Positions 1 to 64,000 of a stretch of 64,000 bases of DNA are shown here, piece after piece. Under the pieces are notes generated by a model that did not search any database, had not been told where the DNA came from, and worked only from the letters and a program-made list of their open reading frames with translations. A program made the translations under genes and the position numbers. The DNA is from Vicinamibacteria bacterium (lineage in GTDB: Bacteria > Acidobacteriota > Vicinamibacteria > Fen-336 > JAGNNV01), in contig JANMVV010000009.1 of assembly GCA_031392925.1 (NCBI GenBank), positions 7,979 through 71,978 of the forward strand. Direction: 5' to 3'. How positions within the stretch are numbered: the stretch's first letter is position 1; each line of letters opens with the position of its first letter.

Positions 1-1
1 C

Positions 2-238
2 GGCACCTTCTTCGACGCGACCGAGCTCCCCGGACGTGCGATGTCCGAGATTCCGCACCCGTTCATCGCCGAATCGCTCGTCCGCTTCGCCGCCCTCCCC
101 GAAAAAGAGCGGCGAAAGATCGTCTTCGTCCACTTGAACCACACCAATCCCGCTACGACGCCGGGCTCGAAGGCCGAACAGGCGACCCTGAAGGCAGGAA
201 TGCGAGTGGCTCGCGAGGGGGAGCGTCTCGGTCTCTAG
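2..238 (+). CDS. MBL-fold metallo-hydrolase, C-terminal fragment (gene begins upstream of the window)
   Basis: Frame is open from the window edge. C-terminal VFVHLNHTNP motif is typical of PhnP/PqqB-like MBL hydrolases. Product assignment is tentative. Confidence 0.4.
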   Translation, partial: GTFFDATELPGRAMSEIPHPFIAESLVRFAALPEKERRKIVFVHLNHTNPATTPGSKAEQATLKAGMRVAREGERLGL

Positions 239-412
239 CCCCCTCGCATGATGCGCCAGGATCTCCCGCACCAGAATCAGGCCGCGGCCATCGGCCTGCG
301 AGCGCCCCGATGCGGTTCGAGAGACTACTGGCCTTTGTCTCGATGTGGTCGCCCATGTAACAGATCGTGCGGTCGACGATCGGATCCAGTCAGCACGCCC
401 GCCGCCTGAACG

Positions 413-2545
413 ATGACTATGATCCCTGCCATGCGCGCACTGACGGCGACGTTGACCTTCGGCCTGCTGGCGGGAACGCCGATCACCCTCACCGCTCAGA
501 CGGCCACGGAACCGCCGAACCTCGCGGCCGCGCTGGCCGAGGCGGCGGGTCGCCTGTCGCTCGTCTACGAAGGCCATCCCATCGTGGACGGCACAGTGAG
601 TGCGGACCCGGGGGTCTCCGCGGAGCGTCGCATGGTGACGAACGAATCGAACGGCGCGATCACCCAGGTCATCAAGTGGACCGCCCGTGGCCAGGGCCGC
701 CTCATCCTCGACCTGACCGTGCGCGGCAGCGCCGACGCCCTCGCGGTGGAAGCCGACCGCACGGACCGTACTCTCCCCGTCGTCCGCACGAGCATCGGCC
801 CAAGTCACAACCTGAGAAACCGCGCGGTCTACGACCGAACGCGCGACTGGACCGTCTCCATCGATGCCGGCCCCGCCCTCACCCTCACCCCCATGGCCGC
901 GACCGCAACGAGCACGACTTTCCACCTTGAGGCGTCGGGCCGGGAGATCGTACTGCGGTTCCGACCGCGCTTCTATCAGAAGCATCGGGGGCTCAAATAC
1001 TTTCAGCCGTGGACCTATCAACCGTGGAAACGCTCCGTGACGGGCTGGACTTCCTGGTACGCCTTCCGCGACAAGGTCACCCAGAAGGACATCACGGAGA
1101 CCGCGACGGTGATCGCCGAAACCCTCGCGCCCTTCGGGTACGAGTACGTTCAGATCGACGACGGTTTCCAGCGGGAACCGATTGGCGTTCCCGACCACTG
1201 GCTGCAGACGAACGAGAAGTTTCCCGGCGGACTCGACGGCTTGAAGGCCTCCATCACCAGCCGCGGTCTCAAGCCCGGCCTGTGGACGAACGTGTCATTC
1301 GCCGAAGGCAACTACGCCCTTGCTCATCCAGAGTACTTCGTCCCCGGACCCGACGGGAAGCCTGCGATCGGCAACTGGATCGGTTACGTGATGGATGGAT
1401 CGAACCCAAAAACTCTGGGCGACCTCGTGACACCGGTCTACCGCTCCCTCGTGGACTCGGGCTGGGAATACTTCAAGGTGGACGCGTTGCGGCATCTGAG
1501 GTACGAGGGCTACAACAGCTTCGCCGAACACTTCGCCCGCAAGCAGCTCGACCGTGAGGCGGTCTATCGCCAGTTCGCGTCCTCCATCACATCGAGCCTC
1601 GGCCCGAAGGTTTTCAAGTTGATGTGCTGGGGGGTGCGCCCCGAATTAATCGGCCTGTTCGATGGTTGTCGACTGGGCAACGACGGGTTCGGCTACGGCG
1701 GCTTCTCCGAGTACAACTCGTTCAACAACATCGTGTGGCGCAACGATCCGGATCACATCGAGCTGAGCCAGAAAGACGCGTTTCGCGCGACCACGATCAC
1801 GTCTCTCACCGGTTCGATCCTGATGCTCACCGACCCGCCGGCGATCTACCGAACCGATCGGGTGGAAGCGGCACGGCGGACCTCGCCGGTGCTCTTCACC
1901 CAGCCCGGGCAGATCTACGATGTGGAACCGTCAAGGTCGGATGTCGTGGGGCGCGCCGCAACCGAGGTGTCGGGCAGCGGTCCACGCACGTTCGACGCCA
2001 CCCAGGCGCTCTCCGTCCATTATCTGCACGCGATCGACGTGAGCCGTCCGTACGAGCAGTGGATGGTGCTCGCCCGGACCGGCGGCGAGAACGCACCAAT
2101 CCGCTTCGCCGACCTGGGCCTCGCCGCGGATCGCGACTACCTCGCCTTCGAGTTCTGGACCAAGTCCTTCCTCGGCTCGTTCGGGGACGCCTTCACTCCC
2201 GGCGAGGTCGACCCGCGGTTCGGAGTCCAGGTGTTCTGCCTGCGAGAGAGCGTCGGTCACCCGCAACTCGTGGCCACGAACCGCCATGTGTCGTGTGGCG
2301 CCATGGACGTCAGTATCGTGACCTGGTCCGGCGGCGCCCTCGAGGGCGTCAGTGACGTCGTGGCCAGCGATCTCTATGAGCTCTATCTCACCGAACCCGC
2401 GAGCCATGCATTCGTGGAGGCTCAGGTCGCAGGGGCGGAGATCCAGAGCAACGAGATGGTGGGGACGCTGCGCCGATTGCGATTGCTCTCGACTCGCGGC
2501 GGAACCGTGAAATGGCGTCTGGCCTACCGGGACAAGACGCGGTGA
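413..2545 (+). CDS. secreted glycoside hydrolase, clan GH-D alpha-galactosidase-like TIM barrel (GH27/GH36-type)
   Basis: 710-aa ORF with an N-terminal signal peptide. GWTSWYAF...YEYVQIDDGFQ...KPGLWTN...YFKVDALRHL resemble the GWNSW / DDGW / KxD motifs of GH27/GH36 enzymes. Family assignment is from memory of motifs only. Confidence 0.5.
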   Translation: MTMIPAMRALTATLTFGLLAGTPITLTAQTATEPPNLAAALAEAAGRLSLVYEGHPIVDGTVSADPGVSAERRMVTNESNGAITQVIKWTARGQGRLILDLTVRGSADALAVEADRTDRTLPVVRTSIGPSHNLRNRAVYDRTRDWTVSIDAGPALTLTPMAATATSTTFHLEASGREIVLRFRPRFYQKHRGLKYFQPWTYQPWKRSVTGWTSWYAFRDKVTQKDITETATVIAETLAPFGYEYVQIDDGFQREPIGVPDHWLQTNEKFPGGLDGLKASITSRGLKPGLWTNVSFAEGNYALAHPEYFVPGPDGKPAIGNWIGYVMDGSNPKTLGDLVTPVYRSLVDSGWEYFKVDALRHLRYEGYNSFAEHFARKQLDREAVYRQFASSITSSLGPKVFKLMCWGVRPELIGLFDGCRLGNDGFGYGGFSEYNSFNNIVWRNDPDHIELSQKDAFRATTITSLTGSILMLTDPPAIYRTDRVEAARRTSPVLFTQPGQIYDVEPSRSDVVGRAATEVSGSGPRTFDATQALSVHYLHAIDVSRPYEQWMVLARTGGENAPIRFADLGLAADRDYLAFEFWTKSFLGSFGDAFTPGEVDPRFGVQVFCLRESVGHPQLVATNRHVSCGAMDVSIVTWSGGALEGVSDVVASDLYELYLTEPASHAFVEAQVAGAEIQSNEMVGTLRRLRLLSTRGGTVKWRLAYRDKTR

Positions 2546-2622
2546 CCGCGCGGGGCGTCTGCTTCTTCCTCCCTACCCTAGCTAGGGGGACGGCTTGCCA
2601 TCAGAGGGCCCTCGGAGAGGGT

Positions 2623-4353
2623 CTACCGTTTAGCCGAGCAGCCCGGCATTCTGAACGCCCCGATGCGGGTTGAGTAGCTGGTGGCGTCCTTCCTGACGTA
2701 GTCCCCAACATACCAAATCGTGCAGTCGTCGATCGGATCGACCGCGGTCTGGGTGTAGTCCTGCCACCGCTGCGCGCGCGGCCGGCCCGGGCCGGGGCCG
2801 CCGTCAGCGGCCTCGCCTTCGACCAGCACGGTTTCCCGAAGCGTGAGCTGGCCGAGCGGATCCGTCGGCCGGCGGCCCGCGAACCTCTGGCCGGCGAAGT
2901 TCGGCGCGCCCCCGAACGAGTAGCCGATACCGATGTTGCCGCGCTTATCCATCGCCGGACTGGGCATCCACCGGTAAAGACCCTCCGGCGCGTGCGTGCC
3001 CTGCTGGTACACGGCAACACTTCGCTCCCGGTCCTGATTCAGGCGGAATTCGTACCAACGGACGCCGCCGCCTCCGGCCGCGGTGTCGATGGAGTGAGCC
3101 GCCACGATGCTTTCGTGTCCGGCCACTCTTCGATATACGAGACGCGCCATGAGCTTGTCGCCCTGTGCGTCGAGCCGGAGCTCGCTGCCGGGCTGAGACA
3201 CGCAGTAGGTGAGCTGGCCTCCGCACAGGTAGTGATACGGCGCGACTTTGATCACCTGAGGTCCTTTGACCGCCGTCTTCTTGGGGTCTTTCCAGTCGAC
3301 GTGGAATTGCCACACGTTGATGACGTCGTCCGCCCGGACGTCGTCGAGCTGTCGTCCGCCCGCGGCCATCATGATGTTTGGCGCGCCCGCGGGCGGAAGC
3401 TCCATGCCGTCGATGTCGGCGTTGTTGAGGAAGTTGACGTCATGAATGACGACGCACTGCTCGGTGGCGGGCATCCCCTTCAGCATCTTCGCGCGATCGA
3501 CGACGCACGCGTGCTTTTCGGTGGCGACCGTGGGCGAGATGCGATCATCGCTGGTGCTGGTCGGCACGTAGTAACCGTCGGTCCAGATCGCCGGCCTCGG
3601 ATAATCGGGAAACCGCGGACGCAGGAACTCATAGCGATAGTAGGCGCCGAGCGGATCGGGGGTGGCGCTGATCGCGTAGCACATCGAGTAGGGTCCTTGC
3701 GGCCCCGGGGTCGGCGAGGGACGCGGCCCCGGCGCCGGTGTGGGGGTGGGAGTGGCGAGCGGCGGCTGGTACAGCATGGCGGCCGGACCGGGCTGATTCG
3801 CGATGCCGGGCACGCTCAGTTGCGTCACCCCCGGCGGCGGTGGCGGGATCTGGTCAGGCCGCACCGAGCCCCGCGAGAACAAGGGCAGGACAATCAGCCA
3901 GCGACCCGCCAACTGGTCATAGCGCACGACCACGTCGCCGCTGCTTCGGGCTTCGCAGTTCCCTCCAAAGCCCTTGAAGACATTGTTCGCGCGGACCGGT
4001 CCATACAGGACCCTACCGGTCGTGTCGAATAATCTGCCCTTCCGGGTGAACACCGCCATGCCTGCGCCGTTCACGGTTTGCACGATGTGATTCGGCCCCA
4101 CGGCCAGACTGTTGTCGGATGGATTCCTCACCTGCGCCACGCCCTGGGGCCCGCTAAAGCCGAGACCGAGGCCATCGAAGCTCTCCACCAACTGGGGACC
4201 AGGCAAGGCGCCGTGAGTGGTCTGCTCGACCGCGGCTCCCGCGGGCGTCACCGAGGGTGCAATATAGGGAGTGGGCGCCGGGGGCGGCGGGGGTGCGCTC
4301 TGTTCCCACCCGGCCGGGGCGAGAAGGAGCAACACGGTGTACGGGGTCATAGG
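2623..4353 (-). CDS. hypothetical secreted protein, Pro-rich
   Basis: Long ORF with start trimmed to MTPYTVLLLLAPAG (signal-peptide-like), PPPPPAPTP and PTPTPAPGPRPSPTPGP tracts and coding-like residue diversity. No family recognised. Convergent with the glycoside hydrolase. Confidence 0.5.
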   Translation of the reverse strand, partial: PMTPYTVLLLLAPAGWEQSAPPPPPAPTPYIAPSVTPAGAAVEQTTHGALPGPQLVESFDGLGLGFSGPQGVAQVRNPSDNSLAVGPNHIVQTVNGAGMAVFTRKGRLFDTTGRVLYGPVRANNVFKGFGGNCEARSSGDVVVRYDQLAGRWLIVLPLFSRGSVRPDQIPPPPPGVTQLSVPGIANQPGPAAMLYQPPLATPTPTPAPGPRPSPTPGPQGPYSMCYAISATPDPLGAYYRYEFLRPRFPDYPRPAIWTDGYYVPTSTSDDRISPTVATEKHACVVDRAKMLKGMPATEQCVVIHDVNFLNNADIDGMELPPAGAPNIMMAAGGRQLDDVRADDVINVWQFHVDWKDPKKTAVKGPQVIKVAPYHYLCGGQLTYCVSQPGSELRLDAQGDKLMARLVYRRVAGHESIVAAHSIDTAAGGGGVRWYEFRLNQDRERSVAVYQQGTHAPEGLYRWMPSPAMDKRGNIGIGYSFGGAPNFAGQRFAGRRPTDPLGQLTLRETVLVEGEAADGGPGPGRPRAQRWQDYTQTAVDPIDDCTIWYVGDYVRKDATSYSTRIGAFRMPGCSAKR

Positions 4354-4381
4354 ATCGCTCCGATTGAGCTGCAAGGGTGGG

Positions 4382-4756
4382 TCAGGGCTTGTTCGTGCCC
4401 GCCCGGCCGTACCGGTCCTCGAGACGCACCACGTCATCCAGCTCCGGCGTCGACACCTCGACGATGTCGACATCGGTCACACCCGTCATGCGATGGACGG
4501 TGTGCGGGGTGATGTGGAAGAGGTCACCCGGCTTCATCTCCGTCTGCTTGAGTTTCGTCGGATCGTCCTTCGGGCCGGTCTCGAAGAGAAGAGTGCCCGC
4601 CTGGACCAGGATGGTCTCGTCCTTCACGTTGTGATACTGAAGGGAGAGGCTCTCGCCCGCATTGATGTGGAGGAGCTTCCCCACGTAGCGGTCGGTGCGG
4701 GCCCACCAGATTTCATAGCCCCAGGGTTTGTCGATTCGCTTAGCGCTCTCGTTCAT
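4382..4756 (-). CDS. cupin domain protein (small mannose-6-phosphate isomerase-like cupin)
   Basis: Start trimmed to MNESAKRIDKPWGYEIWW. The GYE..W...G..LSLQ.H......V..G motif is typical of cupin_2. Lies 53 nt downstream of ptsI on the same strand. Confidence 0.6.
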   Translation of the reverse strand: MNESAKRIDKPWGYEIWWARTDRYVGKLLHINAGESLSLQYHNVKDETILVQAGTLLFETGPKDDPTKLKQTEMKPGDLFHITPHTVHRMTGVTDVDIVEVSTPELDDVVRLEDRYGRAGTNKP

Positions 4757-4809
4757 GAGCCTTCTGCCTCCTTGGTTCCTTGGAACTCGTTCGGGTCGAT
4801 TCTGCCACC

Positions 4810-6513
4810 TCAAACCGGGGCGGCCGTCTCCCGGTGCGCAGCAAGGAGAGCGGCCGCGAAGGATTCGGCGGTGAGGGTATCCGACCTCAGGGCCAGGGCC
4901 ACCGCCTCCTCGACATCGGCGAGAGAGGACGAGGCGACCGCGTGACGGACCTGGCGTATCGAGGCGGGCGCCATCGACAGTTCCCGGTAACCGAGACCTA
5001 CGAGCAGGAGCGCGCCTTCTCGGCTCGCCGCCATCTCCCCGCACACCGAGAGGGGGACCGCCGCCTCCCTGGCCGCGGCCACGATGTCGCCCAGGAGGCG
5101 CACCACCGCCGGATGAAACGGGGCGTAGAGGTGGCCGACCCGCGGGTCCGCGCGGTCGACCGCGAGGGTGTATTGAATGAGATCGTTGGTGCCGACGCAC
5201 AGGTAGTCGAACTTCCGCCCGAGCGACCCCGCCACCAGCGCGGCGGAGGGAATCTCGATCATGGCGCCGAGCGGAGGCCTTCGAAAGGCGCGGCCCGCAG
5301 AGCGAAGCTCTCGCTCGACGTCTTCGACCAGGGCGAGGATCTCCTCGGCTTCCGGGACACCTCCCACGAAGGGGAACAGGATCCGGATCGCCACCTCGTC
5401 GGCGGCGCGCAACAGCGCCTTGATCTGCGGGCGGAAGTATTCGCCGCCTCTCGAGAGCAGACGAAAGGCACGAAGGCCGAGCGCCGGATTCGGGCTCGAG
5501 GGGCTCGCGGGAGACAGGTCCTCCGGCCCCAGGTCGAAAGTGCGCACGGTGAGCGGGTGCGGCGCCACCGCGAGAGCGAGGCGACGATACAGGTCAAGCT
5601 GCGCATCCTCGCTCGGCGCGCGTCCCTGCCGCGAAAGCAGGTACTCGGATCTGAAGAGCCCGACGCCCATGGCCCCCGACTCGCGGACCGTCTCGATGTC
5701 GGACGGGAACTCGATGTTGGCCCGCAGGAGGATTTCGACGCCATCCGTCGTTTGGACCGGGCCTTCGGGCGGCCCGACCCTCCGCTGCTCCGTGATCTTT
5801 TCGATCCGGGTCTCGGGCGGAGGGTTGGTATCGATGTAGCCGGCGGTTCCATCCACGAGGACCAGGGCCTCGCTCGGCACCTGCGCGGTTCCCGTGCGAA
5901 CTCCGAGGACGCAGGGAATGGCGCGGGACCGGGCCAGGATTGCCATGTGGTGCGTGGGCGAGCCGTGATCGGCGACGAGTGCTCCCACCAGGGACCAGTC
6001 GATCTCGGCCGCCTCGGAGGGCTTGAGGTCTTCGCAGACGAGGACGATCTTCTCGCCGCGCGGCAGAACCAGGTCTCCCTTGGTGCCGCCGAGCAGAGTG
6101 AGAACGCGATCGAGGACGTCGTCGAGGTCGTGGGAACGCTCCGCGATCACCGAGGATGCGCGCGCGAAGAGCCGGCGCAGCTCGTCGCAGACGATCGACA
6201 GGGCCCACTCGGCTCCGATGAGACGCTCGTCGATCAGGCTGAGACTTCGGCCCGCGAAGAGCGGATCCCGGAGCATGAGGACCTGCGCGTCGAACAGGTA
6301 CGCGTGCGCTTCACCGGCCTCCAGAGAGAGCCGGGCTCTCAGATCGGCGAGTTCGGCCTGCGCGGCCAAAAACGCGGCCTGCAGCCGTTCGCGCTCACCG
6401 GGCGCGTCGGCCTTCTCGATGTTCCGGAGAGGCACGCGACGCTCGGCCCGTCGGAACACGAACGCCTTCCCCAGCACCCGGCCGGGGGCGATGGCGAAGC
6501 CTGAAAGCCTCAA
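4810..6513 (-). CDS. ptsI: phosphoenolpyruvate-protein phosphotransferase (PTS enzyme I)
   Basis: 567 aa. N-terminus MRLSGFAIAPGRVLGKAFVF resembles EI. GSPTHHMAILARSRAIPCVLG matches the PEP-utilising mobile domain around the active His. FRSEYLL and CGEMAA motifs present. Start overlaps the ptsH stop by 4 nt. Confidence 0.9.
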   Translation of the reverse strand: MRLSGFAIAPGRVLGKAFVFRRAERRVPLRNIEKADAPGERERLQAAFLAAQAELADLRARLSLEAGEAHAYLFDAQVLMLRDPLFAGRSLSLIDERLIGAEWALSIVCDELRRLFARASSVIAERSHDLDDVLDRVLTLLGGTKGDLVLPRGEKIVLVCEDLKPSEAAEIDWSLVGALVADHGSPTHHMAILARSRAIPCVLGVRTGTAQVPSEALVLVDGTAGYIDTNPPPETRIEKITEQRRVGPPEGPVQTTDGVEILLRANIEFPSDIETVRESGAMGVGLFRSEYLLSRQGRAPSEDAQLDLYRRLALAVAPHPLTVRTFDLGPEDLSPASPSSPNPALGLRAFRLLSRGGEYFRPQIKALLRAADEVAIRILFPFVGGVPEAEEILALVEDVERELRSAGRAFRRPPLGAMIEIPSAALVAGSLGRKFDYLCVGTNDLIQYTLAVDRADPRVGHLYAPFHPAVVRLLGDIVAAAREAAVPLSVCGEMAASREGALLLVGLGYRELSMAPASIRQVRHAVASSSLADVEEAVALALRSDTLTAESFAAALLAAHRETAAPV

Positions 6514-6803
6514 GTCCTTGGCGCCTCTCCAAATCCCGCGGCCACGAGTGAAGCGAGTGCTTTGATCGCCTCCTTCTCGTCGCGACCATCCGCCCGGACC
6601 TGAATGCTGGCGCCGCAGGGTGCGGCGAGGAGGAGAAGACCGAGGATGGACTTACCGTCCATCTCCTTGTCCTTGAAGACCACGGTGACCTGGGCCTCGA
6701 ATCGCGAGGCCTCGGCCACGAACCTGGCCGCGGCCCGGGCATGGAACCCCAGCGGATTCACGACGCGAATGGTCTTACGTCGCAACGCCGAAATGGCTCG
6801 CAA
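6510..6803 (-). CDS. ptsH: phosphocarrier protein HPr
   Basis: 97 aa. GFHARAAARFV carries the His15 region and GKSILGLL the Ser46 region. Exact start is uncertain; an alternative start codon may be used. Confidence 0.85.
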   Translation of the reverse strand: MRAISALRRKTIRVVNPLGFHARAAARFVAEASRFEAQVTVVFKDKEMDGKSILGLLLLAAPCGASIQVRADGRDEKEAIKALASLVAAGFGEAPRT

Positions 6804-6853
6804 GCAGGGACGGAGCCGAATTCACTTCGGCGTAGTCCCGGGGGTTCGGGGGG

Positions 6854-7273
6854 CTAAGCAGGAGCGCGATCGACATTGCGGCCCCCCGGCTTAAGAAGGT
6901 CTCCCGCGACCTGGACGCTCTCGCGGCCCTGGGCGCAGACGATCCGGGCCACCTCGGAGAGAGGCTTGGTGCGGATCTGGCAGGCCTTGATCAGCATGGG
7001 AAGGTTCACGCCCGTGACCACCTCGACGCCGTCGCCCGCGAAGGGCAGGACGAGGTTCGTCGGGGTGCCGCCGAACATGTCGGTCAGCACCAGCACGTTC
7101 TTCTTCCCGCACTGGGCGAGGGCCTTGCCGATGTGACCCTTGGCCACGTCCACGTCGTCCTCCCAATCAATGGAAAGAGCGAGGATCCTTTCCTGATCGC
7201 CCACGATCATCTTGAGAGCGTTCACCAGCTCCTTGGCCACGTCACCGTGGGTCACGACGAGGATTCCGATCAT
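6854..7273 (-). CDS. PTS EIIA component, mannose/fructose family (EIIA-Man type)
   Basis: Start trimmed to MIGILVVTHGDVAKELV, with the conserved His in VTHG of PTS_EIIA_4. Stop/start overlaps of 4 nt with neighbours on both sides. Confidence 0.75.
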   Translation of the reverse strand: MIGILVVTHGDVAKELVNALKMIVGDQERILALSIDWEDDVDVAKGHIGKALAQCGKKNVLVLTDMFGGTPTNLVLPFAGDGVEVVTGVNLPMLIKACQIRTKPLSEVARIVCAQGRESVQVAGDLLKPGGRNVDRAPA

Positions 7274-8157
7274 TTCTGCTTGAGGTCGCGATGCCTGAGG
7301 CGAACGGTGACGCCCTCGATCCGGTCGAGGTCTGTCGCCAGTTCGCGGGCAATCATGACAGAGCGATGGCGCCCTCCGGTGCATCCGATGGCAACGGTGA
7401 GGTAGGCCTTGCCCTCCGCCACGTACTTCGGAATCACGAAGCCCAGGAAGTCTTTGAGCCGGGCCTGGAATTCGATGGTGGCCGGGGCGCGCTTCAGGTA
7501 GCGAACGATCCTCGGATCGAGGCCGGTGAGACGCCGGAGTCGCGGCTCGAAATGGGGATTCTTCAGGAAGCGCACGTCGAACACCAGGTCCGCCTCGGTG
7601 GGAAGGCCATGTTTAAAACCGAAGGAGAGGACGGTGAGCACGAGGCCGCCGCCCTCCGGCCGGGCGCCGAAATGCTCCTGGATATAGCCCTTGAGGTCGT
7701 GGACGCTCAGGGTCGACGTATCGAGGATGAGGTCGGCTAGGCGGCGGATAGAGGTGAGCGCCTGGCGTTCCTCGCGAATGCCGTCCCGTACCGGCTGATT
7801 GGTGGCGAGAGGATGCGCGCGCCGCGTCTCCGAGAAGCGCCGGATGAGAGCGGCGTCCGACGCTTCGAGAAAGATCAGGCTGACCTTCACCGGCTGGCGA
7901 TTCAGCTTCGCGAAAGCCCGGCCGAAGTGGGTCACGAAATTGGGCTCGCGCATGTCCACCACGAGGGCCGCCCGGGGAATGGCCGAAGCTTTCAGGAAGT
8001 CTACGAAACCGGGCAGCAGGGTGGTGGGCAGATTGTCCACGCAGAAGAAGCCCAGATCCTCGAGGGCGTTCGCGGCGTGGGACTTCCCCGAGCCCGAAAG
8101 GCCCGAGATGATGACGATCTCCGACTGCCTCTTGGAGGGAGAGCGTGCCGCCTTCAT
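7270..8157 (-). CDS. rapZ: RNase adapter protein RapZ (YhbJ/YvcJ family P-loop NTPase)
   Basis: 295 aa. Walker A GLSGSGKS near the N-terminus and a C-terminal GCTGGRHRSV motif characteristic of RapZ. Confidence 0.85.
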   Translation of the reverse strand: MKAARSPSKRQSEIVIISGLSGSGKSHAANALEDLGFFCVDNLPTTLLPGFVDFLKASAIPRAALVVDMREPNFVTHFGRAFAKLNRQPVKVSLIFLEASDAALIRRFSETRRAHPLATNQPVRDGIREERQALTSIRRLADLILDTSTLSVHDLKGYIQEHFGARPEGGGLVLTVLSFGFKHGLPTEADLVFDVRFLKNPHFEPRLRRLTGLDPRIVRYLKRAPATIEFQARLKDFLGFVIPKYVAEGKAYLTVAIGCTGGRHRSVMIARELATDLDRIEGVTVRLRHRDLKQK

Positions 8158-9113
8158 GCCCGGCTCTTCAGTTCCGGCGAGCGCAACGCTTCCACCCGGC
8201 TCAGCAGAGTGACGGTGGCGTCATGACCGCGCGCTCGAAGGAGGAGATTTTTGGCCGCCAGTTCAACGAGGAGGGCCACGTTGCGACCGGGGGCCACGGG
8301 AAGGCGGAGGAGAGGAAGGTCGATATCCAGGATGGTCTCGGTCTCGCGATGGAGGCCCAGCCGGTCGTAGGCCTTGCGTGGATTCCACTTCTCCAGTCGG
8401 ACCACGAGGTCGATGGTCTGCCCCGGGCTCACCGCGGATACGCCGTAAAGGTCCTGGATGTTGAGGATCCCGAGACCTCGAATCTCCATGTGGTCGCGGG
8501 TCGGCAGGGGGGAGGCGCCGAGCAGGCCCTGGCTCGTGGCTTTGAGGTCGACGGCATCATCGGAGACGAGGCGATGGCCGCGGTCCACGAGTTCGAGGCC
8601 GCACTCGGACTTTCCGATCCCGCTGTCGCCCCGGATGAAGACGCCCACCCCGAGCACGTCGATGAGCACGCCGTGCAGGCGCCCGGTCCGGGCCAGACTA
8701 TCCTCGAGGAACTCGGTCAGCCGCTTGATGAAGGGCGTCGAATCGAGGGCGGTGGCGAGCAGGGGAATGCCGCGCCGATCGGATTCGCGCTGCAGTTCCG
8801 GCGGCACTTCGAGTCCGCGGGTCACCACCACGCAACACAGTTCGCGGGCCATCAGGCGGCGCAGAACCGCGGCTCGCTGCCGCACCGAGAGCGTCTTCAA
8901 GTAGGACGATTCGCTGCCCCCGAGGATCTGCACCCGGCCCGGGCTCAGGTAGCGGGTGAACCCGGTGAGAGCAAGACCCGGCCTTTGCACGCGCGACCGA
9001 TCGATGAGGTTTTTGAGGCCCGCCTTTCCCCCAACCAGGCGAAGGCCCAGGGGCGCCGCGGCCTCGCTCAGCAGCGCTTCAACGGGAACGAGCGGTGGCG
9101 AGCCCTTCTTCAC
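8154..9113 (-). CDS. hprK: HPr kinase/phosphorylase
   Basis: 319 aa. GDSGIGKSE P-loop and overall HprK architecture. Starts 4 nt inside the rpoN end. Confidence 0.9.
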   Translation of the reverse strand: MKKGSPPLVPVEALLSEAAAPLGLRLVGGKAGLKNLIDRSRVQRPGLALTGFTRYLSPGRVQILGGSESSYLKTLSVRQRAAVLRRLMARELCCVVVTRGLEVPPELQRESDRRGIPLLATALDSTPFIKRLTEFLEDSLARTGRLHGVLIDVLGVGVFIRGDSGIGKSECGLELVDRGHRLVSDDAVDLKATSQGLLGASPLPTRDHMEIRGLGILNIQDLYGVSAVSPGQTIDLVVRLEKWNPRKAYDRLGLHRETETILDIDLPLLRLPVAPGRNVALLVELAAKNLLLRARGHDATVTLLSRVEALRSPELKSRA

Positions 9114-10735
9114 CGCGGTCGGCCCTTTCGCTCGGAAGAGGAGGGAATCCGCATCTCCTCGCGATACTTCGCGACGGTGCGGCGCGCGATGGTGGTGCCC
9201 TGGTACGAAAGCACCTGGCCGATCTGGGCGTCGGAAAGGGGCTTGCCCGGGGTCTCGGCGTCGATCATGTGCCGGATCTTCTCCTTGATCGCCACCGAAC
9301 TGACCGACTCGCCCGAATCTCCTTTGAGGCCGGAGTGGAAGAAGAACTTGAGGGGCAGGACTCCCTGTGGAGTGTGCGCGTGCTTGTTCTGGACGATGCG
9401 GGAAACCGTGGACTCGTGCATCGAGATGTCGTCGGCCACGTCGCGAAGCACCATGGGCCTCAGTGCTGCTATTCCGTGCTCGAAGAACCCCTCCTGGCGC
9501 TTGACGATGGAATCCGCGACCTTGTAGAGCGTCCGCTGCCTCTGGTCGACGCTCTTGATGAGGAAGAGCGCGCTCCTCATCTTGTCGCGGACATAGGTCT
9601 TCGCTTCGTCATCCGCGGGGGAGCCCGCGTTCAGAAACTGCCGGTAGCTCGAGGAAATGCGGAGGCGTGGGAGGGAGTCATCGTTCAGTTCGACCACGAA
9701 CCGTCCGTCTTTCTTGAAGATCATCACGTCCGGAACCACGTAGGACGGGGCCTTGGCGGAGAGCGTGCTGCCGGGCCGCGGATCAAGCCCCTCGATCAGG
9801 TCCAGCCAGTCGAGGACCTCGGCCTCGGGTTTGCCGAGGACGCGGACGAGGCCCGCCACGTCGCGCATTTCCAGCGCGCGCATGTGGGACTCGACGATGG
9901 TTCTGGCCGGGGTGTCGCCGAAACCGAAGTAGGAGAGCTGGATGAGCAGACACTCGCGCAGATCGCGAGCGCCCACTCCCGCCGGGTCGAAGGTCTGGAC
10001 GAGCTTGAGCGCCTTCTCGGCGTCCCCTCGATGGACCTCGGGATCGAGGCCCATGGCCACGCAGATTTCGTCGAGGGTGGTGGGCACGATCTTCCCGCAG
10101 GCCCCGTGGTCGCTCGCCTCGCAGGACGGATCGTGGGTCCGCAGATACCCGTCGTCATCGAGATTCTGGATGATGGCTTCACCCAGGTCACGCACCAGAC
10201 CGGGGGTTGCGTCGTGGCGCAACTGGGCCATTAGATGATCGCGCAGGCCGATGGTGGTGGAGAGGCGGTTCTCGATCGAGTACTCGGAGTCGGGATCGCT
10301 CTGTGCCATGTCCCTCACGCCGATGTCATCGACCACGTTCTCGAAGAGCTTGTCGATGTCGCTGTCCTGAAGGGCGGTCTGCTCCGCGGGCACGGGCTCG
10401 GGGACCGCATCGAGCTGCGGCTCCGCGGACGCGACTTCGGGAGCAAGCTCCACGGACTCAGCGCTCAGATCGACGCCGCCCAAGTCGGCATCGAACTCGG
10501 CCTCGGCGCCGCTCGATCCGTCCGCACCCTCGCTGTCGGTCTCCGGCGCGGGTCCGGCCAACTCGTCGTCGGGAATCTCCTCCAGGAGGGGGTTTTCCAC
10601 CATCTCCTGGTTGATGACGTCCGCCAGTTCGAGGGTGGTGAGGGGCAGCAGCTTGATCGCCTGCTGCATCGCCGGGGTGAGGACCAGACGCTGCGACAGC
10701 TTGGGCGAAAGAGAAAGGCGCTGTTGAAGTGCCAT
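9110..10735 (-). CDS. rpoN: RNA polymerase sigma-54 factor
   Basis: 541 aa. N-terminal MALQQRLSLSPKLSQRLVLTPAMQQAIKLL (Gln/Leu-rich region I). C-terminal RpoN box ARRTVAKYREEM. Confidence 0.95.
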   Translation of the reverse strand: MALQQRLSLSPKLSQRLVLTPAMQQAIKLLPLTTLELADVINQEMVENPLLEEIPDDELAGPAPETDSEGADGSSGAEAEFDADLGGVDLSAESVELAPEVASAEPQLDAVPEPVPAEQTALQDSDIDKLFENVVDDIGVRDMAQSDPDSEYSIENRLSTTIGLRDHLMAQLRHDATPGLVRDLGEAIIQNLDDDGYLRTHDPSCEASDHGACGKIVPTTLDEICVAMGLDPEVHRGDAEKALKLVQTFDPAGVGARDLRECLLIQLSYFGFGDTPARTIVESHMRALEMRDVAGLVRVLGKPEAEVLDWLDLIEGLDPRPGSTLSAKAPSYVVPDVMIFKKDGRFVVELNDDSLPRLRISSSYRQFLNAGSPADDEAKTYVRDKMRSALFLIKSVDQRQRTLYKVADSIVKRQEGFFEHGIAALRPMVLRDVADDISMHESTVSRIVQNKHAHTPQGVLPLKFFFHSGLKGDSGESVSSVAIKEKIRHMIDAETPGKPLSDAQIGQVLSYQGTTIARRTVAKYREEMRIPSSSERKGRPR

Positions 10736-10738
10736 GGT

Positions 10739-11494
10739 TTAGCCCTTGGTCTCCGGAAGCATGAGGTCGAAATCATCGCCCAGGTAGACGCGTCGCACCT
10801 CGGGGTCGGTGGCGAGCGCCCTCGGCGTGCCCGTGCGGAAGACTTCGCCGTCGCGGATAATGTAGGCGCGATCGGTGATGCGGAGGGTCTCGCGGACGTT
10901 GTGGTCGGTGATAAGGATCCCGAGGCCCCGCTTCTTGAGGTACTCGATGATCCTCTGGATGTCGGCGACCGCAATGGGGTCGATACCCGCGAAGGGCTCG
11001 TCGAGGAGGATGAACAGGGGCGAGGCGGCGAGCGCGCGGCAGATCTCGAGACGGCGGCGCTCACCGCCCGAGAGCGTGTCGGCGCGCTGATGCGCGAGGC
11101 TCGCGATGCCGAGCTCTTGGAGGAGTTCGAGGGCCCGCGTCTTCTGCTCGCGCAGGGAGTAGCCGAGGGTCTCGAGGACGGCGAGGATGTTCTCCTCGGT
11201 GGTCAGTTTCCGGAAGACACTCGCCTCCTGGGGCAGATAGCCTATGCCCGCGCGAGCGCGGAGGTACATGGGCAGGCTCGTGATGTCGTCGCGGCCTAAA
11301 AACACCGACCCCGAGCGGGGCTTGGTGAGACCCACCACCATGTAGAAGGTCGTGGTCTTTCCCGCGCCGTTCGGGCCCAGAAGACCCACCACTTCCCCGG
11401 TGGAGATCTCGATGTCGACGTCCTTCACGACCACGCGGGAGCCATAGGCCTTGGTGAGGCCCTCTCCGCGAAGGACGATCTGCGGCGCGCTCAC
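10739..11494 (-). CDS. lptB: LPS export ABC transporter ATP-binding protein LptB
   Basis: 251 aa. Walker [18 protein letters not shown] signature and the conserved position directly upstream of rpoN. Confidence 0.9.
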
Positions 11495-13608
11495 GGTTTG
11501 ATGATCTTTCTCTGAAGCACGGTTTCGGTTCGCCCTTCTTCCCCCACCACTTCGACCTGATCCCCCGACGTAAAGAAGACCACGGACTTGCCCTGCACGC
11601 GGCGTCCCTGAGCTTCGAGTTTGACCGGCGCTCCCGCCATGGCCACGCGGCCATCCTTGGGAGTGTATAGAAGGTGCGTCCCCTCCGCGGTTCGTTCCAT
11701 GGCCTTGATCGCGACGAGGCCTCCTTGCGCCTCGAGACTCTTGATCTCGAACCCGCCCGCGGGGCCGAGGCCGACCAGGATCTCTGGGGCCCTGGTCTCG
11801 AAATCCTTCTGCTTCACCGAAGCCGCACCAAGAAACGCGAACCGGCGGTCGGCCGGGGTATAGATCATCTTCGCGGCGCGCGCATCGAGGCCCGCGCCGC
11901 TGGCACCTCCCGCCACCAGGATCTCGACATCCGCATCGGCCGTGATCTTGGCGCCCTGGGATGTTTCCACCGTCTCGATGTTGAGCGCGCGCATCTCGTC
12001 GTCACCGGCGCGCAGGACCACCCGGTCGATGTACTGGGTCTTCTTGAGCGGCGCCTCGTAGATCACCTGGCGGGAGGTGGCCAAAAGGTCCGAGCCCGCC
12101 GTGCCGAAAGGCGCTCCCGGAATGCCGCCCTTCTGGGTGTGCCGCACCCCTCCCCAGGCGCGGAAAGAGCCGCTCCGCGTATCGATGTCGATCGTCGAGG
12201 AGACAAGGGACACCTTGGAGAGCGCGTCGTCGAACGAGGCTCCCCCGGACACCACCATGCGCGCGGTCTTCTCTGAGAACTCAGCCTTGTTCCCCTTGCC
12301 CCGCTGGCTCTTCTTCTCGAACAGCACGTTCTCGTCGAACCTGATCGCGTCCGCCTCTCCGGTCTGTGGATCAAGCGCGGCGAAGAAGTAGGTGGCGGAG
12401 ATGGACCGGGCCTCGCCTGCGGCGGGCCTCAGCGGGATGAAGCGGATGCTGGTGTTGAAGTTGCCCTGGTATTCCTTCAGCTTCCCTCCCGGTCCGAACT
12501 TGAAGACCAGGGCGTCGGCACGGATCTCCCGCCGCTCGGGCGGGTCGCCGGGACCAGGCTCCACGATCATCAGGCCTTCGGGCCCGGCGGACACCTCCTC
12601 GAGCACCCGGCCCTCTCCGAACGTCATCTCGAGCCTTCGGCCCCGGATGGTCTTGGGACCGGTCGCCCGGGGGAAAGAGAAGCCAAGGGTCGCGGTGTCC
12701 CCCTGAGCCACGAGCTCGAAACCCTCCCGGAAGAGCGCCCTGTAGATGACGTGATCTCCTCCGAAATACAGTTCCAGGGAGCCCGACTGCGTCCGATTGG
12801 CCCCCTGTTTGACCCGCACGTTTCCTTCGAGGAAGAGCGCGTTCTGCTCGCGTGAAAGGCACCCGGCGTTGGCGGCGATGTCGGCGGGCGCATCGTCGGG
12901 GTCCCGTAGCCGGATCTTGACGTCCCGGAAGAAGGTAATCGAGTCGCTCCAACCCTCGTAGAGCATGCCCAGCGCCTCGCCGGAAATGTCCTTTCGGTGC
13001 CACCGGACCGCTCGCTCGCTCTGGGCGAGGCCGTCGCGGCCGTCATAGAAGAGTTCGTCGGTCTCCAGGACGAAGCCGTCGTCCGTGGTCATCTTCACGT
13101 GACCCTGAAACAGGGCGGAGGGACGGCTCGCGACATGCTGGGCATGGTCGGCCACGATTTCCATGCTGGCCTGCTTGCCTTGGGACATGAAGGGGATGCG
13201 CGCCTTGACCGTGTCGAGGAACCGCCGCTCGGTTTCCTTTCCCGACGAATCCTGGGCCTCGAGCTCAAGACCCTTCTTCCCCGACGCGTGCCACTGGGTG
13301 AACACCAATGCCTCCAGCTTGTCGGCCTTCGGATCGGTGGGGGCGTATCCGGTACCGTTTGGAGAAGTGGATGTCGAAACACCCGAGGGAGGTGAGGTCG
13401 CGGCGGGGTCGGTCAGGCCCGGGGCCTGCTTGGGCCGGGGCTTTAGCAGGGCCTGCAAAACTGATCCCGAGACCCCGATCACCACCACCAGAGCGAGCGT
13501 TCTCAGGATCCAAGTGGGATTGGATCGGAGTGCGCCCGCCCGGCGCTTTTCCTGGAACGACTCTTGCATTGGCTGAGGGTTATAGACCGATCTCTCGGTT
13601 TGGGGCAA
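11491..13608 (-). CDS. LptC/LptA-family (OstA-like) protein; membrane-anchored, multi-repeat, apparent LptC-LptA fusion
   Basis: 705 aa. N-terminal TM anchor [15 protein letters not shown], then repeated beta-rich OstA-like segments. C-terminal [43 protein letters not shown] resembles the LptA C-terminus. Sits at the lptC-lptA position upstream of lptB. Confidence 0.6.
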
Positions 13609-13796
13609 GTTTTGTGTCGCGGGGCGGACCCGATGCCGCAGGCCCTGGAGTTAGGGTCGCGACGGTCCTTGGAAACCAGGGACCTTCACCGCCCACGGTC
13701 GTCTCTCTCCCAAGGAATGAAGCCCTGAAGGGCCCAGTCCTGTTGTGGCTCCGGGGGCATCAAGCCACCAACGATGCAAGAACAGGAGAGAGAACA

Positions 13797-14093
13797 ATGC
13801 GTATTGAATTTTTCGACAGGGCCAGTGCGCCCAAGAACCTCATCAGCGAGGCGGAGATCTTTTTCGATGCCGAGGACGGCCTGCTCGCCGGGCTGAAACT
13901 GACCGGCTTCACCCTCTGGCGGACGGAGAAGGGGGAGCCAAGCGTCACCGTGCCGGCAAGGTCCTGGGGCGAGGGGGGAGAGCGGCAGTTCTGGGATCTC
14001 CTCAGGGCCGGCGACGGGGGTGTTGAAGCCCTGAGGCGGTTGAAAGCGGCCATGTGCGATCAGCACCGGCTCAGAGACCGGAACAGCGCCTAG
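13797..14093 (+). CDS. small conserved protein, SpoVG-like (tentative)
   Basis: 98 aa with a strong RBS (AGGAGAGAGAACA-ATG). Pattern GFTLWRTEKGEPSVTVPARS...GERQFWDLLR resembles SpoVG (IRVI..NGLFVAMPS....GEFRDIAHP). Neighbourhood (ispE, prs, ctc, pth) matches the Bacillus spoVG region. Protein match is weak. Confidence 0.4.
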   Translation: MRIEFFDRASAPKNLISEAEIFFDAEDGLLAGLKLTGFTLWRTEKGEPSVTVPARSWGEGGERQFWDLLRAGDGGVEALRRLKAAMCDQHRLRDRNSA

Positions 14094-14198
14094 AACGGCC
14101 CGTGAGAGCGGAGGCTTGAGGAGAGTCGGCGCGGCCTTGGGCCTCCCTCGTTCCCTTTCTTTCCCAAAGCGAGGGTCGCGTGACACAATCTCGGATCA

Positions 14199-16139
14199 AT
14201 GATGCCTCTCTCCGTGTTGGTGCTGGCTGTGTGGGCCCAGTCAGCCCCTCCTCCTTCGAATCCGTCCGCCGCCTATGGCCTGTTTCTCGAGGCCCTCTCG
14301 CTTCGGGACCAGGGGCATAACGACGAGGCCCTGAAAGTCCTTCAAAAGGCCCTCAGGGCCGACCCCAAGGCGGCCGACGCCCAGGCGGAAATAGCTCGCC
14401 TGCACATGGATGAGGGTCACTTCACACTCGCCGTGCAGGCGGTCAATCAGGCCATCAAGATCTCTCCCGACCGGGCCGACCTTCGGAGTTTGGCCGGCCA
14501 GGTGCACCAGTTCTACGGCCAGTCGGGAGGCGGCGAGGCCGAGCTCCGGCTCGCCGCCCGGGAGTACGAAACGGCCGCCACCCTCGACCCGGCTGACCCC
14601 GCACCCCTGCGGGACCTGACCCGGCTCTATTCGGTGTTGCGCGACGCCAAGGCCGCCCTCGCCACCTGGAAACGGCTCTCGGTCGCCGATCCAAACAACA
14701 TCGATGCGTTCGTACAGGTCGCCAACCTGTCCATCAACGCGGGCGATGCCCAGGGAGCCGTTGCGGCCCTGGAGACCGCCGTCGCCGCCGATCCTCAAAA
14801 CGCGCGCGTCCTGCAGATCCTGGGAGACATCCAGCAGCAGGCCGGAAAGACCGATGAGGCGCTCAAGCACTACACGGCCGCCGCGAAGCTCGACAGCAAG
14901 GACCTCGTCACCCGCCTCAAGATCGGCGAAATCCTGATCGACTCCCATCGCGGGGCGGAGGCTCTCGGTATGGCCGGCGAGATGCTCAAGGAGGACGCCA
15001 GCAACCGGTTTGGCCTGGATCTCAAGGCGCGTGCGCTCAAGGAACTGCGGCGCGTCGACGAGGCCCTCGTGATCGCGGAAAGCCTCTCCGCGAGCGACCC
15101 CAAGGATTTGAAGGCCGCGTTCCTCGTCGTCACCCTTCTCGAGCAGAAAGGCGCGCTCGATCAGGCGGACGAAAAGCTCAGCACCCTCCTGCGCCGGAAT
15201 ACCTCGAACGAAGACGCGGAAAGCATCGCCCGGAACAACCGGGTGTTCTGGGCGCACGCCGGCATGGTCCGGCAAAGGCTCGGCCGATACCAGGAGGCCG
15301 CCGATGCCTTCGGCGAGGCCGCGAACGCGGGCAAGGAGAAGGACGCCTCTCTCGTCACCTACAGGATCGATTCGCTCATCTCGGCCAAGGCATTCGACAA
15401 GGCCCTGAAAGAGGCTCGGGTAGCCAAGCTGGAGCCCTCTTTCAAGGACGTGGCGGATCTCAAATTCCTCGAGGCCTACGCTCTGCGCGGGACCGGCGAC
15501 GAAAAGGGGGCGTCCGCCCTGGTGGACGCGATACTTTCGACCACCAAGGACGAGGTGAACGACACCCTGGCCGCGGCCGACTTCTACCAGCGCGGAAAGA
15601 ACCCGGCGCGCGCCCAGGAACTCTTCGCCCGCGCCACCCTCAAGGACCCGAAGAACGTCCGCGCCTTCTTCAGCCTCGGCTCGGTCCTCGAGCGCCAGAA
15701 GAAGTACGACGAAGCCGAAAAGGCCTTCCGCAGCGCCCTTGCCCTTGCTCCCGATTCGGCCATCACCCTCAACTATCTCGGCTACATGAACGCAGACCGC
15801 AAGGTGAAGGTTGACGAGGCCCTCTCGCTGATTGAGAAGGCGCTCGTCGCCGATCCGGAGAACGGCTCGTACCTCGACAGCCTGGCCTGGGCCCTTCACC
15901 GCCTTGGGCGTTACGGCGAGGCCGAAACCGCGATCCGGAAGGCCATCGTGTCGCAGGACAAGAACGCAGTGGTCATGGCGCACCTCGGCCTCATCCTGGC
16001 CGCGAAGGGAGACCACGCCGAGGCTTTGAAGTACCTGCGCCTCTCCCTCGAAGGCGAGGACGAGGACGGCGAACTCGACCGCACCCTGGTGGAGAACAAG
16101 ATCCGGGATCTGTCGCGGGCCGCCCAGAAGAAGCCTTGA
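14199..16139 (+). CDS. tetratricopeptide-repeat protein, secreted/periplasmic
   Basis: 646 aa. Signal peptide MMPLSVLVLAVWAQSAPPP, then multiple 34-residue TPR-like repeats (A..Y.....G....A......A). Stop overlaps the start of the next gene. Confidence 0.75.
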   Translation: MMPLSVLVLAVWAQSAPPPSNPSAAYGLFLEALSLRDQGHNDEALKVLQKALRADPKAADAQAEIARLHMDEGHFTLAVQAVNQAIKISPDRADLRSLAGQVHQFYGQSGGGEAELRLAAREYETAATLDPADPAPLRDLTRLYSVLRDAKAALATWKRLSVADPNNIDAFVQVANLSINAGDAQGAVAALETAVAADPQNARVLQILGDIQQQAGKTDEALKHYTAAAKLDSKDLVTRLKIGEILIDSHRGAEALGMAGEMLKEDASNRFGLDLKARALKELRRVDEALVIAESLSASDPKDLKAAFLVVTLLEQKGALDQADEKLSTLLRRNTSNEDAESIARNNRVFWAHAGMVRQRLGRYQEAADAFGEAANAGKEKDASLVTYRIDSLISAKAFDKALKEARVAKLEPSFKDVADLKFLEAYALRGTGDEKGASALVDAILSTTKDEVNDTLAAADFYQRGKNPARAQELFARATLKDPKNVRAFFSLGSVLERQKKYDEAEKAFRSALALAPDSAITLNYLGYMNADRKVKVDEALSLIEKALVADPENGSYLDSLAWALHRLGRYGEAETAIRKAIVSQDKNAVVMAHLGLILAAKGDHAEALKYLRLSLEGEDEDGELDRTLVENKIRDLSRAAQKKP

Positions 16140-16729
16140 AGCGCAGAGGCGTCGTGGCGCTCCTCGCGATGTCTCTTGCCGCCTGCGCCACCCGCGGGCA
16201 CATCGCCACTCCCGACGAGATGGCGCTTCTCGCGAAGACGGGCGGCCTCTCCTCCGCGGGCCGGATCACCCTCGAAGGACCCAAGGGGAGATTCTCGGCC
16301 CGGGTGGTTTTCGGGGCGGCCCGACCGGACTCCCTCCGCATCGAGATTCCGGCCGGAACCGGACTTCGCTTCCTTCTGGTGGCGAAGGACGGACAGCTCC
16401 GTGCCGACCTTCCCGGGGACGATGCGATGTTCGAGGGGCCGGCCACGAGCGAAGTCATGAACGGCCTGTTCGGAATCGACGTGGCGCCCAAAGACCTCGT
16501 GGGCGCGCTCCTCGGATCGCCCCCCGAATCGCTCAATGTCTTTTGGCGGTTCGAGCGGGCGCTGCCCGCGCAGATGACCATCCGCGGATCGAACGCCACC
16601 CGCCTCACCTTGAGCCTCGACGAGGCTGAAGTCCAGTTGCCTAGGTCTCAGGCCTTCGACTTCGGTCCGCCCCGGGGAAGCGCCTGGACAATTCGGGAAA
16701 TGGCCGACCGCCTGGGACTCACACGATGA
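16136..16729 (+). CDS. LolB-like outer-membrane lipoprotein (LolA/LolB fold, tentative)
   Basis: 197 aa. Lipobox LAAC at residues 15-18. Size and position immediately upstream of ispE match the conserved lolB-ispE pairing. Sequence similarity is modest. Confidence 0.5.
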   Translation: MKRRGVVALLAMSLAACATRGHIATPDEMALLAKTGGLSSAGRITLEGPKGRFSARVVFGAARPDSLRIEIPAGTGLRFLLVAKDGQLRADLPGDDAMFEGPATSEVMNGLFGIDVAPKDLVGALLGSPPESLNVFWRFERALPAQMTIRGSNATRLTLSLDEAEVQLPRSQAFDFGPPRGSAWTIREMADRLGLTR

Positions 16730-17625
16730 CCGCGCGACGTTTCCGCTCGTTCGCGAAAATCAACCTCGGGCTCGAGGTGGTGGGGCGACTTCCGGACGGC
16801 TACCACGAACTGAAGACGCTCTTCGCTATGTTGAGCCTCTACGACACCATCGAGATCTCGCCGACGAAGGGCAGCATCTCGGTCCGCTCCGATCATCCGG
16901 ACGTCCCGGGCGACCAGACGAACCTGGCCCATCGCGCGGTCGCCTTGATGCAGCGGCTGGCGGGCCGGAAAGGCGGCGTCGCCATGGTCATCCACAAGCG
17001 CATCGCGGTGGGCGGGGGCCTCGGCGGGGGCAGCAGCAACGCGGCGACGGTGTTGCGCGCGCTCGATCTGATGTGGAACCTGGGGCTTGGTCCGGAGGGA
17101 TTGATCGAGACCGCGAAGTCCCTGGGCGCAGATGTTCCCTACTTTCTTTTCGGCGGGCCGGCGCTTGGCCTCGGTCGCGGAGACGACATCCGTCCCCTCG
17201 ACCTGCGGCTCGACCAGAAGGTCCTTCTCGTTCCCGGGCACGGCGGCGTCTCCACCGCCCGAGTGTTCAAACGCTTCGAAGAAGACGGCGGGCCTTCGGG
17301 CGCGCCGTCGCGGATCGATTCATTTCTCCGAAAACCGCTCTCTCTGAGCACGCTTCGCAACGATCTCGAGCGGGCGGCGATCGAGGAGAGTCCGAAGCTC
17401 GCCGAGGTCGCGCGCGGGATTCGCAGGGTCGGGCGGGCCGCGGGAGCGGTTCAGGCCGCCATGTCCGGGAGCGGCTCCTGCTTCTTCCTGTTGTTCGAGG
17501 ATGCGACGTCCAGAGCGAGGGCCAGCCAGGAGCTACGCGATGCCGGAGTCCCCAGCATTCGCTGCTCGTTCGTCTCGAAGCGCTCCTACGAGAGCCGGTT
17601 CGAAATCCGGAACGAGGGGAGCTAG
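16726..17625 (+). CDS. ispE: 4-diphosphocytidyl-2-C-methyl-D-erythritol kinase
   Basis: 299 aa. FAKINLGLEVVGRLPDGYHEL...GGGLGGGSSNAA matches the GHMP kinase IspE signature. Confidence 0.9.
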   Translation: MTARRFRSFAKINLGLEVVGRLPDGYHELKTLFAMLSLYDTIEISPTKGSISVRSDHPDVPGDQTNLAHRAVALMQRLAGRKGGVAMVIHKRIAVGGGLGGGSSNAATVLRALDLMWNLGLGPEGLIETAKSLGADVPYFLFGGPALGLGRGDDIRPLDLRLDQKVLLVPGHGGVSTARVFKRFEEDGGPSGAPSRIDSFLRKPLSLSTLRNDLERAAIEESPKLAEVARGIRRVGRAAGAVQAAMSGSGSCFFLLFEDATSRARASQELRDAGVPSIRCSFVSKRSYESRFEIRNEGS

Positions 17626-18605
17626 GGAAGAAAAGGCTCCGGAGCCGCGTGGTTCCGCGGGCCGTCCACCTCGCGGAGCAGAGCTTCGGCGGCGATGCGA
17701 TGCGCCACTTCATTGGGGTGCTCATCCGCGCCCCCTTCGACCACGAGGAGCCTCCAGTCGAGTCCACGGTAGTAGGGCAGCAGATCCACGTAGATCACGC
17801 CGAGGGGACGGCACAGAGCCTCGAGCTTCCTGTGAATCGACTCGAACGGGTACGTCCGGTCCAGCGGATTTCCGAAGAGGGGAAACACGGCCACGATGAG
17901 CGGCACCTTGTGCTCATGGGCGAGTGCCGCGATCTCGGTGAGGCCCTTGACCACGGCCTGGTACCCGGGAGAATCGTCCCGGTAGACGGCCAGGTAGTTG
18001 GCGATCCGCACCCGGTTCTCGCGTGTCGCTATCAACCGGTCAACGATGAGGCTCGAAAGGGCAGACCGTCGCCAGAAAGAGGGGCGGTCACTCTGAGGGC
18101 CGAGCCCCTGGAGCCATTCATCGGCCCGCTTCTGCTCGCCCTTGCCCGGGGTCTCGGCATCATTGAGCACGTACCCGAGGAACAGCAGGTCGGGTTCGTA
18201 CTCGAAGGCTTCGTTCCGGATGATCTCCGCTTCCTTCGGCGTGGCGATCCCCGGTACGGCCAGGACCACGGCTTCCCAGGGCTCTCCCCGGTCGACGGTC
18301 AGGGCCCGGGCCACTCGTTGCGAGTAGGTGTCGTCGAAGAGAACGCCCGCGCCATAGGTGAAGGAATCGCCGACGAAGACCGCGCGGTGAACGCCTTGCG
18401 CCTTCTTCTTCGTGTGCTCGAAATCCCGGTAATGGGCGGAATTCTCCGGACGAAAGGACGCTCCACCCCGCACCGTCGGGTATCCGTTATGCCGAAGGGG
18501 CTTGGGGACCATCAGACGAACCGCTCCCTCGAGGCAGACGAGGCCAAAGGCCGTGCCGCAGAGAAGCAGCGCGGCTTCGGCGAAACGCTTCTGTCTCAGG
18601 CCCAT
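17622..18605 (-). CDS. SGNH/GDSL hydrolase family protein, membrane-anchored
   Basis: Start trimmed to MGLRQKRF (328 aa), because the longer ORF-track version runs antisense through a tRNA gene. N-terminal TM helix, block [11 protein letters not shown] and block V DEHPN. Confidence 0.7.
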
Positions 18606-18676
18606 GGCGGGCGCCGACGCTAGCACAAACGATTCAGGCTCTTCTTCGTTAAGCTTCGCCCCTCTCCTCTCCCCAC

Positions 18677-18751
18677 TGGGGCGTCGCCAAGCGGTAAGGC
18701 TCGGGACTTTGAATCCCGCATTCGAAGGTTCGAATCCTTCCGCCCCAGCCA
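18677..18751 (+). tRNA. tRNA-Gln (anticodon TTG)
   Basis: Manually folded cloverleaf. Acceptor TGGGGCG/CGCCCCA. Anticodon stem CGGGA/TCCCG with loop CTTTGAA gives anticodon UUG. T-arm GAAGG-TTCGAAT-CCTTC. Discriminator G then CCA. Coordinates may be off by 1. Confidence 0.85.
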
Positions 18752-18807
18752 AAGAGAGGCCACCACGCAGATTTCCCCCTGAAGATTCCTTAGAGGAAAA
18801 AGTCGCC

Positions 18808-19755
18808 ATGGTTCGACCACCCCACGACATGAAGATCTTCACCGGGAGCGCCAACCGGTCCTTGGGCGAATCGGTCTCCCGATATCTCAAGGTGCCGCTC
18901 GGCAAGACCCACCTGTCCAGATTCCTCGACGGCGAGGTCTGGTTCCAGATCGAGGAGAACGTCCGCGGCAAGGACGTCTTCGTGCTCCAGTCCACCTCGA
19001 CCCCGGTCAATGAGCATCTGATGGAACTGCTCATCATGATCGACGCCTTCAGGCGCGCGAGCGCCGCCCGCATCACCGCGGTCATTCCCTACTACGGGTA
19101 CGCCCGCCAGGACCGCAAGGACCGGCCGCGCGTTCCCATCTCGGCCAAGCTCGTGGCGAACCTCATCTCCACCGCGGGCTGCAACCGCGTGCTCACCATG
19201 GACCTGCATGCCTCGCAAATCCAGGGGTTCTTCGACGTGCCGGTCGACCACCTCTTCGCCGCGCCCGTCATCATCGACCACGTGGCCCAGATGGGCCTTG
19301 AAGATCTTTGCGTCGTCTCCCCCGACGCAGGCGGCGTGGAGCGCGCGCGCGCCTACGCCAAGCGCCTCGGCGCCACCCTCGCGATCGTCGACAAGCGGCG
19401 AGAGACCGCAAACGTGGCCGAAGTGCACAACGTGATCGGCGACGTCGCCGGGAAGACTGTTCTCATCGTGGACGACCTCGTCGACACCGCGGGAACTCTG
19501 TGCAAGGTCGCGGAGGCGCTGGGAGAAGCGGGGGCCGGCAAGATCCTCGCGTCCGCCTCTCACGCCGTCCTTTCCGGCAACGCGGTGCGGAACATCAATG
19601 CCAGCCAGATCGCCCAGTTGATCGTCACCGACTCCATCGAGGAGAGACCGGACAGAAAATCAGATAAGATTGTCGTTCTGCCCATCGGAGAGCTGATGGG
19701 CAAGGCCATCCAGAATATCCACGAAGAAGCGTCCGTCACGAGCCTCTTCATTTGA
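18808..19755 (+). CDS. prs: ribose-phosphate pyrophosphokinase
   Basis: Start trimmed to [20 protein letters not shown] synthetase motifs ([20 protein letters not shown]). Followed by rplY and pth. Confidence 0.95.
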
Positions 19756-19826
19756 CGCCGCCTCGAAACCCCTCCAAAAGAGGGGTTTCGAGGATAGTGT
19801 CCCTAAGATTTGAAGACCAGCAAGCC

Positions 19827-20561
19827 ATGTCAGACATCGTAGTCACCGCCGAAGCCCGCCCGCAGCGCGGAAAGAATGAAGCCAAGCGCCTCCGGGCCCG
19901 CGGCCGGATCCCCGCCGTCGTTTACGCTCCCGGCAAGGAGAACGTGTCGGTCAGCGTCTCCCCGCGCGAGCTCGCGGTGGTCTTCAAGACCGGCGCCGCC
20001 GAGAACACCCTCGTCGACCTCGAACTCGACGGCAAGAAGCGCAAGGTCATCCTGAAGGACTACCAGGTCCACCCGGTGCGCCCCGAGTTTCTCCACGCCG
20101 ACTTCTATGAGGTCGCTCTCGACAAACTGATTCAAGTCAAGGTTCACGTCGAGCTGCAGGGCGTGCCCGTGGGGGTCAAGACCCACGGCGGCATGCTCGA
20201 GTTCATCACTCGTGAAATCCTGGTCTCCTGCCTGCCCCTCGACATCCCGAAGAAGTTCGTGCTGGACATCTCGGCGATGGAGATCAACGGCGAAGTGCGC
20301 GTTTCCGCCGTGCCCATGCCCCCCAAGGTCAAGTCTCTGACCGACGGCGATCTGATCGTGGCTCAGGTCGTCACCAAGCACGAAGAGGAAGCCGTGGCCG
20401 CACCCGCGGAAGGTGTCGCGGTGGTCGCCGAACCCGAGGTCGCGAAAAAGGGCAAGGCTCCGACCGAGGCCGAGGCCGCTGCCGCGGCCAAGGCTGCTCC
20501 TGGCAAGGCGGCGGCTCCCGCCGCCCCCGCAGGAAAGGACGTCAAGAAAGACAAGAAATAG
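19827..20561 (+). CDS. rplY: 50S ribosomal protein L25 / general stress protein Ctc, with Ala/Lys-rich C-terminal tail
   Basis: Start trimmed to MSDIVVTAEARPQRGKNEAKRLRARGRIPAVVY (classic L25 N-terminus). The C-terminal 60 aa are a low-complexity A/K/E/P tail. Confidence 0.9.
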   Translation: MSDIVVTAEARPQRGKNEAKRLRARGRIPAVVYAPGKENVSVSVSPRELAVVFKTGAAENTLVDLELDGKKRKVILKDYQVHPVRPEFLHADFYEVALDKLIQVKVHVELQGVPVGVKTHGGMLEFITREILVSCLPLDIPKKFVLDISAMEINGEVRVSAVPMPPKVKSLTDGDLIVAQVVTKHEEEAVAAPAEGVAVVAEPEVAKKGKAPTEAEAAAAAKAAPGKAAAPAAPAGKDVKKDKK

Positions 20562-20567
20562 CGGCCT

Positions 20568-21146
20568 ATGCGCCTGATCGTTGGCCTAGGAAATCCGGGC
20601 GAGAAGTACCGGCGAACCCGGCACAACGCCGGGTTCATGGTGCTCGACGAACTGGCGCAGCGGCTGCCTCTGGGCGCGGTCGAACGCATCGACGACGCCT
20701 GGGCGGTGAAGACCGAGATCGCGGGCGAGCGGGTGGTGCTCGTGAAGCCGCAAAGCTTCATGAACCGCTCCGGACCCGTGGTGGAGGCGACCCTTCGCTA
20801 TTTCAACGTCGAGCCCGACCGGCTGGTCGTCATTTCCGACGACGTGGCCCTGCCGCTGGGGTCAATCCGGATCCGGGCGCGGGGCTCCCACGGCGGGCAG
20901 AACGGACTTCGGTCGATCATCGAGTCCATCGGTTCGGAGGAGTTCGCGAGGCTTCGCTTCGGCATCGGCTCCTCCGAACCGGTCCTGGACCTCGCGGGCT
21001 TTGTCCTCTCCGACTTCACCGATTCCGAGGTCCTGAGGGTCCAGGAAATGGTCTCCCGGGCCGCGGATGCGATCTCCGCCATCGTCGAACTCGGAGTCGA
21101 GGCCGCCATGAACAACTTCAACGGAGCGAAGGGCCAGCCCGAATAA
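20568..21146 (+). CDS. pth: peptidyl-tRNA hydrolase
   Basis: 192 aa. MRLIVGLGNPGEKYRRTRHNAGF matches the Pth N-terminal signature. Confidence 0.95.
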   Translation: MRLIVGLGNPGEKYRRTRHNAGFMVLDELAQRLPLGAVERIDDAWAVKTEIAGERVVLVKPQSFMNRSGPVVEATLRYFNVEPDRLVVISDDVALPLGSIRIRARGSHGGQNGLRSIIESIGSEEFARLRFGIGSSEPVLDLAGFVLSDFTDSEVLRVQEMVSRAADAISAIVELGVEAAMNNFNGAKGQPE

Positions 21147-21260
21147 CCGCCAGATCTTTGCTAGACTCACCGGCCGCACCAAAAACCGACACTCCTTGCT
21201 GCGAGTAGCCAGGCGCAAAAGCAGCTCTTTTCACTTGATCCATAAGGAGATCAGAAACAC

Positions 21261-21659
21261 GTGAGTCAAAGACAGTATGAGATTCTGTTCATCGCCGAAC
21301 AGAATCTCGGTGAACCCGAAGTCGATACCCTCACCGCAACGGTCAAGGGCTTTATCGAGAAGGAAAACGGAACCGTCGAGAAGGTGGAGAAGTGGGGCAA
21401 GAAGCGCCTCGCCTACCCGATCGGCAAGAACCGCGAAGGCAGCTACGTGCTGATGATCGCGAACGCGCCGGGCAGCTCGATCAGCGAAGTCGAGCGCCGC
21501 ATGCGCGTGACCGACGGGATCCTCCGCTTCCTGGCCATCCGCATCGACGCGGAGATGAAGAAGGCCGACCGCAAGAAGACGATCCGAGGCAAGAAGGAGT
21601 CGACCCGGCGCGCGAGCGTTCGTGAGAAGGACCGGGCCTTCGAGGGAGGTGCGCAATGA
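21261..21659 (+). CDS. rpsF: 30S ribosomal protein S6 (with basic C-terminal extension)
   Basis: 132 aa. GTG start preceded by AAGGAGAT RBS. YEILFI...GKKRLAYPI matches the S6 core. Confidence 0.9.
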   Translation: MSQRQYEILFIAEQNLGEPEVDTLTATVKGFIEKENGTVEKVEKWGKKRLAYPIGKNREGSYVLMIANAPGSSISEVERRMRVTDGILRFLAIRIDAEMKKADRKKTIRGKKESTRRASVREKDRAFEGGAQ

Positions 21660-21982
21660 GCGACATGGAAACGCCTGAATTCAGAGGCCGTGGTGGCGAA
21701 GGCCGGGGTCCCGGCGGCGAGCGCGGTGAACGTGGTGAACGCAAGGACAAGGAAAAGGGCAAGGGCGGTTTCTTCCGCCGGCGCAAGACCTGCAAGCTCT
21801 GTTCGGAGAAGGTCGACTACGTCGACTACAAGAACACCAAGCTCCTTCTCGCCTTCATCCCGGAGCGGGCCAAGATTCTGCCTCGGCGGATGTTCGGAAC
21901 CTGCGCGCCGTGCCAGCGCAAGGTCCGCACCGCCATCCTGCGGGCGCGTCAGATGGCGCTCATTCCGTACTCGACCGAGTAG
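21656..21982 (+). CDS. rpsR: 30S ribosomal protein S18 (with long Arg/Gly/Glu-rich N-terminal extension)
   Basis: 108 aa. RRRKTCKLCSEKVDYVDYKNTKLL...RRMFGTCAPCQRKVRTAILRARQMALIPY is the S18 core. About 35 extra N-terminal residues. 4-nt overlap with rpsF. Confidence 0.9.
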   Translation: MSDMETPEFRGRGGEGRGPGGERGERGERKDKEKGKGGFFRRRKTCKLCSEKVDYVDYKNTKLLLAFIPERAKILPRRMFGTCAPCQRKVRTAILRARQMALIPYSTE

Positions 21983-22004
21983 TCGATCGGGAATCGCGCG
22001 GGAA

Positions 22005-22956
22005 CTTGAACGTCCCGGTGGTAGCACCGTCGCCCACCCTGCTGGCGGTCTTCGCGGGCTCGATGGCGGGAGTCCTCTTTCTCCTGCCTCGGCTCGCGCA
22101 GAGCGCCCCCTTTCTGGCCCTTCCCCTGAGCGTCGCCGGTCTGTTCTCGGCGGCGCCCCTTCTGACCGTGCGGATCTCAGGGCGCCGGTTGCATGCCTTC
22201 ACCGCCCTCGCGACCGCCCTCCTGCTCATCTCCTTGATCGAATCCACTGAAAGCGCGATCGGTTTCGCCGTCCTCTTCGGGCTGTGGGCCCTGGTGGCGG
22301 GCGAAGTGCTGGCTCGCCGCCGAAGCGTCATCGCGGCCTCCGTGGCCGGCCTCGTCGTCCTCTCGATCGAAGCGCTTCTCGCCGGATTCGCGGAGGGCAC
22401 GGCGCCCATCGAAGCCACCCTCCGCACGCCGCAGGTGCAGGGGTCCTTCGACCAGTGGGCGGCGCAGGCCGAGCTCGAACCGGCCGAGGCGAAGGCCGCG
22501 ATCGAGCGCGTGCGGGCGGGCATCGTGGCGCTCTACCCGGCGCTCTCCGTGATTTCCGCGATGACCATCGTCGCCCTCAACGCCATCGTCCTCGGACGGC
22601 TCGCGCAAAAAAAGGGCGCCGGCACTTTCCCGAAGGGCGAGTTGCTCGGGCTCCGCTGGCCCCTGTCCCTGGTCGTGGGTTTCGTGGCCTCGGGCGCGCT
22701 GCTGCTCGTGCCCGAGGTGCAGCAGGTCGGCTGGAACGGCCTGGTGGTGACTCTGTTCCTGTTCCTGCTCCAGGGCCTGTCCGTCCTGACCTTCGCCCTC
22801 ACCCGCCTCTTCTCGAGCGGGCTGATGCGGGCGATGTTCCTGGTGACCTCGCTCCTCGGTCCCTGGGCGATCCTGCTTTCTCTCCTCGGCCTCTTCGATC
22901 AGTGGTTCGATTTTCGGAGCCGCTTCACCAGCGTCGAAACACCGGCCGCCCCCTAA
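22005..22956 (+). CDS. polytopic membrane protein, DUF2232/YybS-like (tentative)
   Basis: Multi-TM ORF between rpsR and rplI, where Firmicutes carry the DUF2232 protein YybS. Start is uncertain (TTG/GTG candidates at about 22005-22017); the ORF-track ATG at 21910 lies inside rpsR. Confidence 0.45.
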
Positions 22957-22992
22957 TTCTTCTGTAAATTCACTTTTGAGGTAACAAAGACA

Positions 22993-23439
22993 ATGGAAGT
23001 CATTCTTCGCGAAGACTGGGAATCCCTCGGACGCCGTGGCGATGTCGTCAAGGTGGCCGAAGGGTACGCCCGCAATTTTCTTCTCCCCCACGGCAAGGCC
23101 CTCGCGGTCACCCCCCAGAACAAGGCGCGCATCGAGAAGGAGCGCAAGGACAACGCGATCAAGGCCGCCAAGGAAAAGGCGGTCTTCGAGGAACTGGGCA
23201 AGAAGATCGACGGCATGCGCTTCGTGGTTCCGCGGCGCGTGGCCGAGGGCGACAACCTCTACGGCTCGGTGACCTCCAACGACATCGCCGATCTGCTCAA
23301 GGCCAAGGGCTTCGAAGTCGAGAAGCGCAAGGTGTCCCTGGAAGAGCCCATCAAGAAGCTCGGGGAGCACACGGTCAAGGTCCGTCTCCATCCGGAAGTC
23401 GAGACCACCATCCGTCTCCTCGTCACCAAGGAGGCGTAG
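22993..23439 (+). CDS. rplI: 50S ribosomal protein L9
   Basis: 148 aa. MEVILREDWESLGRRGDVVKVAEGYARNFLLPHGKA matches the L9 N-domain. Confidence 0.95.
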   Translation: MEVILREDWESLGRRGDVVKVAEGYARNFLLPHGKALAVTPQNKARIEKERKDNAIKAAKEKAVFEELGKKIDGMRFVVPRRVAEGDNLYGSVTSNDIADLLKAKGFEVEKRKVSLEEPIKKLGEHTVKVRLHPEVETTIRLLVTKEA

Positions 23440-23477
23440 TCTCGCTCAGATGAAGGGCGTCCTCACCGGCGCCCTCA

Positions 23478-24902
23478 TTGGGGAGGAGAGCGTCGACCAT
23501 GGCGACCACGGCGTTTTCGAGCGCGAGCGCGCCCCCGGGGGCTTCGGGCGAACGCTCGCTTCCGCATAACGCCGACGCCGAGCGCACCGTCCTCGGCGCG
23601 ATTCTGGTTGACAACCAGGCCTTCAACTCCGCCGCGGAGATACTGACCCGGGACGACTTCTACCGGGATGCCCATCGACGCATCTTCGAGGCCATGGCGA
23701 CACTCGCGGAGAAGAGCGAGCCGATCGACCTCGTCACTCTCAAGAACGAACTCACCCGCACCCAGAGCCTCGACGCCGCGGGCGGCGTCGCCTACCTCGC
23801 CGGCCTCGTAGAAGGCGTTCCCCGGCTCGAGAACGTCCTTCCCTGGAGCCGAATCATCCGCGAGGCCTCCGTCCTGCGGAATCTGATTCACGCCGCCGCG
23901 CGGATCGCCCAGGAAGCGAACGACGCGCAGGAGTCGGCCGACTCCATCCTCGACCGCGCCGAACAGGCCATCTTCGCGATCGCCGAACGCAAGATTCGCG
24001 CCGGGCTCGTTCCGGTCAAGGACTTCATCAAGACCACGTTCGAGTCGATCGAGAAGCTGTCCCAGTCGAAGGACGCGATCACCGGCGTCCCCACCGGCTT
24101 CATCGACCTCGACCGCATGACCAGCGGTTTTCAGAAGGGCGACCTCATCATTCTCGCGGCCCGCCCGTCGATGGGAAAGACCTCGCTTGCCCTCAACATC
24201 GCGCGCACCGCGGCCCAGGCGACCGCCGAACCCGTGGCCATCTTCTCGCTCGAAATGTCGAAGGAACAGCTGGTCAAGCGACTGATCTTCGCGGAGGCGC
24301 GCATCGAATCAAGCCTCGTCACCCGGGGCCAGTTGCGCGATTCGGACTGGGGAAAGCTCACCACCGCTTGGGCCGACCTCCACAAGCTGCCCCTCTTCAT
24401 CGACGACGCGTCGTTCCTGACGCCCCTGGAGCTTCGCGCCAAGTGTCGCCGTCTCAAGGCGGAACATGGACTTGGGCTCATCGTGGTCGACTACCTTCAG
24501 CTCATGGGCTCGGGCGGTCGCGTGGAGAACCGGCAGCAGGAAATTTCCTCGATCAGCCGGTCGCTCAAGGGCCTCGCCAAGGAACTCGAAGTGCCGGTTC
24601 TCGCACTCTCCCAGCTCTCGCGCGCTCCGGAAGCTCGCACCGACCGGCGGCCTCAGCTCTCGGACCTGCGTGAATCGGGCGCGATCGAGCAGGACGCCGA
24701 TGTGGTCATGTTCATCTACCGCGACTCGGTCTACCGACCCACCGAAGAGAATCGCGGCTCCGCCGAATTGATCATCGCCAAGCAGCGCAACGGGCCGACC
24801 GACACCGTGAACCTGGTTTTCCTGCGCGAGTTCACGCGCTTCGAAAACCGCGCGCCCGAGGACTACTCCTCCGGTTTCCGCGGCGGCGATTCCGGCTACT
24901 GA
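23478..24902 (+). CDS. dnaB: replicative DNA helicase
   Basis: 474 aa. ERTVLGAIL N-terminal motif, Walker A ARPSMGKTSLALNIA, and DnaB C-terminal motifs. Confidence 0.95.
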   Translation: MGRRASTMATTAFSSASAPPGASGERSLPHNADAERTVLGAILVDNQAFNSAAEILTRDDFYRDAHRRIFEAMATLAEKSEPIDLVTLKNELTRTQSLDAAGGVAYLAGLVEGVPRLENVLPWSRIIREASVLRNLIHAAARIAQEANDAQESADSILDRAEQAIFAIAERKIRAGLVPVKDFIKTTFESIEKLSQSKDAITGVPTGFIDLDRMTSGFQKGDLIILAARPSMGKTSLALNIARTAAQATAEPVAIFSLEMSKEQLVKRLIFAEARIESSLVTRGQLRDSDWGKLTTAWADLHKLPLFIDDASFLTPLELRAKCRRLKAEHGLGLIVVDYLQLMGSGGRVENRQQEISSISRSLKGLAKELEVPVLALSQLSRAPEARTDRRPQLSDLRESGAIEQDADVVMFIYRDSVYRPTEENRGSAELIIAKQRNGPTDTVNLVFLREFTRFENRAPEDYSSGFRGGDSGY

Positions 24903-24923
24903 CGCTCGGCCTCTCATCTCTCC

Positions 24924-26075
24924 ATGAGCGAGGCCCCCCTGTCTCACCACCCCGCAACGGCGTGGGTGAATCTCGATCGGATCCGCGACAACTTCAAAGC
25001 CCTCCGCAGCCACGCCGGCGCACGCTCGATCATTCCGGTTCTCAAGGCGAACGGATACGGGCATGGTGCTATCGAAGTGGCTCGCACTCTCGATCCGCTG
25101 GGTGTCTCGATGTTCGCAGTGGCCTACGTGGATGAAGGCGTCGCCTTGCGGCAGGCCGGCATCACGACACCCATCCTGGTCCTGACCGGTTTCGCGCCGG
25201 AACAGGTCGAGGCGCTCTTCAAGTTTCGTCTGACCCCGGCGATTTCCACCCGCGAGCAGGTGGGCGCCCTCCAAGCCCTCCCGTACGACGAGAATCGAGC
25301 GCCTCTCGCCGTGCATGTGAAGGTCGACACCGGGATGTCGCGACTCGGCTTTCGCATTCAGGAGATCGAGCCCGCGATTCACCGGCTCGAAGACGCCGAA
25401 GGGATCCGCATCGAGGGTCTGATGACCCACCTGGCCTCCGCGGACGAGGACGAAATCTTCACCACGAGACAGCTCGACCTCTTCGACGAAGCGATCATGC
25501 GGCTCGAAACCCTGGGAGTGAGGCCCGCGCTCATCCACGCCGCCAACAGCGCGGGGATGGCGTTCACGCGGCAGACCCACACCGCGGTCCGACCCGGCCT
25601 GCTTCTTTACGGAGTGGCCCCGCGGCCCCTCTCCCCCGTGGTCGCGGTGAAGCCGGCCATGGAGTTGCGCGCGCGTGTGGCGCTGGTGAAGAAGGTCAGC
25701 GCGGGCACGCCGGTGAGTTACGGCGGAAGATTCGTGGCGACCAGGGACACTCTCATCGCCACGATCAACGCGGGCTACGCAGACGGCATCCCGAGGACAG
25801 AAACGATGCGGACGAAGGGCGCGCTTAAGCACGGCCAGAACGCGCTGCCCGTCGTGGGAACGGTCTGCATGGATCTCACCATGCTCGACGCCACCGACGC
25901 CTCGAGCCTCACCGCGGGCGACGAAGTGACGGTGTTCGGAGACGCTCCCACCGCGTGGGACCTCGCCGAGTGGGCGGGCACCAACGCCTGGCAGATCCTC
26001 ACCGGCGTGGGCTCCCGCGTGCCCCGGCGGTATACCATGCATGGCGAGGTCGTGGAACCGATCTCAAAGGGCTGA
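24924..26075 (+). CDS. alr: alanine racemase
   Basis: 383 aa. PLP-lysine motif VLKANGYGHG. Conserved dnaB-alr adjacency. Confidence 0.9.
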   Translation: MSEAPLSHHPATAWVNLDRIRDNFKALRSHAGARSIIPVLKANGYGHGAIEVARTLDPLGVSMFAVAYVDEGVALRQAGITTPILVLTGFAPEQVEALFKFRLTPAISTREQVGALQALPYDENRAPLAVHVKVDTGMSRLGFRIQEIEPAIHRLEDAEGIRIEGLMTHLASADEDEIFTTRQLDLFDEAIMRLETLGVRPALIHAANSAGMAFTRQTHTAVRPGLLLYGVAPRPLSPVVAVKPAMELRARVALVKKVSAGTPVSYGGRFVATRDTLIATINAGYADGIPRTETMRTKGALKHGQNALPVVGTVCMDLTMLDATDASSLTAGDEVTVFGDAPTAWDLAEWAGTNAWQILTGVGSRVPRRYTMHGEVVEPISKG

Positions 26076-26104
26076 AGCCACGTCGCATGAGCTGCTCGCG
26101 GGCT

Positions 26105-26306
26105 GGGTAGTGGTGGGAGGGGGTTGCTTCGTCGCAAGTACCAACGGAATGGCTCCTCGCAATGACGTAGGGAAAAACAGCCGATAGTGGGGAAGGCCTG
26201 CGGGCCGACAGCCGGAGACCCTATTGGGTCTTTTTCCCAACGTCATTGCGAGGAGCTATTCCGTTGGCGATGCGACGAAGCAACCCCCTCCCACCACTAC
26301 CAACCC
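26105..26306. repeat. about 200-bp near-perfect long palindrome (arms about 63 bp, spacer about 73 bp); repeat element
   Basis: Left arm 26105-26167 GGGTAGTGGTGGGAGGGGGTTGCTTCG...CCTCGCAATGACG. Its reverse complement recurs at 26241-26306 with about 56/60 identity. The spacer is itself partly self-complementary. A related single arm is at 46004-46063. Confidence 0.6.
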
Positions 26307-26376
26307 ATGTATCGCGGACTTACGCAAGACACTGGCGGCCCGCGATCGCGCGCGAGTTATCGTGTACCCACCGCGC

Positions 26377-28233
26377 ATGCTCCAACCCTCCCGTCTCCTC
26401 CGGCTGAGCCTCGTGGGCGCATCGGCCCTGCTGCTTCAGGCCTGCGGGGAATCGATCGTGAACGAGGGCCGACCCGGAGCCAGCATCATCGTGCCCGCGG
26501 GCGCTCCGGTCGAGGTCATGCGGGCGGCGAAGGAGCTCCAGACCTACGTCTTCAAGACCTCAGGGGCGGAACTCGCGATCCGGACCGACGACGCGCCGCG
26601 AACCGAGCGGGTGGAGATTCGCCTCGCGGTCACTCCGATCGGGATCACCGCGGGTGGAGATCCGACGACCCAGCTCGTGCACCAGGACGGTTACACGATT
26701 CAGAGCACCGGCCGGATGATCACGATCATGGGCGGCTCGCCCCGCGGGACGCTCTATGGCGTCTACGACTTCGTCGAACGTGTGCTCGGCGTGCGCTGGT
26801 TCATGCCCACCGATCTCGGCGAGGACCTCCTCCCCGCGAGGACGATCCTGGTCCCGGAACTGAACGTGGTGAAGAACCCCGCATTCCCGTCGGTGAGCGG
26901 CTTCACCTGGGCGGGAAGCCCGGGAGCCGAGGACTGGGAGCTCCGGTCGCGGGTTCGTGTCGGCAAGGCGGTGAGCTTCGGTCACAACTGGTACAACATC
27001 CACCGGTACTCCAGGGAAACTTTCGACAAGGACCCCGAGATGTTCGCCATGGTCGGGGGCAAGCGCGGGTACAGCAGCCAGTTGTGCACGGGCAACCCCA
27101 ACGTGGTCAAAGTCACGGCGGAGGCGGCTCGCCGCTACTTCACGGAGAATCCCGATGCGCCGCTTTTCTCCATCAGCCCCAACGACGGAAACGGCTGGTG
27201 CGAATGCGACCGGTGCCGGAAGATCGATGAGTTGTACGGCATCACCGACGGCAGCCTCGCCGATCGTTTCGTTCATTATGCCAACGAGGTTCTGAAAGAC
27301 CTCGAAAAATCCCATCCGGACAAGAGGGTCGGGATCTACGCCTACGCCGAGCACACCGTTCCCCCGAAGAAAGCGAAACCGCGACCCAACTACGAGACCG
27401 CGCTCACCCACCAGCCGTGGGCCTTTTGCCACGTGCACGCGATCGAGGATCCGTCATGTCCGGCGAACCGCGAGTTCCTCAGTTACCTCAAAGGCTGGCT
27501 GGCGCTCACGCGACACGTGGGCGTCTACGAGTACTACGGCCACTTCTTCGCCTTCACCCCCTGGCCCATCGTCCATTCGATCCGCCGCGACATTCCCCTC
27601 TTCAAGAAGCTCGGGGTGGAGCGGTTCATCAGCGAGACCCAGCAGAACTGGGCCAACCAGGGGATCAACTTCTACGTGGCCGCAAAACTCGTGGAGGACC
27701 CGGCCCGCGATGTCGACGCCCTCCTCGGCGAGTACTTCTGGCGGTTCTACGGCAAGGCCAGGGATCCGATGCGCCGCTACTTCGATTTGTGGGAGGACGC
27801 GATGCTGCAGACCGCCGCGGCCGGCGATCGCGGCTACGCCTGGCAGTCGATGTTCACACCTGCGCTGGTTTCGGAGGCGGGCCTGCTCCTGAAGCAGGCC
27901 GAGGCCCTCGCCAAGGCCGACACGGTGAAGGTCCAGGCCCGGGTGGCGTTCGCGCGCACGGGCTTCGGCTACACCGAGGCCTACACGCAGATGCTGGAGG
28001 CGACGCGTCGAAACGATCGGGCCGCGGTCCTCTCGTGGTCGGAAGAGGCGCAGAAGCGGATCAAGGCCACCGAAGGCTCGGCCCCGCAGGCCTTCTTCGT
28101 CTCTCTCGCGATCGACCAGACCCGCTATATCGCCAACAACATCCTCGCGCGGGGGGTGCTGCCCTGGGTGGCGCTCAAGCCGGTTCCCTTCCCGACCGCC
28201 ACCAAGACGCCCGGCCCGCCTACCATTCCTTGA
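26377..28233 (+). CDS. DUF4838-like lipoprotein, putative glycoside-hydrolase-like
   Basis: Start trimmed to MLQPSRLLRLSLVGASALLLQACG (lipobox LQAC). Conserved Cys cluster NDGNGWCECDRC. The DUF4838 assignment is from memory and tentative. Confidence 0.5.
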   Translation: MLQPSRLLRLSLVGASALLLQACGESIVNEGRPGASIIVPAGAPVEVMRAAKELQTYVFKTSGAELAIRTDDAPRTERVEIRLAVTPIGITAGGDPTTQLVHQDGYTIQSTGRMITIMGGSPRGTLYGVYDFVERVLGVRWFMPTDLGEDLLPARTILVPELNVVKNPAFPSVSGFTWAGSPGAEDWELRSRVRVGKAVSFGHNWYNIHRYSRETFDKDPEMFAMVGGKRGYSSQLCTGNPNVVKVTAEAARRYFTENPDAPLFSISPNDGNGWCECDRCRKIDELYGITDGSLADRFVHYANEVLKDLEKSHPDKRVGIYAYAEHTVPPKKAKPRPNYETALTHQPWAFCHVHAIEDPSCPANREFLSYLKGWLALTRHVGVYEYYGHFFAFTPWPIVHSIRRDIPLFKKLGVERFISETQQNWANQGINFYVAAKLVEDPARDVDALLGEYFWRFYGKARDPMRRYFDLWEDAMLQTAAAGDRGYAWQSMFTPALVSEAGLLLKQAEALAKADTVKVQARVAFARTGFGYTEAYTQMLEATRRNDRAAVLSWSEEAQKRIKATEGSAPQAFFVSLAIDQTRYIANNILARGVLPWVALKPVPFPTATKTPGPPTIP

Positions 28234-29356
28234 TGATGTTGAAGACGGTGTCGCGCTCCACGGGGCGACGGCCAGCTTCACGGATCAGGCGGCACAACTC
28301 GTCGACGGACAGCGACTGAGACGTGGGCGCGCCCGCATCATGGGCTACCTTCTCTTCGGTCACGGTGCCGTCGAGATCGTCGGCCCCGAACGACAGGCCG
28401 ATCTGGGCCACGCGCGGGCCGATCATGATCCAGTAGGACTTGATATGCGGGATGTTGTCGAGCATCAGCCGCGCCACCGCGATCGCCTTCAGGTCCTCGA
28501 AGCCGGTGGTCTCCGGCAGTTTCATGGAAGGCGCTTCCCAGGGCTGGAAGGCGAGGGGGATGAAGGTGACGAAACCGTTCGTCTCGTCCTGCAGCTCGCG
28601 CAGGCGGATCAGATGATCGACCCGGTCCTCGATGGTCTCGATATGGCCGTACAGCATCGTGCAGTTGCTGGGGATGCCCAGCTTGTGCGCCTGGCGGGCG
28701 ACGTCGAGCCACTGCTCGCCCGTGGCCTTGCCCTTGATGATCTTGTTGCGGGTTTCCTGGTTGAAGATCTCAGCGCCTCCTCCGGGCATCGAGTCCATCC
28801 CCGCTTCCTTGAGGGTCTGGAGGATTTCCACCACGGACTTCCGGTAGAGCTTGCTGAAGAAGAAGATCTCGACCGCAGTGAAGGCCTTCACGTGAATGTC
28901 GGGGCGGATCCGCTTGATCCCCTTCAGCATGTCGGTGAAGTACTGGAGGGGCAGGTCGGGATGGAGGCCGCCGACGATATGCACTTCCCGGCAGGCTAAG
29001 GGCTGCTTCGCGACATCGGCGAAGACCTGGTCGAGGGACATCGTGTAAGCGCGGGGCTCGCCCGTCTTCGCGGCGAAGGCGCAGAAGTCGCAGGTCGCCG
29101 CGCACACGTTGGTGTGGTTGATGTGGGTGTTGCAGACGAAATACGCCACGTCGCCGTGCTTCGTCTCGCGCACGTGGTTCGCGAGCCGTCCGAGACCGAG
29201 CAGGTCGTTGGTGCGATAGAGCGCGACGCCGTCGTCGAACGAGAGGCGCTTGCCCGCGCGAACCTTCGCGCGGATCGACTCGAGCGACGAGTCGTTCATC
29301 GGGAAGCTTTCGAGCACGGAAGGGACAGCCACGGCTGAGGCGTTCATTCCTGCCAT
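28220..29356 (-). CDS. radical SAM enzyme, futalosine-pathway MqnC/MqnE (or CofH) family
   Basis: Start trimmed to MAGMNASA. CAATCDFCAF is a CxxxCxxC radical-SAM cluster motif. Length and C-terminal region are typical of MqnC/MqnE/CofH-type enzymes. Confidence 0.6.
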   Translation of the reverse strand: MAGMNASAVAVPSVLESFPMNDSSLESIRAKVRAGKRLSFDDGVALYRTNDLLGLGRLANHVRETKHGDVAYFVCNTHINHTNVCAATCDFCAFAAKTGEPRAYTMSLDQVFADVAKQPLACREVHIVGGLHPDLPLQYFTDMLKGIKRIRPDIHVKAFTAVEIFFFSKLYRKSVVEILQTLKEAGMDSMPGGGAEIFNQETRNKIIKGKATGEQWLDVARQAHKLGIPSNCTMLYGHIETIEDRVDHLIRLRELQDETNGFVTFIPLAFQPWEAPSMKLPETTGFEDLKAIAVARLMLDNIPHIKSYWIMIGPRVAQIGLSFGADDLDGTVTEEKVAHDAGAPTSQSLSVDELCRLIREAGRRPVERDTVFNIIKEW

Positions 29357-29422
29357 TTTATTGGATAAAGGCTGCTTTCGCCTCACCTCTTGCGGTCTAC
29401 CGCACAGACGGGCCTATACTTT

Positions 29423-30661
29423 TTGGTTAAGGACGCTAAAACCCTGAGGAAACTCTTCTTCTGCCTCGTGATGGCAATCGGCCTCGCCGTTCTGCCCATC
29501 GACGCCTCCCCGTTCCTGGGGGGCACGGAATCGCTTGCCCTGGCCGCGATCACCCCGAAGTTTTCGGTGGTGCGCGGTCAGATCGAGCGGGGGAAGACGC
29601 TCGCCGCCGCCCTCTCGCGCGTGATCAGCGATCGGGAGATCCACGACCTCGTCCAGACCGCCCGCCCGAGCTATGACCTCAAGGATGTCCGCCCGGGCCA
29701 GGCCTTCCGCGTGTCGCTCTCCGAGGACGGGAAGCTGCACACGTTCGCTTACGCCATCGACGAACTGCGCACGCTGCGCGTCTCGAAGCGGGTGGATGGC
29801 CTCCACTCGGATATCGCATCCCGTCAGTACGAGGTGCGGGTGGGAACCGCCGCCGGCGTCATCGAGTCCAGCCTCTTCGAGACCATCGACTCGATCGGCG
29901 AGAAGGACGAACTCGCCATGGAACTGTCAGAGATCTTCGCCTGGGACATCGACTTCAACACGGCGATCCAGCGGGGCGACACGTTCCGGGTGGCGGTCGA
30001 GAAACTCTACCTCGACGGTGAGCTCCGCCGGTATGGAAAAGTCCTGGCCGCCGAGTTCGTGAACTCCGGCCGGACCCTTCGCGCCGTGCGCTTCGAAGGC
30101 CAGGACCAAACCACCGCCTACTACGAACCCTCGGGCGAGCCCCTGAAGAAGGCATTCCTGAAGTCGCCCCTGCGGTTCACGCGGGTGAGTTCCAGCTTCT
30201 CGGGTGGCCGCTTCCATCCCGTGCTGCATGTCACCCGCGCCCACAACGGCACCGATCTCGCCGCGACCTACGGAACTCCGGTGCGCGCGATCGGCCACGG
30301 CACCGTCACCACGGCGGGCTTCGAGAGCGGCTATGGGAACCTGGTCGCGGTCCGTCATGCGAACGGGTACACCAGTTACTACGGCCACCTGTCGAAGATC
30401 CTGGTGCGCGCCGGCCAGCGCGTCGCGCAGACCGATCTCGTGGGTCTGGTGGGAGCCACCGGTCTCGCCACCGGACCTCACCTGCACTACGGCATCATGA
30501 GGAACGGGGCGTGGGCCGATCCGATGCGCATCCAGAGTCCGCCCGCGGAGCCTCTGAGGGCGGAGGATCGGCCGGCTTTCCAGGAACTGGCGAAAGTGTC
30601 TTTGGCCCAATTGCCTCCCCAACCTGTGAACCTTAGAGCGGCGAACGACTCACGGCGTTAG
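29423..30661 (+). CDS. M23 family metallopeptidase (LytM-type) with N-terminal membrane anchor
   Basis: C-terminal HNGTDLAA...GATGLATGPHLHYG are the M23 Zn-ligand motifs. Start is uncertain (TTG 29390, TTG 29423 or ATG 29471). Confidence 0.8.
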   Translation: MVKDAKTLRKLFFCLVMAIGLAVLPIDASPFLGGTESLALAAITPKFSVVRGQIERGKTLAAALSRVISDREIHDLVQTARPSYDLKDVRPGQAFRVSLSEDGKLHTFAYAIDELRTLRVSKRVDGLHSDIASRQYEVRVGTAAGVIESSLFETIDSIGEKDELAMELSEIFAWDIDFNTAIQRGDTFRVAVEKLYLDGELRRYGKVLAAEFVNSGRTLRAVRFEGQDQTTAYYEPSGEPLKKAFLKSPLRFTRVSSSFSGGRFHPVLHVTRAHNGTDLAATYGTPVRAIGHGTVTTAGFESGYGNLVAVRHANGYTSYYGHLSKILVRAGQRVAQTDLVGLVGATGLATGPHLHYGIMRNGAWADPMRIQSPPAEPLRAEDRPAFQELAKVSLAQLPPQPVNLRAANDSRR

Positions 30662-30670
30662 AGTCGTCGC

Positions 30671-31324
30671 ATGAGCTCTCGGGGTCTGGTGCGACGTGGC
30701 CTCCCACCCCTCCTGGCTCTCGGCGCAGCCGCGATGGTGCTGCCCCTTCACGGCTCGGCGCGGGCCGCTTCGCCCGTGGTCACGGTCGGCGCAGGCGGAG
30801 CGAAGATCAAGGTGACCCAGGCGTCGCTGTCGGAAGCAATCGACGCCCTCGCGCGCGCCGCCGGCTTCCGGGTGACCTACGAGGGCGCGCGGCCGACTGT
30901 CATGCTCTTCAACGCCGAGATCGACACCCCCACCGTGGCCCAGACGCTCTTCCGCCTCATCGACGGGCAAAATCTCAACTACGCGGTGATGTTCGACCTC
31001 AGCGGAAAGCAGGTCACGTCTCTCCTCGTCCTCGGCATCCCGCCCAAGACCGGTGGAGCGCCCGGTGTACCTGCAGGCGCCGCGCGGCCTCAGCCCTTCA
31101 CGCCGCCCCGCGGGTCGAGAAGCGACATGCCGGTGCTCGATGACGATCCGGCCGAACCCGAACCGGAATCGACGCCGCAGCCGACGACGGCGCCCCCACC
31201 CGCGGCTCCTCCGAGGGGCAGTCCGGGCGGACCGACATCACCCGCCCCGCCCTCCCCTTTCACACCAAGGCCTCTGTTCGGCAGCCCGTTCGGTCCGCGC
31301 CCCTCTCCTTCGCCCTCACCGTGA
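30671..31324 (+). CDS. secreted protein with STN-like (secretin/TonB N-terminal-like) domain and Pro-rich tail
   Basis: 217 aa. Signal peptide. KIKVTQASLSEAIDALARAAGFRVTYEG fits the short STN domain pattern. The C-terminal third is a P/S/T/G low-complexity tract. Starts 10 nt after the M23 peptidase. Confidence 0.4.
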   Translation: MSSRGLVRRGLPPLLALGAAAMVLPLHGSARAASPVVTVGAGGAKIKVTQASLSEAIDALARAAGFRVTYEGARPTVMLFNAEIDTPTVAQTLFRLIDGQNLNYAVMFDLSGKQVTSLLVLGIPPKTGGAPGVPAGAARPQPFTPPRGSRSDMPVLDDDPAEPEPESTPQPTTAPPPAAPPRGSPGGPTSPAPPSPFTPRPLFGSPFGPRPSPSPSP

Positions 31325-31951
31325 CACTCGAGGCGTCTCGAGGTCGGGGGCTCGCTGGCCGCCGCCTTGAGGCGGAGCCTGGTTGGGCGCTCGGGGTGGC
31401 CCGCTCACCGCGGCCGACTGACCGCCCACGATGAACGGGATATTCGGAGCGAAGACCCACTGGTTGTAGGCCAGATTCCCGTTCACAAGACGAAGGCCGG
31501 TTTCCTTCGAGAGGCTTGCCACGCCGGCGATCGGCCCGGAGGGAGCGCCTGAGTTGCCGCCAAAAACCGGCGTCGGCGCAGGAGTCGGCGTTGGTGTCGG
31601 CCGGCCCGATCCGCCGAGCGACCCGCCCGGCCCGCCCGGTCGCGCCGGCACCACTTCACCGGGACGCACGATGCGCCACTTCCCATCCGCGCTCATCGGG
31701 TCCTTGTAGGCCTGGCGCAGATACTTGCCCTTGACGAGCTGATCGAAGGAGGTGGGGAGCGCGTTGCCGTTCTTGCGCTGAAACCGGGCGATGGCCGCGG
31801 AGATCTGGCGTCCCCTGAAGATGAGCTCCTGCTCCTTGTCGTCCTTCACGAGGTAGCGCCAGGAAGGCATCGCAAGCATGAGAGCGAAGGTCATGATCGC
31901 GATCATGGCCAGGAGCGCAGGCATGGAGAAACCCGACTCGTTCCGGCTCAC
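31316..31951 (-). CDS. atypical pseudopilin-like protein (GspG-like core, non-canonical prepilin motif, Gly/Pro-rich tail)
   Basis: 211 aa. N-terminal GFSMPALLAMIAIMTFALMLA is a prepilin-like hydrophobic segment lacking Glu at +5. FDQLVKGKYLRQAYKDPMSADGKW resembles the GspG core. Confidence 0.5.
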   Translation of the reverse strand: MSRNESGFSMPALLAMIAIMTFALMLAMPSWRYLVKDDKEQELIFRGRQISAAIARFQRKNGNALPTSFDQLVKGKYLRQAYKDPMSADGKWRIVRPGEVVPARPGGPGGSLGGSGRPTPTPTPAPTPVFGGNSGAPSGPIAGVASLSKETGLRLVNGNLAYNQWVFAPNIPFIVGGQSAAVSGPPRAPNQAPPQGGGQRAPDLETPRVSR

Positions 31952-32631
31952 TGCTTCTTTCCGAACGCCTTCGCGGTGGAGCCTTGTTTCTCCGCCGTCT
32001 CGAAGTCCTTGACGACCCTGCGAATGTAGCCGCGGGTCTCGCCATAAGGAGGAACGCCGTTGTACTTCGCGACCGCACCCGCGCCCGCGTTGTAGGCGGC
32101 CAGAGCCTCGGCCACGCGCCCCTCGTATCTCTCCAGCAACCGGCGCAGCAGGCGGGCGCCCGCGTCGATGTTCCGGGCAGGGTCGAAGGCATCGGCAACA
32201 CCGAGTTCTCTGGCGGTTCCCGGCATGAGCTGCATCACGCCCCGAGCGCCCTTCGGTGAGACCGCGTCCGGATTGAGGGCCGACTCGGCCCGCGCCACCG
32301 CGCGGACCAACGACCGCGGCAACGCGTACCTGTGGGCCGCATCCCCCACCATCTGCTCGATGGTTCGCGGCGTTGAATCGACAACGCCCGCGGGCGAAGC
32401 GACGGGCACGACCGGCTCGGCGTCGACCTCCTCGTCGGGCTCCACGCGCTCGATATCGATGGCGCGGACCTCGATGTCGCCGCCCTTCAGAGTCGCGACG
32501 CAGGCGGACGCGTTGCAGGAGAGCGCGTCGATCTTGAGCGTCTTGCCCACTCGGAGGTAGAGCGTGTCGGCCGACGCGGCGCCCGGGCCCACGGCCCAGA
32601 TCAGGATGGCCACCAGGAAGAAGGCTCTCAC
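31948..32631 (-). CDS. lytic transglycosylase (SLT domain), secreted
   Basis: 227 aa. Signal peptide. GVMQLMPGTARELG and AYNAG are SLT catalytic-domain motifs. Confidence 0.8.
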   Translation of the reverse strand: MRAFFLVAILIWAVGPGAASADTLYLRVGKTLKIDALSCNASACVATLKGGDIEVRAIDIERVEPDEEVDAEPVVPVASPAGVVDSTPRTIEQMVGDAAHRYALPRSLVRAVARAESALNPDAVSPKGARGVMQLMPGTARELGVADAFDPARNIDAGARLLRRLLERYEGRVAEALAAYNAGAGAVAKYNGVPPYGETRGYIRRVVKDFETAEKQGSTAKAFGKKQ

Positions 32632-32638
32632 GACGAGG

Positions 32639-33352
32639 CTACGGGGCGGCCAGAACCTGGATGGTGATGTCGGCGATCGTGCCCGTGGAGGGTGCCAACA
32701 CCTCGACCTTGACGGTGATCGTGCCCGCCGTGGTCCGGGAGGTCTGGACTCGATTCACCGCATCGCCGTTGTTGTTGGTGGTCACATCCGTTCCGTCCAG
32801 CAGGCGATCGGTCGCGGGGTTGTTCGAAACCGAGAACCGGACAATGATTCCCGGGATCGGGTTTCCCTTGTCGTCGAGGACGGTGGCCCGGATCGACGCG
32901 ATGGACTTGCCCAGTCTCAGGTCGATGGTCGGGTCGATGGCCTGGGTTTTCACCTGGCTCACCCGGGGCGCCCCGATAACGATGTTCTCCGCTTTGACGT
33001 TGACGGGGCCGGACGCTGCGGTCACCACCGCGGTACCGGAACGCGCATCGGAGATGAGGTTCACCCGGGCCACCCCATCGTTGGTCTTCGCCTGCTCCTG
33101 GATCCTGCCAAGGGTCGTGAAGAACTGAATGACCGTCCCGTCCGGAACGGGTGTGCCCGCCTTCTCGGTGGCGAGCACCGAGACCACCGCGCTGGCGCCG
33201 TTGGCGGCGATGAACGAAGGGTTCACGAAGATCTGAAGGGTGGTGCCGTCAGGCGCGCTCAGGATGGCCTGGCCGCAGGACGCGAACGCCATTCCCGCAA
33301 TGATGAGCGCAACCAGGCCGCCCACCGTCCTTCTCCTGACCCGACGTGTCAT
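32639..33352 (-). CDS. lipoprotein with tandem bacterial Ig-like (Big/invasin-type) domains
   Basis: 237 aa. Lipobox FASC. Repeated motifs TAVVTAASGPVNVKAE and ATVLDDKGNPIPGIIVRFSVSN...TAGTITVKVEV are typical of Big_1-type Ig domains. Confidence 0.5.
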   Translation of the reverse strand: MTRRVRRRTVGGLVALIIAGMAFASCGQAILSAPDGTTLQIFVNPSFIAANGASAVVSVLATEKAGTPVPDGTVIQFFTTLGRIQEQAKTNDGVARVNLISDARSGTAVVTAASGPVNVKAENIVIGAPRVSQVKTQAIDPTIDLRLGKSIASIRATVLDDKGNPIPGIIVRFSVSNNPATDRLLDGTDVTTNNNGDAVNRVQTSRTTAGTITVKVEVLAPSTGTIADITIQVLAAP

Positions 33353-35757
33353 GGGGTCACCGTAACACGAACGGCTCCAGCCGACGGAACCGGGCCCTGT
33401 GCAGTTCCAGAGCTCAGGGAGAGACTCTCGACGAAGATCGTCGCCTCGCCTGGACGGGTGGCCCGAAAACCGACGATCGCGACCGTGCCGGTTCCACCGG
33501 CAAGCGGCGTGAGCCGTTTGAACTGGGCCGAGGCCCGCGAGCCTTCGAACTGCCGCTCGGCCAGGACCTGGACGCCGTCGACGGAGAGAAGCTGGCCCGC
33601 GGCCATCTCCACGAACTCGAGGGCGGGCGAGTCCGCGCGCACCGTGATGCTCACATCCTTCAGCGAGCGCGCGTTGAAGAGGTTCACGGCCACGCGCTGA
33701 ACCTCGCCGACCCTCATCCGGACCTCGGTGCGGTCCCAGGCGGAGCGAGAAGCGAGCGGGCCCCCCGCAGGAGGCGGTGTAGGCGCTCCCCGCGTGACCG
33801 GATCGAGGGCCGAACCCGACGGCGACGCGGTCTCACTGGGAGGAGCGGGAGACGCGGATGTCGTCGCCGAAGAAGTCAGCGACGCGACCGGCGTCGGCAC
33901 GGGAGTGGGTGATGCGGCCGGAGTCTCCGCGCGAGCGGCGGGCGCCGGCGTTTCGGGCTCTGGCTCCACCTCCTCGCGTCCGAAGAGCGGACGCACGCCG
34001 GGAATGCGGAGATTGTTGCGGAGACCGAGATACAAGGGCTCCACGTCCTCGGCCACGACGTTCGGCGCCCGGAGAATGTGCGGGGTGAGCGAAATGAGAA
34101 TCTCGATGTCCTGGTCCGAGGCTTGGTGGCTGCCCAGGATCTTGTTGAGAATCGGGATCGAATCGATGCCCAGCGCGCCCTTGATCGCGCGCGCCTCACG
34201 GCCCTGGATCAGGCCGCCGATGACCGCGGTCACGCCGTCGGTGAGGCGAAGGGTGTTCTCCAGCTTGCGGGTCAGGAACGTCGGATAGTTGGTTGCGCTG
34301 GCGCCGGTGCCGAAGACCTTGTCCTCACCGAGCGCCGAGAACTCGGCCTTGAACTCCATGGTGATCTCGTCGTTCGCGGTCACCTTGGTCTTGTCGATTT
34401 CGAGATTGACGCCGACCGTCTTGTATTGAGCGCTGGTGGTTCCGCCAAACCCACCGGAGGGTTGGCCCGGCACGGACTGCTGGGCATAGCCCGGATAGAA
34501 CTGAGGAATGGGAATGTCGGTGCCCACGTTGAATGTCGCCTTCTTGCCCTCGAAGGCCCGAACCTTGGGCGAGGACAGGATCTTCACCATGGTGTCGTCG
34601 TGAAGGAACTTCGCGAAGACGCCCGAAGGAATCTGCACGACCCAGTCGGAGGCGTTGAGCGAGGAGAGGAAGATGGCCCTCAGGTTTGTCAGTCCCCCGG
34701 CCACCTCTCCCGCCACCCCGGTGGGCTGCAGTTCGACGCCCGCCTGATAGTTGGAGAGTTGCAGGCCGTAGTCCTTCGCCTTCGTCCGGTTGATCTCGAG
34801 GATCTCGACTTCGACCAGGATCTCGCCCTTGGGCTTGTCGTTCGAACGGATGAAGCGATCGGCGAGTGCCATTTCGTCCGGAGTGGCGATGACGGTAATG
34901 GAGTTCGTGGTGTCGTTCTTCGCCACCTTGGTCTGGGCGCCGAGCGCGGTGCGCAGCGCGGCCTCGAGCTCCTTGGCCTCGACGTTTTCGAGGTAGAAGG
35001 TGCGCATGACCTGATCGTCCCAGCGCTGGCGGGTCTGAGCGTTGGTGTCGTCGAAGATCAGGATGGTGTTGCGATCGAGGACCCGGTAGGCCTTCTTGTT
35101 GATGAGGCCGATCTGGTCGAGCGCCTCCTGGAAGGTGACGCCGGTCAGGTTGGAGGAGATGACCTTGTCCTTGCCCTGCAGATCCGGGTCGAACACCACG
35201 TTGACGCCGACCAGAGCCCCGAGAGTCTGATAGATCTTCTCCAGCCGCTCGGTCATGTTGAGCTTGATCGGAACCGGGGACCGCGGCGAGAGCAACGGCA
35301 CGGGCAGGGTCGCATCGGCGGGCCGGCGCCCGGCGAGGTCCTTCTGCTGACGCTTGTCCGCGGCGATCTTGTCGATCTGGGCCTGGAGGACAGCCATGTC
35401 GTCGGCCGCTGCCCGGTTCGACGAGTCGTAGCCGACCGCGATCCCATACTCTTCCTTCGCCTTTTCGAGGTTCCCGGTCTGGAGATTCCTGCGAGCCTTT
35501 CCCGTGTGATCCCGGCTGGCCTGGATCTTCGCGTTCTCGAGGGCGATCTTGTACTTGATGTTCCTCGGGGAGGCGGTCAGGGCCTTGGTGAAGCGGGCCA
35601 CCGCCATGTCCCAGTCGCCCTTTTCCGAAAAGCGCTGCCCGCCCCGATAGGCGTTGCTGGCGGCGCAGGCGGAGGAAAAGATGGCGAGCGCCGCCACGAC
35701 CCCCAAGGTCGCGGCTCGGAAGCGCGGGCTTCGTTCACGGTTCAATCGGGTCTTCAA
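33349..35757 (-). CDS. gspD: secretin (GspD/PilQ family), lipidated, with N-terminal TPR-like region and about 240-aa C-terminal extension
   Basis: 802 aa. Lipobox FSSACAAS. The secretin C-domain is VIGGLIQGREARAIKGALGIDSIPILNKILGSHQASDQDIEILISLTPHIL. N-terminal helical TPR-like segment. A Pro/Thr/Ser linker plus beta-rich domain follow the secretin core. Confidence 0.85.
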   Translation of the reverse strand: MKTRLNRERSPRFRAATLGVVAALAIFSSACAASNAYRGGQRFSEKGDWDMAVARFTKALTASPRNIKYKIALENAKIQASRDHTGKARRNLQTGNLEKAKEEYGIAVGYDSSNRAAADDMAVLQAQIDKIAADKRQQKDLAGRRPADATLPVPLLSPRSPVPIKLNMTERLEKIYQTLGALVGVNVVFDPDLQGKDKVISSNLTGVTFQEALDQIGLINKKAYRVLDRNTILIFDDTNAQTRQRWDDQVMRTFYLENVEAKELEAALRTALGAQTKVAKNDTTNSITVIATPDEMALADRFIRSNDKPKGEILVEVEILEINRTKAKDYGLQLSNYQAGVELQPTGVAGEVAGGLTNLRAIFLSSLNASDWVVQIPSGVFAKFLHDDTMVKILSSPKVRAFEGKKATFNVGTDIPIPQFYPGYAQQSVPGQPSGGFGGTTSAQYKTVGVNLEIDKTKVTANDEITMEFKAEFSALGEDKVFGTGASATNYPTFLTRKLENTLRLTDGVTAVIGGLIQGREARAIKGALGIDSIPILNKILGSHQASDQDIEILISLTPHILRAPNVVAEDVEPLYLGLRNNLRIPGVRPLFGREEVEPEPETPAPAARAETPAASPTPVPTPVASLTSSATTSASPAPPSETASPSGSALDPVTRGAPTPPPAGGPLASRSAWDRTEVRMRVGEVQRVAVNLFNARSLKDVSITVRADSPALEFVEMAAGQLLSVDGVQVLAERQFEGSRASAQFKRLTPLAGGTGTVAIVGFRATRPGEATIFVESLSLSSGTAQGPVPSAGAVRVTVTP

Positions 35758-35769
35758 CTTTCCTCGGGT

Positions 35770-36309
35770 CTAGTTCGTCTTGAGGGGCAGACGGCGGGTC
35801 CTCCCGGACCCCATCTCTTCGATTTCCGCCGACTCGGCGCCGATGCGGATGACGCGAAACGCGTTGCCGAGCACCTGCCCCACCTGACCGACCAGGAGTA
35901 TCTCTCCATCTTTGACGAAGGAGGCGATCTTCCGGCCTGCCCCATTATCAACGATCCCGATGAGGCTGAGGTTGAGGGGGGGCCACGGAGTGGGAGTGGG
36001 CGGGGCCTCGGGGGTTGGAAACGGAGTGGGACCAGGCAGGGGGGGAAGCTTGATCACGGGCGTCGGCAGGGGATTCTGATCAGCGCGCGAGTCGCGACCG
36101 AACTTGAAGACGTCGCGAGAGGGAGGGGCAGCGAGAGGTTCGGGCCGGCCCAGCCGGTCGAGACCGATGGCCGGAACCTCCGAGCCCGCCTCCAGGCGAA
36201 GCGCCGCCTTCTCGGGCGTGTCACCCGATCTCCCAAAGGCGCTCCAACCCAGAGCCGCCGTGAGGACGAAAAGCAGCACGGCGAAAAGCTCCTTCCGCCC
36301 CATCACCAT
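35770..36309 (-). CDS. PilP/GspC-like secretin-interacting protein (TM anchor, Pro-rich linker, HR-like beta domain)
   Basis: 179 aa. N-terminal TM, PTPVIKLPPLPGPTPFPTPEAPPTPTPWPP linker, and C-terminal LIGIVDNGAGRKIASFVKDGEILLVGQVGQVLGNAFRVIRIG resembling PilP/GspC-HR domains. Confidence 0.45.
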   Translation of the reverse strand: MVMGRKELFAVLLFVLTAALGWSAFGRSGDTPEKAALRLEAGSEVPAIGLDRLGRPEPLAAPPSRDVFKFGRDSRADQNPLPTPVIKLPPLPGPTPFPTPEAPPTPTPWPPLNLSLIGIVDNGAGRKIASFVKDGEILLVGQVGQVLGNAFRVIRIGAESAEIEEMGSGRTRRLPLKTN

Positions 36310-36728
36310 TCGCTGTAGGGCACGCCATTCAAACCGACCTGGCCCGAAGCGCTTTTGACGTCGAAGACACCGGTCATGGCCTCGCCGCTGGTCGCAGCGG
36401 TCTCGGGCGGTATCTCAACCCAGGGCTCGGAGGAGATGGGGTCGGGCGGGATCTTCCGGAGGTACCCGTCGGTGACCAGGGCCTCCAGGGTTTCCGGGTA
36501 CTTCCCTTTGTCGGACTGGTACTGATCGATCAGATCGCGCAGGCGATAGAGGTTCTCGCGAAGCACGGCCTCGCGGGCGGAGAGCACGGAGTTGCGGTAG
36601 TTGGGCAGGGCGATCGATACCAGGATGCCCATGATCGTGATGACCACGATCAACTCCAGAAGGGTGAAGCCCTTCGATCGATCGTTTCTTCTTCGTGATG
36701 CGGGAGATGCGGAATTCAGTGCCACCAT
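36303..36728 (-). CDS. gspG: type II secretion major pseudopilin GspG
   Basis: Start trimmed to MVALNS...KGFTLLELIVVITIMGILVSIALPNY (canonical prepilin cleavage/methylation motif with Glu+5). YQSDKGKYPETLEALV...YLRKIPPDP is the GspG signature. Confidence 0.8.
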   Translation of the reverse strand: MVALNSASPASRRRNDRSKGFTLLELIVVITIMGILVSIALPNYRNSVLSAREAVLRENLYRLRDLIDQYQSDKGKYPETLEALVTDGYLRKIPPDPISSEPWVEIPPETAATSGEAMTGVFDVKSASGQVGLNGVPYSEW

Positions 36729-37207
36729 CACCAGTCCTTCAACTTTGTGCCGTCGAGCGCCCTTCCATCGGCCAGGGAGTAGACATCGTAAACGTTGTCG
36801 CCGCACCACGAGGAAGAATCGTGTTCGTCCTGATAGCAGTGCATCCCCCATTCGGCCTTTCCAGAAAAGGGATCCAGGGGAATCCGCCTGAGGAACTTCA
36901 GCTTGATTCCCGGACGCCCCACCTGATTGACACCTTGGACCATGGTCTCGAGCGATTCCGGGTAACCCTCGCTCCCCAGCTTCACATCGGTCCCCCCGAT
37001 CTGCCCCCGGTCGACGCCATCCTTGAACCGGTCGATGGCGGTCCGGATCTCGCGGAGCGAGCGCCGAAGTTCGATCTCCCTCTGCCGCTCACGCGTGACC
37101 CTTGAAAGGGGCAGGACCGCCGCGGCCAGAATGGCGATGATGGTCGCTACCGCGATCACCTCGAGGAAGGTGGTGCCGCGCTCACTGCGTCGCACGGGGG
37201 TCTCCAT
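36728..37207 (-). CDS. GspG-like pseudopilin, second paralog
   Basis: 159 aa. RGTTFLEVIAVATIIAILAAAVLP prepilin motif. GYPESLETMV...RRIPLDPF resembles the GspG core. Overlaps its neighbours by a few nt. Confidence 0.65.
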   Translation of the reverse strand: METPVRRSERGTTFLEVIAVATIIAILAAAVLPLSRVTRERQREIELRRSLREIRTAIDRFKDGVDRGQIGGTDVKLGSEGYPESLETMVQGVNQVGRPGIKLKFLRRIPLDPFSGKAEWGMHCYQDEHDSSSWCGDNVYDVYSLADGRALDGTKLKDW

Positions 37208-37745
37208 CCTTGAAGATGGCCGAGAGCTTCAGATTCATCCTCGCTCCATCCTCTTCCTGCACGAGGGCCATCTGATCGACCACGATGAAGCGCCTCGCGG
37301 ACTCGATGCGAGCCAGGAAACCGGTGAGATTCGCGTAGCTCCCCTCGAGCGGCAGCGTGACCTCGCAGCGGACGAGATCGGTGCCCCGGACCTTCGAGAT
37401 GGAATAGGCGCTCCTCTTGGGCTTGAGCCCCGCGTCGCGGGCGAGCCGTTCGATCTCCCGCTGGGCGCCGAAGAGGTCCTCGTTTCGATATTTGAGATGG
37501 TCGCGGCTCAGGCTCTCGATGTCCTGGCGGTTCTGGGCCAGAAGCGCTTTGCGCACCGCCACCTGCGACCACACGCTCTCGAGCCCGGCCCGGCGCGTCG
37601 ACACTGCCTTCGCGCGGTTCTCGGCCCGGCGAACGGAGGTGAGCCTCGGCCAGGTGAGGGCAGCGAAGAGTAGGGCATTGGCGATGAGCAGAAGCGCACC
37701 GATCCAGGCCAGGCGCAGCCTTGTCTTCGAAGAGCGCAGGCTCAT
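37182..37745 (-). CDS. PilO/GspM-like inner-membrane assembly protein
   Basis: Start trimmed to MSLRSSKTRLRLAWIGALLLIANALLFAALTW (187 aa): TM, coiled coil, then periplasmic domain. ATGA overlap with the upstream gene. Confidence 0.45.
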   Translation of the reverse strand: MSLRSSKTRLRLAWIGALLLIANALLFAALTWPRLTSVRRAENRAKAVSTRRAGLESVWSQVAVRKALLAQNRQDIESLSRDHLKYRNEDLFGAQREIERLARDAGLKPKRSAYSISKVRGTDLVRCEVTLPLEGSYANLTGFLARIESARRFIVVDQMALVQEEDGARMNLKLSAIFKDGDPRATQ

Positions 37746-38344
37746 CGCGTCTTCCTCGCGACGGGCGGGGAGGAGGGCGAAGGGAGGGGGCGGTTGTCGG
37801 GATCGAAGACCACCTCCATCACGAACTCCGTCCCCTCCTGGGTGTCCGACAGCGATTTGAGCGACGCGTTCGAAAACACGGGCGAGGCGTCGAGGGTTTC
37901 CGCGAGGGAGAAGGCCGCATCCTTGGTCCGGGCCACCCCCGACAGGTCGATCAGCATGCTGCGGGCGCCGCGGGGGGTGGTGGGCGAGATCCGGTCCAGC
38001 CGGACGTCGTCGGCAAGGGCCCCCTCCAGTTCGGCGAGGAGCCGACGCCACGGGAACACGCGTCGATCCACCAGCTCCTTGTATGCGAGAAGACGCACAA
38101 CCTCGGACGCTTCGATCTTGAGCGGAGGTTCCCTGGCAATGCCCTCTTCGAGCTCCGCGATCCTGGCCTCGTCCTGCCGGACCGCGCGCACGGTGTTGGC
38201 CTCCTCGCCCGAAACGAGCCGGCTCAAGAAGCGCCCGTGCAGGAAGGACGCCAGAAGGGCCCCGCCGAAGAGAAGTCCGGACAGGAGCCAGAGAAGCCTC
38301 TCGTTCCGGAAAGGCCGAAGGGCCAGATTCGTGGATGCCATCAT
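37742..38344 (-). CDS. PilN/GspL-periplasmic-like inner-membrane assembly protein
   Basis: Start trimmed to MMASTNLALRPFRNERLLWLLSGLLFGGALLASFL (200 aa): short cytoplasmic N-terminus, one TM, coiled coil and periplasmic domain. Confidence 0.45.
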   Translation of the reverse strand: MMASTNLALRPFRNERLLWLLSGLLFGGALLASFLHGRFLSRLVSGEEANTVRAVRQDEARIAELEEGIAREPPLKIEASEVVRLLAYKELVDRRVFPWRRLLAELEGALADDVRLDRISPTTPRGARSMLIDLSGVARTKDAAFSLAETLDASPVFSNASLKSLSDTQEGTEFVMEVVFDPDNRPLPSPSSPPVARKTR

Positions 38345-38349
38345 TGGGG

Positions 38350-39299
38350 TCAGTAGGCTCCAAGCAGGGCCAGCGCGGGCGAAGCCGAACGCTCCACCGC
38401 GGTGGGCATCCCCGCCACCACCAGATGCGCGGGGGGCTTTGCTCGTTGAGCCACGCACCCGAAAGCCGCACTGATGTCGTCGCTCAGTGCTTCGAACCAT
38501 CGATCCGAGGCGTGGACGACCGCGGAGGCGAGCCGGGTTCCCGCAAGGCGATCCCGCCAGAAGACCGCGGTGGAGGCAATCTCCCGCCGCACCTCTTCGA
38601 GACTTCGCGCCACCGTGGCGTCGAACGAACGGATGGACACCGGCCACCCCTGCCGCATGAGAGTCAGGGTCAGCCAGATGGGATCGTGGCGAACCAGGAG
38701 GGCGTCTCCTTCGACCTCCAGTCCCCGGAGGAGCGCCATCGACGAGGTTTCAACCGAACCGACATCGAGACCGAAGGCCTGGCCCACCTGTTCGTAGGCG
38801 CCGAGAACCGCGCTCGAAAAGCCGACGGCCAGGACCGGATCGGTTAAGGAGCGGGGCCAGGCCGCGACCACCCTGACCTCAGCGGGGGGAAACGGGAGGA
38901 GCTTCTGCATTCGGAAAGCGATCACCGCGTCCCGCCGCTCCGGCTCGGACCGGACCTCATCCTGCCCGAACAGACGGAAACGCGCCACCACGTCGGGCAC
39001 GACCAGCGCCGCGCGGACCGAGGGCGTAGCACCGATCTTCGACAGGACGCGCTTCGCGGCGTCGCGCATCTCCTCCTTGTTGACGAAGCCCGGATCATCG
39101 AGGGACGGGACGAAGGTTCCTTCGCTCAACGGCTCGCTGACCAGCGCGCGAAGCTCCACCTTCCCGCGCTTCGATTCCACCCGGGCGCCCACCAGGGCGA
39201 CGGAGGAGAATTCGAGCGCTATCTGAGCGCCCTCCGGGTCCAGGAAGAAGTGCCGGAGCCTTTCCACCACGGACCTCGGCCGCGCCGCGGGGCCTCTGA

Positions 39300-39303
<4 letters not shown>
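38350..39303 (-). CDS. PilM/GspL-cytoplasmic-like actin-fold assembly protein
   Basis: About 318 aa from the GTG that overlaps the gspE stop (GTGA). Begins ...VVERLRHFFLDPEGAQIALEFSSVALVGARVE, like the PilM N-terminus. Start codon choice is uncertain. Confidence 0.5.
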
Positions 39304-40937
<1,634 letters not shown>

Positions 40938-40939
40938 GG

Positions 40940-42148
40940 CTAACCTCCTCCTCGCGACTGGAGGGCCGAGAAGGCCTCGAACATCGGCAGGTAGAGCGCC
41001 AGCACCATGGAACCGATGATCACGGCCATGAAGACGAGGAGAACGGGCTCGACCAGGGCCAGGATGGTCTGGACCTTCACCTCGAGATCCTCGTCATAGA
41101 AATCCGCGACCTGGTTCAGCATCTCGCCAAGGGCGCCCGTGTTCTCGCCCACCCGGATCATCTCCACGGTGAGCGGCTCGACCTGGCCGGTGGCATCGAG
41201 CGCCAGCGAGAGGCTCTTGCCTTCCTGAATCTGAGGCACGGCGGCCGCGGCCGCCGCCGAGATCGCTCGATTCCCCACCGACGCGGAAGCGACGCCGAGC
41301 GCCTGCACCAGGGGGAGGCCGCCGGAAAGAAGAGTGGAGAGGCTGCGCGCGAGCTGGCTGGTGGAGTAGGTGCGCATGAGCGCTCCGAAGAAGGGGATAT
41401 TGAGGATCCACCCATCGAACCGCTCCCGATTCGCGGAGGCCTGCAGCCAGGAGGCAAAGGCAAAACCAGACACCGCGAGGAGCGCCAGGAGAGGCAGGCT
41501 CCATTGCCGCGCCTGATCGGACAGGCCCATGAGGACGCGCGTGGGCAGGGGCAGTTGAGCGCCGAGGCTCCCATAGAACTCGGTGAACTGGGGAAGGACG
41601 CGGGTGAGCATCACGTACATGAGGCCGAACATGCCGGAGAAAAGCACCATCGGATAGACGGACGCCGCAATGACCTTCTTCTTGATCGCCTGGTTGAGCT
41701 TCACATACGAAACGAATCGCCGCAGCACCGCCTCGAGATTGCCGCTCCGCTCGCCCGCAACGAGGCTCGCTGAAAACATCTGCGGGTACAAGGCGCCCTC
41801 CTGCCGGAAGGATTCCGAGAGCGCGGCCCCGGATTTGATCCGATCCCGCACCGCGCCGAGCGATCGCTTGAACAAGGGATCTCTCTGGCGCTCGACCATG
41901 AGATCCATCGACTGCGCAAGGGGAAGGCCGGCCTTGAGAAGAGCGGCCAGTTCCTGGCCGAAGAGCTGCAGGTTTTCGGGCTTGACCCGCGGCGCGCCGA
42001 ACCGGAACCCCTGCGTCCTCTTTCGGTGAGAGAAAAGGAACAGGCCCTGACGCAGCACGTCGGCTCTTAAAGCCTCCTCATTCGGGGCATCGAAACTCCG
42101 TTCGACGATTTCCCCGGCGGGCGTGCCGACCTTGCAGATGTACTCCAT
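40940..42148 (-). CDS. gspF: type II secretion / type IV pilus platform protein (GspF/PilC family)
   Basis: 402 aa. Two GspF repeats, three TM segments, and a conserved N-terminal region MEYICKVGTPAGEIVERSFDAPNEEALRADVLRQGLFLF. Confidence 0.9.
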   Translation of the reverse strand: MEYICKVGTPAGEIVERSFDAPNEEALRADVLRQGLFLFSHRKRTQGFRFGAPRVKPENLQLFGQELAALLKAGLPLAQSMDLMVERQRDPLFKRSLGAVRDRIKSGAALSESFRQEGALYPQMFSASLVAGERSGNLEAVLRRFVSYVKLNQAIKKKVIAASVYPMVLFSGMFGLMYVMLTRVLPQFTEFYGSLGAQLPLPTRVLMGLSDQARQWSLPLLALLAVSGFAFASWLQASANRERFDGWILNIPFFGALMRTYSTSQLARSLSTLLSGGLPLVQALGVASASVGNRAISAAAAAAVPQIQEGKSLSLALDATGQVEPLTVEMIRVGENTGALGEMLNQVADFYDEDLEVKVQTILALVEPVLLVFMAVIIGSMVLALYLPMFEAFSALQSRGGG

Positions 42149-42182
42149 AAGTTATTGGAGCAACTGAGTGTAGCAGCCGAGA

Positions 42183-44015
42183 CTAAACGCCGGACAGAGG
42201 AAGGAAGTCGAGAAGGACCCGGGCGCCGTGAACCACCGCGGCGAGGAGAAGAACGAGAGCCAGGGGCAATGAAACGGCCTCGGAGCCGAGCGTCTTAAGC
42301 CACCGCAGGTCGAACACCGCGCTCAGGTTCTGACCCGGAAAGGAGCCGTTGTCGCCTTCATCGAGAACCGCGGCTCCGACAATGGCCAAAAGCGGCAACA
42401 AGGCGAGCAGGTACCGGACCTCGATCGGGGAAACGAGAGCGGCGATGGCGAGAAGAAGACCGGTGAGGGCAAGGCTCCGGGCCAGGGGCAGGATGGGACG
42501 GATGCTCCGCACGAGAATCGAAAGAGCGATGAGCGCAACCAGCGGCCAGCCCGCCCCGTCCACGATCTGATTGGGGAGACGCCACGGATCGAAGACGCCG
42601 GAGCTTCCGCCGCGCTCGCCCAGAAGGCGCGGGATCTGCGCGGCGATCATGGGCAGGAAGGTGGCGAAGTAAAAGCCCGAAAGAACCACGCCCAGAAGCA
42701 ACGGCCTGAAGGCCGGGTCATGCCGATCGCGAGCGATGACGAGGGTCACCAGAAGCAGGGTGGAGAGGACGATGAAGGAGGAGAGGTGGGCAGTGGCGGA
42801 GAGCGCGACCAGGAAGGCGAGGAGGAGCCCCCGGGCCTTTCCCTTTCGCGAGATTCCCGCGGTTACGAGGAATAGGACGAAGATGGCCTGGGCGAAGACG
42901 TTGGAGAGGTTCCCAAACGCCATGGTCCGGAGGTTCACGGGGGCAAAGGCCCACAGCATCAGCGCCGCCCCGGCGAGGCCGGCGGAGGCCGGGCCGAGAA
43001 TCAGGGCCAGACCCACGATCGAGAGAGCGGAAAAGAAGGCCGCGCCTTCGCGCACCACCCGGACGTTCGAGACCTCGGGCGAGACGAACGGCGTGAGCAC
43101 GCCGTAGAAACTGAAGCCATACGGGATCTCGAAGGGCGGCTTGTGGTCCGTCCGGCTGGTGGGGAATCGATTCCCTCGCGCGACCTCGCGGAGTTTGTTC
43201 CCGTGCAGTTGAACGTCGCCCTGGATCACCAGTGGCGACGGAGGCAGCACGGCGTGAACGGTGAGCGCCATCAGGACCGCGATCTGCAGGAGGCCGCGAG
43301 TGAGGGCGCTGCCTCGCGCGTACCTCGAGAGCATGGCGGCGATCGCGCTCGAAGCACTCAAGAGCACCGTGCATTCGACGAGCCACGAGGATCGCCACAG
43401 TCCGGCGGGCAGGACCATGGCCAGAAACAGGATGGGGGGAAGAAGCGCTACCGCCGCGCTCTGACCGAAAAGAACCTGGGTGGCTATCGAAATCAGGGTC
43501 ACCGCGCCCAGAGCCATCCACAAGCGGACGGGAACACCGGCCGGCCGGCCGGCCATCGACGGAACGGGCTCCACCTTGAGCGAAACGAACTGCGTGCCGA
43601 GGACGCGGTTGGTGGCGGCGAAGCCCTCCGTTCCGATTCCAAACATCAGCGACGAGCCGCCGAGACGCGTCTGCGCGGTGAAGCGCCGTTGCCCCGGCTG
43701 CAGGGTTCCGATCAAGGCGCCGTTCGCGGTGAGATTCATTTCGGTCCGGTGGTCGCGCACCTCGAGATCGATGTCGACGAGTCCCGGACCGACGCCTTCG
43801 AACGAAAACGCGGCCTTCGGACGGGTCCACCGGATGGCTCCACCGCCGATCTGGTTCTCCCGCGGCTCGAGGCCTTCGGTCACGAAGGCGTCGTCGGTGC
43901 CGTAGGCAAGACTCGCAAGCGAGGCCGGCCGGCGAGAGACGAGCGAGGGCACCGAGAGAATCGCCACGATTCCTGCGAGAATCAGGACGAACGCTGCGGA
44001 TCGAAGCGAGTTCAT
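42183..44015 (-). CDS. large polytopic membrane protein of unknown function (N-terminal periplasmic domain plus more than 10 TM helices)
   Basis: 610 aa. First TM at residues 8-24, an approximately 190-aa soluble region, then many hydrophobic helices. Ends 34 nt upstream of gspF on the same strand. No family recognised. Confidence 0.5.
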   Translation of the reverse strand: MNSLRSAAFVLILAGIVAILSVPSLVSRRPASLASLAYGTDDAFVTEGLEPRENQIGGGAIRWTRPKAAFSFEGVGPGLVDIDLEVRDHRTEMNLTANGALIGTLQPGQRRFTAQTRLGGSSLMFGIGTEGFAATNRVLGTQFVSLKVEPVPSMAGRPAGVPVRLWMALGAVTLISIATQVLFGQSAAVALLPPILFLAMVLPAGLWRSSWLVECTVLLSASSAIAAMLSRYARGSALTRGLLQIAVLMALTVHAVLPPSPLVIQGDVQLHGNKLREVARGNRFPTSRTDHKPPFEIPYGFSFYGVLTPFVSPEVSNVRVVREGAAFFSALSIVGLALILGPASAGLAGAALMLWAFAPVNLRTMAFGNLSNVFAQAIFVLFLVTAGISRKGKARGLLLAFLVALSATAHLSSFIVLSTLLLVTLVIARDRHDPAFRPLLLGVVLSGFYFATFLPMIAAQIPRLLGERGGSSGVFDPWRLPNQIVDGAGWPLVALIALSILVRSIRPILPLARSLALTGLLLAIAALVSPIEVRYLLALLPLLAIVGAAVLDEGDNGSFPGQNLSAVFDLRWLKTLGSEAVSLPLALVLLLAAVVHGARVLLDFLPLSGV

Positions 44016-44101
44016 TGACGGCTGGAGTCTATGCGCCAGGGTTCATGCCCTGGAGCCGCGGATCGATTCAGAATCAGATGTGCCCCAGGAAGGAACGACC
44101 C

Positions 44102-44536
44102 ATGCTGACCCTTCTCCTCGCCCTCGCCCTCGACACTCAGGCGCTCGCCCAGGACGAGGCCCCGATTATTGCCGCCCAGGACGCGCGCTTCGCCGCCATG
44201 GTCAGGGGAGACGCCGGTTATCTCGAGACCGCGCTCGACCCCTCGCTCACCTACCATCACTCGAGCGGTTCGGCCCAGTCCAAGGCGGAGTTCATGGCGT
44301 CCTTCCGGGCGGGCTCGCTCAAGTACAAGGCCCTCGATGTCATCGAGCGAAGGGTCCGGCGCATCGGTCCGGTCGCGATCATCACCGGCATCTTCCGGCT
44401 CCAGGCCGCAAACAACGGGGAGACCATCGACACCAAGGCTCGCTTCACCGACGTGTACGAGAACAAGGATGGCCGGTGGGCTCAGGTCGCCTGGCAGAAC
44501 ACGCGTATTCCCGAAGCCCCCGCGAGCCCGCGGTAG
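44102..44536 (+). CDS. secreted SnoaL-like/DUF4440 (NTF2-fold) protein
   Basis: Start trimmed to [17 protein letters not shown] (signal peptide). [33 protein letters not shown] fits the DUF4440/SnoaL_2 pattern. Confidence 0.5.
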
Positions 44537-44555
44537 AATCCAATTGGAGCGGCAT

Positions 44556-45626
44556 ATGACCACCTTTCAGGCAATCGAACAGGCTCTGGGCAAAGACGCA
44601 CGCTCACTCCTGGATCACAAGAGCACCGGCATCTCGAAGGACCGTCTGCACCTCCCGGACCCCGACTGGGTCCTGAGGATGCACCATTCCTCCGACCGCC
44701 CGATCGCGGTGCTGCGCTCGCTGCAGGACATGTTCGCCACCGGACGGCTCGCGGGCACGGGGTACCTCTCCATCCTCCCCGTGGACCAGGGCATCGAACA
44801 CTCGGCGGGGGCCTCGTTCGCCAAGAACCCCGACTACTTCGATGCTGAGAACATCGTGAAGCTCGCCTTCGAGGGCGGTTGCAACGCGGTGGCGTCGACC
44901 CTCGGCGTGCTGGGCGCCTGCGCGCGGAAGTACGCGCACAAGATTCCCTTCATCATGAAAATCAATCACAACGAGTTCCTGACCTATCCGAACAAGTTCG
45001 ATCAGATCATGTTCGGGCAGGTCAAGCAGGCCCGCGACATGGGCGCGGTCGCGGTGGGAGCGACCATCTACTTCGGCTCCGACAACTCCTCCCGGCAGAT
45101 CGTCGAGGTGAGCCAGGCCTTCAAGGTTGCTCACGAGATGGGGCTCGCGACCATCCTGTGGTGCTACCTGCGGAATCCCGCCTTCAAGAAGGATAAGGAC
45201 TACCACGTCTCCGCCGACCTCACCGGCCAGGCCAACCACCTCGGGGTGACCATCGAGGCGGACATCATCAAGCAGAAGCTGCCCGAAAACAACGGCGGCT
45301 ACGAGATCCTCAGCTCCAAGGAAAACCCCTACGGCAAGACGGACAAGCGCATCTACACCGAACTCACGACCGACCACCCCATCGACCTGACCCGCTATCA
45401 GCTCGCGAACTGTTACATGGGCCGGGCCGGTCTCATCAATTCGGGTGGCGCGTCCGGAGAGAACGACTTCGCCGAGGCGGTGCGCACCGCGGTGATCAAC
45501 AAGAGGGCGGGTGGGATGGGCCTCATCTCCGGGCGCAAGGCGTTCCAACGACCCATGGCCGAAGGCGTCAAGCTCCTGAACACGATCCAGGACGTCTACC
45601 TGTGCAAAGACGTCACCATCGCCTGA
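44556..45626 (+). CDS. fbaB: class I fructose-bisphosphate aldolase (DhnA/FbaB type)
   Basis: 356 aa. RBS GGAG 7 nt upstream. Extensive identity to the FbaB family ([47 protein letters not shown]). Confidence 0.9.
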
Positions 45627-45642
45627 AACGCCGCGAAGAACC

Positions 45643-45975
45643 GTGAACGAAACGCAAACGGAAAAGCGCCTTTTCACCTACGGGGAGGCCAGAGCCCTCC
45701 TGCCGCGGGTGCAGCAGCTCACGCAGGAAGCTCACGAGAAAGTGGAGCGCCTCCTGGGCGCTTCGACCCAGGTCCCGCAGACCAGGGAGCAGGCGCAGTC
45801 CATCGTGAACGCGTGGGCCGCGGAAATGGGCGCGCTCGGCCTCGACATCAAGGGCCTGTGGCTCGTCGATTTCGACAACGGCAGCGGCTACTACTGCTGG
45901 AAGCACCCCGAACCCTCGCTCGACTACTACCACACGTACGAGGAAGGGTTCTCGGGACGGGTCCGGATTCAGTAG
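45643..45975 (+). CDS. DUF2203-like small protein (tentative)
   Basis: 110 aa. C-terminal YYCWKHPEPSLDYYHTYEEGFSGR is a motif I associate with DUF2203. Family assignment is tentative. Confidence 0.45.
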   Translation: MNETQTEKRLFTYGEARALLPRVQQLTQEAHEKVERLLGASTQVPQTREQAQSIVNAWAAEMGALGLDIKGLWLVDFDNGSGYYCWKHPEPSLDYYHTYEEGFSGRVRIQ

Positions 45976-46003
45976 GAGCAGGGCGCAGGGGCCGCGCGAG
46001 TCT

Positions 46004-46096
46004 GGTAGGGGTGGCGGGGGTTGCTTCGGGCCATAGCGAAACGGCGGGGGCCCTCGCAATGACTTTCCGGGGGCGCTGCGCGCGCCCTTGAAAGTC
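46004..46096. repeat. partial copy (single arm) of the 26.1 kb palindromic repeat, followed by a short hairpin
   Basis: GGTAGGGGTGGCGGGGGTTGCTTCG...CCTCGCAATGAC shares both terminal motifs with the arm at 26105-26167. It is followed by GACTTTCCGGGGGCGC...GCGCCCTTGAAAGTC, an imperfect inverted repeat. It lies between convergent genes. Confidence 0.5.
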
Positions 46097-46454
46097 AGGG
46101 AACGAAGGGCTCGGGCTCGGCCTTGCCTTTGTGGCAAATGGAGCAGGTGATCACCGCTTCCTTGGTGCGCGGACCGAAGTACTCGGCCTTCTTCGCCTTC
46201 ATGTCCTGAACCAGCTTGATCATCCGGCGGGCGTCGGCCTTGTGCGGACGCTCGTCCTTTTCGTACTGGTCGACCACGTGACAGAACGTGCACTTCACAC
46301 CGAGTTGTTCGGTGAAGCCGTCCATCGTCTTCTTCAACTCGTCCTTCGTGATGTCCTTGGGCAGAACCTGAAGGTTCTTGCCCTCGGCCGCGAAAGCGCT
46401 CGGGGCCAGAAAGCTCGTGGCCAGAAAAAGGGCAGGGATGTATTTGTTTCTCAT
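46095..46454 (-). CDS. dihaem c-type cytochrome, small, secreted
   Basis: Start trimmed to MRNKYIPALFLATSFLAPSAFA (signal). Two CxxCH motifs (CTFCH, CSICH). Confidence 0.7.
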   Translation of the reverse strand: MRNKYIPALFLATSFLAPSAFAAEGKNLQVLPKDITKDELKKTMDGFTEQLGVKCTFCHVVDQYEKDERPHKADARRMIKLVQDMKAKKAEYFGPRTKEAVITCSICHKGKAEPEPFVP

Positions 46455-46488
46455 TTGAATTTTCTTGGAAGGGTCCTGGGTGGAACGT

Positions 46489-47730
46489 TCAGCGGGTGGG
46501 GACGGGCGGCCGGGGCCGGAAGTTTGCCTCGATGTGGGTGGCGAGGGCAAGAACTTCCTCGGCAGACATGCGGCCTCCGAAGGCGGGCATGTCCGGCGCC
46601 TCGCCCTTGGTGATGACTTCGATCATGTCGTTCATGGTGCCCTCGTCCCAGAATGTCTCTCGAGTGAAGTTCTTGGGTTTGCCCTCGAGCTTGGCAATGT
46701 CGGGGCCGTCGCCCTTTCCCGACATGCCGTGGCAGGGGGCGCACTCAACCTTGTAGTCGCGCGCCGCCTTCACCACCAGGCCTTCTTCATACTGCGGCTT
46801 TCTCGGCAGGTCCCGGTCTTCATACAGGGCCAGGCCGCCGAGGCCGAACATAAATCCGAACACGGCGATGACGCCGGCGGCGCGGAGTTTCCTGGAGGTC
46901 CGGATCTCCGGTATCAGCATGAGGGTACCGACGCCGATCGCGGGAAGGAGGGCGCTCTCCACCCATTGGAAGCCGTGGACGTACTTGCCGAACTGGAAGA
47001 GCCACAGGAAGTACCACTCCGGCCGAGGCACGTACTCCGTGTCGGCCGCGGACGCCCTCGGCTCGAGCGGCGCCCTGAAGTTGGCGGCGATGACCCACAC
47101 CGCGATGGCGATGAGACCACAGACCGGAATCAGCCATGGCCCCGATGCCTTCGCGGCCCGATCAAGGCCGTCCTTGAAACCGAAGAGCACCAGGATCACG
47201 AGCACGAGCGGAAGAGCCGCCGCATGAAGCGCGTAGAAGCGCGGAAGGGTCGCGGCTCCGAAAGTCGGGCCGCCGCGAAGCATGTCGGCCTGCAGACCTC
47301 CGACCACCGGGACGGTCTCCACGATGCCGAGGCGAACCGAGGTGCCCCAATACGCCGGCTGGTCCATGGGAAGCACGTAGCCGGTGAAGCAGAAGCCGAT
47401 CATCAGAAGAAGGGCCACGACACTCCGCCGGAACTCCCACTTCCGCTCGCGATGGACCTCGGTGAGGACGCCGGTGATGACCATGAGGAAGGCGGCGACC
47501 ACGACACCCGACGACAGGTAATAGTGCATGGATCGGAGCAGGGCCCCGATCCCTCCCTGTTGCCGGATGTAGAGAACACTCGAGAAGGCCTCGGTCTGGG
47601 AAGGCACGTACGACATGGAGAGCCCGATGCCGCTCCCGATGAGGAGCCCCGCGAACACGAAGGCGCAAAGTGCTGCGGCGCCGTGCAGTCTCGACATCCA
47701 GTCGACGTCCCCCTTCGGCTCGTCCATCAC
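46489..47730 (-). CDS. cytochrome b of a bc-type complex, fused to a C-terminal monohaem cytochrome c domain
   Basis: 413 aa. Multiple TM helices. PEWYFLWLFQ is a cytochrome b/b6 signature. C-terminal CAPCHGMSGKGDGP is a haem c site. Confidence 0.85.
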   Translation of the reverse strand: MMDEPKGDVDWMSRLHGAAALCAFVFAGLLIGSGIGLSMSYVPSQTEAFSSVLYIRQQGGIGALLRSMHYYLSSGVVVAAFLMVITGVLTEVHRERKWEFRRSVVALLLMIGFCFTGYVLPMDQPAYWGTSVRLGIVETVPVVGGLQADMLRGGPTFGAATLPRFYALHAAALPLVLVILVLFGFKDGLDRAAKASGPWLIPVCGLIAIAVWVIAANFRAPLEPRASAADTEYVPRPEWYFLWLFQFGKYVHGFQWVESALLPAIGVGTLMLIPEIRTSRKLRAAGVIAVFGFMFGLGGLALYEDRDLPRKPQYEEGLVVKAARDYKVECAPCHGMSGKGDGPDIAKLEGKPKNFTRETFWDEGTMNDMIEVITKGEAPDMPAFGGRMSAEEVLALATHIEANFRPRPPVPTR

Positions 47731-48239
47731 GATGCCATGGGCTCGGAGCTTGGGAGTCCGGGCCTGAACTTGACGAATCTGAGTTTCAATCGCCCGAATT
47801 CGACTCTGGTCTCCAGCCTATCGAGGGCACGAGGCGCGGGGCCGCTCGTCGGCTTGCCTTCCTCATCGAAGTCGCTCTTGTGGCACGGACAGCCAAACCC
47901 GCTCGAGACGCGGTGGACCAGGCAACCCGTGTGCGTGCAGAGGGCGGAAACCGCCTCGATCGCCTCGCCCTGCCTCCGGAGATAGACGCTCTCATCGACC
48001 ACGGTCTTCTTCCACCGGTCCTCGATCTCCCGGCGGAAGCGACGGGCCTTCCAGGGTCCCTCGCCGATGTCAGCGGCCGGGCCGAGATCGATCCAGGCCA
48101 CGGAACCGCCGCCCGCGGCCGCACCCTTCGAGCGGGCGCCGAAGGCGAAGAACAGGCCGGCGGGAATGGCGGAGAGCCCAGCCACGGCGGCCGCGAGGGC
48201 CTGCCACGACTTGAGAAGAGTGCGCCGGTCGATCAGCAT
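47727..48239 (-). CDS. Rieske [2Fe-2S] protein of bc-type complex, Tat-exported
   Basis: Start trimmed to MLIDRRTLLKS (twin-Arg motif). CTHTGC and CPCHKS Rieske boxes. ATGA overlap with the cytochrome b gene. Confidence 0.85.
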   Translation of the reverse strand: MLIDRRTLLKSWQALAAAVAGLSAIPAGLFFAFGARSKGAAAGGGSVAWIDLGPAADIGEGPWKARRFRREIEDRWKKTVVDESVYLRRQGEAIEAVSALCTHTGCLVHRVSSGFGCPCHKSDFDEEGKPTSGPAPRALDRLETRVEFGRLKLRFVKFRPGLPSSEPMAS

Positions 48240-48351
48240 AAAGATCCGAGAATAGCTCCAAGGGAGACTCAAACGCGCAGCCGGAGGCGCGATCCGGGCA
48301 CAAAAAGGGGGCGGCAAGGAGCCGCCCCCGGCGCTCATCTGGAGGGCGGAA

Positions 48352-50403
48352 TCAGTGCTGACCGCCGCCCGCCGCGGTGGTGGCCGAACCCATGTACTTC
48401 ACGTTCTTGAAGTTCATCTCGATGTCCACCTTGGTGATGGTTCGGTCCATCTGTGGCATCTCACCCTTGACCGTACGGTGCACCGGCATCCACCACTTCC
48501 CGTTCTTCTGGAAGAGGTCGTCGTAGACCATGGTGCCGAGGGGGATCTTCTTGTCGCCCATCATCATGTAGAACTCGACCGGGTAGTAGTTCGCGATGTA
48601 GCGGCCGTCCTCGGTGCGGATGTTGCGCTCCTGGTTGATGAGGAACTCGATGGGTCCGCCGAGCTTCCGGGTCAGCTTCTTCACTTCCTTCTTCTTGGGA
48701 TCGATCAGATACCAGGAGCCCATCGCGGTGTCTCCTTCGATTCGCATCTCCACCATGCCGTCGGGACGCTTGTTGTTGACCATCTTGAACCCGGCCTTGC
48801 CCACTCCGTACTTGTCCTCGAAGTTCTCGTAGGCGCGGTGGGTGATGAACTGGGAGACATAGGCCTTGGCTTCGGAACGAAGCTGGCCGTCGCACTTCTC
48901 GCAATCGAAGTCGAGGACGAGGTTCTTGTCGATGGAAACCCTCGCCATCACCGCGGGCTTGCCCAGATTGATGATTTCGAGGTCGGCGGTGAGGCCGGGG
49001 AAACCGTTGTCCCAGATGTAGCGATTCAGGGACGCAGCCTTGAAGATGGCGCGCGCCTCGGGGTCGTCGGTCAGCTCGGCGGCCTTCGCGTTCACGCGGT
49101 TCGCCAGATGCGGCTCTACGTCCGCGACTTTCTGGATCAGGTCGCCCTGGAGTTTGGCCTTCTTGAGCCGGGATACCAGGGCGATGCCCCGCTTGCCCGT
49201 GAGGCGGTCGACATGGCTGTAGTCCATGCCCACGATGCCCACTCCCTTGGCGAAGTAGTAGGTCTGGGTCGAGAGCGATTTGGTGGTCTCCCACGAGAGC
49301 GTGGTCTTCAGGACTTCGAAGGTCCCCATGGGGGTCTCGAGCGTCTCCATGCCGTCGATCCTCGACGTCCACGTCTGCAGGCGCTTGGTCCGATCCGTGA
49401 CTCCCTCGGGCTGTTCGGACATCGGCTCGCTCCACCGGTAGTCCTTGCCGAAGACCTGATTGGCGCGAACGACGGACACCGCCGGCTGGTACGACAGGAT
49501 GGTTCCGCCCGGGCGATTCTCGAAACTCGAGTGCATCTGAATCCCGTTGTTCGGATCGTAGGTATAAAGCTGGTAGCTGCCCTTGTTGTCGATGAGCTTG
49601 TAGGCGGCGGTGCGGCCGGCGAAGTCGGTGCCCGCGAACGAACGGGTGCGGTCTTCGGTCCGCTTGGTGCCGTCCTGCATGTAATACGTCCATTCGTAGG
49701 TCCACTCGTCGGCCTGGAAGTACGGGAAGTACGCGCCGATGTCGGCGGTCATCGTCCCGCCGACCTGCCGGCCCGAGACTTTCGCGGAGATGAGCTCGCG
49801 ATCGAAGCGCAGGGTCTGGCCCGCCTTCGGCGAATAGATCATGAACTCCTTCTTGACCGGGCCGATGCCCTTGGCGAGCCAGGTGATGGAGGTGAAGGTC
49901 GAGCCGCCCGGGTTGATGTACTTGAAGGTCGCCTTGAGGCAGTCCTTGAATTCGCCCGCGGGGATCGAGATGGACTCGTAGCCGTCGAGGATCACTTCGC
50001 TGCCGCGCACCGAGCCGTCCGAGATCTTGTGGGCGTTCTGGTAAACCTTCCCGAACGCATTCCGCGCGTTGTAGAACTCAAAGGGCGGATCGTTGGTGAC
50101 GAGGCCCTTGTCCTCTTCCTCGCCGTAGTGGAGGTACTTGTCCGCCTCGATGCGGAAGAGATAGTACCAACCCTTCTGGTCGATGAGCTTCTTGGCCTTG
50201 GTGCCATCGGGCATGTCGACCTCACCCTTGATAGTGAAGGTCTTGGTGCTGTAGTTGACCTGCCCGTCGGGCTGGTAGTTGTGGAACTGATAGGTCCACG
50301 AGTCTCCTTCGCCGGTCGGGTAGTACTCCTGGAGGTTGATGCCCTGCGCGGAAGCCGAAGCCGCCGCACCGGCAAGGACGAGAGATAGCAGGGTGGAACG
50401 CAT
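48352..50403 (-). CDS. hypothetical secreted protein, Lys/Tyr/Trp/Asn-rich with internal duplication
   Basis: 683 aa. Signal peptide MRSTLLSLVLAGAAASASAQG. Residue diversity is clearly coding (unlike the antisense ORF). Repeated W-TY-x-Y-DG segments at the N-terminus and mid-protein. Local GC is visibly lower than its neighbours. Confidence 0.6.
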   Translation of the reverse strand: MRSTLLSLVLAGAAASASAQGINLQEYYPTGEGDSWTYQFHNYQPDGQVNYSTKTFTIKGEVDMPDGTKAKKLIDQKGWYYLFRIEADKYLHYGEEEDKGLVTNDPPFEFYNARNAFGKVYQNAHKISDGSVRGSEVILDGYESISIPAGEFKDCLKATFKYINPGGSTFTSITWLAKGIGPVKKEFMIYSPKAGQTLRFDRELISAKVSGRQVGGTMTADIGAYFPYFQADEWTYEWTYYMQDGTKRTEDRTRSFAGTDFAGRTAAYKLIDNKGSYQLYTYDPNNGIQMHSSFENRPGGTILSYQPAVSVVRANQVFGKDYRWSEPMSEQPEGVTDRTKRLQTWTSRIDGMETLETPMGTFEVLKTTLSWETTKSLSTQTYYFAKGVGIVGMDYSHVDRLTGKRGIALVSRLKKAKLQGDLIQKVADVEPHLANRVNAKAAELTDDPEARAIFKAASLNRYIWDNGFPGLTADLEIINLGKPAVMARVSIDKNLVLDFDCEKCDGQLRSEAKAYVSQFITHRAYENFEDKYGVGKAGFKMVNNKRPDGMVEMRIEGDTAMGSWYLIDPKKKEVKKLTRKLGGPIEFLINQERNIRTEDGRYIANYYPVEFYMMMGDKKIPLGTMVYDDLFQKNGKWWMPVHRTVKGEMPQMDRTITKVDIEMNFKNVKYMGSATTAAGGGQH

Positions 50404-50413
50404 GGATGTCTCC

Positions 50414-51028
50414 TTAGGAATTCTTCTTGGCGATCTCGAGAATCAGCAGGTACAGCTCCTCGGCCTGGGCCGGGGTGATCTTTCCGGCATGGCCGATCAT
50501 CTTGTCCTTGCCGTTGAGAATGATGTTCACGAGCTCGGCCTTCTGGGCGGACCGGGTGGCGAGCCACTGCCTGGTCGCCCAGGCGGGCACGCCCTGCAGG
50601 GGGTCGCCGTCGCCGAGCTTGCCATGGCACTTCGTGCACTCGGCCCGGTAGTAGGCGGCGACGCTCCAGGGAGCCGCCGGCTCGGCCGGACCCTTCGTTT
50701 CCGAAGGCGGCCCTGGGTTTGCAGGGGCCTGCGAACCTCCGTCCGCCGCGCTCGACGAAGCGGCGGCGGCGAAGAGATTCGGGTAATCCTTGATCAGGCC
50801 CTCGGTGAACTCGAGGCCCGCATGCTCATACTTCTCACCGAAGGCCGTGAGCTTCCCCGAACCGTTGGCGTTGGTATGGCACACCACGCACTTGTCGCGG
50901 TTCGCCGCAACCGCGCGCGGGTGCGCGTTGTACAGATCCATCAGGCGGGGCATCGACGAGACCGGAAGGGTCACGAGAAAGGTCAGGCTCAGGGCGCCCA
51001 GGGCGAGGCGGGTGGAGAGAGAACTCAA
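50414..51028 (-). CDS. dihaem c-type cytochrome, secreted
   Basis: 204 aa. Signal peptide. CVVCH and CTKCHG haem-binding motifs. Confidence 0.75.
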   Translation of the reverse strand: MSSLSTRLALGALSLTFLVTLPVSSMPRLMDLYNAHPRAVAANRDKCVVCHTNANGSGKLTAFGEKYEHAGLEFTEGLIKDYPNLFAAAASSSAADGGSQAPANPGPPSETKGPAEPAAPWSVAAYYRAECTKCHGKLGDGDPLQGVPAWATRQWLATRSAQKAELVNIILNGKDKMIGHAGKITPAQAEELYLLILEIAKKNS

Positions 51029-51471
51029 GGTCGGCCTCCGTTAGGGCGGGGGTTTCTGGGGTGTCGCAGCTCAATGTGCTGGAAGAGAGTTCGCTGCTGC
51101 TCTTCGGTCAGCAGGGGTCGCAGTTCGACGAGGTTCCGCGCCACTTCCTGATCGAGCTCGGATTCGAGGCGGGCCACTTCCTGGAGCGACCCTTTGACCG
51201 CGGCCTCATCGAGGACGCCCGGAGCAGCCAGAAGTGACGCGAGCTCCTGCCGCTTCGCGTCGACCGCGGCCTGGTGCGCGAGCAGGTTCGGATGATGCGC
51301 CATCGCGATCTGGTGGATTTTCTCTTTCTGCTCGGCGCTGAGATTGAGGACATCGAACGGGTCGTCCGACGTGGCCCGAACCGGGGCGCGCCAGGCATGA
51401 ACGCCGTAGGTGACGGCGAACGAGACGAGCCCGGCGAGCAGGACGGTGGCGAGTGTGGATCTGATTCGCAT
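51025..51471 (-). CDS. periplasmic CpxP/Spy/ZraP-family (LTXXQ motif) stress protein
   Basis: 148 aa. Signal peptide. LNLSAEQKEKI and LLTEEQQRTL fit the LTXXQ repeat pattern. 4-nt overlap with the cytochrome c gene. Confidence 0.55.
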   Translation of the reverse strand: MRIRSTLATVLLAGLVSFAVTYGVHAWRAPVRATSDDPFDVLNLSAEQKEKIHQIAMAHHPNLLAHQAAVDAKRQELASLLAAPGVLDEAAVKGSLQEVARLESELDQEVARNLVELRPLLTEEQQRTLFQHIELRHPRNPRPNGGRP

Positions 51472-51504
51472 TAGTGGAAGGATGCCTGCCCCATCGTCCT
51501 GGTC

Positions 51505-51882
51505 TCAGGGCTGACCCGGAGGCGGAGCCACTTTCTCGTAGAAGGAAGAGAGGGTTTCGGAAGGCGCCGCGGAAAGGCGCAAGGGCGGCGGCTGGACCTG
51601 CCGAGCCTTCGGAGTCAGGAAAACGTTGGTGGCGACACTGGCCACGAGTGCCGCGGCCACGGACAACGAAGCGGCGAACGTGCGGGCCCGGGTCCTCGGC
51701 GACGAGGCGGCCTGCGCTCGGGACATGATGTCATCGGCAAGGCCGTAGCGGCCAAGGCGAAACTCGCACGAGGCGCACCCGGGGAGGTGGGCCACGACCC
51801 TCCGGTACTCATCAGGCGGAAGTTCCCCATCCCTGAAACGGGAAAGGGTTTCGCCATCGACCGGGCAGAGGGAGTCCATGCG
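51505..51882 (-). CDS. anti-sigma factor, zinc-finger (zf-HC2) type, single TM
   Basis: Start trimmed to MDSLCPVDGE. HLPGCASC is the zf-HC2 motif, followed by a TM helix. Immediately downstream of an ECF sigma gene. Confidence 0.55.
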   Translation of the reverse strand, partial: RMDSLCPVDGETLSRFRDGELPPDEYRRVVAHLPGCASCEFRLGRYGLADDIMSRAQAASSPRTRARTFAASLSVAAALVASVATNVFLTPKARQVQPPPLRLSAAPSETLSSFYEKVAPPPGQP

Positions 51883-51917
51883 TTCTTTGGGAGAAACACC
51901 GCCCGCGGGGAAATATT

Positions 51918-52481
51918 TCAGTCCCGAAGAAATCGGGCCAAAGTTTCGCGGCCACGGAAGATCGCGTTCGCGACGTCGGATTCCGTGCAATCGAGCGTTT
52001 TCGCTATTTCCCGGTACGACCGACCCTCAGCCGCCTTCAGCCACAACGCCCTCCTCTGCCGCTCCGGCAGGTTCGCGAGAGCTCGGCGCACTTCCTTGAG
52101 TTCGAGCGCCTTTTCCGGCGTCGCCTGCGAGGGGCGGTCGTTCGCGGCCTCGAGAGCCACCTCAGGTCGACGCTGCCGTGCGCGGATCACGTTGAGGGAC
52201 AGCCGTCGCGCGATGGTGTAGAGCCAGGAGACGAACTGGCCGCGGCCCTCATAGGCGCGGGCGTGGTCGACCAGTCGAACGAACGTCTCCTGGGCAATAT
52301 CCTCGGCGTGGCCCGAGTCGCGGGTCAGGCGCGCGCTCATGCGCACCAGGCGGTCGCGGTGGCGAGCGATCAGCGACTCGAGGGCCGATTCTGATCCGCT
52401 CGCGACCTGGGCCATGAGCTCATCGTCGACGAGGCGATCCGCGATCATTGGACCGGCGGCGGGAACCAGGGCAGCACTCAT
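51918..52481 (-). CDS. ECF-type RNA polymerase sigma-70 factor
   Basis: Region 2 (DIAQETFVRL, YTIARR) and region 4 (LPERQRRALWLKAAEGRSYREIAKTL) motifs. Start is uncertain (52481 or 52448). Confidence 0.8.
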   Translation of the reverse strand: MSAALVPAAGPMIADRLVDDELMAQVASGSESALESLIARHRDRLVRMSARLTRDSGHAEDIAQETFVRLVDHARAYEGRGQFVSWLYTIARRLSLNVIRARQRRPEVALEAANDRPSQATPEKALELKEVRRALANLPERQRRALWLKAAEGRSYREIAKTLDCTESDVANAIFRGRETLARFLRD

Positions 52482-52504
52482 GGGAACAGGGTTATCCGGA
52501 CTGT

Positions 52505-53380
52505 CTACTCCTGCTCGCCTTGAAGAGTCAAGCAATCAGGGCGGGGCTCGGATCTCGCCTTCAGCCAGTCGGCGATCAGGACTCCCACCTCGTCGCCTTC
52601 GAAGTCGATGGGCAGGGCGTGAAACGCGCCCTTCATCTCGACGAACGTCTTGTCCTTCGAGGCAAAGCGGGGAAATGCGTCTCTCGTGCCCTGGATGGGG
52701 ACGACCCGATCCGCGGTTCCGTGAAGGACCAGAAGCGGCGTCTTCATGTGATCGGCGCGGGCATGGACACGCTCGATCGCCTCGATGGCCGCGACCGAAA
52801 GCGCGGGGGTGGTCCGGGGGCGCCAGAGAGGGTCGTCCCGGTAGGCTCGACAAACCGCCGGGTCGCGCACCAGCGCGCCGTCATCGATGCCGGGATCGAC
52901 GCTCATGGTCGGACAGAAGCGGGCCAGGAGGGGAAGGATGAGGCGAAGCAGGGGCGCCGTCCCGGAGATGTCCAGGGCCGGCGCCATGGCGACACAGGCC
53001 TGAACGCTCTCGGGCGCTTCAAGGGCGAAGTCGAGAGCCTGAAGGCCGCCGAACGAGAGGCCGATGAGCGAGGGGAGACGCCCGCACTGATCCTCGACGA
53101 GGTCCACGAACCGGGTGAGATCTTCGCGAAGCTCATCCCATGAAGCCGCGTAATTCGCGGGGCCGGCCGAGCGGCCTGAACCACGGCGGTCGAAGGCGAA
53201 GACCTCGAACTCCTGCTCGGCCAGAAACGAACCAAGCCGCAGATAGGGCATCGATCTCGAATGATCCCCGAGGCCGTGAATCAGAACCACCGGCCCCCGG
53301 CCGTTTCCTGGAACGTGAATCCGGTACGTGGAAAGGCTCAGACCATCCCGGGTGATGAACGACCCAAAAACCGTTTCCAA
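52505..53380 (-). CDS. alpha/beta hydrolase (lysophospholipase/monoacylglycerol lipase-like)
   Basis: 291 aa. HGLGDHS near the N-terminus, nucleophile elbow GLSFGG and a C-terminal His in HGTADRVV. Confidence 0.8.
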   Translation of the reverse strand: METVFGSFITRDGLSLSTYRIHVPGNGRGPVVLIHGLGDHSRSMPYLRLGSFLAEQEFEVFAFDRRGSGRSAGPANYAASWDELREDLTRFVDLVEDQCGRLPSLIGLSFGGLQALDFALEAPESVQACVAMAPALDISGTAPLLRLILPLLARFCPTMSVDPGIDDGALVRDPAVCRAYRDDPLWRPRTTPALSVAAIEAIERVHARADHMKTPLLVLHGTADRVVPIQGTRDAFPRFASKDKTFVEMKGAFHALPIDFEGDEVGVLIADWLKARSEPRPDCLTLQGEQE

Positions 53381-53385
53381 CTTCT

Positions 53386-53724
53386 CTAGTGCTTCTTGTC
53401 GCCGCCGGGCGGAATGAAGACCGGGAACGGGGAGATCGAACCGCCCTTTTCGGTTGAACCCACGATCTTGGAAATACCCTCGTGGTCCACTTCGTCGATC
53501 CGTATCACCGAATGCATGGGCACGTAGAACCTCTTCACGCCGGCGAACTCGTGCTTGAGGCTGTCCTCCGACGGGTCGATCAGCACCGAGGACTTCTGGC
53601 TCCAGAGCAGGTGGGCAACTTCGACGAAGCCGAACAGTTCCGCCGACCCGACGCTCTTCGCATAGAGCTCGTAAATCCGGCCCTGGCTCATGAAGGTGAT
53701 GCGGTAGACGCGGGGCACAGCCAT
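53386..53724 (-). CDS. DUF1820-like small protein (tentative)
   Basis: 112 aa. YRITFMSQGRIYELYA...GFVEV...LIDPSEDSLKHEFAGVKRFYVPMHSVIRIDEV matches my recollection of the DUF1820 consensus. 5 nt upstream of the hydrolase. Confidence 0.45.
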   Translation of the reverse strand: MAVPRVYRITFMSQGRIYELYAKSVGSAELFGFVEVAHLLWSQKSSVLIDPSEDSLKHEFAGVKRFYVPMHSVIRIDEVDHEGISKIVGSTEKGGSISPFPVFIPPGGDKKH

Positions 53725-53764
53725 GGAAGGACGCCTAGGTTACGCCGCTTCCACCTCCGCGCCC

Positions 53765-53790
53765 AGGTTTGGATCACAGGTTTGGATCAC
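53765..53790. repeat. perfect tandem direct repeat 2 x 13 bp (AGGTTTGGATCAC)
   Basis: Read directly at 53765-53777 and 53778-53790, in the intergenic region upstream of the DUF1820 gene. Confidence 0.6.
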
Positions 53791-53898
53791 CACGCACGCC
53801 TGACAGATCCGAAGCGGCGCGCTATCGCTTCAGTTTGGCCACGCCCCTGGCGAGTTGATGGTGTGCTCATCGCTCCTCACGCCGAACGCGGCGCCGGT

Positions 53899-54588
53899 CT
53901 AGAAGCGCAGCATGAAACCGCCCGACCACTCGATCTGGTTCGCATACTGGGCATTTGATGTGGTGTAGCACCCCCAGTAGGGGTCGCACCAGAAGCCGGT
54001 CGCATTTGACTTGATGCGGGACGAGGTCCAGCGACCCTCGAGGCGGATGCCAAACCTGTGGCTCGCCAAGAACTTGAGCCCGACGGCTCCCGTCCCGGAG
54101 AACTTCGTGTTCCCAACCACGCTCGCGACCACGGCCCCGTTGCTCGGGGAGTACTGAGTGGCCCCGAATCCGAGCAGAAGGTAGGGGCGGGCGATGGAAT
54201 CGTGCCCCAGGAAGTTATACGCGAAGTAGCCGTGATAGTTCCGGACGCGGACGTCTGCAATCTTGAGGCTCGACGTGCCCCCGAGGTCGAGATCGGTCGA
54301 TTGCTGGTTGAACAGGAAGCCGACCTCGCTATGGTCGGTGACGAGGTAGCCCAGACGCGCACCCCATGAGAACGCATTCAGGGGGTCGATCCGAGTGTAG
54401 ACCCCTAGACTAGCCACTTTGACGGCAGACCCGGAGACACCGTCGCTGAATGTCCAGCCCGCGCTGCCGCTGATCTCCACCCTCTTGTTTTCCTGCGCCG
54501 TCGTCGTGGCCGCGACTAACGCCGCCACCATGGTCGTGAGCATCGTCTTTCGAATCATAATGGTCCTCGGTTTCTTCATTTTGCGCAT
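53899..54588 (-). CDS. outer-membrane beta-barrel protein (OmpA-like/OmpW-like barrel)
   Basis: 229 aa. Signal peptide. Alternating hydrophobic beta-strand pattern and C-terminal aromatic residue (LRF). Start is uncertain among several in-frame Met. Confidence 0.55.
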   Translation of the reverse strand: MRKMKKPRTIMIRKTMLTTMVAALVAATTTAQENKRVEISGSAGWTFSDGVSGSAVKVASLGVYTRIDPLNAFSWGARLGYLVTDHSEVGFLFNQQSTDLDLGGTSSLKIADVRVRNYHGYFAYNFLGHDSIARPYLLLGFGATQYSPSNGAVVASVVGNTKFSGTGAVGLKFLASHRFGIRLEGRWTSSRIKSNATGFWCDPYWGCYTTSNAQYANQIEWSGGFMLRF

Positions 54589-54735
54589 AGGTTACGTGAA
54601 CGATGCGGTTGCGCGCGGCCACCTCAAATCCAGGGCACCGTCCCCGTGTCTCGCCCCCCCGACCTCCCACCGCGGGTCTAGAAGTCATGGGCCGAAACAG
54701 CCCACCCGCGCCCGCCACCCGCTCGGTCGGCGCCC

Positions 54736-55839
54736 TCAGGCCTGCTCGATCGAATCCGGCGGCGGCGCCAGGTTCGCCGAGGGGTTCAAAGTCACCGAGG
54801 TCAGACTCGCGTGGTAGCTCTGCACCAGCGCGGTCAGCAGGGCGGCGACGAGAGGCCCGATCACAATGCCGATGAAGCCGAAGGCGCTCAAGCCTCCCAG
54901 CAGGCTGAGCATCAGGACCGGCGTGCTTACCTGCGACTTGCCCGAGAGGAGCAGAGGGCGGATCACGTTGTCCACGTTGCCGAGGATGAGGATGCCCACG
55001 AGCAGAAGGGCGATGCCCTTGGTGACCGAACCGGAGAGGATGAGCCAGGCCGAGGCCGGGAGCCATATGAGCGTCGCGCCCATCATGGGCAGAAGGGCCA
55101 AGAAACCGATCATCACGCCCCAGAGCACGGCCCCCGGGATACCGAGGAGGGCGAAGGTGGTGCCGCCAATCAACGCCTGGATCGCAGCGATCGCGAGGGT
55201 TGCGGTCACGCTGGCCAGAACCAGGTCGTTGGTGATGGTCATGAGCCGCTCGTTCTGTTCGGGCTCGAAAGGCAGCACCCGGCCTAGATCGTCCCTGAAC
55301 GTGGCCCAGTCGCGGACAAGAAAGAACATCAGGACCAGCGTAATCGTGAGGGAGAAGAAGAAGCTGGCGAGACCCTTCAGCACGCCTCCGGCGCTGCCCG
55401 CGATGAACTGCGCGGCCGCCCCGATGCTGCTCGTGACCCTTGCGATGGCCTCGTCCTCGGGGGGCAACCCGGGCACTCTGTCCCGCAGCCACTGCCAGCC
55501 CTGGTGAAGCCACGCGGAGGGCCCGGATCCGTCGTGAAGCCGGGACTCGAGATAGGAGACGGCGGTGGAGCCTTCGGACAACAGGGTCGTGCCCACGAAG
55601 ATCACCGGCAGCACCAGCAGCACGACAACCAGCAGTGTCAGTACGAGCGCGGTGCGGGTGGGTCCAAGCCGGCGCTCCAGGCGCTTGCGAACGGGGTCGA
55701 GACAGATGGCGAGGACCAGCGCCCATCCGATCTCGACCAGGAACGGCTCGGCGACACGGTAGCCAAGCCAGAGAATGAGCGCGACTGCGCCATAGAACAC
55801 GATCCGCGAGCTGGGCTGGGGCTGAGGATTCTGCTGCAT
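54736..55839 (-). CDS. AI-2E family transporter (PerM/YhhT/TqsA-like)
   Basis: Start trimmed to MQQNPQPQPSS. Eight predicted TM helices. Conserved central motif and overall topology typical of UPF0118. Confidence 0.75.
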   Translation of the reverse strand: MQQNPQPQPSSRIVFYGAVALILWLGYRVAEPFLVEIGWALVLAICLDPVRKRLERRLGPTRTALVLTLLVVVLLVLPVIFVGTTLLSEGSTAVSYLESRLHDGSGPSAWLHQGWQWLRDRVPGLPPEDEAIARVTSSIGAAAQFIAGSAGGVLKGLASFFFSLTITLVLMFFLVRDWATFRDDLGRVLPFEPEQNERLMTITNDLVLASVTATLAIAAIQALIGGTTFALLGIPGAVLWGVMIGFLALLPMMGATLIWLPASAWLILSGSVTKGIALLLVGILILGNVDNVIRPLLLSGKSQVSTPVLMLSLLGGLSAFGFIGIVIGPLVAALLTALVQSYHASLTSVTLNPSANLAPPPDSIEQA

Positions 55840-56026
55840 TCGAGGCGCGAGAGTAACACGTGTTCCCGCCGGGCTTCGGTGACACCTCGCCGTCCCGTCG
55901 CCTCGCATTTTTTCGGCTGGGCACAGGTCCGCGATGCGGCGGACCCGAGGGGAGCTATTCGAAGGAACGCCACCGCCGAATCGGGGTCGGGTAATGAAAG
56001 TGGAGGGTGGTCGAGAACGTTCCGTT

Positions 56027-57406
56027 CTACACGCGACCGAGGACGTGCCGCAGCGCGGGCTCCAGCTTCGGATACGAGAACTCGAAACCCGAGTCGAGCG
56101 CCTTCTCTGGATTGACCCGCGCGCTCGCGAGGAGCAGGGGATCGGTCATTTCTCCCAGCAGCACCTCCAGCGCGAACCGGGGAACCGGAATGACCGCCGG
56201 CCTCTTGAGGACGCGACCGAGAACCCGCGTGAACTCGGCATTCGTCACCGGCTCGGGGGACGTGGCGTTCACGGGACCGCGGACGGAATCGTTCGTGAGG
56301 AGATGGTGGACGAGATAGAGCCAATCGTCGAGAGCGATGAAGCTCCACCACTGACGGCCGGAGCCGAGCGGTCCGCCAAAGCCCAGGACGAAGGGCAGGA
56401 GCATGGGCGTAAGCGCGCCCCCGGCCGGAGTGAGCACCAGCCCGGTGCGCAGGTGGACGACCCGAATGCCCGCGCCACTCGCGGGCTCGGTGGCACTCTC
56501 CCACTGCACGCAGACCTCGGGAAGAAATCCTTCGCCCCGGGGATCCGATTCGCGGAGGATCCGATCCCCGCGATCGCCGTAGTAACCCGTGGCGGACGCC
56601 GAGATGAGAACCGCGGGCGGCTTCTTAAGGGCCGCCAGGGTCTCCGCGAGCCTCCGGGTGAAGAGAACGCGCGAGTCCCGGATAAGCCGCTTCTTCGCCT
56701 CGGTCCAGCGCCCTTTGGCGATGGGATCCCCCGCGAGGTGAATGACCGCATCGAACCCCTCCATCTCCGAAGGGTGTGCCGCTCCCTTCTCCGGATCGAA
56801 CTCGATCTCGCGATCGTCGCTGGCCGGACGCCGGGTGAGCCGATGCACCTCGTGTCCGCCGCTCTCGAGAAACGAAACCAGGGCCCGGCCGACGAGCCCG
56901 GTGGAGCCGGTGATCAGAATGCGCATGGGGCCCCGGGTCGCCCGCGCGTGGACTGCGAGGTCCTTGGCCAGAACGCGATGGCGGTAGGCGAAGGTCGCTT
57001 CCAGCTTCCTTCGCACCAGTCCCGATCCGAAGAGATCGCCGAGGAAACCTCCAGGCACCACGTAGCGAATCTGATCCGCCATCACGCTCGAGGCGACTCC
57101 TTTTCGTTCGAATCGATGCGTGTGATCGAACAGATCGAAGGGTCCGGTGCGTTGGACATCTCGGAACAACTCGCCCTCGCGCACCTCCTCGAATTCGGAG
57201 AGCCAGACCATCTGAATTCCCGGAAGCACCGGCACGTGCAGTTCGACGGACTCCCCCACCCTGGGCGGCGCAAACGGCGAGATCACCCGCGGCTCTTCCC
57301 AGGGCGGAGCCAGGCGCTCGAACGCGCCGCGCCTCATATGCCAGGCCCAGGCGGTAGCGGCGTCCACCGGGAGGTCCGAACGGAGGAGAAATTCGCGGGT
57401 GGTCAA
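56027..57406 (-). CDS. SRPBCC domain fused to TIGR01777-family (YfcH-like) NAD-dependent epimerase/dehydratase
   Basis: Rossmann motif ILITGSTGLVGRAL in the middle. C-terminal DUF1731-like region. N-terminal 150 aa is START/SRPBCC-like. Start placed at an in-frame TTG (MTTREFLLRS). Confidence 0.6.
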   Translation of the reverse strand: MTTREFLLRSDLPVDAATAWAWHMRRGAFERLAPPWEEPRVISPFAPPRVGESVELHVPVLPGIQMVWLSEFEEVREGELFRDVQRTGPFDLFDHTHRFERKGVASSVMADQIRYVVPGGFLGDLFGSGLVRRKLEATFAYRHRVLAKDLAVHARATRGPMRILITGSTGLVGRALVSFLESGGHEVHRLTRRPASDDREIEFDPEKGAAHPSEMEGFDAVIHLAGDPIAKGRWTEAKKRLIRDSRVLFTRRLAETLAALKKPPAVLISASATGYYGDRGDRILRESDPRGEGFLPEVCVQWESATEPASGAGIRVVHLRTGLVLTPAGGALTPMLLPFVLGFGGPLGSGRQWWSFIALDDWLYLVHHLLTNDSVRGPVNATSPEPVTNAEFTRVLGRVLKRPAVIPVPRFALEVLLGEMTDPLLLASARVNPEKALDSGFEFSYPKLEPALRHVLGRV

Positions 57407-57515
57407 GGGTCGACTCTCAAAAGGGACAGGCCATGAAGCAAGGTGGGGGGCAATGTGAGAGTATCGCGGGCTGGCCGATCCAGGATATCGGCCCGTACGA
57501 ATCGAGGAGAACAAG

Positions 57516-59177
<1,662 letters not shown>

Positions 59178-59204
59178 GGTCCAGCCCAACCAACGATTGG
59201 CAGA

Positions 59205-59232
59205 GGGGCCGGCCCCAGCTATTTCTTAATAA
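59205..59232. terminator. candidate bidirectional intrinsic terminator between convergent ettA and S8 peptidase genes
   Basis: GGGGCCGGCCCC perfect 12-bp palindrome followed by AGCTATTTCTT on the plus strand. It lies 28 nt after the ettA stop and directly after the S8 stop. Confidence 0.35.
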
Positions 59233-60553
59233 AGTCGATCGCGTTCTTGACGTCGATCCTGGTGGCCGTGATCCCGTTCCCAGGATCGGTGATCGGACGT
59301 CCCGAACCCTTGAGGGCGTTCTCGAGCTCGTCCGTGGTGGCCGAGGGCTTGGCCTGAAGCATCAGGGCCAGAGCACCCGCCACGTGGGGTGCGGCCTGGG
59401 ACGTCCCTGCGAAACCGGCTACGCCGCCACCCAGGCCCGACGAGGTGATGGCAGCGCCTGGAGCCAGGAGGTCGATGGCGGAACTGCTGTTCGAGAAGCA
59501 GGTGATCTTGTCGGCGGAGGTGGATCCGTCGGTGCAGCCGAAACTGATCGTGCCCACGTTGGCGTCATAGACCGCGCCCACCGCGATCGCGCCGGTGAGG
59601 CACGCGGGAGCCCCGATTTCCGACTTGTTGCCGGAGTTGCCCGCGGACGACACGGTCAGGGTTCCGCGCGCGCGGAGCGTGTTCACGGCCTGAGCGAGGC
59701 CCGCGGTGAACGAACTCGCGGTGTCACACTGACCCGGGAAGCTCCCGAAGACAAGGGAGGTGTTCACGATCTTCACCGAACGCTGGGTGTTGATGATCCA
59801 GTCGAACGCCTTCATGAGCTGCGTGGACGAAGCGGCGGCACCCGTCTTGTCGAGAACGCGGACCGCGACGATGTCCGCGTCGGGAGCGACACCCCGCGGG
59901 GCCACCCGTCCGCCGGACGTGATGATGCCGGCCACGTGGGTTCCGTGGCCCTGCTCGTCTTCGGCCGATCCGGGGCCCGACGCCTCGGTCTTGCCTCCCG
60001 GACAGCAGCCGGTGCCGTCGGCATTGGTGCAAAAGCACTGCTGGGCCACGATGTCGTCGGCCAGGTCGGGGTGATCCGTGTCGATGCCGGTGTCGAGCAC
60101 CGCGACCACGACTCCCGCTCCAGTGATGCCCTGGGCCTGGACATCGCGGGCGCGGATCAGCTCCGTGCTTTCGGCGAGCGCCATGTGACCGGGCACATCG
60201 AGGTCGATCTTCTGGACCCGGTAGTCACGAACGAGCTTCATGAGGCCTTCGTAAGTCACGAACCCGCCCACCACCGAAATGTTCGTGAAGGTGTCGGTGA
60301 CCCGGAACTCGCTCGGAGTGATCTGATCGAGGACGGCGTCCCGCCGCTCCGCGATCGCCTTCGAGCGGGCGCCGAGGTCGGTGAGAGAAAGATCGTCGCC
60401 TGCGAAGAGGACGACCACCCGGACGCTCGGAGACTCGGCGATCGACGAGAGAACGGCGGCGCCCACCACACCCGGGGTGGTCATATGGGCATCGCCGGCC
60501 TGGGGAACGAGAAAAGTGGCCAGGAGGACGAGGGCGAACAGAACACGTTTCAT
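59219..60553 (-). CDS. S8 family serine peptidase (subtilisin-like), secreted
   Basis: 444 aa. Signal peptide. Catalytic triad motifs [33 protein letters not shown]. Confidence 0.85.
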
Positions 60554-60571
60554 GATCTGGTGGTTCCCTGG

Positions 60572-61822
60572 CTAGAAGATGAACTGCGTCTGGATTCGAA
60601 GTTCCTTGGCCGTCTCTTTGACCAAGTCGTCGTGCAGAGAGCGGAAATCCGCCACCACCTTGAGGGTGTGCTTGAGGACGAAGTAGTTGAAGACGCCGCC
60701 TTTTTCGCTGCGCTTGTTCGAGGGCGTCCGGTCCGAAGGATCGTACTCGGCGAAGCGCGCCGCGATCTCGATCTTGTCCTTCTTGAGGAAGTAACCGGCC
60801 TCGACGTTGTAGCCGTTCGAATGGAAGGCGCCCCCCGACTGCGTGGCCGGGCCCGAGGTGGCTGACGAAGTGCCGCTCACCGCCTCGGGCTTCCGCTTGC
60901 GGTTGTAGTACTCGGCAAAGAGCGAGAAGCCCTTGTACTTGTACATGAGATCGGCGCTCAGAATGGTGGTGTTGAGATCGGTGAGGTTGGTGGCGCCGGA
61001 GAGATCGTTGTTCTCGAACTGGCCGGCGATGGCGAGCAGGGGTTTGTCCCACCCTTCAAAGGCCGACTCCGAGTATGCGACCTTGCCGAGGGGCTCGAAG
61101 CTCACCCGCGCGTTGTACTGGAGCTTGGTGTTGTCGTTGGAGGTGCGGCTTGCCGAGTTCCCGTTGAAGACGCCGGCGAAATACTCCACCTTGTCGTTCG
61201 CGACCCGGCCGAGGATCTCGACACCGATGTCGCGGCCGCGGCTGAACTCGCCGCCGAGCAATGACCGATCGGCGAACTGCAGGTGACCCGAACTCGTCAT
61301 CTCCTGCCGGCCCAGCGGTACCTTGAACTGGCCGATCCTGATTTTGAAGGAGCCCTTCTTCGAAGCATCCCAGGTGAGCTGGGCGTCCTCGAGCGGGGTT
61401 TGGGTGGAAGCGCCCGCCTCGGGCCCGGCCCACGAGAGCTGAATCTCGTAGGTCAGTTCCTTCTTCCAGAACCAGCCCTCGAGCGAGGTCTTGGCGCGGC
61501 GGATGCGGAACGACGGCTTCGACTGCCCGTCTTCCGTGGTTCCGGGCAAGCGCACATTGCTCGGGGGAATCTCCTCGGCGAACCGGAACTGAAGGCGGTT
61601 CGACAGCGAAATCTCCGCGTTATCGAGAGTCAGGGTGGTCGCCCCGTCCTCGTGAACGATCTTGTACCCCCCGGTCGGGGCGGGGGCTGGCGGTGCGGTC
61701 GCGGCAGCGCCGTCGACTTCGGCCGTCACTTTCGCGACGGCTTCCTTCAATGAGGCGGGACCGGCTCCGGCCGGATCGACGCTGGCAACCATCAGGGCGA
61801 GCACGTGGACGAAATGCAGCAT
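60572..61822 (-). CDS. outer-membrane porin, phosphate-selective porin O/P-like (tentative)
   Basis: 416 aa. Signal peptide, beta-barrel strand periodicity, C-terminal Phe (QTQFIF). Family assignment by overall resemblance only. Confidence 0.5.
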
Positions 61823-61900
61823 GATTCCCCCTCCAGGGGTGGAAAGATCCGGGCGACAGAGTTTTGGGATACGGCGCGAAAACGCGGGTGTGGGCAGAGC

Positions 61901-62212
61901 TTAAACCGACTTTCGCGCCACGCTCTTCCGGTCGATGGCGGCGGCCAGAGAGAAGTCCTTCTCCGAAATGCCGCCGACATCGTGGGTGCTCAGGGCAAGC
62001 CTCACCACGCTGTACCGGATATCGATGTCCGGATGGTGATCGGCCTCCTCGGCCATGGCGCCCACGCGGGCCACGAACTGGAGTGCTTTCGGGAAGGTCT
62101 CGAACTTGAACTCGCAGCGTAGGGCGCCGCGGGACAAGGTCCAGCCGTGAAGCTCGGGCAGCCTGTTTCGAATCTCCGAAATCGAAAGTGCCTTCAGTTT
62201 CTTCGTCGCCAT
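61901..62212 (-). CDS. phhB: 4a-hydroxytetrahydrobiopterin dehydratase (pterin-4-alpha-carbinolamine dehydratase)
   Basis: Start trimmed to MATKKLKALSISEI (104 aa). EEADHHPDI signature. Confidence 0.85.
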   Translation of the reverse strand: MATKKLKALSISEIRNRLPELHGWTLSRGALRCEFKFETFPKALQFVARVGAMAEEADHHPDIDIRYSVVRLALSTHDVGGISEKDFSLAAAIDRKSVARKSV

Positions 62213-62249
62213 CGCCGCCGCCTCTCGTGCTGTTGAACGTCTTTTCCGA

Positions 62250-63689
62250 CTAGACCGCGGGGCCCTTGGGCCGCCCGGGACGCCTTCGCCCCCGGCGCCG
62301 GACCGGGCGCCTCGGACCATCGGTGGACCTGGGCGGGTGGGGCTGGGACGCGCCCGATTCAGGGCCGCTCGCCGCCCCGCCATCGACGGTGTCCACCGTA
62401 GCACCGACCGCCACCTCGCGCCAATGCTGCACGACCTCCGACTCCAGTCCGTGAATTTCAGCCAAAAGCAGCGCTTCCTGGAAGTACGGCTTCCGGGAGA
62501 GGTTTCGCTCGGTGCCGGGCGGAAGGTCCGTGCGGTGAAGTTTCGAGCCGACCGCGGCGAGGAGGCCGAGGCGCTCGATGTCGCGCCGCGCGAAGGGAAG
62601 ACTGATGGCGGTCTCGCCGTGAGCGACGCTCGGGCCGTGCCCCAGATCGGCTTCCTCGTCGAGTTCGACCATCTCGGCCACCACATCGGTCTCATCCAAC
62701 TGGCCCTCGAGAACCCCTTCGGGCCGGGGCTCCTCGATCTCCTCCTGGAAATCGCGCGGACCGTCGACATCGACGAAGGGACGCCTGCGGGCGGTGGCGC
62801 GCAGACCGCTCGAGAGCGGAATGCCCAGGGGGGGCAGAAGATGGGCGATGAGGATCGCGTTGGAAAGAGCCGCGTCGGACCCGATCCGGTTGCGGTACTC
62901 GTCGAGGGTCGCGAGGGTGTCGAGAAGCCCGGTCTCGCCGCGGCTCAGGGCCTTGTGCGCCTCGGGGAAGATGTAGGCAAGGAGGCCGGTCGCATAAAGC
63001 TGCTCGAAGGTGGAGCGCGCGGATCCCTGGCGCAGGATCTTGTAGATCTCGTCGAGGATCCGGACGTGCGAGCTTTTCACGATCTCGCCGCGGCGGGCGC
63101 GGATCGCCTCCTGGGCCTCGCGGTCGATCCGGAAACCGAGACGGCAGGCGATGGCCACCGCTCGCATCATGCGCACCGGGTCTTCGCGGAAGCGCTCGTC
63201 GGGATCGCCGATCACCCGCACGCGTTTGGCCTCGAGATCCTCGATGCCGCCCGTATAGTCGATGATCGAGAAATCGGCGATGTCGTAGAACATCGCGTTG
63301 ATGGTGAAGTCGCGGCGGAAGGCGTCTTCTTCGGGCGTGCCGAACGTGTTGTCCCGCTTGACGATGGTGTCGCCTTCTTCAGGCTCGGCCTTTCGGCGGA
63401 AGGTGGCAACCTCGACGACCTTGTTGCCGAAGCGGACATGGCACAGCCGGAAGCGCCGGCCGATGATGAAGCAATTGCGGAAGAGCTTCTTCACCTGCTG
63501 GGGCGAGGCGTCCGTGCCGATGTCGAAGTCCTTCGGCTTACGCCCGAGAAGCAGATCCCGAACCCCACCGCCCACTAGAAACCCCTTGAACCCGGAACTC
63601 CGGAGCCGATAGAGAACACGCAGCGGATCGGGATCGATCTGCTTCCTGGAGAGCGTGTGCTGCGAGCGGGCGAGGATCCTCGGTTGCAT
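62250..63689 (-). CDS. pcnB: poly(A) polymerase I with Arg-rich C-terminal tail
   Basis: 479 aa. GGGVRDLLLGRKPKDFDIGTDA and RRDFTINAM nucleotidyltransferase motifs are collinear with PcnB. C-terminal RRPVRRRGRRRPGRPKG tail. Confidence 0.85.
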   Translation of the reverse strand: MQPRILARSQHTLSRKQIDPDPLRVLYRLRSSGFKGFLVGGGVRDLLLGRKPKDFDIGTDASPQQVKKLFRNCFIIGRRFRLCHVRFGNKVVEVATFRRKAEPEEGDTIVKRDNTFGTPEEDAFRRDFTINAMFYDIADFSIIDYTGGIEDLEAKRVRVIGDPDERFREDPVRMMRAVAIACRLGFRIDREAQEAIRARRGEIVKSSHVRILDEIYKILRQGSARSTFEQLYATGLLAYIFPEAHKALSRGETGLLDTLATLDEYRNRIGSDAALSNAILIAHLLPPLGIPLSSGLRATARRRPFVDVDGPRDFQEEIEEPRPEGVLEGQLDETDVVAEMVELDEEADLGHGPSVAHGETAISLPFARRDIERLGLLAAVGSKLHRTDLPPGTERNLSRKPYFQEALLLAEIHGLESEVVQHWREVAVGATVDTVDGGAASGPESGASQPHPPRSTDGPRRPVRRRGRRRPGRPKGPAV

Positions 63690-63720
63690 TCAGTGTGGGC
63701 TTGTGTTCCTGGAAACTCTT

Positions 63721-64000
63721 CTATCGACCGCGTTTGGGATTATATGCGCCGCGCCGCACGGCTCGGGAAATAACCGTCATTGAGGAGAAGATGTGATGCG
63801 AATCGAAGCCCCGCCGATAAAGCTCCCACAGAGCCAGCGCCCGGCCCGTGCGCCCGTTACCGTCCGCAAACGGATGGATGGCCTCGAAGCGGTGATGGAC
63901 GATGGCCGAACTCAAGACCGGGGAGATGCCTGGCGCGTCCTTGTTCCACCATTCCAGCAACTCGAACATCAGACCTGAAACATCCGAAGGCGGCGGCGGC
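63721..64000 (-). CDS. Fic family protein, C-terminal part (gene continues beyond window end)
   Basis: HPFADGNGRTGR is the Fic motif HPFx(D/E)GNGR. The frame stays open upstream to the window edge, so the listed Met is probably internal. Confidence 0.6.
   Translation of the reverse strand, partial: PPPPSDVSGLMFELLEWWNKDAPGISPVLSSAIVHHRFEAIHPFADGNGRTGRALALWELYRRGFDSHHIFSSMTVISRAVRRGAYNPKRGR

Follow-up and report, generated by a model that had tools for sequence, protein, structure and literature searches.

The palindrome described here lies at 26101-26306 of the window, the whole stretch of 64,000 nucleotides that was analysed, in the intergenic region between two genes on the plus strand. 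Upstream is the alanine racemase gene alr (24924-26075), and downstream is a DUF4838 lipoprotein-like gene (26377-28233), which is preceded by a conserved TTATCGTG box at 26357-26364; both genes are context and lie outside the element. Gene calls on independent contigs and alignments of orthologues place the start of the DUF4838 gene at the ATG at 26377. Consequently, the 60-aa open reading frame at 26064-26246 on the minus strand and the 347-aa open reading frame from 26187 on the plus strand are artefacts. No coding potential was found in the palindrome, in agreement with an earlier reading made from the letters of the DNA (hereafter the sequence-only reading), which had seen no credible ORF there and had set aside the first of these frames and the 5' part of the second.

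That reading had described a near-perfect inverted repeat with arms at 26105-26167 and 26241-26306, and an inverted-repeat search and blastn established that it is real and somewhat longer. The inverted-repeat search resolved inner arms at 26141-26187 and 26221-26267 (47 nt, 89% complementary), separated by 33 nt, and outer arms at 26101-26136 and 26271-26306 (36 nt, 94% complementary), the inner and outer segments being offset by a one-base indel; blastn aligned 72 nt of the arms with 91.7% identity. As had been proposed, each strand gives a hairpin of about 90 bp, with RNA folding energies of -163.9 and -162.5 kcal/mol for the two strands and z-scores of -16.5 and -19.6 relative to dinucleotide shuffles. 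Folded as DNA, the palindrome reached -112 kcal/mol (z = -15.5). With the exception of one weak GC-rich palindrome, it is the sole inverted repeat of at least 24 nt with arms no more than 400 nt apart in the window.

The palindrome consists of two complete repeat units placed tail to tail, with the CGTC tags facing inward (a TT dimer by tag) and the GTAG heads facing outward. Units of this kind are about 85-125 bp long and run from a head, GGTAGTGG, through a G-rich linker and a core of 44-45 nt with the pattern GGTTGCTTCG-N22/23-CCTCGCAATGAC, to a tail ending in a second (G/A)ATAGTGG-like box. The left unit (26106-26190, plus strand) has its head GGTAGTGG at 26106-26113, followed by the G-rich linker, the core hairpin motif GGTTGCTTCG-N22-CCTCGCAATGAC at 26122-26166 on the plus strand, and a tail made of GTAGGGAAAAACAGCC plus GATAGTGG, the latter at 26183-26190; the complement of 26164-26167 is the CGTC tag. 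This unit can be aligned with Vicinamibacteria-type units of the loci L006, L034, L093, L099, L119 and L123. A central spacer of 33 nt (26188-26220), containing a small GC hairpin, separates the two tails. The right unit (26221-26301, minus strand) has its core at 26242-26285 on the minus strand, and its head is the complement of CCACTACC at 26294-26301. It is continued by a 5' extension (26307-26337, minus strand) that matches, with about 75% identity, the sequence lying 5' of an unrelated unit in L093; the inserted DNA thus extends to about 26337, and native sequence (ggcccgcgatcgcg...) restarts at 26338. The two-unit, tail-to-tail composition had been overlooked in the earlier reading, as had the GTAG...CTAC 'double foot' at the outer ends of the palindrome and the nature of the conserved part, a 45-bp hairpin core of the CGTC-tagged REP type.

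A solitary unit occurs at 46004-46063 on the plus strand, with its head GGTAGGGG at 46004-46011 and its core at 46019-46063, flanked by the convergent genes for a DUF2203 protein (45643-45975, plus strand) and a cytochrome c (46095-46550, minus strand). The usual tail is replaced by a local hairpin, GACTTTC...GAAAGTC (46061-46096), which abuts the stop codon of the cytochrome c gene. The recurrence of a single arm between these convergent genes had already been noticed, and it is real: GGTAG.GGT.GG.GGGGGTTGCTTCG and CCTCGCAATGAC, equally spaced, are common to the palindrome arm and the solitary unit. A shared 12-mer has three occurrences in the window, compared with 0.53 expected by chance, and a two-mismatch search of the 64 kb found no further credible copies beyond these three units. 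The tag reads CGTCATTGCG in both units of the palindrome and AGTC in the solitary copy.

Orthologous alr-DUF4838 sites

We examined 52 metagenome loci with relatives of alr, and in 13 of them, with alr 70-85% identical, DUF4838 follows alr. The intergenic region is empty in L120, L121, L122, L125, L127 and L133, where the stop codon is followed by ggcccgcgatc...ttatcgtg...ATG or the two genes abut. L123 has a single unit, whose left junction, gcatgag(c/t)tgct(c/t)gcgggct followed by GGGT(A/T)GTGG, is that of the window. In L119 the insert is a different tail-to-tail doublet of 240 bp and of the long tail type; its insertion point coincides with the alr stop codon, and its junctions are gGGATAGTGGTGG...CACCACTAGCggcccgcgatc compared with cggacgcTAGgggcccgcgatc in the empty L121. 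Since orthologous sites are empty, hold a single unit or hold a different doublet, the palindrome is an insertion; and since the site is empty in the more distant relatives (70-77% identity), the ancestral alr-DUF4838 site was probably empty. From these alignments, at least two independent insertions appear to have occurred at this site. The pattern of presence and absence could in principle include deletions, and the empty outgroups at 70-77% identity argue for insertion.

Sequence, spread and arrangement of the core

The core folds into a 5-bp stem (GTTGC/GCAAT), a conserved bubble with TTCG(TC) opposite (TC)CTC, and a variable inner hairpin. The bubble measures 5x6 nt and consists of conserved pyrimidines, or purines on the opposite strand, the tagged strand reading GAGGA / GACGAA. 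On the complementary strand the core reads (C/T)GTC-ATTGC-GAGGAGC-hairpin-GCGACGAA-GCAA(C/T)-C-Y-C. The 5' side of the stem is always ATTGC; the 3' side is GCAAT in copies of the GATTGC type, which make up most viral copies, and GCAAC in copies of the GGTTGC type, including all three window copies, so that the first pair of the latter is A/C. The variable region has a terminal stem of at least 4 bp in 44% of copies, compared with 16% of shuffled sequences, and the mean folding energy is -6.4 kcal/mol, compared with -3.2 kcal/mol after shuffling. The total length of the core is 26-60 nt, and phage contigs frequently carry minimal forms of 26 nt, GATTGCTTCGCTTCGCTCGCAATGAC being one of them.

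When one genome per species was scanned for the exact pattern, the core turned up in at least 113 genome stretches which, by the record titles among the matches listed, belong to at least 12 bacterial phyla. The groups named are Acidobacteriota, Chloroflexota, Bacteroidota, Ignavibacteriota, Planctomycetota, Gemmatimonadota, Pseudomonadota, Actinomycetota, Melainabacteria, three CPR lineages, FCPU426 and Rifleibacterium. With a slightly relaxed pattern, the core was also found in at least 120 viral contigs of IMG/VR. The genes adjoining the viral copies include those for major head and portal proteins, and for this reason we take these contigs to be real tailed-phage genomes. A collection of cultured phages contained the full-length core in only three records, all of them uncultured faecal phage, and a plasmid collection contained no core match. 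The core sequence is strongly conserved across phyla and in phages; what the sequence-only reading had called a small repeat family is among the most widely distributed short repeats that we have encountered in this work.

The flanks around the core differ by lineage, whereas the core itself is constant. An FCPU426-type subfamily has TATTTAAACTGR upstream of the core, and an Acidimicrobiia type has a spacer of the form TAGTCCGTGAC...GTCACGGACTA. In the Vicinamibacteria type, found in MAGs assigned by label to Vicinamibacteria (Acidobacteriota), the consensus of the extended unit is ...TGGTAGTGG.GGGAGGGGGTTGCTTCGTCGC....CCA.ACGGACTGGCTCCTCGCAATGACGTGAGGGGGGTAC.GGACGGACAGC.CGAGCCTGGTAGTGGGG, and the flanks add the GGTAGTGG head, so that the window doublet begins with GGTAG and ends with CTACC. 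L037 and L043 have units of this type in tail-to-tail pairs and L041 and L062 in head-to-head pairs, and single units also occur.

Copies across the loci are intergenic, and most of them form inverted doublets. Among the matches listed, 65 pairs of neighbouring copies are no more than 500 bp apart, and 55 of these are inverted compared with 10 direct; by tag, 37 pairs have the tags outside (HH) and 18 inside (TT), the window doublet belonging to the rarer arrangement. Many pairs are heterodimers, in which one partner has an inner hairpin and the other is minimal, and several doublet spacers have complementary ends. Alternating arrays also exist, for example in L112, where spacers of 38 nt and 25 nt take turns. 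Of the 207 distinct copies among the matches listed, 57% have C and 34% have T immediately before GTC.

The orientation of bacterial copies is unbiased with respect to the flanking genes (36 sense and 38 antisense among the matches listed), and the two orientations are also about equally frequent in phages (38 and 31 among the matches listed). In viral contigs with at least three copies, the copies, among the matches listed, are mostly on one strand (3/3 in eight contigs; 5/5, 7/7 and 8/8 in one contig each), and this favoured strand coincides with the coding strand in only about half of these contigs. Single viral copies, again among the matches listed and with motif regions masked, have their forward strand on the G-rich strand in 65 of 83 contigs (p = 2e-7), and after collapsing of related contigs the same holds for 37 of 44 clusters (p = 5e-6). 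Bacterial 8-kb loci gave a trend in the same direction that was weak and non-significant, and the base skew of the window itself is too small for a strand assignment. A strand bias that follows composition and not transcription is a trait of replication-coupled single-strand elements such as IS608 (PMC6006769). By this analogy, the bias in phage contigs points to an element of such a kind, and is to be read as suggestive, not as proof.

Relation to known repeats and rival explanations

Two REP superfamilies, defined by an unpaired GTAG or CGTC tag, were distinguished by Di Nocera, De Gregorio and Rocco (2013, BMC Genomics 14:522, PMC3733652). CGTC REPs have the tag CGTC, TGTC or CCTC, a perfect stem of 8-9 bp that starts with A-T pairs, a loop of 4-5 nt and a CCA-like tail; their dimers are predominantly of the tags-outside (HH) kind, heterodimers are frequent and spacers are structured (PMC3733652). 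They are described from five phyla and in four published families, have no associated transposase, and include dRS3/NIME of Neisseria and RPE-4/RPE-6 of Rickettsia (PMC3733652). Peptides from intragenic CGTC REPs end in ...AMT or ...GHD, corresponding to ...ATGAC (PMC3733652), an ending like that of the core described here.

The present core resembles these repeats in its unpaired terminal CGTC or TGTC tag, the AT with which the 5' side of its stem starts, its short C-rich tail and its intergenic, multi-copy occurrence in several phyla, with no transposase gene alongside. It also shares with them mainly tags-outside inverted dimers, heterodimers and complementary spacer ends. It differs in having a 5-bp stem with a bubble and an inner hairpin in place of the 8-9 bp stem and 4-5 nt loop, and a tail of C (99%), C/T and C (68%), of which only the first base agrees with CCA. 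Further differences are the roughly 40-80 nt of lineage-specific flanks and the GTAG head added by the Vicinamibacteria-type unit, a much wider taxonomic range that includes phage contigs, and the inside position of the tags in the window doublet. Because the tag, the AT on the 5' side of the stem, the dimers and the lack of a linked enzyme fit, while the size rule and the tail do not, the core is filed here as a putative composite and new variant of the CGTC-tagged REP superfamily, outside the four published families.

Several features are those of the REP/BIME/REPIN elements of Enterobacteria and Pseudomonas, which RAYT (TnpA-REP, an HUH Y1 enzyme) mobilises: short extragenic palindromes at gene 3' ends, inverted doublets in excess that make one long hairpin (55 compared with 10), and alternating arrays. 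The GGTAG start and CTACC end of the window doublet recall 'double-foot' REPs, and the heads resemble the GTAGGGG(C/T)GG start of the REPs of subclass 2.4 RAYTs (PMC6006769). In contrast to REPs with a RAYT, GTAG does not lie at the foot of a hairpin in single units, where it is followed by a G-rich tract without complement, and the core spans phyla, in contrast to the lineage-specific classical REPs. It does not appear in the published table of REPs adjoining RAYT genes (PMC6006769).

The search for a mobilising enzyme covered the window plus 1.12 Mb of genome and metagenome loci, and 1.08 Mb of viral loci, and found no transposase or nuclease gene linked to the motif in either set. Open reading frames within 400 bp and within 8 kb of the motif were clustered for the genome loci, and those within 300 bp for the viral loci; no protein family was common to the motif neighbours, and the sole 'families' were translations of the motif. 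With ten Y1 sequences from the 2013 supplement as queries, no Y1 homologue (RAYT, TIRYT or IS200) was detected in the window or any locus (about 2.2 Mb), and no RAYT gene flanked by units (REPtron) is present in the window or in any locus examined. A GIY-YIG enzyme was considered and rejected: in the CPR locus L081 the core lies 35 nt upstream of a degenerate GIY-YIG gene, but L031 and L038 are without such linkage, and 21 unbiased Vicinamibacteria-type GIY-YIG loci have a conserved GIY-YIG-to-ABC-F operon and no motif. Likewise rejected was a four-helix-bundle '23S IVS protein', whose genes lie near some motif clusters but are bracketed by another kind of repeat. We know of no enzyme that moves CGTC REPs, and of no means of their spread reported since they were described in 2013.

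Other likenesses were also followed up. The ends and derivatives of IS200/IS605 elements (PATEs) would be alike in their logic, in which imperfect hairpins are recognised as single-stranded DNA, and the lagging-strand-template bias of IS608 and ISDra2 resembles the G-rich-strand bias of the phage-contig copies. Unlike in IS200/IS605, there is no TnpA/TnpB gene, the hairpins are inverted and not direct, and no defined pair of left and right ends exists. An integron attC site was rejected by direct reading, as the base of the hairpin, GTTGC...GCAAC or ATTGC...GCAAT (GTT...AAC), has the reverse order to RYYYAAC...GTTRRRY boxes; attC, K-turn and known-ribozyme likenesses were all dismissed on inspection by eye. 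A literature search with motif sequence strings and the spurious peptides returned primers and unrelated terms only.

The element is non-coding and multi-copy, forms inverted doublets, has been gained at orthologous sites and is independent of gene direction. Of the explanations offered by the sequence-only reading, a mobile repeat of MITE or REP type is the one supported by these properties, namely by the multi-copy family, the excess of inverted doublets, the lack of gene-strand bias and the presence and absence at orthologous sites. In our estimate, with a probability of roughly 75%, the palindrome is a REPIN/BIME-like non-autonomous doublet, made of units of a composite CGTC-REP variant, that was inserted in inverted arrangement downstream of the alr stop codon and upstream of the promoter region of the DUF4838 gene.

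A classical MITE is improbable; such an element would have arisen by deletion from a DDE-type insertion sequence, would have terminal inverted repeats, and would leave a target-site duplication when moved by cut-and-paste. The whole element does look like a perfect pair of terminal inverted repeats, and like bacterial MITEs such as Correia/NEMIS and Nezha it falls in the range of about 100-250 bp, is non-coding and intergenic and is variably present among relatives. Compared with L121, the L119 insert has TAG or TA on both sides; this is ambiguous evidence of a duplication, since the GGTAGTGG head of the unit itself contains TAG, and the window copy has no target-site duplication. Moreover, the functional module is one hairpin unit, found also on its own, in direct pairs and in alternating arrays, and what is conserved across phyla is the internal hairpin core, while the termini vary by lineage. 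The approximately 2.2 Mb of flanking DNA contained no parent insertion sequence with these ends and no transposase.

We also give little credence to the view that the palindrome is primarily a large hairpin selected in place and not mobile, acting as a bidirectional terminator or as a stabiliser of mRNA 3' ends. Its position at the 3' end of alr and that of the solitary copy between convergent genes would suit such a function, as would the preference of bacterial copies for convergent over divergent intergenic regions (36 and 19, respectively, among the matches listed) and the stabilisation of mRNA 3' ends that is known for REPs (PMC3733652). The large bidirectional terminator suggested by the sequence-only reading fails as a canonical terminator, since no T-run follows the hairpin on either strand; a scan for terminators was negative both for 25700-26700 and for the second copy. 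In addition, the hairpin is wholly missing from close relatives that have this gene pair, and the same core sequence, beyond a mere hairpin, recurs in unrelated genomes. Termination or stabilisation may nevertheless be a secondary effect of the element.

The third possibility, a structured non-coding RNA (an sRNA or a cis-regulatory element) with the core as its RNA motif, is very improbable. It would account for the conserved, single-stranded-looking boxes around a variable hairpin and for the excess of terminal stems over shuffled sequences, and in some phage contigs the motif lies about 20-30 nt upstream of start codons in sense orientation. Against it stand the nearly equal orientations relative to genes in both bacteria and phages, the predominance of inverted doublets, the unrelated nature of the neighbouring genes and the absence of the element from orthologous sites. 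An Rfam scan, one of the checks suggested with the sequence-only reading, yielded no relevant family in the window, at the alr locus with permissive E-values, or in 18 further loci. At gathering score the only match in the window was a tRNA elsewhere in it, the permissive matches at the palindrome were to generic long-hairpin miRNA models far below threshold, and the 18 loci gave nothing at the motif; the structured sRNA of the earlier reading thus found no support. Finally, the chance that the palindrome is an assembly artefact, a chimeric inverted duplication, is next to nil: four of the five metagenome contigs of the same organism stop inside it, as expected of a repeat, but the fifth, contig L001 from an independent metagenome assembly, crosses it entirely with 99.9% identity and no gaps, and homologous units occupy the same site in the related loci L119 and L123.

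Mechanism and meaning

Under the preferred reading as a REPIN/BIME-like doublet, the units would spread as single-stranded DNA hairpins, with a structure-specific nuclease or transposase cutting and rejoining them in trans. The only precedent for such mobilisation in trans is the HUH/Y1 RAYT enzyme acting on GTAG REPs, and because the roughly 2.2 Mb examined contained no motif-linked gene for a transposase or nuclease, this step is one that we purely infer. After insertion, the alr transcript would carry at its 3' end a hairpin of about 90 bp, which may, by analogy with other REPs, block 3' exonucleases, pause or terminate RNA polymerase, or serve as a target of RNase III.

Repeats of the REP type influence the make-up of bacterial genomes: they serve as mRNA ends, as sites for gyrase and IHF and as targets of insertion sequences, and they are rearrangement hot spots and assembly breakpoints. 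The role of the present element is an ordinary one, and it accounts for the spurious ORF calls and the broken contigs at the alr locus. Its interest rests on the extreme breadth and conservation of the core, on its presence and strand bias in phages, and on the missing enzyme. It is conceivable, although we rate it as unlikely, that the 26-60 nt core (CGTC-ATTGC-bubble-hairpin-bubble-GCAAT) is the cis-site of a system acting on single-stranded DNA that is common to a dozen phyla and to phages; the actor may then be a nuclease or transposase with structure specificity, or a factor of replication or repair. If so, 'orphan' CGTC-type REPs would be an active, horizontally spreading class and not decayed relics, and the strand choice of the element would follow replication.

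The window contributes a clean insertion polymorphism of a composite CGTC-type unit in an Acidobacteriota-like lineage, and the wider survey contributes a core that is nearly invariant over many phyla, is carried by tailed-phage genomes and has a strong strand bias in phage contigs. With this polymorphism, spread and strand bias, the question of what recognises or moves these hairpins becomes directly testable on a defined single-stranded substrate of 26-45 nt.

Native sequence around the insert

The inverted doublet of repeat units (window 26101-26306) was inserted upstream of a conserved TTATCGTG box at window 26357-26364, which precedes the DUF4838 lipoprotein gene, 12-17 nt before its ATG, and is present in the window and in every relative checked (orthologous loci L119-L130). 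This box may be a -10-like promoter element, giving a short-leader or leaderless transcript. The native DNA directly after the insert contains a short GC palindrome, GCCCGCGATCGCGCGC, at window 26338-26353, which includes GCGATCGC and is also kept in relatives that lack the insert. At the gathering score, the sole Rfam match within the window was a tRNA gene on the forward strand (18677-18748).

Gene arrangements at the comparison loci

In Vicinamibacteria-like contigs (L291-L311; L031:4379-6688), an ABC-F ATPase gene is directly preceded and overlapped by a small YhbQ-like GIY-YIG gene; the arrangement is conserved, and the two genes seem to form a stable operon. In Bacteroidota loci (L057:6136-6808, L057:2634-3205 and L086:966-1433), genes for four-helix-bundle proteins resembling the '23S rRNA intervening-sequence protein' each have short tandem repeats (AGAGATTAGGGATC..., AGTCCGAAAG..., AAGACAAAAG...) on both sides, arranged as inverted arrays. 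The gene and its inverted arrays constitute a gene cassette different from the core element (the hairpin motif of each repeat unit), and this cassette is possibly mobile.

Core variants at other loci

One core subfamily, hosted by FCPU426 and other MAGs, carries a conserved TATTTAAACTGR box upstream, and in its inner hairpin the CTATTCG loop is conserved and the stem shows numerous compensatory changes (loci L011, L018, L025, L038, L069, L070, L073, L077, L085, L090, L091, L095, L102, L103, L110, L116 and L118). This subfamily looks more constrained than the remaining cores and may represent a structured element in its own right. Core half-sites are amplified in tandem in L022, L027, L092, L109 and L013, for example with CCTCGCAATGAC reiterated at spacers of 10-12 nt, or with three 5' boxes ahead of two 3' boxes, as though the ends had been repeatedly re-used or had slipped.

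Phage contigs and the minimal core

The core motif is plentiful in uncultured tailed-phage contigs from IMG/VR (L171-L290, at least 120 contigs), and among the matches listed it reaches up to 8 copies per 10 kb, on one strand throughout; core-rich examples are L181:3339-12744, L253:2397-10278 and L195:135-6161. The G-rich strand carries the single core copies, again among the matches listed, in 65 of 83 phage contigs (37 of 44 clusters). Certain phages carry the core inside a longer, repeated intergenic cassette just 5' of start codons. The tagged strand of minimal cores, the strand reading (C/T)GTC-ATTGC, contains GCGAAGC (e.g. L172:5562-5587 and L178:10532-10557). GCGAAGC forms a DNA mini-hairpin of exceptional stability, and its presence is consistent with the minimal core acting as folded single-stranded DNA.

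Follow-up and report, generated by a model that had tools for sequence, protein, structure and literature searches.

Organisation of the locus

The window analysed here is a 64,000-nucleotide stretch of metagenome-derived DNA from a soil acidobacterium (Vicinamibacteria, Acidobacteriota). Inspection of its open reading frames identified 13 co-directional genes on the minus strand between positions 31316 and 44015, in agreement with the coordinates of the first-pass annotation. Neighbouring genes of this run either share 4-26 nt or leave a gap of 2-34 nt, the GTG start of the PilM-like gene overlapping the gspE stop by 4 nt, and all are intact and translationally coupled. On sequence grounds, the region is best described as a single, complete and tightly packed operon for a pseudopilus and secretin machine. 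The mosaic composition attributed to it earlier was not recovered: GC content is 65.4% in the locus versus 64.9% in the rest of the window, the 1-kb values inside the locus (0.617-0.686) fall within the spread of the window (mean 0.650, sd 0.019), and GC3 is 0.78-0.89 in every gene.

ATPase, platform and inner-membrane assembly proteins

The gene at 40940..42148 (minus strand, as are all genes below unless stated) encodes a GspF/PilC-type inner-membrane platform protein (PF00482, T2SSF, twice, E 8e-51), which shares 30% identity with E. coli GspF and scores 318 bits with the TIGR02120 GspF model (cut-off 424) versus 254 bits with the Myxococcus PilC model. It is followed by a GspE/PilB-superfamily assembly ATPase (39300..40937) with a GspE-N/MshEN-type N-terminal domain (T2SSE, E 3e-131; MshEN, E 4e-19). 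The CxxC...CxxC tetracysteine can be read from the sequence, and gspF and the tetracysteine gspE had both been called correctly. The scores of the ATPase with TIGR02533 GspE (542 bits) and TIGR02538 PilB (536 bits) are both under cut-off. In the core, the ATPase is 58-60% identical to the Ralstonia and Paraburkholderia ATPases of unorthodox T2SS, 46-47% to PilB/PilF and 43% to E. coli GspE, that is, slightly nearer to PilB than to canonical GspE; its best full-length PDB matches are PilB, and many of its orthologues are labelled PilB by JGI. In an NJ tree it clades with the Ralstonia and Paraburkholderia ATPases in 100/100 bootstraps, leaving the PilB and GspE references outside.

Three separate genes, taken previously as PilM, PilN and PilO in place of GspL and GspM, come next. 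The first (38350..39303) has no Pfam match, and structure comparison points to a PilM-like cytoplasmic actin-fold protein, equivalent to the cytoplasmic domain of GspL but not fused; Foldseek searches with its AF2 model (pLDDT 86.6) gave PilM as best (5eox, E 1e-17; 2ych, TMq 0.73) versus E 2e-9 and TMq 0.48 for the GspL cytoplasmic domain 1yf5. The second (37742..38344) encodes a PilN-like bitopic membrane protein (PF05137, E 8.6e-9) whose N-terminal motif (T/L)NLAxRPFRNER is kept in relatives and resembles the PilM-binding peptide of PilN in 2YCH. The substitution of unfused PilM and PilN for GspL stands, but the third protein (37182..37745), a bitopic membrane protein of GspM/PilO type, scores as GspM rather than PilO: PF10741 T2SSM_b (E 1e-7) beats PilO (E 5e-3), and NF040576 GspM_XpsM gave E 2e-9, under cut-off.

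The product of 35770..36309, which has no Pfam match, begins with an N-terminal anchor and continues through a Pro-rich linker into a beta domain of some 60 aa at the C-terminus. The motif of this beta domain and the top PDB profile match, PilP 4av2_M at E 0.11, weakly suggest a PilP/GspC-HR-like protein, so the earlier call is kept as a tentative one. The domain also aligns with the fourth "hypothetical" of loci L025 and L026, and a separate PilP-like gene is missing from two loci of a sister acidobacterial clade (L022 and L023).

Pseudopilins, secretin and accessory envelope proteins

Two GspG-signature pseudopilins had been proposed, and N_methyl and GspG-like matches bear them out. Psp1 (36728..37207; TIGR01710, E 6e-5), with predicted cleavage at G/TTFLE, Glu5 and two Cys, aligns end to end, at 39-40% identity, with the Ralstonia and Paraburkholderia pseudopilin encoded first after the secretin, and has more than 600 metagenome relatives. 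Psp2 (36303..36731; cleavage G/FTLLE; N_methyl, E 4e-9; TIGR01710, 52 bits, cut-off 89) is 43% identical to the second pseudopilin of the same loci and 32% identical to E. coli GspG (138 aa, E 8e-15); of the three it most resembles GspG, and it is the candidate major pseudopilin. The third, psp3 (31316..31951), described before as atypical, is a genuine paralogue of psp2 (30% identity, E 2e-7) with no Pfam match, combining a GspG-like core with a Pro/Thr/Gly-rich insert and a terminal Y..WVF, and lacking Glu5 (G/FSMPA). The orthologous pseudopilins of L022, L023, Ralstonia and Paraburkholderia are without Glu5 too, those of the last two sharing about 25-32% identity with psp3. All three proteins are short and match the GspG model, likeness to T4a pilins being confined to the N-terminus.

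The secretin (33349..35757) comprises a signal peptide with Cys, a TPR module (residues 33-84), N0/N1, the secretin domain, a Pro/Thr-rich linker and a cohesin-like C-terminus (Secretin, E 5e-27; Secretin_N, E 4.5e-10). It scores 126 bits with TIGR02517 GspD, 88 with MshL and 77 with PilQ, all under cut-off, and a PDB sequence search gave 62 bits for GspD versus 30 for PilQ. It aligns over its full length with the Paraburkholderia secretin, through the Cohesin domain of the latter, for which the Pfam E-value is 5e-11 there and 0.16 here. The Cys following the signal peptide is kept in relatives, which supports the lipidation of the secretin proposed earlier.

The Ig-like lipoprotein and the SLT placed inside the operon by the first reading are likewise present. 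The lipoprotein (32639..33352) has a visible lipobox, FASC, and two Big_1 domains (PF02369, E 2.5e-13), and its gene adjoins the secretin gene in the sister clade as well as in metagenome relatives, whichever of the two gene orders these have. The secreted SLT-family lytic transglycosylase (31948..32631; PF01464, E 1.3e-29) carries the ES...GxMQ...AYNAG motifs and is kept in the sister-clade module despite a differing genomic context; in locus L108 its gene sits upstream of gspF. Judged by these comparisons, psp3 without its Glu5, the Ig-like lipoprotein and the SLT stay with the module across genomic contexts. Dedicated SLTs are known within the type IV filament superfamily (BfpH; R64 PilT), and the earlier remark on them was too strong, though the SLT does depart from the textbook gspC-M set.

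Flanking genes

As noted before, a gene for a 610-aa polytopic membrane protein (42183..44015) ends 34 nt upstream of gspF. The protein has no Pfam or NCBIfam match; its AF2 model (pLDDT 84.3, pTM 0.88) suggests a GT-C-fold glycosyltransferase-like core and an N-terminal periplasmic CBM-like beta-sandwich (residues ~30-150). All but one (31% identity) of its 77 homologues are from Vicinamibacteria, the gene is missing from L022 and L023, and in L029 and L038 a relative lies 3.5-4 kb upstream of gspF. The gene is a neighbour particular to this sub-clade and is probably co-transcribed with the operon. At least nine Vicinamibacteria contigs show synteny across the entire block and its flanks, with 55-96% protein identity, and because the flanks are equally conserved, synteny alone does not tie the GT-C protein to the machine.

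Two convergent genes lie on the plus strand. A secreted 217-aa protein (30671..31324) with a Pro-rich tail, whose gene overlaps psp3 by 9 nt at its 3' end, has no Pfam match and a weakly N0/STN-like domain (aligned by hhalign with the N0 region of the secretin at E 7e-4 and 26% probability); it is 33% identical to the product encoded at this position in L022 and L023, where the upstream context differs, and occurs also in L029, L036, L039 and L047. The adjacent M23 peptidase (29390..30661; Csd3_N2 and Peptidase_M23, E 1.5e-32) is 55% identical to its positional counterpart in L023 and is found in L029 and L047. The peptidase could be tied to the machine by function or could simply be its neighbour; ftsEX and an M23 peptidase come after the Pelobacter Pul-1 cluster as well.

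Putative function

We consider it reasonably probable that the operon encodes, in full, an envelope-spanning machine that belongs to the type IV filament superfamily and, within it, to the unorthodox/atypical T2SS family, and which most likely secretes folded proteins. The parts come from sequence and structure evidence, and the steps are modelled on the workings of T2SS and T4P. A hexameric GspE/PilB-like ATPase would dock onto the GspF platform and the PilM-like protein, which would hold PilN by its cytoplasmic N-terminus. Together with the GspM/PilO-like protein, PilN would form a periplasmic alignment complex, an unfused GspL-GspM equivalent, bridged by the PilP/GspC-HR-like protein to the N0 domain of the lipidated secretin, which would bring its own pilotin-like TPR module. 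Following cleavage by a prepilin peptidase encoded elsewhere, the three short GspG-like pseudopilins would build a periplasmic pseudopilus, with psp2 the likely major subunit and psp3, lacking Glu5 like GspK, the likely tip or initiator in place of GspH-K, and the pseudopilus would drive folded periplasmic proteins outward through the secretin. The SLT would open peptidoglycan for machine assembly and, more speculatively, the GT-C-fold enzyme of this sub-clade may add sugars to Pro/Thr-rich stretches of machine components or of substrates. No substrate was identified close to the locus.

Alternatively, the three pilin-like proteins might form a surface filament that is built on a T4aP-like PilB-PilC-PilMNOP-secretin chassis and serves adhesion, aggregation or motility, and we give this a modest chance because of the ATPase being slightly nearer PilB and its cytoplasmic partner having the PilM fold. 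The PilN match and N-terminal motif, the PDB matches and the JGI annotations point the same way, and the so-called T2SS of Bacteroidetes shows that, in this superfamily, function need not follow phylogeny. On the other hand, the PilB references fall outside the ATPase clade, neither PilT nor PilU is found in the window, no minor-pilin/PilY1 set is present, and the pilins are short and GspG-like. Secretion is favoured over a pilus because the GspF, GspD, GspG and GspM models each outscore their T4P counterparts, the window holds no PilT, and a giant secreted-type GH2/discoidin/Ig protein is encoded directly upstream of the Paraburkholderia system.

A DNA-uptake (competence) pseudopilus is improbable. 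The short pseudopilins and the secretin, near which no retraction ATPase is encoded, would suit it, and Aklujkar et al. note that pul clusters of Geobacteraceae have genes for DNA uptake and cell division, comM fragments among them, in their vicinity, but the window has no ComEA, ComEC or DprA-type genes, the ComGA, ComGB and ComGC models score far under those of GspE, GspF and GspG, and the acidobacterial neighbourhood consists of metabolic and cell-wall-related genes. A recently acquired or decaying island pieced from T4P and T2SS fragments, to which the split of best HMM matches between the two might point, is very improbable, being contradicted by GC and GC3 values that cannot be told from those of the rest of the window, the intact and coupled genes, the synteny described above and the co-occurrence of this parts list in distant lineages. 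Pseudogenes or mobile-element borders, which would speak for such an island, were not seen.

Comparison with known systems

The locus is non-canonical, as had been claimed: none of its components reaches an NCBIfam equivalog cut-off for T2SS (GspD/E/F/G) or T4aP (PilB/PilQ). Compared with the textbook gspC-M T2SS, it has unfused PilM and PilN instead of GspL, an F-E-first order, GspG-like pseudopilins without GspH-K, and an SLT and Ig-like lipoprotein in the operon. The reported lack of GspH/I/J/K, prepilin peptidase and PilT in the window was reproduced: E. coli GspC/I/K/L/M/O gave no match there, GspH and GspJ matched only the shared prepilin N-terminus of psp2, and neither a prepilin peptidase nor a PilT, second ATPase or further prepilin N-terminus was found.

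It is, however, no one-off T4P/T2SS hybrid, since its parts list recurs as a coherent family. An "unorthodox T2SS" has been described on Ralstonia and Paraburkholderia megaplasmids, with seven core genes and four hypotheticals between gspE and gspD (PMC5080846). Among these hypotheticals are a PilN and a protein that matches T2SSM_b weakly (E 0.0055, under cut-off); all three pseudopilins have counterparts there, psp3 again without Glu5, and the secretin shares its TPR, N0, secretin and cohesin layout. The 11-gene core F-E-M-N-O-psp1-psp2-secretin-Big-SLT-psp3 persists in the sister clade (L022, L023) with another upstream neighbourhood and, in two gene orders, in many metagenome contigs, and the parts list recurs in hundreds of contigs from soil metagenomes. 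The atypical T2SS of Geobacter and Pelobacter, pulF-E-M-N-O-P-Q (secretin lipoprotein)-G-oxpG, said to be needed for OmpB secretion (PMC3543383), has an order (F-E-M-N-O-P-Q-G-G) that is nearly that of our locus, a likeness of gene names and order only. Sources conflict on the Geobacter cluster studied in Mehta 2006, which Aklujkar 2012 gives as the Pul system and the S2 table of Denise 2019 lists as a canonical gspK-N cluster. A subtype with nearly the same gene order thus exists, noted in the literature but poorly described, and by sequence the locus would belong to this widespread, barely studied family, known as "unorthodox" T2SS in Ralstonia and matching in architecture the "atypical" Pul/OxpG system of Geobacteraceae.

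Gene content and operon structure

Thirteen minus-strand genes occupy 31316-44015, with overlaps of 4-26 nt or gaps of 2-34 nt, a tight packing that is compatible with a single transcription unit; scans for sigma-54 and sigma-70 promoters returned nothing beyond chance. HMM searches identified GspF (PF00482, E 8e-51), a GspE/PilB-type ATPase with the tetracysteine motif (PF00437, E 3e-131), PilN (PF05137, E 8.6e-9), a GspM-type protein (T2SSM_b E 1e-7 vs only 5e-3 for PilO), two prepilin-type proteins with GspG as the best family (the pseudopilins psp1 and psp2), a secretin, a lipoprotein in which the Big_1 domain occurs twice, and a family 1 SLT lytic transglycosylase (PF01464, E 1.3e-29) whose catalytic Glu-Ser and AYNAG motifs are visible in the sequence. 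A c-di-GMP-binding MshEN motif was not evident by eye in the N-terminus of the ATPase.

Pfam gave no match for three products, namely the protein after the ATPase, a 179-aa protein and the product of the last gene. The first of these is PilM-like, its AlphaFold model (pLDDT 86.6) matching PilM structures best (E 1e-17) and the GspL cytoplasmic domain more poorly. In the 179-aa protein a Pro-rich linker precedes a C-terminal beta domain, and the top match of its profile in the PDB was PilP at an E value of only 0.11, which weakly suggests a PilP-like identity. The last gene, psp3, is a paralogue of psp2 and encodes a prepilin-like N-terminus without Glu5. The HMM searches, the PilM structure match and the psp3 paralogy therefore confirm the gene inventory of the first-pass annotation, the PilP-like assignment less firmly than the rest. 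Its statement that GspH-K and PilT are missing from the window also held, as no second secretion ATPase, no further pilin or secretin paralogue and no more prepilin N-termini than the three GspG-like ones were found within these 64,000 nt.

All curated NCBIfam/TIGRFAM equivalog models, T2SS and T4aP alike, scored under their per-model bit-score cut-offs. The ATPase reached 542 bits with the GspE model (cut-off 630) and 536 bits with the PilB model TIGR02538 (cut-off 676), the platform protein 318 bits with GspF (cut-off 424), the secretin 126 bits with GspD (cut-off 351) and 77 bits with PilQ TIGR02515 (cut-off 284), and the candidate major pseudopilin, psp2, 52 bits with GspG (cut-off 89). 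The GspD/PilQ and GspE/PilB comparisons proposed in the first-pass annotation fit neither type and, judged by its sequence, the locus is not a bona fide example of either the Gsp T2SS or the T4aP. When solved structures were compared by sequence, the ATPase matched full-length PilB best and the secretin matched GspD best; core identity of the ATPase was 46-47% to PilB/PilF, 43% to E. coli GspE and 41% to HofB. Only D, E, F and G of the E. coli K-12 Gsp system matched window proteins along their length, GspH and GspJ matched only the common prepilin N-terminus of psp2, and GspC, I, K, L, M and O, the peptidase included, had no match in a comparison whose cross-phylum sensitivity is low.

ATPase phylogeny and Burkholderiales relatives

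A neighbour-joining tree was built over 389 core columns from 112 ATPases, which comprised reference sequences and, from a search of the full database, the nearest representatives at 50% identity. The window ATPase fell into one clade with those of two sister acidobacterial loci, an NC10 "pulE" cluster and Ralstonia/Paraburkholderia proteins, and this clade excluded PilB (Geobacter, Myxococcus), PilF (Thermus), E. coli GspE and HofB in 100/100 bootstraps; a quartet test likewise gave 100/100. The ATPase phylogeny suggested in the first-pass annotation sets a family clade apart from GspE and PilB, in a tree that is distance-based and holds few labelled references. The neighbours of the ATPase are mostly unnamed metagenome proteins, the only named ones being NC10 "pulE" and an Acinetobacter GspE/PulE-family protein.

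When the ATPase was searched by tblastn against annotated plasmids and chromids, the best matches were on megaplasmids of Paraburkholderia and Ralstonia solanacearum (50-53% identity over the full length, 58-60% over the core). The matched clusters correspond to the "unorthodox T2SS" noted in papers on Ralstonia genomes, for which PMC5080846, following Genin & Boucher 2004, gives seven core genes and places four hypotheticals between gspE and gspD. Both loci compared here, on a R. solanacearum megaplasmid (L025, CP015851.1) and its Paraburkholderia homologue (L026, AP028202.1), have the order GspG, GspF, GspE, four "hypotheticals", secretin and three small pilin-like genes. The second hypothetical is PilN, the third is weakly T2SSM_b (E 0.0055) and the fourth shares the C-terminal domain of the PilP-like protein; an hhalign comparison between the PilM-like profile and the M-position protein of Paraburkholderia was not significant. 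The three genes after the secretin are orthologous to psp1 (39-40%), psp2 (43%) and psp3 (25-32%), and all psp3 orthologues lack Glu5 and share a C-terminal Y..WVF.

The Burkholderiales secretin has a lipobox Cys, TPR, STN/N0, Secretin_N and Secretin, and it ends in a Cohesin domain (E 5e-11 in L026, only 0.16 in the window secretin taken alone); the window secretin aligns with it from residue 1 to ~780, the lipoprotein Cys being conserved. The C-terminal cohesin-type domain follows a long Pro/Thr/Ala linker, at 33349-33960 (minus strand) in the window and at 16055-16391 in L026. Directly upstream of the Paraburkholderia system lies a gene for an 1865-aa giant with GH2, three F5/8 type C and Ig domains (L026 2404-8001, plus strand), and the Ralstonia locus has a 1685-aa hypothetical in the same place (L025 2478-7535, minus strand); both proteins are candidate cargo.

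Conservation and boundaries of the module

The proteins of the window are found on contigs of metagenome assemblies from Vicinamibacteria (Acidobacteriota). All 13 genes keep perfect synteny in close relatives from this class, but the flanking aldolase, MqnC-like and other genes are equally so, and synteny in these relatives is therefore uninformative. In the sister clade (loci L022 and L023), identity to the window proteins is 80% for the ATPase, ~30% for the PilM-like protein and 41-46% for the secretin, and the upstream genes differ (a two-component system, SpoIIE, SmpB). These loci keep the order F-E-M-N-O-psp1-psp2-secretin-Ig-like lipoprotein-SLT-psp3, without the 610-aa protein encoded upstream of gspF in the window and without a separate PilP-like gene. 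Their retention despite the different upstream neighbourhood makes the Ig-like lipoprotein, the SLT and psp3 integral parts of the module.

A psp1 profile gave at least 600 matches in metagenomes. Among the matches listed, long contigs carried either the acidobacterial arrangement or a Ralstonia-like one, with the pseudopilins after the secretin and with the Big-like, SLT and psp3 genes retained. A PilM-like profile search of the genomes' contigs returned matches that were all from Vicinamibacteria, and does not address wider distribution.

Both acidobacterial clades have two convergent downstream genes in the same place. One of them, at 30671-31324 (plus strand) in the window, 19199-19957 (minus strand) in L022 and 19266-19976 (minus strand) in L023, encodes a secreted protein that has a weakly N0/STN-like domain and ends in a Pro-rich tail; the gene is always convergent with psp3 and in the window overlaps it by 9 nt. 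The protein matched no known family, and its hhalign comparison with the N0 region of the secretin gave only E 7e-4. A Csd3-like M23 peptidase (window 29390-30661, plus strand) is retained beside the system in the two acidobacterial clades, and the Pul-1 cluster of Pelobacter is followed by ftsEX and an M23 peptidase (PMC3543383). This adjacency may be a recurrent peptidoglycan-remodelling link, or coincidence.

The GT-C-like protein upstream of gspF

The 610-aa protein (42183-44015, minus strand) is GT-C-fold glycosyltransferase-like. A GT-C fold is predicted for its membrane domain, an additional CBM-like beta-sandwich lies at the N-terminus, and D267, H271, D476 and other residues are invariant. 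Its homologues are almost all from Vicinamibacteria, and in each of two metagenome loci a related gene is found 3.5-4 kb upstream of gspF. GT-C membrane glycosyltransferases include PMT, STT3/PglB/AglB, ArnT and Aft, with TfpW as a pilin-modifying example. The 610-aa gene stands directly upstream of a pilin-type system, as that of TfpW does, but unlike known GT-C enzymes its product matched no Pfam or NCBIfam family and carries the extra CBM-like domain. It represents a GT-C-fold glycosyltransferase-like family outside the Pfam and NCBIfam models, one that so far appears almost restricted to Vicinamibacteria. Synteny as proof that the gene belongs to the system was discounted, because the flanks are equally syntenic in close relatives; the sister clade has no such gene, and it is missing from most relatives of the system. 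By analogy with pilin-modifying GT-C enzymes, the protein could possibly glycosylate linkers rich in Pro and Thr, whether in psp3, the PilP-like protein, the secretin or cargo.

Other genes of the window

At 11491-13650 (minus strand) a 719-aa protein with LptC-like and LptA/LptD_N-like regions is encoded, which may be a fused Lpt bridge component; its gene adjoins rpoN (9110-10738), rapZ (7270-8220) and ptsI (4810-6651). A 617-aa ORF at 2623-4476 (minus strand) has a coding-type GC3 of 0.81 and no Pfam match. Beyond the aldolase, a respiratory cluster (46489-53000, minus strand; 1-4843 in locus L001) encodes a Rieske protein, a cytochrome b/c fusion, CytoC_RC, DUF3386 and a cytochrome c, followed by an ECF sigma factor (51918-52535). 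Three candidate exported hydrolases, none adjoining the system, are a DUF4838/GH67N-like protein (26188-28233, plus strand), an S8 subtilase (59219-60571, minus strand) and a GDSL lipase (17622-19088, minus strand).

Discussion

The locus belongs to a known, poorly characterised family, with lineage-specific additions. Its parts, with their folds and domains, are coupled in one operon and inherited together, and from the established mechanisms of T2SS and T4P we infer how they might work. The ATPase would energise assembly, on GspF, of a short pseudopilus with psp2 as the major subunit together with psp1 and psp3, the latter, without Glu5, putatively serving as cap or initiator in the manner of GspK. 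The PilM-like protein would bind the conserved PilN N-terminus (T/L)NLAxRPFRNER, PilN and the GspM-like protein would form an alignment complex, the PilP-like protein would touch the N0 domain of a self-piloting lipoprotein secretin, and the SLT would clear peptidoglycan.

Secretion is favoured over a surface pilus because four components score higher with T2SS than with T4P models, a retraction ATPase is absent in the window, the pilins are GspG-like, and a giant GH2/discoidin/Ig protein adjoins the Paraburkholderia system. The secretion phenotype reported for Geobacter Pul points the same way, and its attribution is contested: a statement in PMC3543383, citing Mehta et al. 2006, has Pul, not Gsp, required for OmpB secretion in Geobacter, whereas an entry in the S2 table of Denise 2019 (PMC6668835) ties Mehta et al. 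2006 to the canonical gspK-L-M-N cluster of G. sulfurreducens, so that OmpB/OxpG secretion is assigned to the Pul cluster in the one source and to the canonical gspK-N cluster in the other. A machine building a surface pilus is a serious rival, which we nevertheless consider unlikely, as the T2SS-leaning components, the GspG-like pilins and the window free of a retraction ATPase all speak against it.

A mosaic or horizontally acquired origin was rejected because the GC of the locus (65.4%) matches that of the remaining window (64.9%; ~65% for the whole) and GC3 is uniform at 0.78-0.89 throughout. From the reading offered in the first-pass annotation, the non-canonical nature of the locus stands, whereas mosaic composition does not, nor does an isolated hybrid in the face of the family relatives.

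A bolder reading, which we hold only tentatively and think rather doubtful, is that the locus represents a distinct, widespread class of type IV filament machine apart from the Gsp T2SS and T4aP. Its range would take in Acidobacteriota and Burkholderiales, probably NC10 and Geobacteraceae, and the metagenome sources of the psp1 matches. Such a class would be marked by an ATPase clade to itself, a platform of unfused PilM, PilN and GspM, three short pseudopilins that form a fixed set in place of GspG-K and include a Glu5-less cap, and a self-piloting TPR-lipoprotein secretin whose cohesin-like C-terminus would tether or present cargo. In soil lineages, a dedicated lytic transglycosylase and an Ig-like lipoprotein would be added, and in Vicinamibacteria a new GT-C family that glycosylates linkers rich in Pro and Thr, in the machine or in its cargo.

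Acidobacteriota, which rank with the most abundant bacteria in soil, presumably live by polymer degradation; to our knowledge, their enzyme export is largely unstudied. With its conservation across Vicinamibacteria and with hundreds of relatives of its signature pseudopilin in soil metagenomes, the operon is a prime candidate for the main folded-protein secretion route of Acidobacteriota, in a family that is abundant in soil. The sequence link also supplies the orphan Ralstonia/Paraburkholderia system with a list of parts, namely PilM-, PilN-, GspM- and PilP-like proteins plus a cap pseudopilin without Glu5, and offers genetically tractable organisms for the family. Current concepts of type IV filament machines are not overturned, and a specialist aware of the hundreds of "generic" type IV filament systems would find little surprise here.

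Comparison with known systems

Compared with canonical Gsp systems, for which E. coli K-12 gspC-O served as reference, the locus has homologues of E (43%), F (30%) and D (24%), and psp2 matches G (32%); its third membrane protein is of the GspM type, and its pseudopilins have the length and motif of GspG. Where canonical Gsp has a fused GspL, the window has PilM-fold and PilN-domain proteins from separate genes. It further differs in gene order, in lacking GspC, H, I, J, K and O within the window, in the TPR and cohesin-like parts added to the secretin, and in the SLT and Ig-like lipoprotein within the operon.

Likeness to the T4aP, as known from P. aeruginosa, M. xanthus and T. thermophilus structures, lies in the PilM fold (E 1e-17), the PilN domain with its N-terminal motif, the weakly PilP-like linker (PDB E 0.11) and the ATPase, which is 46-47% identical to PilB and matches it in the N-terminal domain as well. 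Of a PilM-N-O-P alignment complex, the third membrane protein scores with GspM above PilO. In contrast to the T4aP, the window contains no PilT/PilU, T4a major pilin or minor-pilin/PilY1 set; its secretin has no AMIN domains; its pilins fit the GspG model best, PilA models matching the N-terminus only; and its ATPase falls outside the PilB reference clades.

The Burkholderiales loci, like the window, have no GspH-K and no fused GspL. They differ in an additional canonical GspG upstream of F, in the three pseudopilins placed after the secretin, and in a shorter M-position protein (241-275 aa) without detectable similarity to that of the window; neither an SLT gene nor genes for an Ig-like lipoprotein or a GT-C protein lie within 10 kb, and the GspF proteins are just 28% identical.

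A further comparison is with the "atypical" Pul/OxpG T2SS of Geobacter and Pelobacter. In Pelobacter carbinolicus there are two "Pul" clusters with the order pulF-E-M-N-O-P-Q (secretin lipoprotein)-G-oxpG (Aklujkar et al. 2012, PMC3543383, Table S4), and a third pseudopilin of the Pul system, TklG, is encoded elsewhere in the genome (PMC3543383). The Pul pseudopilins come after the secretin, and no SLT or Ig-like lipoprotein is listed for Pul. The match is architectural only, since gene names and order rather than sequences were compared, and on this annotation Pul would have the window's parts list and nearly its order: the same parts with F and E first, three pseudopilins, an M23 peptidase nearby, and an order identical except for the two window pseudopilins between O and P.

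Follow-up and report, generated by a model that had tools for sequence, protein, structure and literature searches.

A putative lipoprotein secretin with a TPR module and a tethered cohesin-like domain in a T2SS-like operon of the Vicinamibacteria

How secretins reach the outer membrane and insert into it, and how T2SS-like machines choose their partners and cargo, is being worked out. In the PulD–PulS and GspD–AspS structures, the S-domain at the C-terminus is placed outside the barrel on its periplasmic side, below the inner leaflet; in all solved secretins known to us the C-terminus is periplasmic, and we know of no route by which it would cross the membrane. HxcQ of Pseudomonas aeruginosa is reportedly a liposecretin (Viarre et al. 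2009, PMC2797151, as cited in PMC12475490). PilF of P. aeruginosa, PilW of Neisseria and Tgl of Myxococcus are said to be pilotins of the TPR lipoprotein kind (Koo, Burrows & Howell 2012, as cited in PMC12475490). Every cohesin of known function that we are aware of acts in protein–protein docking, and we know of none that binds glycans.

Here we describe a secretin encoded in a MAG of the Vicinamibacteria (Acidobacteriota), a dominant class that is among the most abundant of soil bacteria and barely cultivated. The gene lies within a T2SS-like operon in the window, by which we mean the whole stretch of 64,000 nucleotides that was analysed. In its product a predicted lipid anchor, a TPR module and a putative protein-docking module, a cohesin, are united on the pore subunit itself.

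Domain architecture of the secretin

The gene is an intact open reading frame that starts at a TTG codon and encodes 802 residues (Table 1). A database copy of the protein (P0001) has 782 residues, beginning at V21; the longer start is supported by a homologue of 80% identity (P0004) in which the N-terminus, MKTRL.RERSPR, is conserved. From the N-terminus onward, the parts are a lipobox with Cys31, a TPR module, a Pro-rich motif, an N0-like domain, one Secretin_N domain, the barrel, an S-like segment, a tether and a C-terminal domain.

Table 1. Features of the secretin and of its operon (window positions; residues refer to the 802-residue secretin)
Feature	Position	Strand	Residues	Basis or remark
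211-aa protein, pilin-like hydrophobic N-terminus, last gene of the cluster	31316..31951	-		sequence
SLT lytic transglycosylase, same operon	31948..32631	-		Pfam SLT 1.3e-29
Lipoprotein, two Big_1/Invasin_D3 Ig-like domains	32639..33352	-		Pfam Big_1 2.5e-13
Secretin, whole open reading frame	33349..35757	-	1-802	reading of the window
Putative C-terminal cohesin module	33352..33759	-	667-802	
Disordered P/A/T/S-rich tether	33760..33972	-	596-666	
Post-barrel conserved segment, S-domain position	33973..34068	-	564-595	
Secretin barrel domain	34069..34824	-	312-563	Pfam PF00263, phmmer, Foldseek
Single Secretin_N (N1/N3-type) ring domain	34828..35010	-	250-310	
N0-like domain	35050..35268	-	164-236	AlphaFold fold, weak Pfam STN
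Short linker with Pro-rich linear motif LPVPxLSPRS	35269..35328	-	motif ~150-160	conservation
TPR-like helical module	35329..35664	-	32-143	Pfam, PDB profile search, AlphaFold
Signal peptide and lipobox	35665..35757	-	1-31	...AIFSSA/C31, +2 Ala; read from sequence
179-aa protein directly upstream of the secretin	35770..36309	-		TM helix, Pro-rich linker, small C-terminal beta domain
Two pseudopilin genes	36303..37207	-		ORFs 36303-36851, 36728-37207
PilM-like, PilN and PilO/T2SSM_b alignment-complex genes	37182..39534	-		listed ORFs 5'-over-extended
GspE-type ATPase with MshEN N-domain	39300-40937	-		T2SSE 3e-131, MshEN 4e-19
GspF platform protein	40940-42148	-		Pfam T2SSF 8e-51

A reading made from the sequence alone (hereafter the sequence-only reading) had noted a lipobox (FSSAC) followed by a helical, TPR-like segment, and both hold up. 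Cys31 is invariant in all 108 homologues that have the N-terminus, most of them with [AS][GA]C, and no Asp occurs at +2 in the homologue sequences read. The secretin combines the sequence marks of a liposecretin, namely a signal peptide, the Cys of a lipobox and, at +2, a residue that sorts to the outer membrane. The module behind it gives weak Pfam TPR_2/TPR_11 matches, and its profile matches consensus TPR proteins in the PDB with E = 1e-20. In the AlphaFold model it consists of helices at residues 32-46, 49-62, 67-94, 97-110 and 115-143, with pLDDT above 90, and it was found in 117 of 121 homologues. Specific homology to pilotins was not detected with TIGR02521 (12.7 bits against a cut-off of 154, E = 0.066), and the profile search of the PDB returned generic or designed TPRs and no pilotin. 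In the linear motif LPVPxLSPRS, modelled with low pLDDT (56-63), L156 and R159 are invariant and P152, P154, S157, P158 and S160 are at least 90% conserved among 70 sequences.

An N0-like domain follows the TPR module, which is therefore an addition and not a replacement; the earlier suggestion that the TPR segment stands where N0/AMIN domains would be expected does not apply. This domain is predicted to fold as beta-alpha-beta-beta-alpha-beta-beta (pLDDT 83-93), with a weak Pfam STN match at residues 185-235 (E = 0.035, 14.3 bits against a cut-off of 28.4), and STN (PF07660) is annotated in many homologues. The remaining core is as conventional as it had seemed from the sequence. Secretin_N (PF03958) matches residues 251-310 with 40 bits (cut-off 28.2), modelled as beta-alpha-beta-beta-alpha, and Secretin (PF00263) matches residues 385-563 with 95 bits (cut-off 27.5). 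The phmmer matches include the solved GspD, ExeD, PulD and PilQ; the best Foldseek matches of the pore are secretins (E down to 9e-18), BfpB (9u5s) being the second-best fold match and the secretin–pilotin entries 5zdh and 6hcg being among the others. A barrel above the Pfam gathering score, periplasmic N-domains and a type IV filament machine alongside place the protein in the secretin superfamily. The best-scoring secretin model, the GspD equivalog TIGR02517, gives 125.6 bits, below its cut-off of 351.35; the PilQ model TIGR02515 gives 76.8 bits, below 284.35, and there are no AMIN domains. The segment directly after the barrel has a short helix in the model (569-576) and an R-P-L-F-G motif; D571 and G578 are invariant, P565, R589, L591, F592 and G593 are at least 90% conserved, and the phmmer alignment with Escherichia coli GspD (5wq7) reaches query residue 587.

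The tether of the window secretin is composed of 25% Pro, 20% Ala, 14% Thr and 14% Ser, and residues 588-663 have a pLDDT below 50. Across the family its length ranges from 26 to 120 residues with a median of 68 (P 32%, A 20%, T 10%, S 9%), and the window copy shares 17-27% identity with its homologues, with 28-48% gaps. The domain at residues 667-802, by comparison, is conserved without gaps in 116 homologues and has a pLDDT of 95.5, a pattern in keeping with a folded module at the end of a flexible leash and in agreement with the Pro/Thr/Ser/Ala linker and folded, beta-rich domain first read from the sequence.

Pfam, AlphaFold and Foldseek analyses of the tail, which the sequence-only reading had proposed as checks, indicate that it is a divergent cohesin module. 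Pfam Cohesin (PF00963) scores 14.2 bits on the window tail alone, under the cut-off of 24.1 (E = 0.05); 30 of 38 orthologous tails match the same family at E <= 0.01, the best at 2.4e-14, and Cohesin is already precomputed in many full-length homologues. A profile of the tail retrieves only cohesins from the PDB. The top 50 Foldseek PDB matches of the tail model are likewise all cohesins (TM 0.58-0.72, E to 1.2e-9) and include dockerin-bound cohesins as well as the non-cellulosomal cohesin 2xdh of A. fulgidus. Since the window tail is too diverged to reach the Pfam threshold, its binding specificity may differ from that of classical cohesins. A motif scan that covered the window and 1.2 Mb of related loci detected no dockerin motif. 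Related cohesin modules are also found in scaffoldin-like proteins with several cohesins, of which some carry a dockerin or a T9SS sorting tail as well. Kinship of the tail with the Big_1/Invasin_D3 Ig-like domains of the downstream lipoprotein, a resemblance perceived earlier, was rejected (hhalign probability 0.4%, BLASTP E = 1.3).

Operon and distribution

The secretin gene shares its strand block with genes for T2SSE, T2SSF, PilN, T2SSM_b and N_methyl pilins, and the synteny is conserved. NCBIfam GspE and GspF score 542 and 318 bits, respectively, both under their equivalog cut-offs. PilN and T2SSM_b are matched by Pfam at 2.4e-8 and 4.3e-7, and the gene order is the same in the related locus L001. 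The two pseudopilin genes are recognised by an N_methyl motif and a weak T2SSG match, with sub-cut-off TIGR01710 (GspG) scores of 50.7 and 23.1 bits; the true start of the first pseudopilin ORF is probably internal. The 179-residue protein, which has no Pfam or NCBIfam match and is detectable by BLAST in 37 of 73 loci, is PilP/GspC-like on position alone. On the other side of the secretin, the lipoprotein gene starts at an ATG that overlaps the stop codon of the secretin (ATGA). This gene is present in 64 of the 73 related GTDB loci, the SLT transglycosylase gene (syntenic in L001) in 54, and the gene for the 211-residue protein, which has no Pfam or NCBIfam match, in 67. M23 peptidase gene(s) adjoin the operon, as the SLT transglycosylase gene does.

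All three modules occur together in 117 of 121 homologues, on a single ORF in 53 of 73 GTDB species loci, and again in a Vicinamibacterales branch of 34% identity with 2436 relatives. The architecture is clade-typical: it is the rule in the Vicinamibacteria and counts thousands of sequences, many of which carry a cohesin flag already, and one homologue is named 'cohesin domain-containing protein' by NCBI. Since automatic annotation already reveals the domains, the surprise is limited. The secretin is unusual, as the sequence-only reading had it, when set against model organisms, but not within the Vicinamibacteria. That reading had also allowed that the extension might prove a common, already described domain. 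Half of this applies: the cohesin is annotated in databases, yet our literature searches found neither a published description or known function nor a paper on the lipobox–TPR–secretin–cohesin architecture. A module of this kind is absent from the characterised and solved secretins found through PDB matches and literature searches.

Topology and possible roles of the tail

The 802-residue secretin is real and explained structurally; its function we infer. From what is known of secretin topology, a periplasmic position is expected for the tail, and the outer-membrane or extracellular placement originally suggested runs against the solved secretin–pilotin complexes. With the C-terminus on the periplasmic outside of the barrel, each pore would carry a ring of tethered cohesins.

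We tentatively favour, as a possible account, a secretin of a T2SS-like type IV filament machine that combines a lipid anchor and TPR, a pore, and a tethered docking cohesin in the periplasm. The lipid anchor and TPR would send the secretin to the outer membrane via the lipoprotein pathway and would probably perform, within the same chain, the task that other secretins leave to separate TPR lipoprotein pilotins. Judged by homology and fold, the conventional N0–N1–secretin barrel should form the gated pore. Beyond the S-domain-like segment, a flexible Pro/Ala/Thr/Ser tether of ~70 residues would hold the cohesin module, and roughly 12-15 such modules may ring each pore in the periplasm, just under the outer membrane. 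Protein docking, the role of every cohesin whose function is known to us, is the most likely role of the tail as well, which would keep a separately encoded partner close to the pore on its periplasmic side. Such a partner might serve in assembly or in remodelling the cell wall, for which the co-transcribed Big_1 lipoprotein and the SLT transglycosylase are candidates, or it might be cargo.

The joint inheritance of the putatively lipid-anchored TPR and the cohesin (117 of 121 homologues) would also suit a rather unlikely alternative, in which the cohesin binds the lipidated TPR or the LPVPxLSPRS motif, in its own secretin subunit or in a neighbouring one, as a self-assembly or self-piloting clamp. 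Such a contact would take the place of the classical pairing of pilotin and S-domain, and would stabilise the assembly of the ring or set its timing. Classical lipoprotein pilotins bind the secretin C-terminus, and in the window protein a single chain bears both ends; within a low-confidence linker, a linear motif conserved this strongly is typical of a peptide ligand, and the absence of dockerins from the window and the 1.2 Mb of related loci points the same way. However, the tether, at 26-120 residues, exceeds the length needed for an intramolecular clamp, and the ligands of known cohesins are dockerins, not TPRs or Pro-rich peptides.

It seems unlikely that the cohesin ring serves the secretin as an integral receptor for proteins that bear a dockerin or some other tag, coupling cohesin–dockerin-type recognition to a Gram-negative pore. 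The partner could in that case be periplasmic cargo captured for export, or exoenzymes kept at the pore, and T2SS-like machines would have a new mode of selecting substrates or partners.

Decidedly improbable is a tether that crosses or bypasses the outer membrane and places the cohesin on the cell surface, the topology of the sequence-only reading, where dockerin-bearing exoproteins would be anchored beside their secreting pore as on a Gram-negative cellulosome anchor. The P/T/S-rich linker is like those of scaffoldins, the fold matches include dockerin-complexed cohesins, and related cohesins are found in the scaffoldin-like proteins mentioned above, but the periplasmic C-termini of solved secretins leave no known membrane route, 12-15 tethers through the channel would presumably block it, and dockerins are missing from the window and related loci. 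We regard as very doubtful a CBM-like role, on the model of the PilQ AMIN domains, in which the cohesin-fold beta-sandwich would anchor the secretin to peptidoglycan or else to a polysaccharide, be it periplasmic or secreted. The adjoining SLT transglycosylase and M23 peptidase genes, the long tether, which AMIN domains share, and a weak Cthe_2159 carbohydrate-binding match in a related multi-cohesin protein (19.3 bits against a cut-off of 25.8) would accord with it, but every significant match, by sequence or by fold, is to a cohesin and none is to a CBM. A frameshift or assembly error that fused the secretin gene to a separate downstream gene, a concern raised at the outset, is almost certainly not the explanation: some database entries do have the cohesin as an ORF of its own (120-132 residues) straight after a shorter secretin, but the split in L001 is a frameshift inside the linker, with the Pro/Ala-rich reading continuing in another frame, that in L002 sits in a locus with fragmented genes throughout, a cohesin alone would have no signal peptide, and the ORF is unbroken in the window, in independent 100%-identical and 98%-identical records, and in the homologues and GTDB loci counted above.

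The lipobox–TPR–secretin–cohesin protein is a domain-architecture lead, not a demonstrated mechanism. Should the cohesin bind a defined partner, it would provide a 136-residue pull-down handle for assembly factors or substrates of an uncharacterised secretion system and extend cohesin biology into the Gram-negative envelope; should it only contact its own TPR, the protein would amount to the pilotin/S-domain pair united in one chain.

Comparison with characterised systems

The closest relatives of the pore are GspD and PilQ (5wq7, 6i1x, 6hcg, 6w6m, 6ve2), which have the same barrel, a Secretin_N ring domain of the kind present once here, and an N0-like domain. Their operons are alike as well, with a GspE/PilB-type ATPase, a GspF/PilC platform, PilM/N/O-like proteins and pseudopilins. 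The window secretin differs in falling far under both equivalog cut-offs, in lacking AMIN domains and in having a lone N1-type domain between N0 and barrel; relative to the solved secretins found, it adds a predicted lipid anchor with TPR at one end and a tether with putative cohesin at the other.

In bearing its own N-terminal lipobox it resembles HxcQ and the lipoprotein T4bP secretins (BfpB), and so can presumably reach the outer membrane without a separate pilotin. Unlike HxcQ, which to our knowledge has just a lipid anchor and a linker, it has a folded TPR after the predicted lipidated Cys, and the terminal cohesin. PilF, PilW and Tgl likewise are TPR-made outer-membrane lipoproteins tied to a secretin; the likeness is architectural only, and the TPR of the window protein is fused to the secretin and much shorter, with ~2.5 repeats and a long helix.

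A conserved short helical segment directly follows the barrel in PulD–PulS (6hcg) and GspD–AspS (5zdh), as it does at residues 564-595 here, and in both cases a C-terminal element probably serves protein–protein contact under the outer membrane. The S-like segment of the window secretin is, however, much shorter, and a tether of ~70 residues and a 136-residue folded module follow in place of a pilotin-binding helix. That module is predicted to share the fold of the cohesins (PF00963) of scaffoldins and of non-cellulosomal proteins (2xdh; Clostridium perfringens 2jh2, 2vo8, 2w1n), which it joins by sequence at the level of the orthologue family, the window copy itself being sub-threshold. It differs from known cohesins in being a single copy, placed C-terminally on a Gram-negative outer-membrane pore and probably periplasmic.

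Reading frame and modules of the secretin

The reading frame that had been proposed for the secretin from the sequence alone, 33349..35757 on the minus strand, holds: it opens with TTG, comprises 802 codons, and reads MKTRLNRERSPRFRAATLGVVAALAIFSSAC31AAS at its N-terminus. The exact same protein is present in the database as a 782-aa version (P0001), which starts 20 codons later at a GTG (V21) and thereby lacks the positively charged n-region of the signal peptide (window 35698-35757). The longer version is favored because the N-terminus is conserved in an 80%-identical homologue (P0004), which matches the TTG start. The predicted lipobox was likewise confirmed; among 116 aligned full-length homologues, Cys31 is invariant in all 108 that have the N-terminus, and most of the lipoboxes are canonical ([AS][GA]C).

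The assignment of the core as a secretin was borne out by Pfam, with both Secretin and Secretin_N above their cut-offs, and by phmmer, which matched the sequence to solved secretins of T2SS, phage, and T4P. A full-length AlphaFold model, calculated with 70 homologues as input, has a mean pLDDT of 78 and displays the modules listed in the table.

Genes of the secretin's co-directional block, in block order, followed by adjoining genes and by the modules of the secretin
Feature	Location	Strand	Basis or remark
GspF	40940-42148		NCBIfam 318 bits, below equivalog cut-off
GspE-type ATPase with MshEN N-domain	39300-40937	-	GspE 542 bits, PilB 536 bits, both below cut-offs
PilM-like, PilN, T2SSM_b/PilO-like genes
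Two pseudopilins			best GspG 51 bits, below equivalog cut-off
179-aa protein	35770-36309	-	TM helix, Pro-rich linker, small C-terminal beta domain
Secretin	33349-35757	-
Big_1 lipoprotein	32639-33352	-
SLT transglycosylase
211-aa pilin-like protein
610-aa polytopic membrane protein	42183-44015	-	directly upstream of gspF
217-aa secreted protein	30671-31324	+	long Pro-rich tail, no family match
M23 peptidase with Csd3-like domain	29390-30661	+	divergently oriented, adjoins operon
MqnE/MqnC-type radical SAM gene	28220-29386	-	adjoins operon
Helical module	residues 32-143		AlphaFold, pLDDT above 90
Low-confidence stretch	residues 145-163		AlphaFold
N0-like beta-alpha-beta-beta-alpha-beta-beta domain	residues 164-236		AlphaFold
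N1-type domain	residues 250-306		AlphaFold
Secretin_N	residues 251-310		Pfam 40 bits, cut-off 28.2
Barrel	residues 312-563		AlphaFold
Secretin	residues 385-563		Pfam 95 bits, cut-off 27.5
Short helix	residues 569-576		AlphaFold
Disordered stretch	residues 588-663		AlphaFold, pLDDT below 50
Well-folded beta domain	residues 667-802		AlphaFold, pLDDT above 93

Judged by its profile, which was built from 18 N-termini and matches consensus TPR proteins at E = 1e-20, the helical module is a TPR. The sequence-only reading had placed a TPR-like segment where N0 would be expected; the TPR stands, but an N0-like domain follows it, which makes the TPR an addition ahead of N0 rather than its substitute. 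Homology of the module to the pilotins PilF/PilW is unsupported, as the secretin scores 12.7 bits against TIGR02521 (PilW; cut-off 154) and no pilotin occurs among the matches of the TPR-module profile. The N-terminus of TraC, an outer-membrane TPR lipoprotein of Myxococcus required for outer-membrane exchange, matches residues 10-130 (NCBIfam, E = 7.7e-9), probably reflecting only a common lipoprotein signal and TPR. In the low-pLDDT linker separating the TPR module from N0 lies a near-invariant Pro-rich linear motif, LPVPxLSPRS (residues about 150-160; window 35278-35310), in which L156 and R159 are invariant and P152, P154, S157, P158, and S160 are conserved to at least 90%. It is a candidate peptide ligand or site of docking.

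The C-terminal domain and its tether

A folded, beta-rich domain at the C-terminus had been anticipated, and the AlphaFold model of the tail (pLDDT 95.5) agrees. Its fold is that of a cohesin: each of the 50 best Foldseek hits to PDB entries is a cohesin, with E-values down to 1.2e-9 and TM-scores of about 0.6-0.72. Cellulosomal cohesins of types I, II, and III are represented among them, as are C. perfringens cohesins and the non-cellulosomal 2xdh of A. fulgidus. Searched against 177,635 PDB sequences, a profile of the tail also retrieved cohesins only (best 8e-7). By its own sequence, the tail (residues 667-802) remains under the Pfam threshold, with Cohesin as the sole match (14.2 bits vs 24.1); of 38 orthologous tails, 30 match PF00963 at E <= 0.01, the best at 2.4e-14.

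An exhaustive search of 1.84 billion representatives with the tail profile yielded 5713 matches at E <= 1e-3, and among the best 150 of these, secretin fusions are mixed with ordinary multi-cohesin proteins of other bacteria. The presence of the latter rules out a secretin-specific fold and places the tail within the cohesin superfamily as a regular, though diverged, member. Matches of the tail profile in a 5.8-billion-protein set were mostly contig-end fragments that are uninformative on distant architectures. The likeness that had been suspected between the tail and the downstream lipoprotein, which carries Big_1/Invasin_D3 Ig-like domains according to Pfam, was undetectable (hhalign probability 0.4%, BLASTP E = 1.3).

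The segment preceding the cohesin, residues 596-666, is the sole poorly conserved part of the secretin, with 17-27% identity and 28-48% gaps relative to homologues. Across the family it measures 26-120 residues (median 68) and is composed of 32% P, 20% A, 10% T, and 9% S, a sequence pattern that is the signature of a predicted flexible tether joining two constrained modules.

Conservation of the architecture and of the operon

Length and arrangement of the modules are the same in homologues at 58-100% and at 40-49% identity; many of the latter carry a Pfam Cohesin flag, and one bears the NCBI name 'cohesin domain-containing protein'. Scanning one genome per GTDB species gave 73 loci. In nearly every case their titles name Vicinamibacteria, Vicinamibacterales, or Acidobacteriota MAGs; the outliers are single Dehalococcoidia and Solibacteraceae titles and one weak Verrucomicrobia match (24% identity). 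The cohesin is present in 65 of these loci and all three modules share one ORF in 53, the remaining loci being interrupted by contig ends or frameshifts. For a Vicinamibacterales copy with 34% identity, 2436 relatives were retrieved at E <= 1e-20; among the matches listed for it, most measure about 800-870 aa and are flagged for TPR, STN, Secretin_N, Secretin, and Cohesin.

The sequence-only reading had named a fusion of two genes by frameshift or sequencing error as one way in which it could fail, which did not come true: TPR, core, and cohesin occur together in 117 of 121 retrieved proteins, as detected with local HMMs derived from the alignment. Where the cohesin appears as a separate ORF, as in the related locus L001, the split is a frameshift within the GC-rich Pro/Ala linker (about 7800-8000), and in a second locus, L002 (6000-8400), genes are broken up across the entire locus; the two records are ENA assemblies whose accessions are consecutive. 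A third, L020, has one in-frame stop (11023-11025) that falls after the linker and before the cohesin. Several 'MFD' bins likewise consist of frame-shifted pieces, and such broken MAG records leave protein databases with artefactual free-standing 'cohesin' ORFs of 120-132 aa.

The best NCBIfam matches of the operon (GspE, GspF, GspG) favor a T2SS, every one of them under its equivalog cut-off. The MshEN domain of the ATPase belongs to a type that serves MshE as its c-di-GMP receptor. Gene order is the same in L001, which also shares synteny for the M23 and radical SAM genes; most operon neighbors were found in 54-67 of the 73 loci, and the Big_1 lipoprotein in 64. The secretin stop overlaps the ATG of this lipoprotein (ATGA, 33349-33352), and the SLT stop overlaps the start of the 211-aa gene in the same manner (31948-31951), which suggests that the distal part of the operon is translationally coupled. 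The 179-aa protein, which has no family match and is BLAST-detectable in only 37 of the 73 loci, could by its position be a PilP/GspC-like link to the secretin. The 610-aa membrane protein has no Pfam or NCBIfam match and is present in only 6 of the 73 loci, so that it is probably outside the conserved machine.

Possible role of the cohesin and comparison with known secretins

What the data show is which parts the protein has, how these are ordered and conserved, and the operon to which its gene belongs. By analogy with the liposecretin HxcQ, the lipobox would route the secretin to the outer membrane via the lipoprotein pathway, and the TPR beside the anchor may act in cis as TPR lipoprotein pilotins do in trans. 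To our knowledge, all cohesins with an established function dock proteins, and the tail would therefore most likely hold a partner at the pore. Candidates are the putatively coupled Big_1 lipoprotein, the SLT, cargo proteins, and the secretin's own TPR or LPVPxLSPRS motif. The last of these constitutes the main rival explanation, in which the cohesin would bind the secretin itself and the protein would be a one-chain pilotin/S-domain pair.

Solved complexes of secretins with pilotins place the C-terminal S-domain beneath the inner leaflet, on the periplasmic exterior of the barrel. A periplasmic location is therefore expected for tether and cohesin, where they might form a ring of about 12-15 leashed cohesins, and surface exposure of the cohesin, as proposed earlier, is less likely. 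Glycan binding is also less likely. No dockerin partner turned up nearby: a regex for the dockerin calcium loop (D-x-[ND]-x-[DN]-G...D) found none in the window, and its sole match in 1.23 Mb of related loci lies in a low-complexity off-frame ORF, not a dockerin. The window contains no further copy of a cohesin, secretin, or TPR.

By every testable criterion the protein is a secretin, yet it is not a GspD or PilQ equivalog, scoring far below both cut-offs. Its N-terminus may be likened to those of liposecretins by the lipobox, and its tail is a cohesin by fold. Its domains are already visible in routine Pfam/NCBI annotation of thousands of sequences; full-text literature searches brought up no paper in which a natural secretin is connected with a cohesin, and such proteins might be listed in the non-cellulosomal cohesin survey of Peer et al. 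(2009). The earlier description of the architecture as unusual thus stands in one respect, since neither a fused TPR nor a C-terminal cohesin occurs in any of the solved or characterized secretins found here, but not within the clade, of which it is typical. The structure of this TPR-secretin-cohesin protein is explained, and the function of its cohesin is approachable by experiment.

Follow-up and report, generated by a model that had tools for sequence, protein, structure and literature searches.

The minus-strand gene at 48352..50403 encodes an exported 683-aa protein that is native to its genome and combines two tandem DUF3108-like domains with a DUF3386 domain, and together with the neighbouring gene for an exported dihaem cytochrome c it forms a conserved two-gene core. 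The reading that we favour, tentatively, is that the protein is a periplasmic cargo receptor or adaptor that would present TonB-imported haem or a metal chelate to the cytochrome c.

The window is the whole stretch of 64,000 nucleotides that was analysed. The 683-aa product of the target gene, which a preliminary description had called secreted, begins with an N-terminal signal peptide (residues 1-20, MRSTLLSLVLAGAAASASA, followed by QG). No hydrophobic helix follows the signal peptide, there is neither a transmembrane helix nor a lipid anchor, and the protein is probably soluble and abundant in the periplasm. The plus-strand ORF at 48355-50388 (677 aa) was rejected as a gene, its Val-, Leu-, Gly-, Arg- and Asp-rich, Lys-free translation being an antisense shadow. 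The preliminary description had also noted a richness in Lys, Tyr, Trp, Asn and Thr, and all five exceed the window average: Tyr accounts for 5.7% of residues vs 2.0% (2.8-fold, rank 1 of 53 genes), and Lys (2.0-fold), Asn (1.7-fold), Trp (1.7-fold) and Thr (1.3-fold) are enriched alongside Met (1.9-fold); Ala, Leu, Arg and Pro are under-represented. This atypical composition and a visibly lower GC content had led to the proposal that the gene for a secreted binding protein came in by horizontal transfer. Gene GC is 0.609, 4 points under the window gene mean of 0.649 (z -1.8). Set against the window and the flanking genes (0.659 and 0.670), the GC dip is real but modest, and it is due to codon positions 1 and 2 only, where GC is 0.470, the lowest of the 53 genes. 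GC3 is 0.887, the second highest, and synonymous codon choice ranks first of 53 as the most typical of the window. The transfer reading fails because GC3 and synonymous codons are native and synteny is conserved, homologues occupying the same place in related genomes over phylum-level distances, an outcome that the preliminary description had itself set as refuting; no mobile-element genes border the target, and recent horizontal acquisition of a protein without relation to the genes around it is extremely improbable.

The N-terminal domains D1 (residues ~22-216) and D2 (~217-424) are DUF3108/YmcC-like barrels in tandem, and a helical linker (~425-458) leads into D3 (~446-670), a DUF3386 barrel with a LolA/LolB-like fold. 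The suspected tandem duplication is real as judged by alignment: residues ~22-215 and ~218-425 share 28% identity over 178 aa (BLASTP, E 1e-14), and profile-profile comparison of D1 with D2, using 42 homologues, gives a probability of 99.5% (hhalign, E 1.9e-22, 189 columns). D3 as a third copy was ruled out on sequence (hhalign probability about 1%). Whereas no family had been recognised in the preliminary description, Pfam gives two above their cut-offs: DUF3386 (PF11866; E 2.6e-26, 92.9 bits vs a cut-off of 25), with residues 446-669 covering profile positions 2-209 of 211, and DUF3108_like (PF21347; 43.5 bits vs 27), in two stretches. Both are families of unknown function. A literature search for DUF3386 or PF11866 found no paper naming the family, and DUF3108 was found in passing mentions only. 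DUF3386 proteins are mostly stand-alone and 200-270 aa long; the ~680-aa layout, with DUF3386 behind two DUF3108 barrels, was seen in two of the 150 sequences listed among 1073 DUF3386 matches (50%-identity representatives), and a word-index homology search with D3 alone returned six close fragments only. The family is also present in cyanobacteria and plants according to its Pfam description. The exported DUF3108/YmcC-like lipoproteins known from structural genomics (PDB 4fvs, 3fzx, 2in5) are single-domain proteins; unlike them, the target carries two such barrels in a row, joined to DUF3386, and it is no lipoprotein.

The conserved DUF3386 pattern consists of an RYxWDxxFPG segment, an H-R pair ending a long helix, and a Tyr and an Arg on strands. 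D3 has all of the superfamily-conserved residues, R461, W464, F468, G470, H522, R523, Y565 and R579, each of which is 83-98% conserved in 121 DUF3386 domains (88-98% for R461, H522, R523, Y565 and R579). His522 and Met561 are invariant among long forms; Met561 is conserved in long forms only and not across the superfamily, and His/Met haem ligation was therefore rejected as a superfamily feature. Another set, comprising C501/C504 (CxxC), H92, H291, H432, H642 and many charged residues, is kept only in the Rieske-linked clade. The protein has just three Cys (C155, C501, C504), and its 683 residues contain no CxxCH haem-attachment motif, C501xxC504 being followed by Asp and not His; no other recognisable cofactor motif was found in the sequence.

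The structure model consists essentially of all-beta barrels plus the helical linker; a Venus-flytrap substrate-binding protein was rejected on this basis, as the model lacks the two alpha/beta lobes. D1 and D2 are predicted to match the fold of solved YmcC-like members, and D3 appears as an unclosed barrel-plus-helix fold as in LolA/LolB. Analogues of the barrels by fold include the nitrobindin-like Rv2717c, a bilin lyase, VioE, the OlmO spirocyclase and kievitone hydratase, and the three modelled barrels appear to belong to a class that encloses small hydrophobic or chelate ligands. The earlier suggestion of a secreted binding protein fits three barrels of this ligand-binding type. The likeness to LolA/LolB is one of fold and not of membership: identity is 7-8%, there is no NCBIfam match at E <= 0.01 and no Pfam LolA/LolB match, no LolCDE context is seen in the annotated operon region, and the target conserves His, Arg and Tyr. 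A family profile search of the PDB by sequence gave no match at E <= 1.

The target lies within a minus-strand cluster in the order ECF sigma, anti-sigma, Spy-like, cytochrome c, target, hairpin, Rieske, cytochrome b6-c, PufC-like. An ECF-type sigma-70 factor (51919..52481) stands at the head, followed by a zf-HC2-motif anti-sigma factor that has a single transmembrane helix (51505..51879), a periplasmic Spy/CpxP/ZraP-like protein (51025..51471, Pfam Metal_resist) and the exported dihaem cytochrome c (50414..51028), with CVVCH at residue 47, CTKCH at 131, and an Ala/Ser/Pro-rich linker between both haem domains. The 112-nt spacer from the target stop codon to the probable Rieske start holds a GC-rich hairpin (48302..48329; 9 G-C pairs and a T5 run) that looks like an intra-operon terminator or attenuator. 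The Rieske [2Fe-2S] protein (47727..48239; homologues of 157-176 aa) probably starts in truth at ATG 48239, with the Tat-type motif MLIDRRTLLK, whereas the mechanical ORF runs on across the hairpin to 48338. Farther downstream are a fusion of cytochrome b6-like, subunit-IV-like (PEWY motif) and C-terminal monohaem cytochrome c (CAPCH) parts (46489..47730) and a small dihaem cytochrome of the non-photosynthetic PufC-like family (46095..46454, probable start ATG 46454; NF033196, 89.6 bits vs a cut-off of 70). The neighbours are thus as first described, with bc-type genes downstream and a dihaem cytochrome c upstream. The accompanying idea of an unrecognised redox partner stands only in the genomic sense, the dihaem cytochrome c being a constant neighbour; the lack of a cofactor motif counts against it. 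The terminator-like hairpin after the target and the best codon adaptation in the window hint that a soluble binding protein is produced in larger amounts than the membrane complex. Neither a Fur-box-like site nor a second copy of the target was found in the 64-kb window, a sigma-70-like promoter was not found in 45.6-52.9 kb, and the annotated genes of the window, for which annotation is partial, include no TonB-type receptor (TBDT).

Target homologues of 54-95% identity occupy the same cassette position in Vicinamibacteria, Marinimicrobia and other MAGs, and at this identity the order cytochrome c, target, Rieske, cytochrome b/c, PufC-like is invariant across at least four lineages. Locus L055 also shares the order sigma, anti-sigma, Metal_resist ... 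target, Rieske, cytochrome b/c, PufC-like with the present locus; the Spy-like (Metal_resist) gene is upstream only in Vicinamibacteria-type loci and L055. In every Rieske-linked locus the spacer contains a hairpin, usually with a T-run; the folding energies run from -14 to -31 kcal/mol, in most cases -18 or stronger, and the hairpin sequences are unrelated between lineages. A homologous dihaem cytochrome c adjoins the target family in every locus with enough flank, upstream in Rieske-linked loci and downstream in loci without Rieske/cytochrome b, and both types of locus conserve its two CxxCH motifs and the motif MPxxMDxYNxHP at its mature N-terminus. Long forms at 36-39% identity have the cytochrome c and lack any Rieske/cytochrome b within the 6-8 kb that flank them (L025, L028-L030, L032, L054), and a homologue that is 91% identical (L009) is followed by a TBDT start in place of Rieske.

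A TBDT adjoins the target family in 17 of 33 related loci; nine of these are one clade, and the other eight include L009. The nine are Marinimicrobia loci with the order TBDT, lipoprotein, cytochrome c, target, Rieske, in which the lipoprotein has a lipobox and a weak HmuY match under the Pfam cut-off. In L025, L054, L055 and L033 the TBDT is followed by a short paralogue (one DUF3108 plus DUF3386), either overlapping or after a 23-75 bp gap; L028 has the same pair with an inserted transposase, and in L030 and L017 the TBDT is upstream of the long form. The models that fit these TBDTs best are those of haem/haemoglobin receptors (E 1e-48 to 1e-59, vs 1e-7 to 1e-9 against SusC for the Acidobacteria-type receptors and 8e-32 for the Marinimicrobia one), and no match reaches the NCBIfam cut-off of a particular receptor type.

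DUF3386 is also linked to other envelope families by domain fusion. DUF4198, with a mature N-terminal His, stands N-terminal to DUF3386 in 23 of ~123 representatives, and DUF4198 proteins are periplasmic Ni/Zn capture proteins tied to TonB receptors (PMC12537917, PMC12663993). The flanks of the DUF4198-DUF3386 genes are DUF1559/SBP_bac_10 pseudopilin-like genes, with neither TBDTs nor cytochromes beside them, so that this branch points only loosely to a role related to uptake. PepSY_TM proteins are haem-b periplasmic reductases linked to ferrisiderophores or copper (bioRxiv 10.1101/2021.01.28.428567; PMC13038864; XusABC, bioRxiv 10.1101/2023.03.17.533168). A PepSY_TM-DUF3386 fusion occurs in a single sequence (P0151/L136), and in L137, the only adjacent pair found, a stand-alone DUF3386 gene follows a PepSY_TM gene after 20 bp; the target's own operon contains no PepSY_TM protein, and its link to PepSY_TM is through these two relatives only. 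In a crude sequence classification, ~37 of the ~123 DUF3386 representatives lack an extension N-terminal to the domain, and some of them look cytoplasmic; the domain is therefore not restricted to uptake systems. This breadth, and the DUF4198-DUF3386 flanks, count against a cargo role, as do the sub-cut-off TBDT and HmuY scores, the lack of a TBDT or paralogue in the window, and the finding of one PepSY_TM-DUF3386 fusion and one adjacent pair only.

In the cargo-receptor reading, a redox-active cargo, either haem or a chelate of ferric iron or another metal, would be brought in via TonB and held by the target barrels, with the DUF3386 His-Arg/Tyr/Arg cluster as the probable, predicted binding site. 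The target would hand its cargo to the dihaem cytochrome c, which the Rieske/cytochrome b complex would keep supplied with electrons from the quinol pool, and the whole would parallel FoxAB and XusABC, which pair a TBDT with a PepSY_TM reductase, but would run on quinol. FoxA/FoxB of Pseudomonas and XusABC of Bacteroides consist of a TonB receptor, sometimes a surface lipoprotein, and an electron-transferring membrane protein by which the chelate, once imported, is reduced in the periplasm (bioRxiv 10.1101/2021.01.28.428567; 10.1101/2023.03.17.533168; PMC13038864). Like these systems, DUF3386 genes adjoin or fuse with PepSY_TM reductase genes; unlike them, the presumed electron source here is Rieske/cytochrome b plus c-type cytochromes and not PepSY_TM, and no DUF3386 or DUF3108 component has been described in FoxAB or XusABC. 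The DUF4198 proteins Zcp of Neisseria gonorrhoeae and the Ni-binding protein of Ideonella are periplasmic, like the target, and associated with TonB receptors, as members of the target family are at loci with an adjoining TBDT (PMC12663993; PMC12537917); unlike these, the target has DUF3108-like barrels at the place of DUF4198 and no metal site built on an N-terminal histidine. As a supplier of electrons for reducing nutrients, a full Rieske/cytochrome b complex is heavy machinery, which counts against the cargo model, and the complex could instead serve a respiratory enzyme, such as the NarG-like cluster found beside the Rieske/cytochrome b cassette in Marinimicrobia.

The wider generalisation, in which DUF3386 proteins would fill the vacant place of periplasmic cargo receptor in the reductive uptake of metals or haem and Rieske/cytochrome b quinol oxidation would power reduction of TonB-imported chelates via the dihaem cytochrome c, is possible but rather doubtful; it would give DUF3386 its first function and wire outer-membrane import directly to the quinone pool. 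The locus and its relatives in any case provide a coherent and testable context for the DUF3386 and DUF3108-like barrels: a cytochrome c partner, TonB receptors of haem/metal type, fusions with a proven metal-capture domain and adjoining proven periplasmic reductases. Were the cargo hypothesis true, bacteria that abound in soil and ocean and are for the most part uncultured (Vicinamibacteria, other Acidobacteriota, Marinimicrobia) would have a new route to iron, haem or copper using respiratory-chain electrons, and non-canonical Rieske/cytochrome b complexes a new accessory component. Should it fail, the target would still be a conserved and probably abundant periplasmic part of an undescribed bc-type operon.

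A doubtful alternative is that the target carries no cargo and is dedicated to the unusual Rieske/cytochrome b6-c complex, which it would serve from the periplasm as an accessory subunit, a docking platform or a factor for assembly. The invariant gene order of the cassette across at least four lineages is what such a role would produce, and charged, His and Cys residues conserved only in the Rieske-linked clade are what an interface would show. However, the cytochrome c without Rieske/cytochrome b beside the 36-39% identical long forms, the TBDT start at L009, the conserved terminator-like hairpin between target and Rieske genes, and the lack of a membrane helix or lipid anchor argue against it, and neither Pfam nor NCBIfam gives the target a match to a bc1/b6f subunit. 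It is unlikely that the target is itself redox-active through a non-covalent cofactor in its barrel or barrels, for example haem b bound via His522 and Tyr565 or Met561, and we judge as equally unlikely the corollary of a new beta-barrel type of electron carrier from the cytochromes to an acceptor. The target is embedded among redox genes only, the invariant His522 and Met561 of the long forms with the conserved Tyr565 and three Arg would suit haem ligands and propionates, and Rv2717c and the bilin lyase are among the barrel analogues; yet Met561 is not a superfamily residue, many DUF3386 proteins have no redox neighbours, the target has no CxxCH motif, and the PDB sequence search gave no precedent.

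Quite unlikely, too, is a role in the manner of LolA, with the target carrying or chaperoning lipids, lipoproteins or unfolded proteins of the envelope, belonging to an ECF-sigma/Spy-type envelope-stress regulon and standing next to respiratory genes only by coincidence. The LolA/LolB-like fold of D3, barrels resembling lipid-binding proteins, and the Spy/CpxP-like gene and ECF sigma/anti-sigma pair upstream are in keeping with it, but the Spy-like and ECF genes accompany Vicinamibacteria-type loci only whereas the cytochrome c is everywhere, LolA/LolB models give no sequence match, D3 conserves polar residues (His, Arg, Tyr) and not the signature of a greasy cavity, and the fusion partners of DUF3386 are DUF4198 and PepSY_TM; no Lol genes are among the annotated neighbours of the operon region (~38-59 kb). 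Very unlikely is periplasmic enzyme activity without a cofactor, in which the target would oxidise or convert a substrate after import and pass electrons to the dihaem cytochrome c, and no less so that the Rieske/cytochrome b complex would then run in either direction, as in the uphill branch proposed for iron oxidisers. The barrel class does include enzymes (VioE, the OlmO spirocyclase, kievitone hydratase), and the gene order resembles that of the Acidithiobacillus ferrooxidans petI operon, which encodes a dihaem cytochrome c4, a protein of unknown role, Rieske, cytochrome b and cytochrome c1. An oxidoreductase without any redox cofactor is nevertheless improbable, and neither domain family has a known catalytic motif.

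The Caldithrix abyssi nap cluster and the clade II nos clusters likewise place a non-canonical Rieske/cytochrome b complex inside a periplasmic cluster devoted to one process, with c-type cytochromes as acceptors as in the present locus, and they encode a recognisable terminal reductase where the target cluster has the three-barrel protein instead (PMC5317091; PMC13122619). Set against such Rieske/cytochrome b clusters with a terminal reductase, the target is the sole non-cytochrome periplasmic protein of its cluster.

The gene at window positions 48352-50403 of the (-) strand encodes a 683-aa protein, which starts with a signal peptide typical of Sec export (MRSTLLSLVLAGAAASASA|QG) and lacks a lipobox cysteine. 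Its composition is as unusual as the preliminary description held: Tyr makes up 5.7% of residues, the highest of all window genes, versus 2.0% across the other 52; Lys, Met, Asn, and Trp are enriched 1.7-2.0-fold, and Ala, Leu, Arg, and Pro are depleted. The reported dip in GC content is real (0.609 versus a window gene mean of 0.649; z -1.8; 53 genes) but does not reach the third codon position, where GC3, at 0.887, is the second highest of the 53 genes. The entire deficit lies at codon positions 1 and 2 (GC 0.470, the lowest of the 53), and the low GC is therefore due to the amino-acid composition of the protein. Under the codon usage of the rest of the window, its synonymous choices have the best likelihood of all 53 genes, suggesting high expression. 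These codon data, together with syntenic homologues at 54-95% identity in Vicinamibacteria, Marinimicrobia, and other MAGs, exclude the horizontal acquisition proposed at first, and the gene is native to its genome. A nearly co-extensive (+) strand ORF (48355-50388, 677 aa) was rejected as a gene: its translation, free of lysine and rich in Val, Leu, Gly, Arg, and Asp, marks it as an antisense shadow of the kind common in GC-rich DNA.

The respiratory setting also stands. On the (-) strand, in a tightly packed operon, the target is preceded by genes for an ECF sigma factor (51919-52481), a zf-HC2 anti-sigma factor with one transmembrane helix (51505-51879), a Spy/CpxP/ZraP-like Metal_resist protein (51025-51471), and an exported dihaem cytochrome c (50414-51028). 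It is followed, after a 112-nt spacer, by a Rieske protein with a Tat-type motif (47727-48239, probable start 48239), a cytochrome b6-like/subunit-IV-like/monohaem c fusion with a PEWY motif (cytochrome b/c; 46489-47730), and a dihaem PufC-like non-photosynthetic cytochrome (46095-46454; NF033196, above cut-off), beyond which lie convergent DUF2203 and DeoC aldolase genes. Four mechanically called (-) strand ORFs are over-extended (47727-48338, 46095-46550, 51505-51990, and 51918-52535), the likely true starts being 48239 for the Rieske protein, 46454 for the PufC-like cytochrome, 51879 for the anti-sigma factor, and 52481 for the ECF sigma factor. A type IV pilus/type II secretion cluster lies nearby (33349-44015; secretin, PilN-like, T2SSE ATPase, T2SSF); its 610-aa protein at 42183-44015 has no Pfam match, nor has a 616-aa protein at 2623-4473.

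Where no family had been recognized, Pfam profiles assign the target to DUF3386 (residues 446-669, E 2.6e-26, 92.9 bits, cut-off 25) and, in two stretches, to DUF3108_like (43.5 bits, cut-off 27). No NCBIfam family matches the target, and a sequence search of the PDB gave no match to its family. The internal duplication noticed by eye was recovered both by BLASTP of one half of the N-terminal region against the other (28% identity over 178 residues, E 1e-14) and by profile-profile comparison with 42 homologues (probability 99.5%, E 1.9e-22, 189 columns). AlphaFold2 models are confident for the full-length protein (35-sequence alignment; pLDDT 87.9, pTM 0.78) and for its C-terminal 259 residues (pLDDT 90.1), and predict three beta-rich domains: D1 (~22-216), D2 (~217-424), and, after a helical linker, D3 (to ~670), for which profile-profile comparison detected no homology to D1/D2. 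Besides YmcC-like proteins, the barrels resemble in structure either barrels that bind lipid, haem, or bilin or enzymes that are cofactor-free, namely lipovitellin, LolA, nitrobindin-like Rv2717c, CpeS lyase, VioE, and OlmO. The likeness to LolA/LolB is one of fold only, and the target does not belong to a known bc/b6f subunit family or to the classical substrate-binding proteins. It is not a cytochrome, having no CxxCH motif and only three cysteines.

Residue numbers count Met1 as 1 and exceed those in alignment A1 by one. In a set of 121 DUF3386 domains, the polar residues R461, H522, R523, Y565, and R579 are 88-98% conserved, and W464, F468, and G470 are likewise conserved. C501-x-x-C504, which sits where the long helix of D3 begins or just before it, and H92, H291, H432, and H642 (window ~48900-50130) are conserved only within the Rieske-linked clade, and were not found in the clade lacking Rieske/cytochrome b.

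A search of 5.8 billion proteins returned 42 relatives; nearly all are ~680 aa long and match both Pfam families. Scanning one genome per species for full-length relatives gave 85-95% identity in Vicinamibacteria MAGs, 65% in a second Vicinamibacteria group, 59% in a MAG labelled Polyangiaceae, 54-56% in Marinimicrobia/Neomarinimicrobiota, and 36-39% in other Acidobacteriota, including Blastocatellia; this spread confirms native origin, and the window accordingly derives from a Vicinamibacteria-like acidobacterium. All full-architecture matches are MAGs, with no cultured strain among them. When 1.84 billion representatives were searched exhaustively with an HMM, 1073 relatives passed E <= 1e-3; the ~680-aa architecture occurs in 2 of the 50%-identity clusters among the matches listed (150 of 1073).

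When six window proteins were compared by tblastn with all fetched loci, and genes clustered, two locus types emerged. In type B (54-95% identity to the target), all loci with enough flank carry the cytochrome c, the target, Rieske, cytochrome b/c, and PufC-like genes in this order. The ECF/anti-sigma/Spy-like head is found in Vicinamibacteria-type loci and in locus L055, and in nine Marinimicrobia-type loci a TonB-dependent receptor (TBDT) and a 362-aa lipoprotein (FIPAC lipobox followed by acidic residues; weak, sub-threshold HmuY match) directly precede the same five genes without a gap. Farther upstream in Marinimicrobia-type loci is a NarG-like molybdoenzyme cluster (Mo subunit, NarJ-like chaperone, and Fer4_11 subunit in L001 and L004); between it and the TBDT-cytochrome-target-Rieske cassette stands an MFS transporter with a fused cytochrome c domain (L001 1963-3912, L004 1945-3942). 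Type A loci (36-39% identity; Acidobacteriota and others) have the order TBDT, short paralogue, ~680-aa long form, and homologous dihaem cytochrome c, here downstream, often followed by a BNR beta-propeller or class-V aminotransferase; no Rieske or cytochrome b was found in their flanks. The short paralogue (440-490 aa) has one DUF3108 barrel and DUF3386, and its gene overlaps the TBDT gene or lies 23-75 bp from it in L025, L054, L055, and L033; one such paralogue, P0041, carries a lipobox (LLACG). Features of both types come together in L055, where the order is TBDT, short paralogue, ECF sigma, anti-sigma, and Metal_resist genes, then a 172-aa ORF, the long form, Rieske, cytochrome b/c, and PufC-like genes.

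The partner cytochrome of either type carries two CxxCH motifs, and its mature N-terminus, MPxxMDxYNxHP, is conserved. By this comparison, the invariant unit consists of the target family and the dihaem cytochrome c; the Rieske/cytochrome b complex is an addition of particular lineages, and TonB receptors recur. Eight TBDTs, representing nearly all the TBDT-bearing loci, scored best against haem/haemoglobin and transferrin/lactoferrin models (E 1e-48 to 1e-59); their SusC scores were much poorer, and every score fell under the curated cut-offs. In the Vicinamibacteria MAG locus L009, what comes after a 91%-identical homologue is not Rieske but the beginning of a TBDT gene (3693-4250, the N-terminus of a CarboxypepD_reg-type receptor), which may reflect genuine variation or chimerism of a short contig.

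The target-Rieske spacer contains a strong hairpin (48302-48329, (-) strand) of 9 G-C pairs followed by T5. Every type B locus examined (besides the window, L001, L003-L008, L010, L011, L014, L016-L019, L021, L023, L024, L027, and L055) has a stable hairpin there, of -14 to -31 kcal/mol and mostly -18 or stronger, usually with a T-run behind it. The structure is kept from GC-rich Vicinamibacteria to AT-rich Marinimicrobia, with sequences that are unrelated from one lineage to the next. Such conservation of both structure and position suggests that transcription partly terminates here or that the transcript is stabilized; in appearance the element is a conserved terminator or attenuator within the operon. 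Either effect would raise the cytochrome c and target above the membrane complex in abundance, in agreement with the codon usage of the target. A comparable arrangement is known for soluble binding proteins in transport operons.

Among ~123 DUF3386 representatives with a complete domain, crudely classified by sequence, 23 have an N-terminal DUF4198 (E down to 5e-11) with histidine as the mature N-terminus (A|HF[ILV]W), about 7 have DUF3108 barrels, about 31 stand alone as secreted proteins, about 37 lack an N-terminal extension, and one, P0151, is a DUF3386-PepSY_TM fusion (E 8e-61). This single sequence is backed by a separate contig, L137, where a 67%-identical PepSY_TM gene lies 20 bp before a stand-alone DUF3386 gene. 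DUF4198 was recently shown to capture Ni or Zn in the periplasm, with a His ligand at its N-terminus and TonB-receptor genes as neighbours (PMC12537917; PMC12663993). The PepSY_TM proteins FoxB, XusC, and CrpH are haem-b membrane enzymes, co-encoded with TBDTs, that act in the periplasm by reducing ferrisiderophores or supporting copper supply (bioRxiv 10.1101/2021.01.28.428567; bioRxiv 10.1101/2023.03.17.533168; PMC13038864; PMC12914433). By fusion and adjacency, DUF3386 thus appears associated with periplasmic metal handling and a reductase.

The best-supported reading, which we propose tentatively as possible rather than probable, is that the target serves in the periplasm as a soluble receptor or adaptor for cargo. 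The binding and electron-transfer steps we infer are that the barrels would hold a TonB-imported redox-active ligand, either haem or an iron or other metal chelate, with the His-Arg/Tyr/Arg cluster of D3 as its likely polar anchor, and that the dihaem cytochrome c would reduce the bound cargo. In type B organisms, quinol electrons would pass through the Rieske/cytochrome b-c complex to this cytochrome. By analogy, the target may be likened to the periplasmic side of FoxAB/XusABC, from which its system would differ in the electron source. The gene order also resembles that of bc operons with an extra protein of unknown role, e.g., petI of A. ferrooxidans. A quinol-powered reductive uptake pathway of this kind is rather unlikely; if true, it would give DUF3386 its first function, as we found none on record for the DUF3386 or DUF3108-like families, and no published description of the three-barrel architecture, the cytochrome partnership, or the placement in a Rieske/cytochrome b operon.

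The main rival is that the target is an accessory subunit of the Rieske/cytochrome b complex and carries no cargo. This explanation is weakened by the type A loci, by L009, and by the spacer hairpin. It is also possible that the target is a cofactor-binding redox protein, a LolA-like envelope chaperone, or a substrate-oxidizing enzyme.

Other associations were seen around these genes. DUF1559/SBP_bac_10 pseudopilin-like genes are the commonest neighbours of DUF4198-DUF3386 genes on metagenome contigs (12/136 neighbouring genes by Pfam; by sequence clustering, about 15 of ~40 loci), and the association probably stems from genomes of Planctomycetes or Armatimonadota type. They lie immediately upstream of these fusions and of PepSY_TM genes (among L056-L135 and L136-L140, e.g., L058 3526-4419 and L070 4608-5573), including both PepSY_TM-DUF3386 contigs and the PepSY_TM genes of L139 and L140, an association for which we found no description in the literature. 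Beside the target-cytochrome pair, beta-propellers of BNR or Tricorn_N/PD40 type recur in several unrelated lineages (L028 9334-10743, L029 3525-4844, L030 6322-7698, L032 4597-6150, L003 12390-13445, and L054 4404-5462), and a cysteine-desulfurase-like class-V aminotransferase (Aminotran_5) adjoins the pair in two distant lineages (L025 5691-7022; L003 5807-7129/L016 3750-5087).
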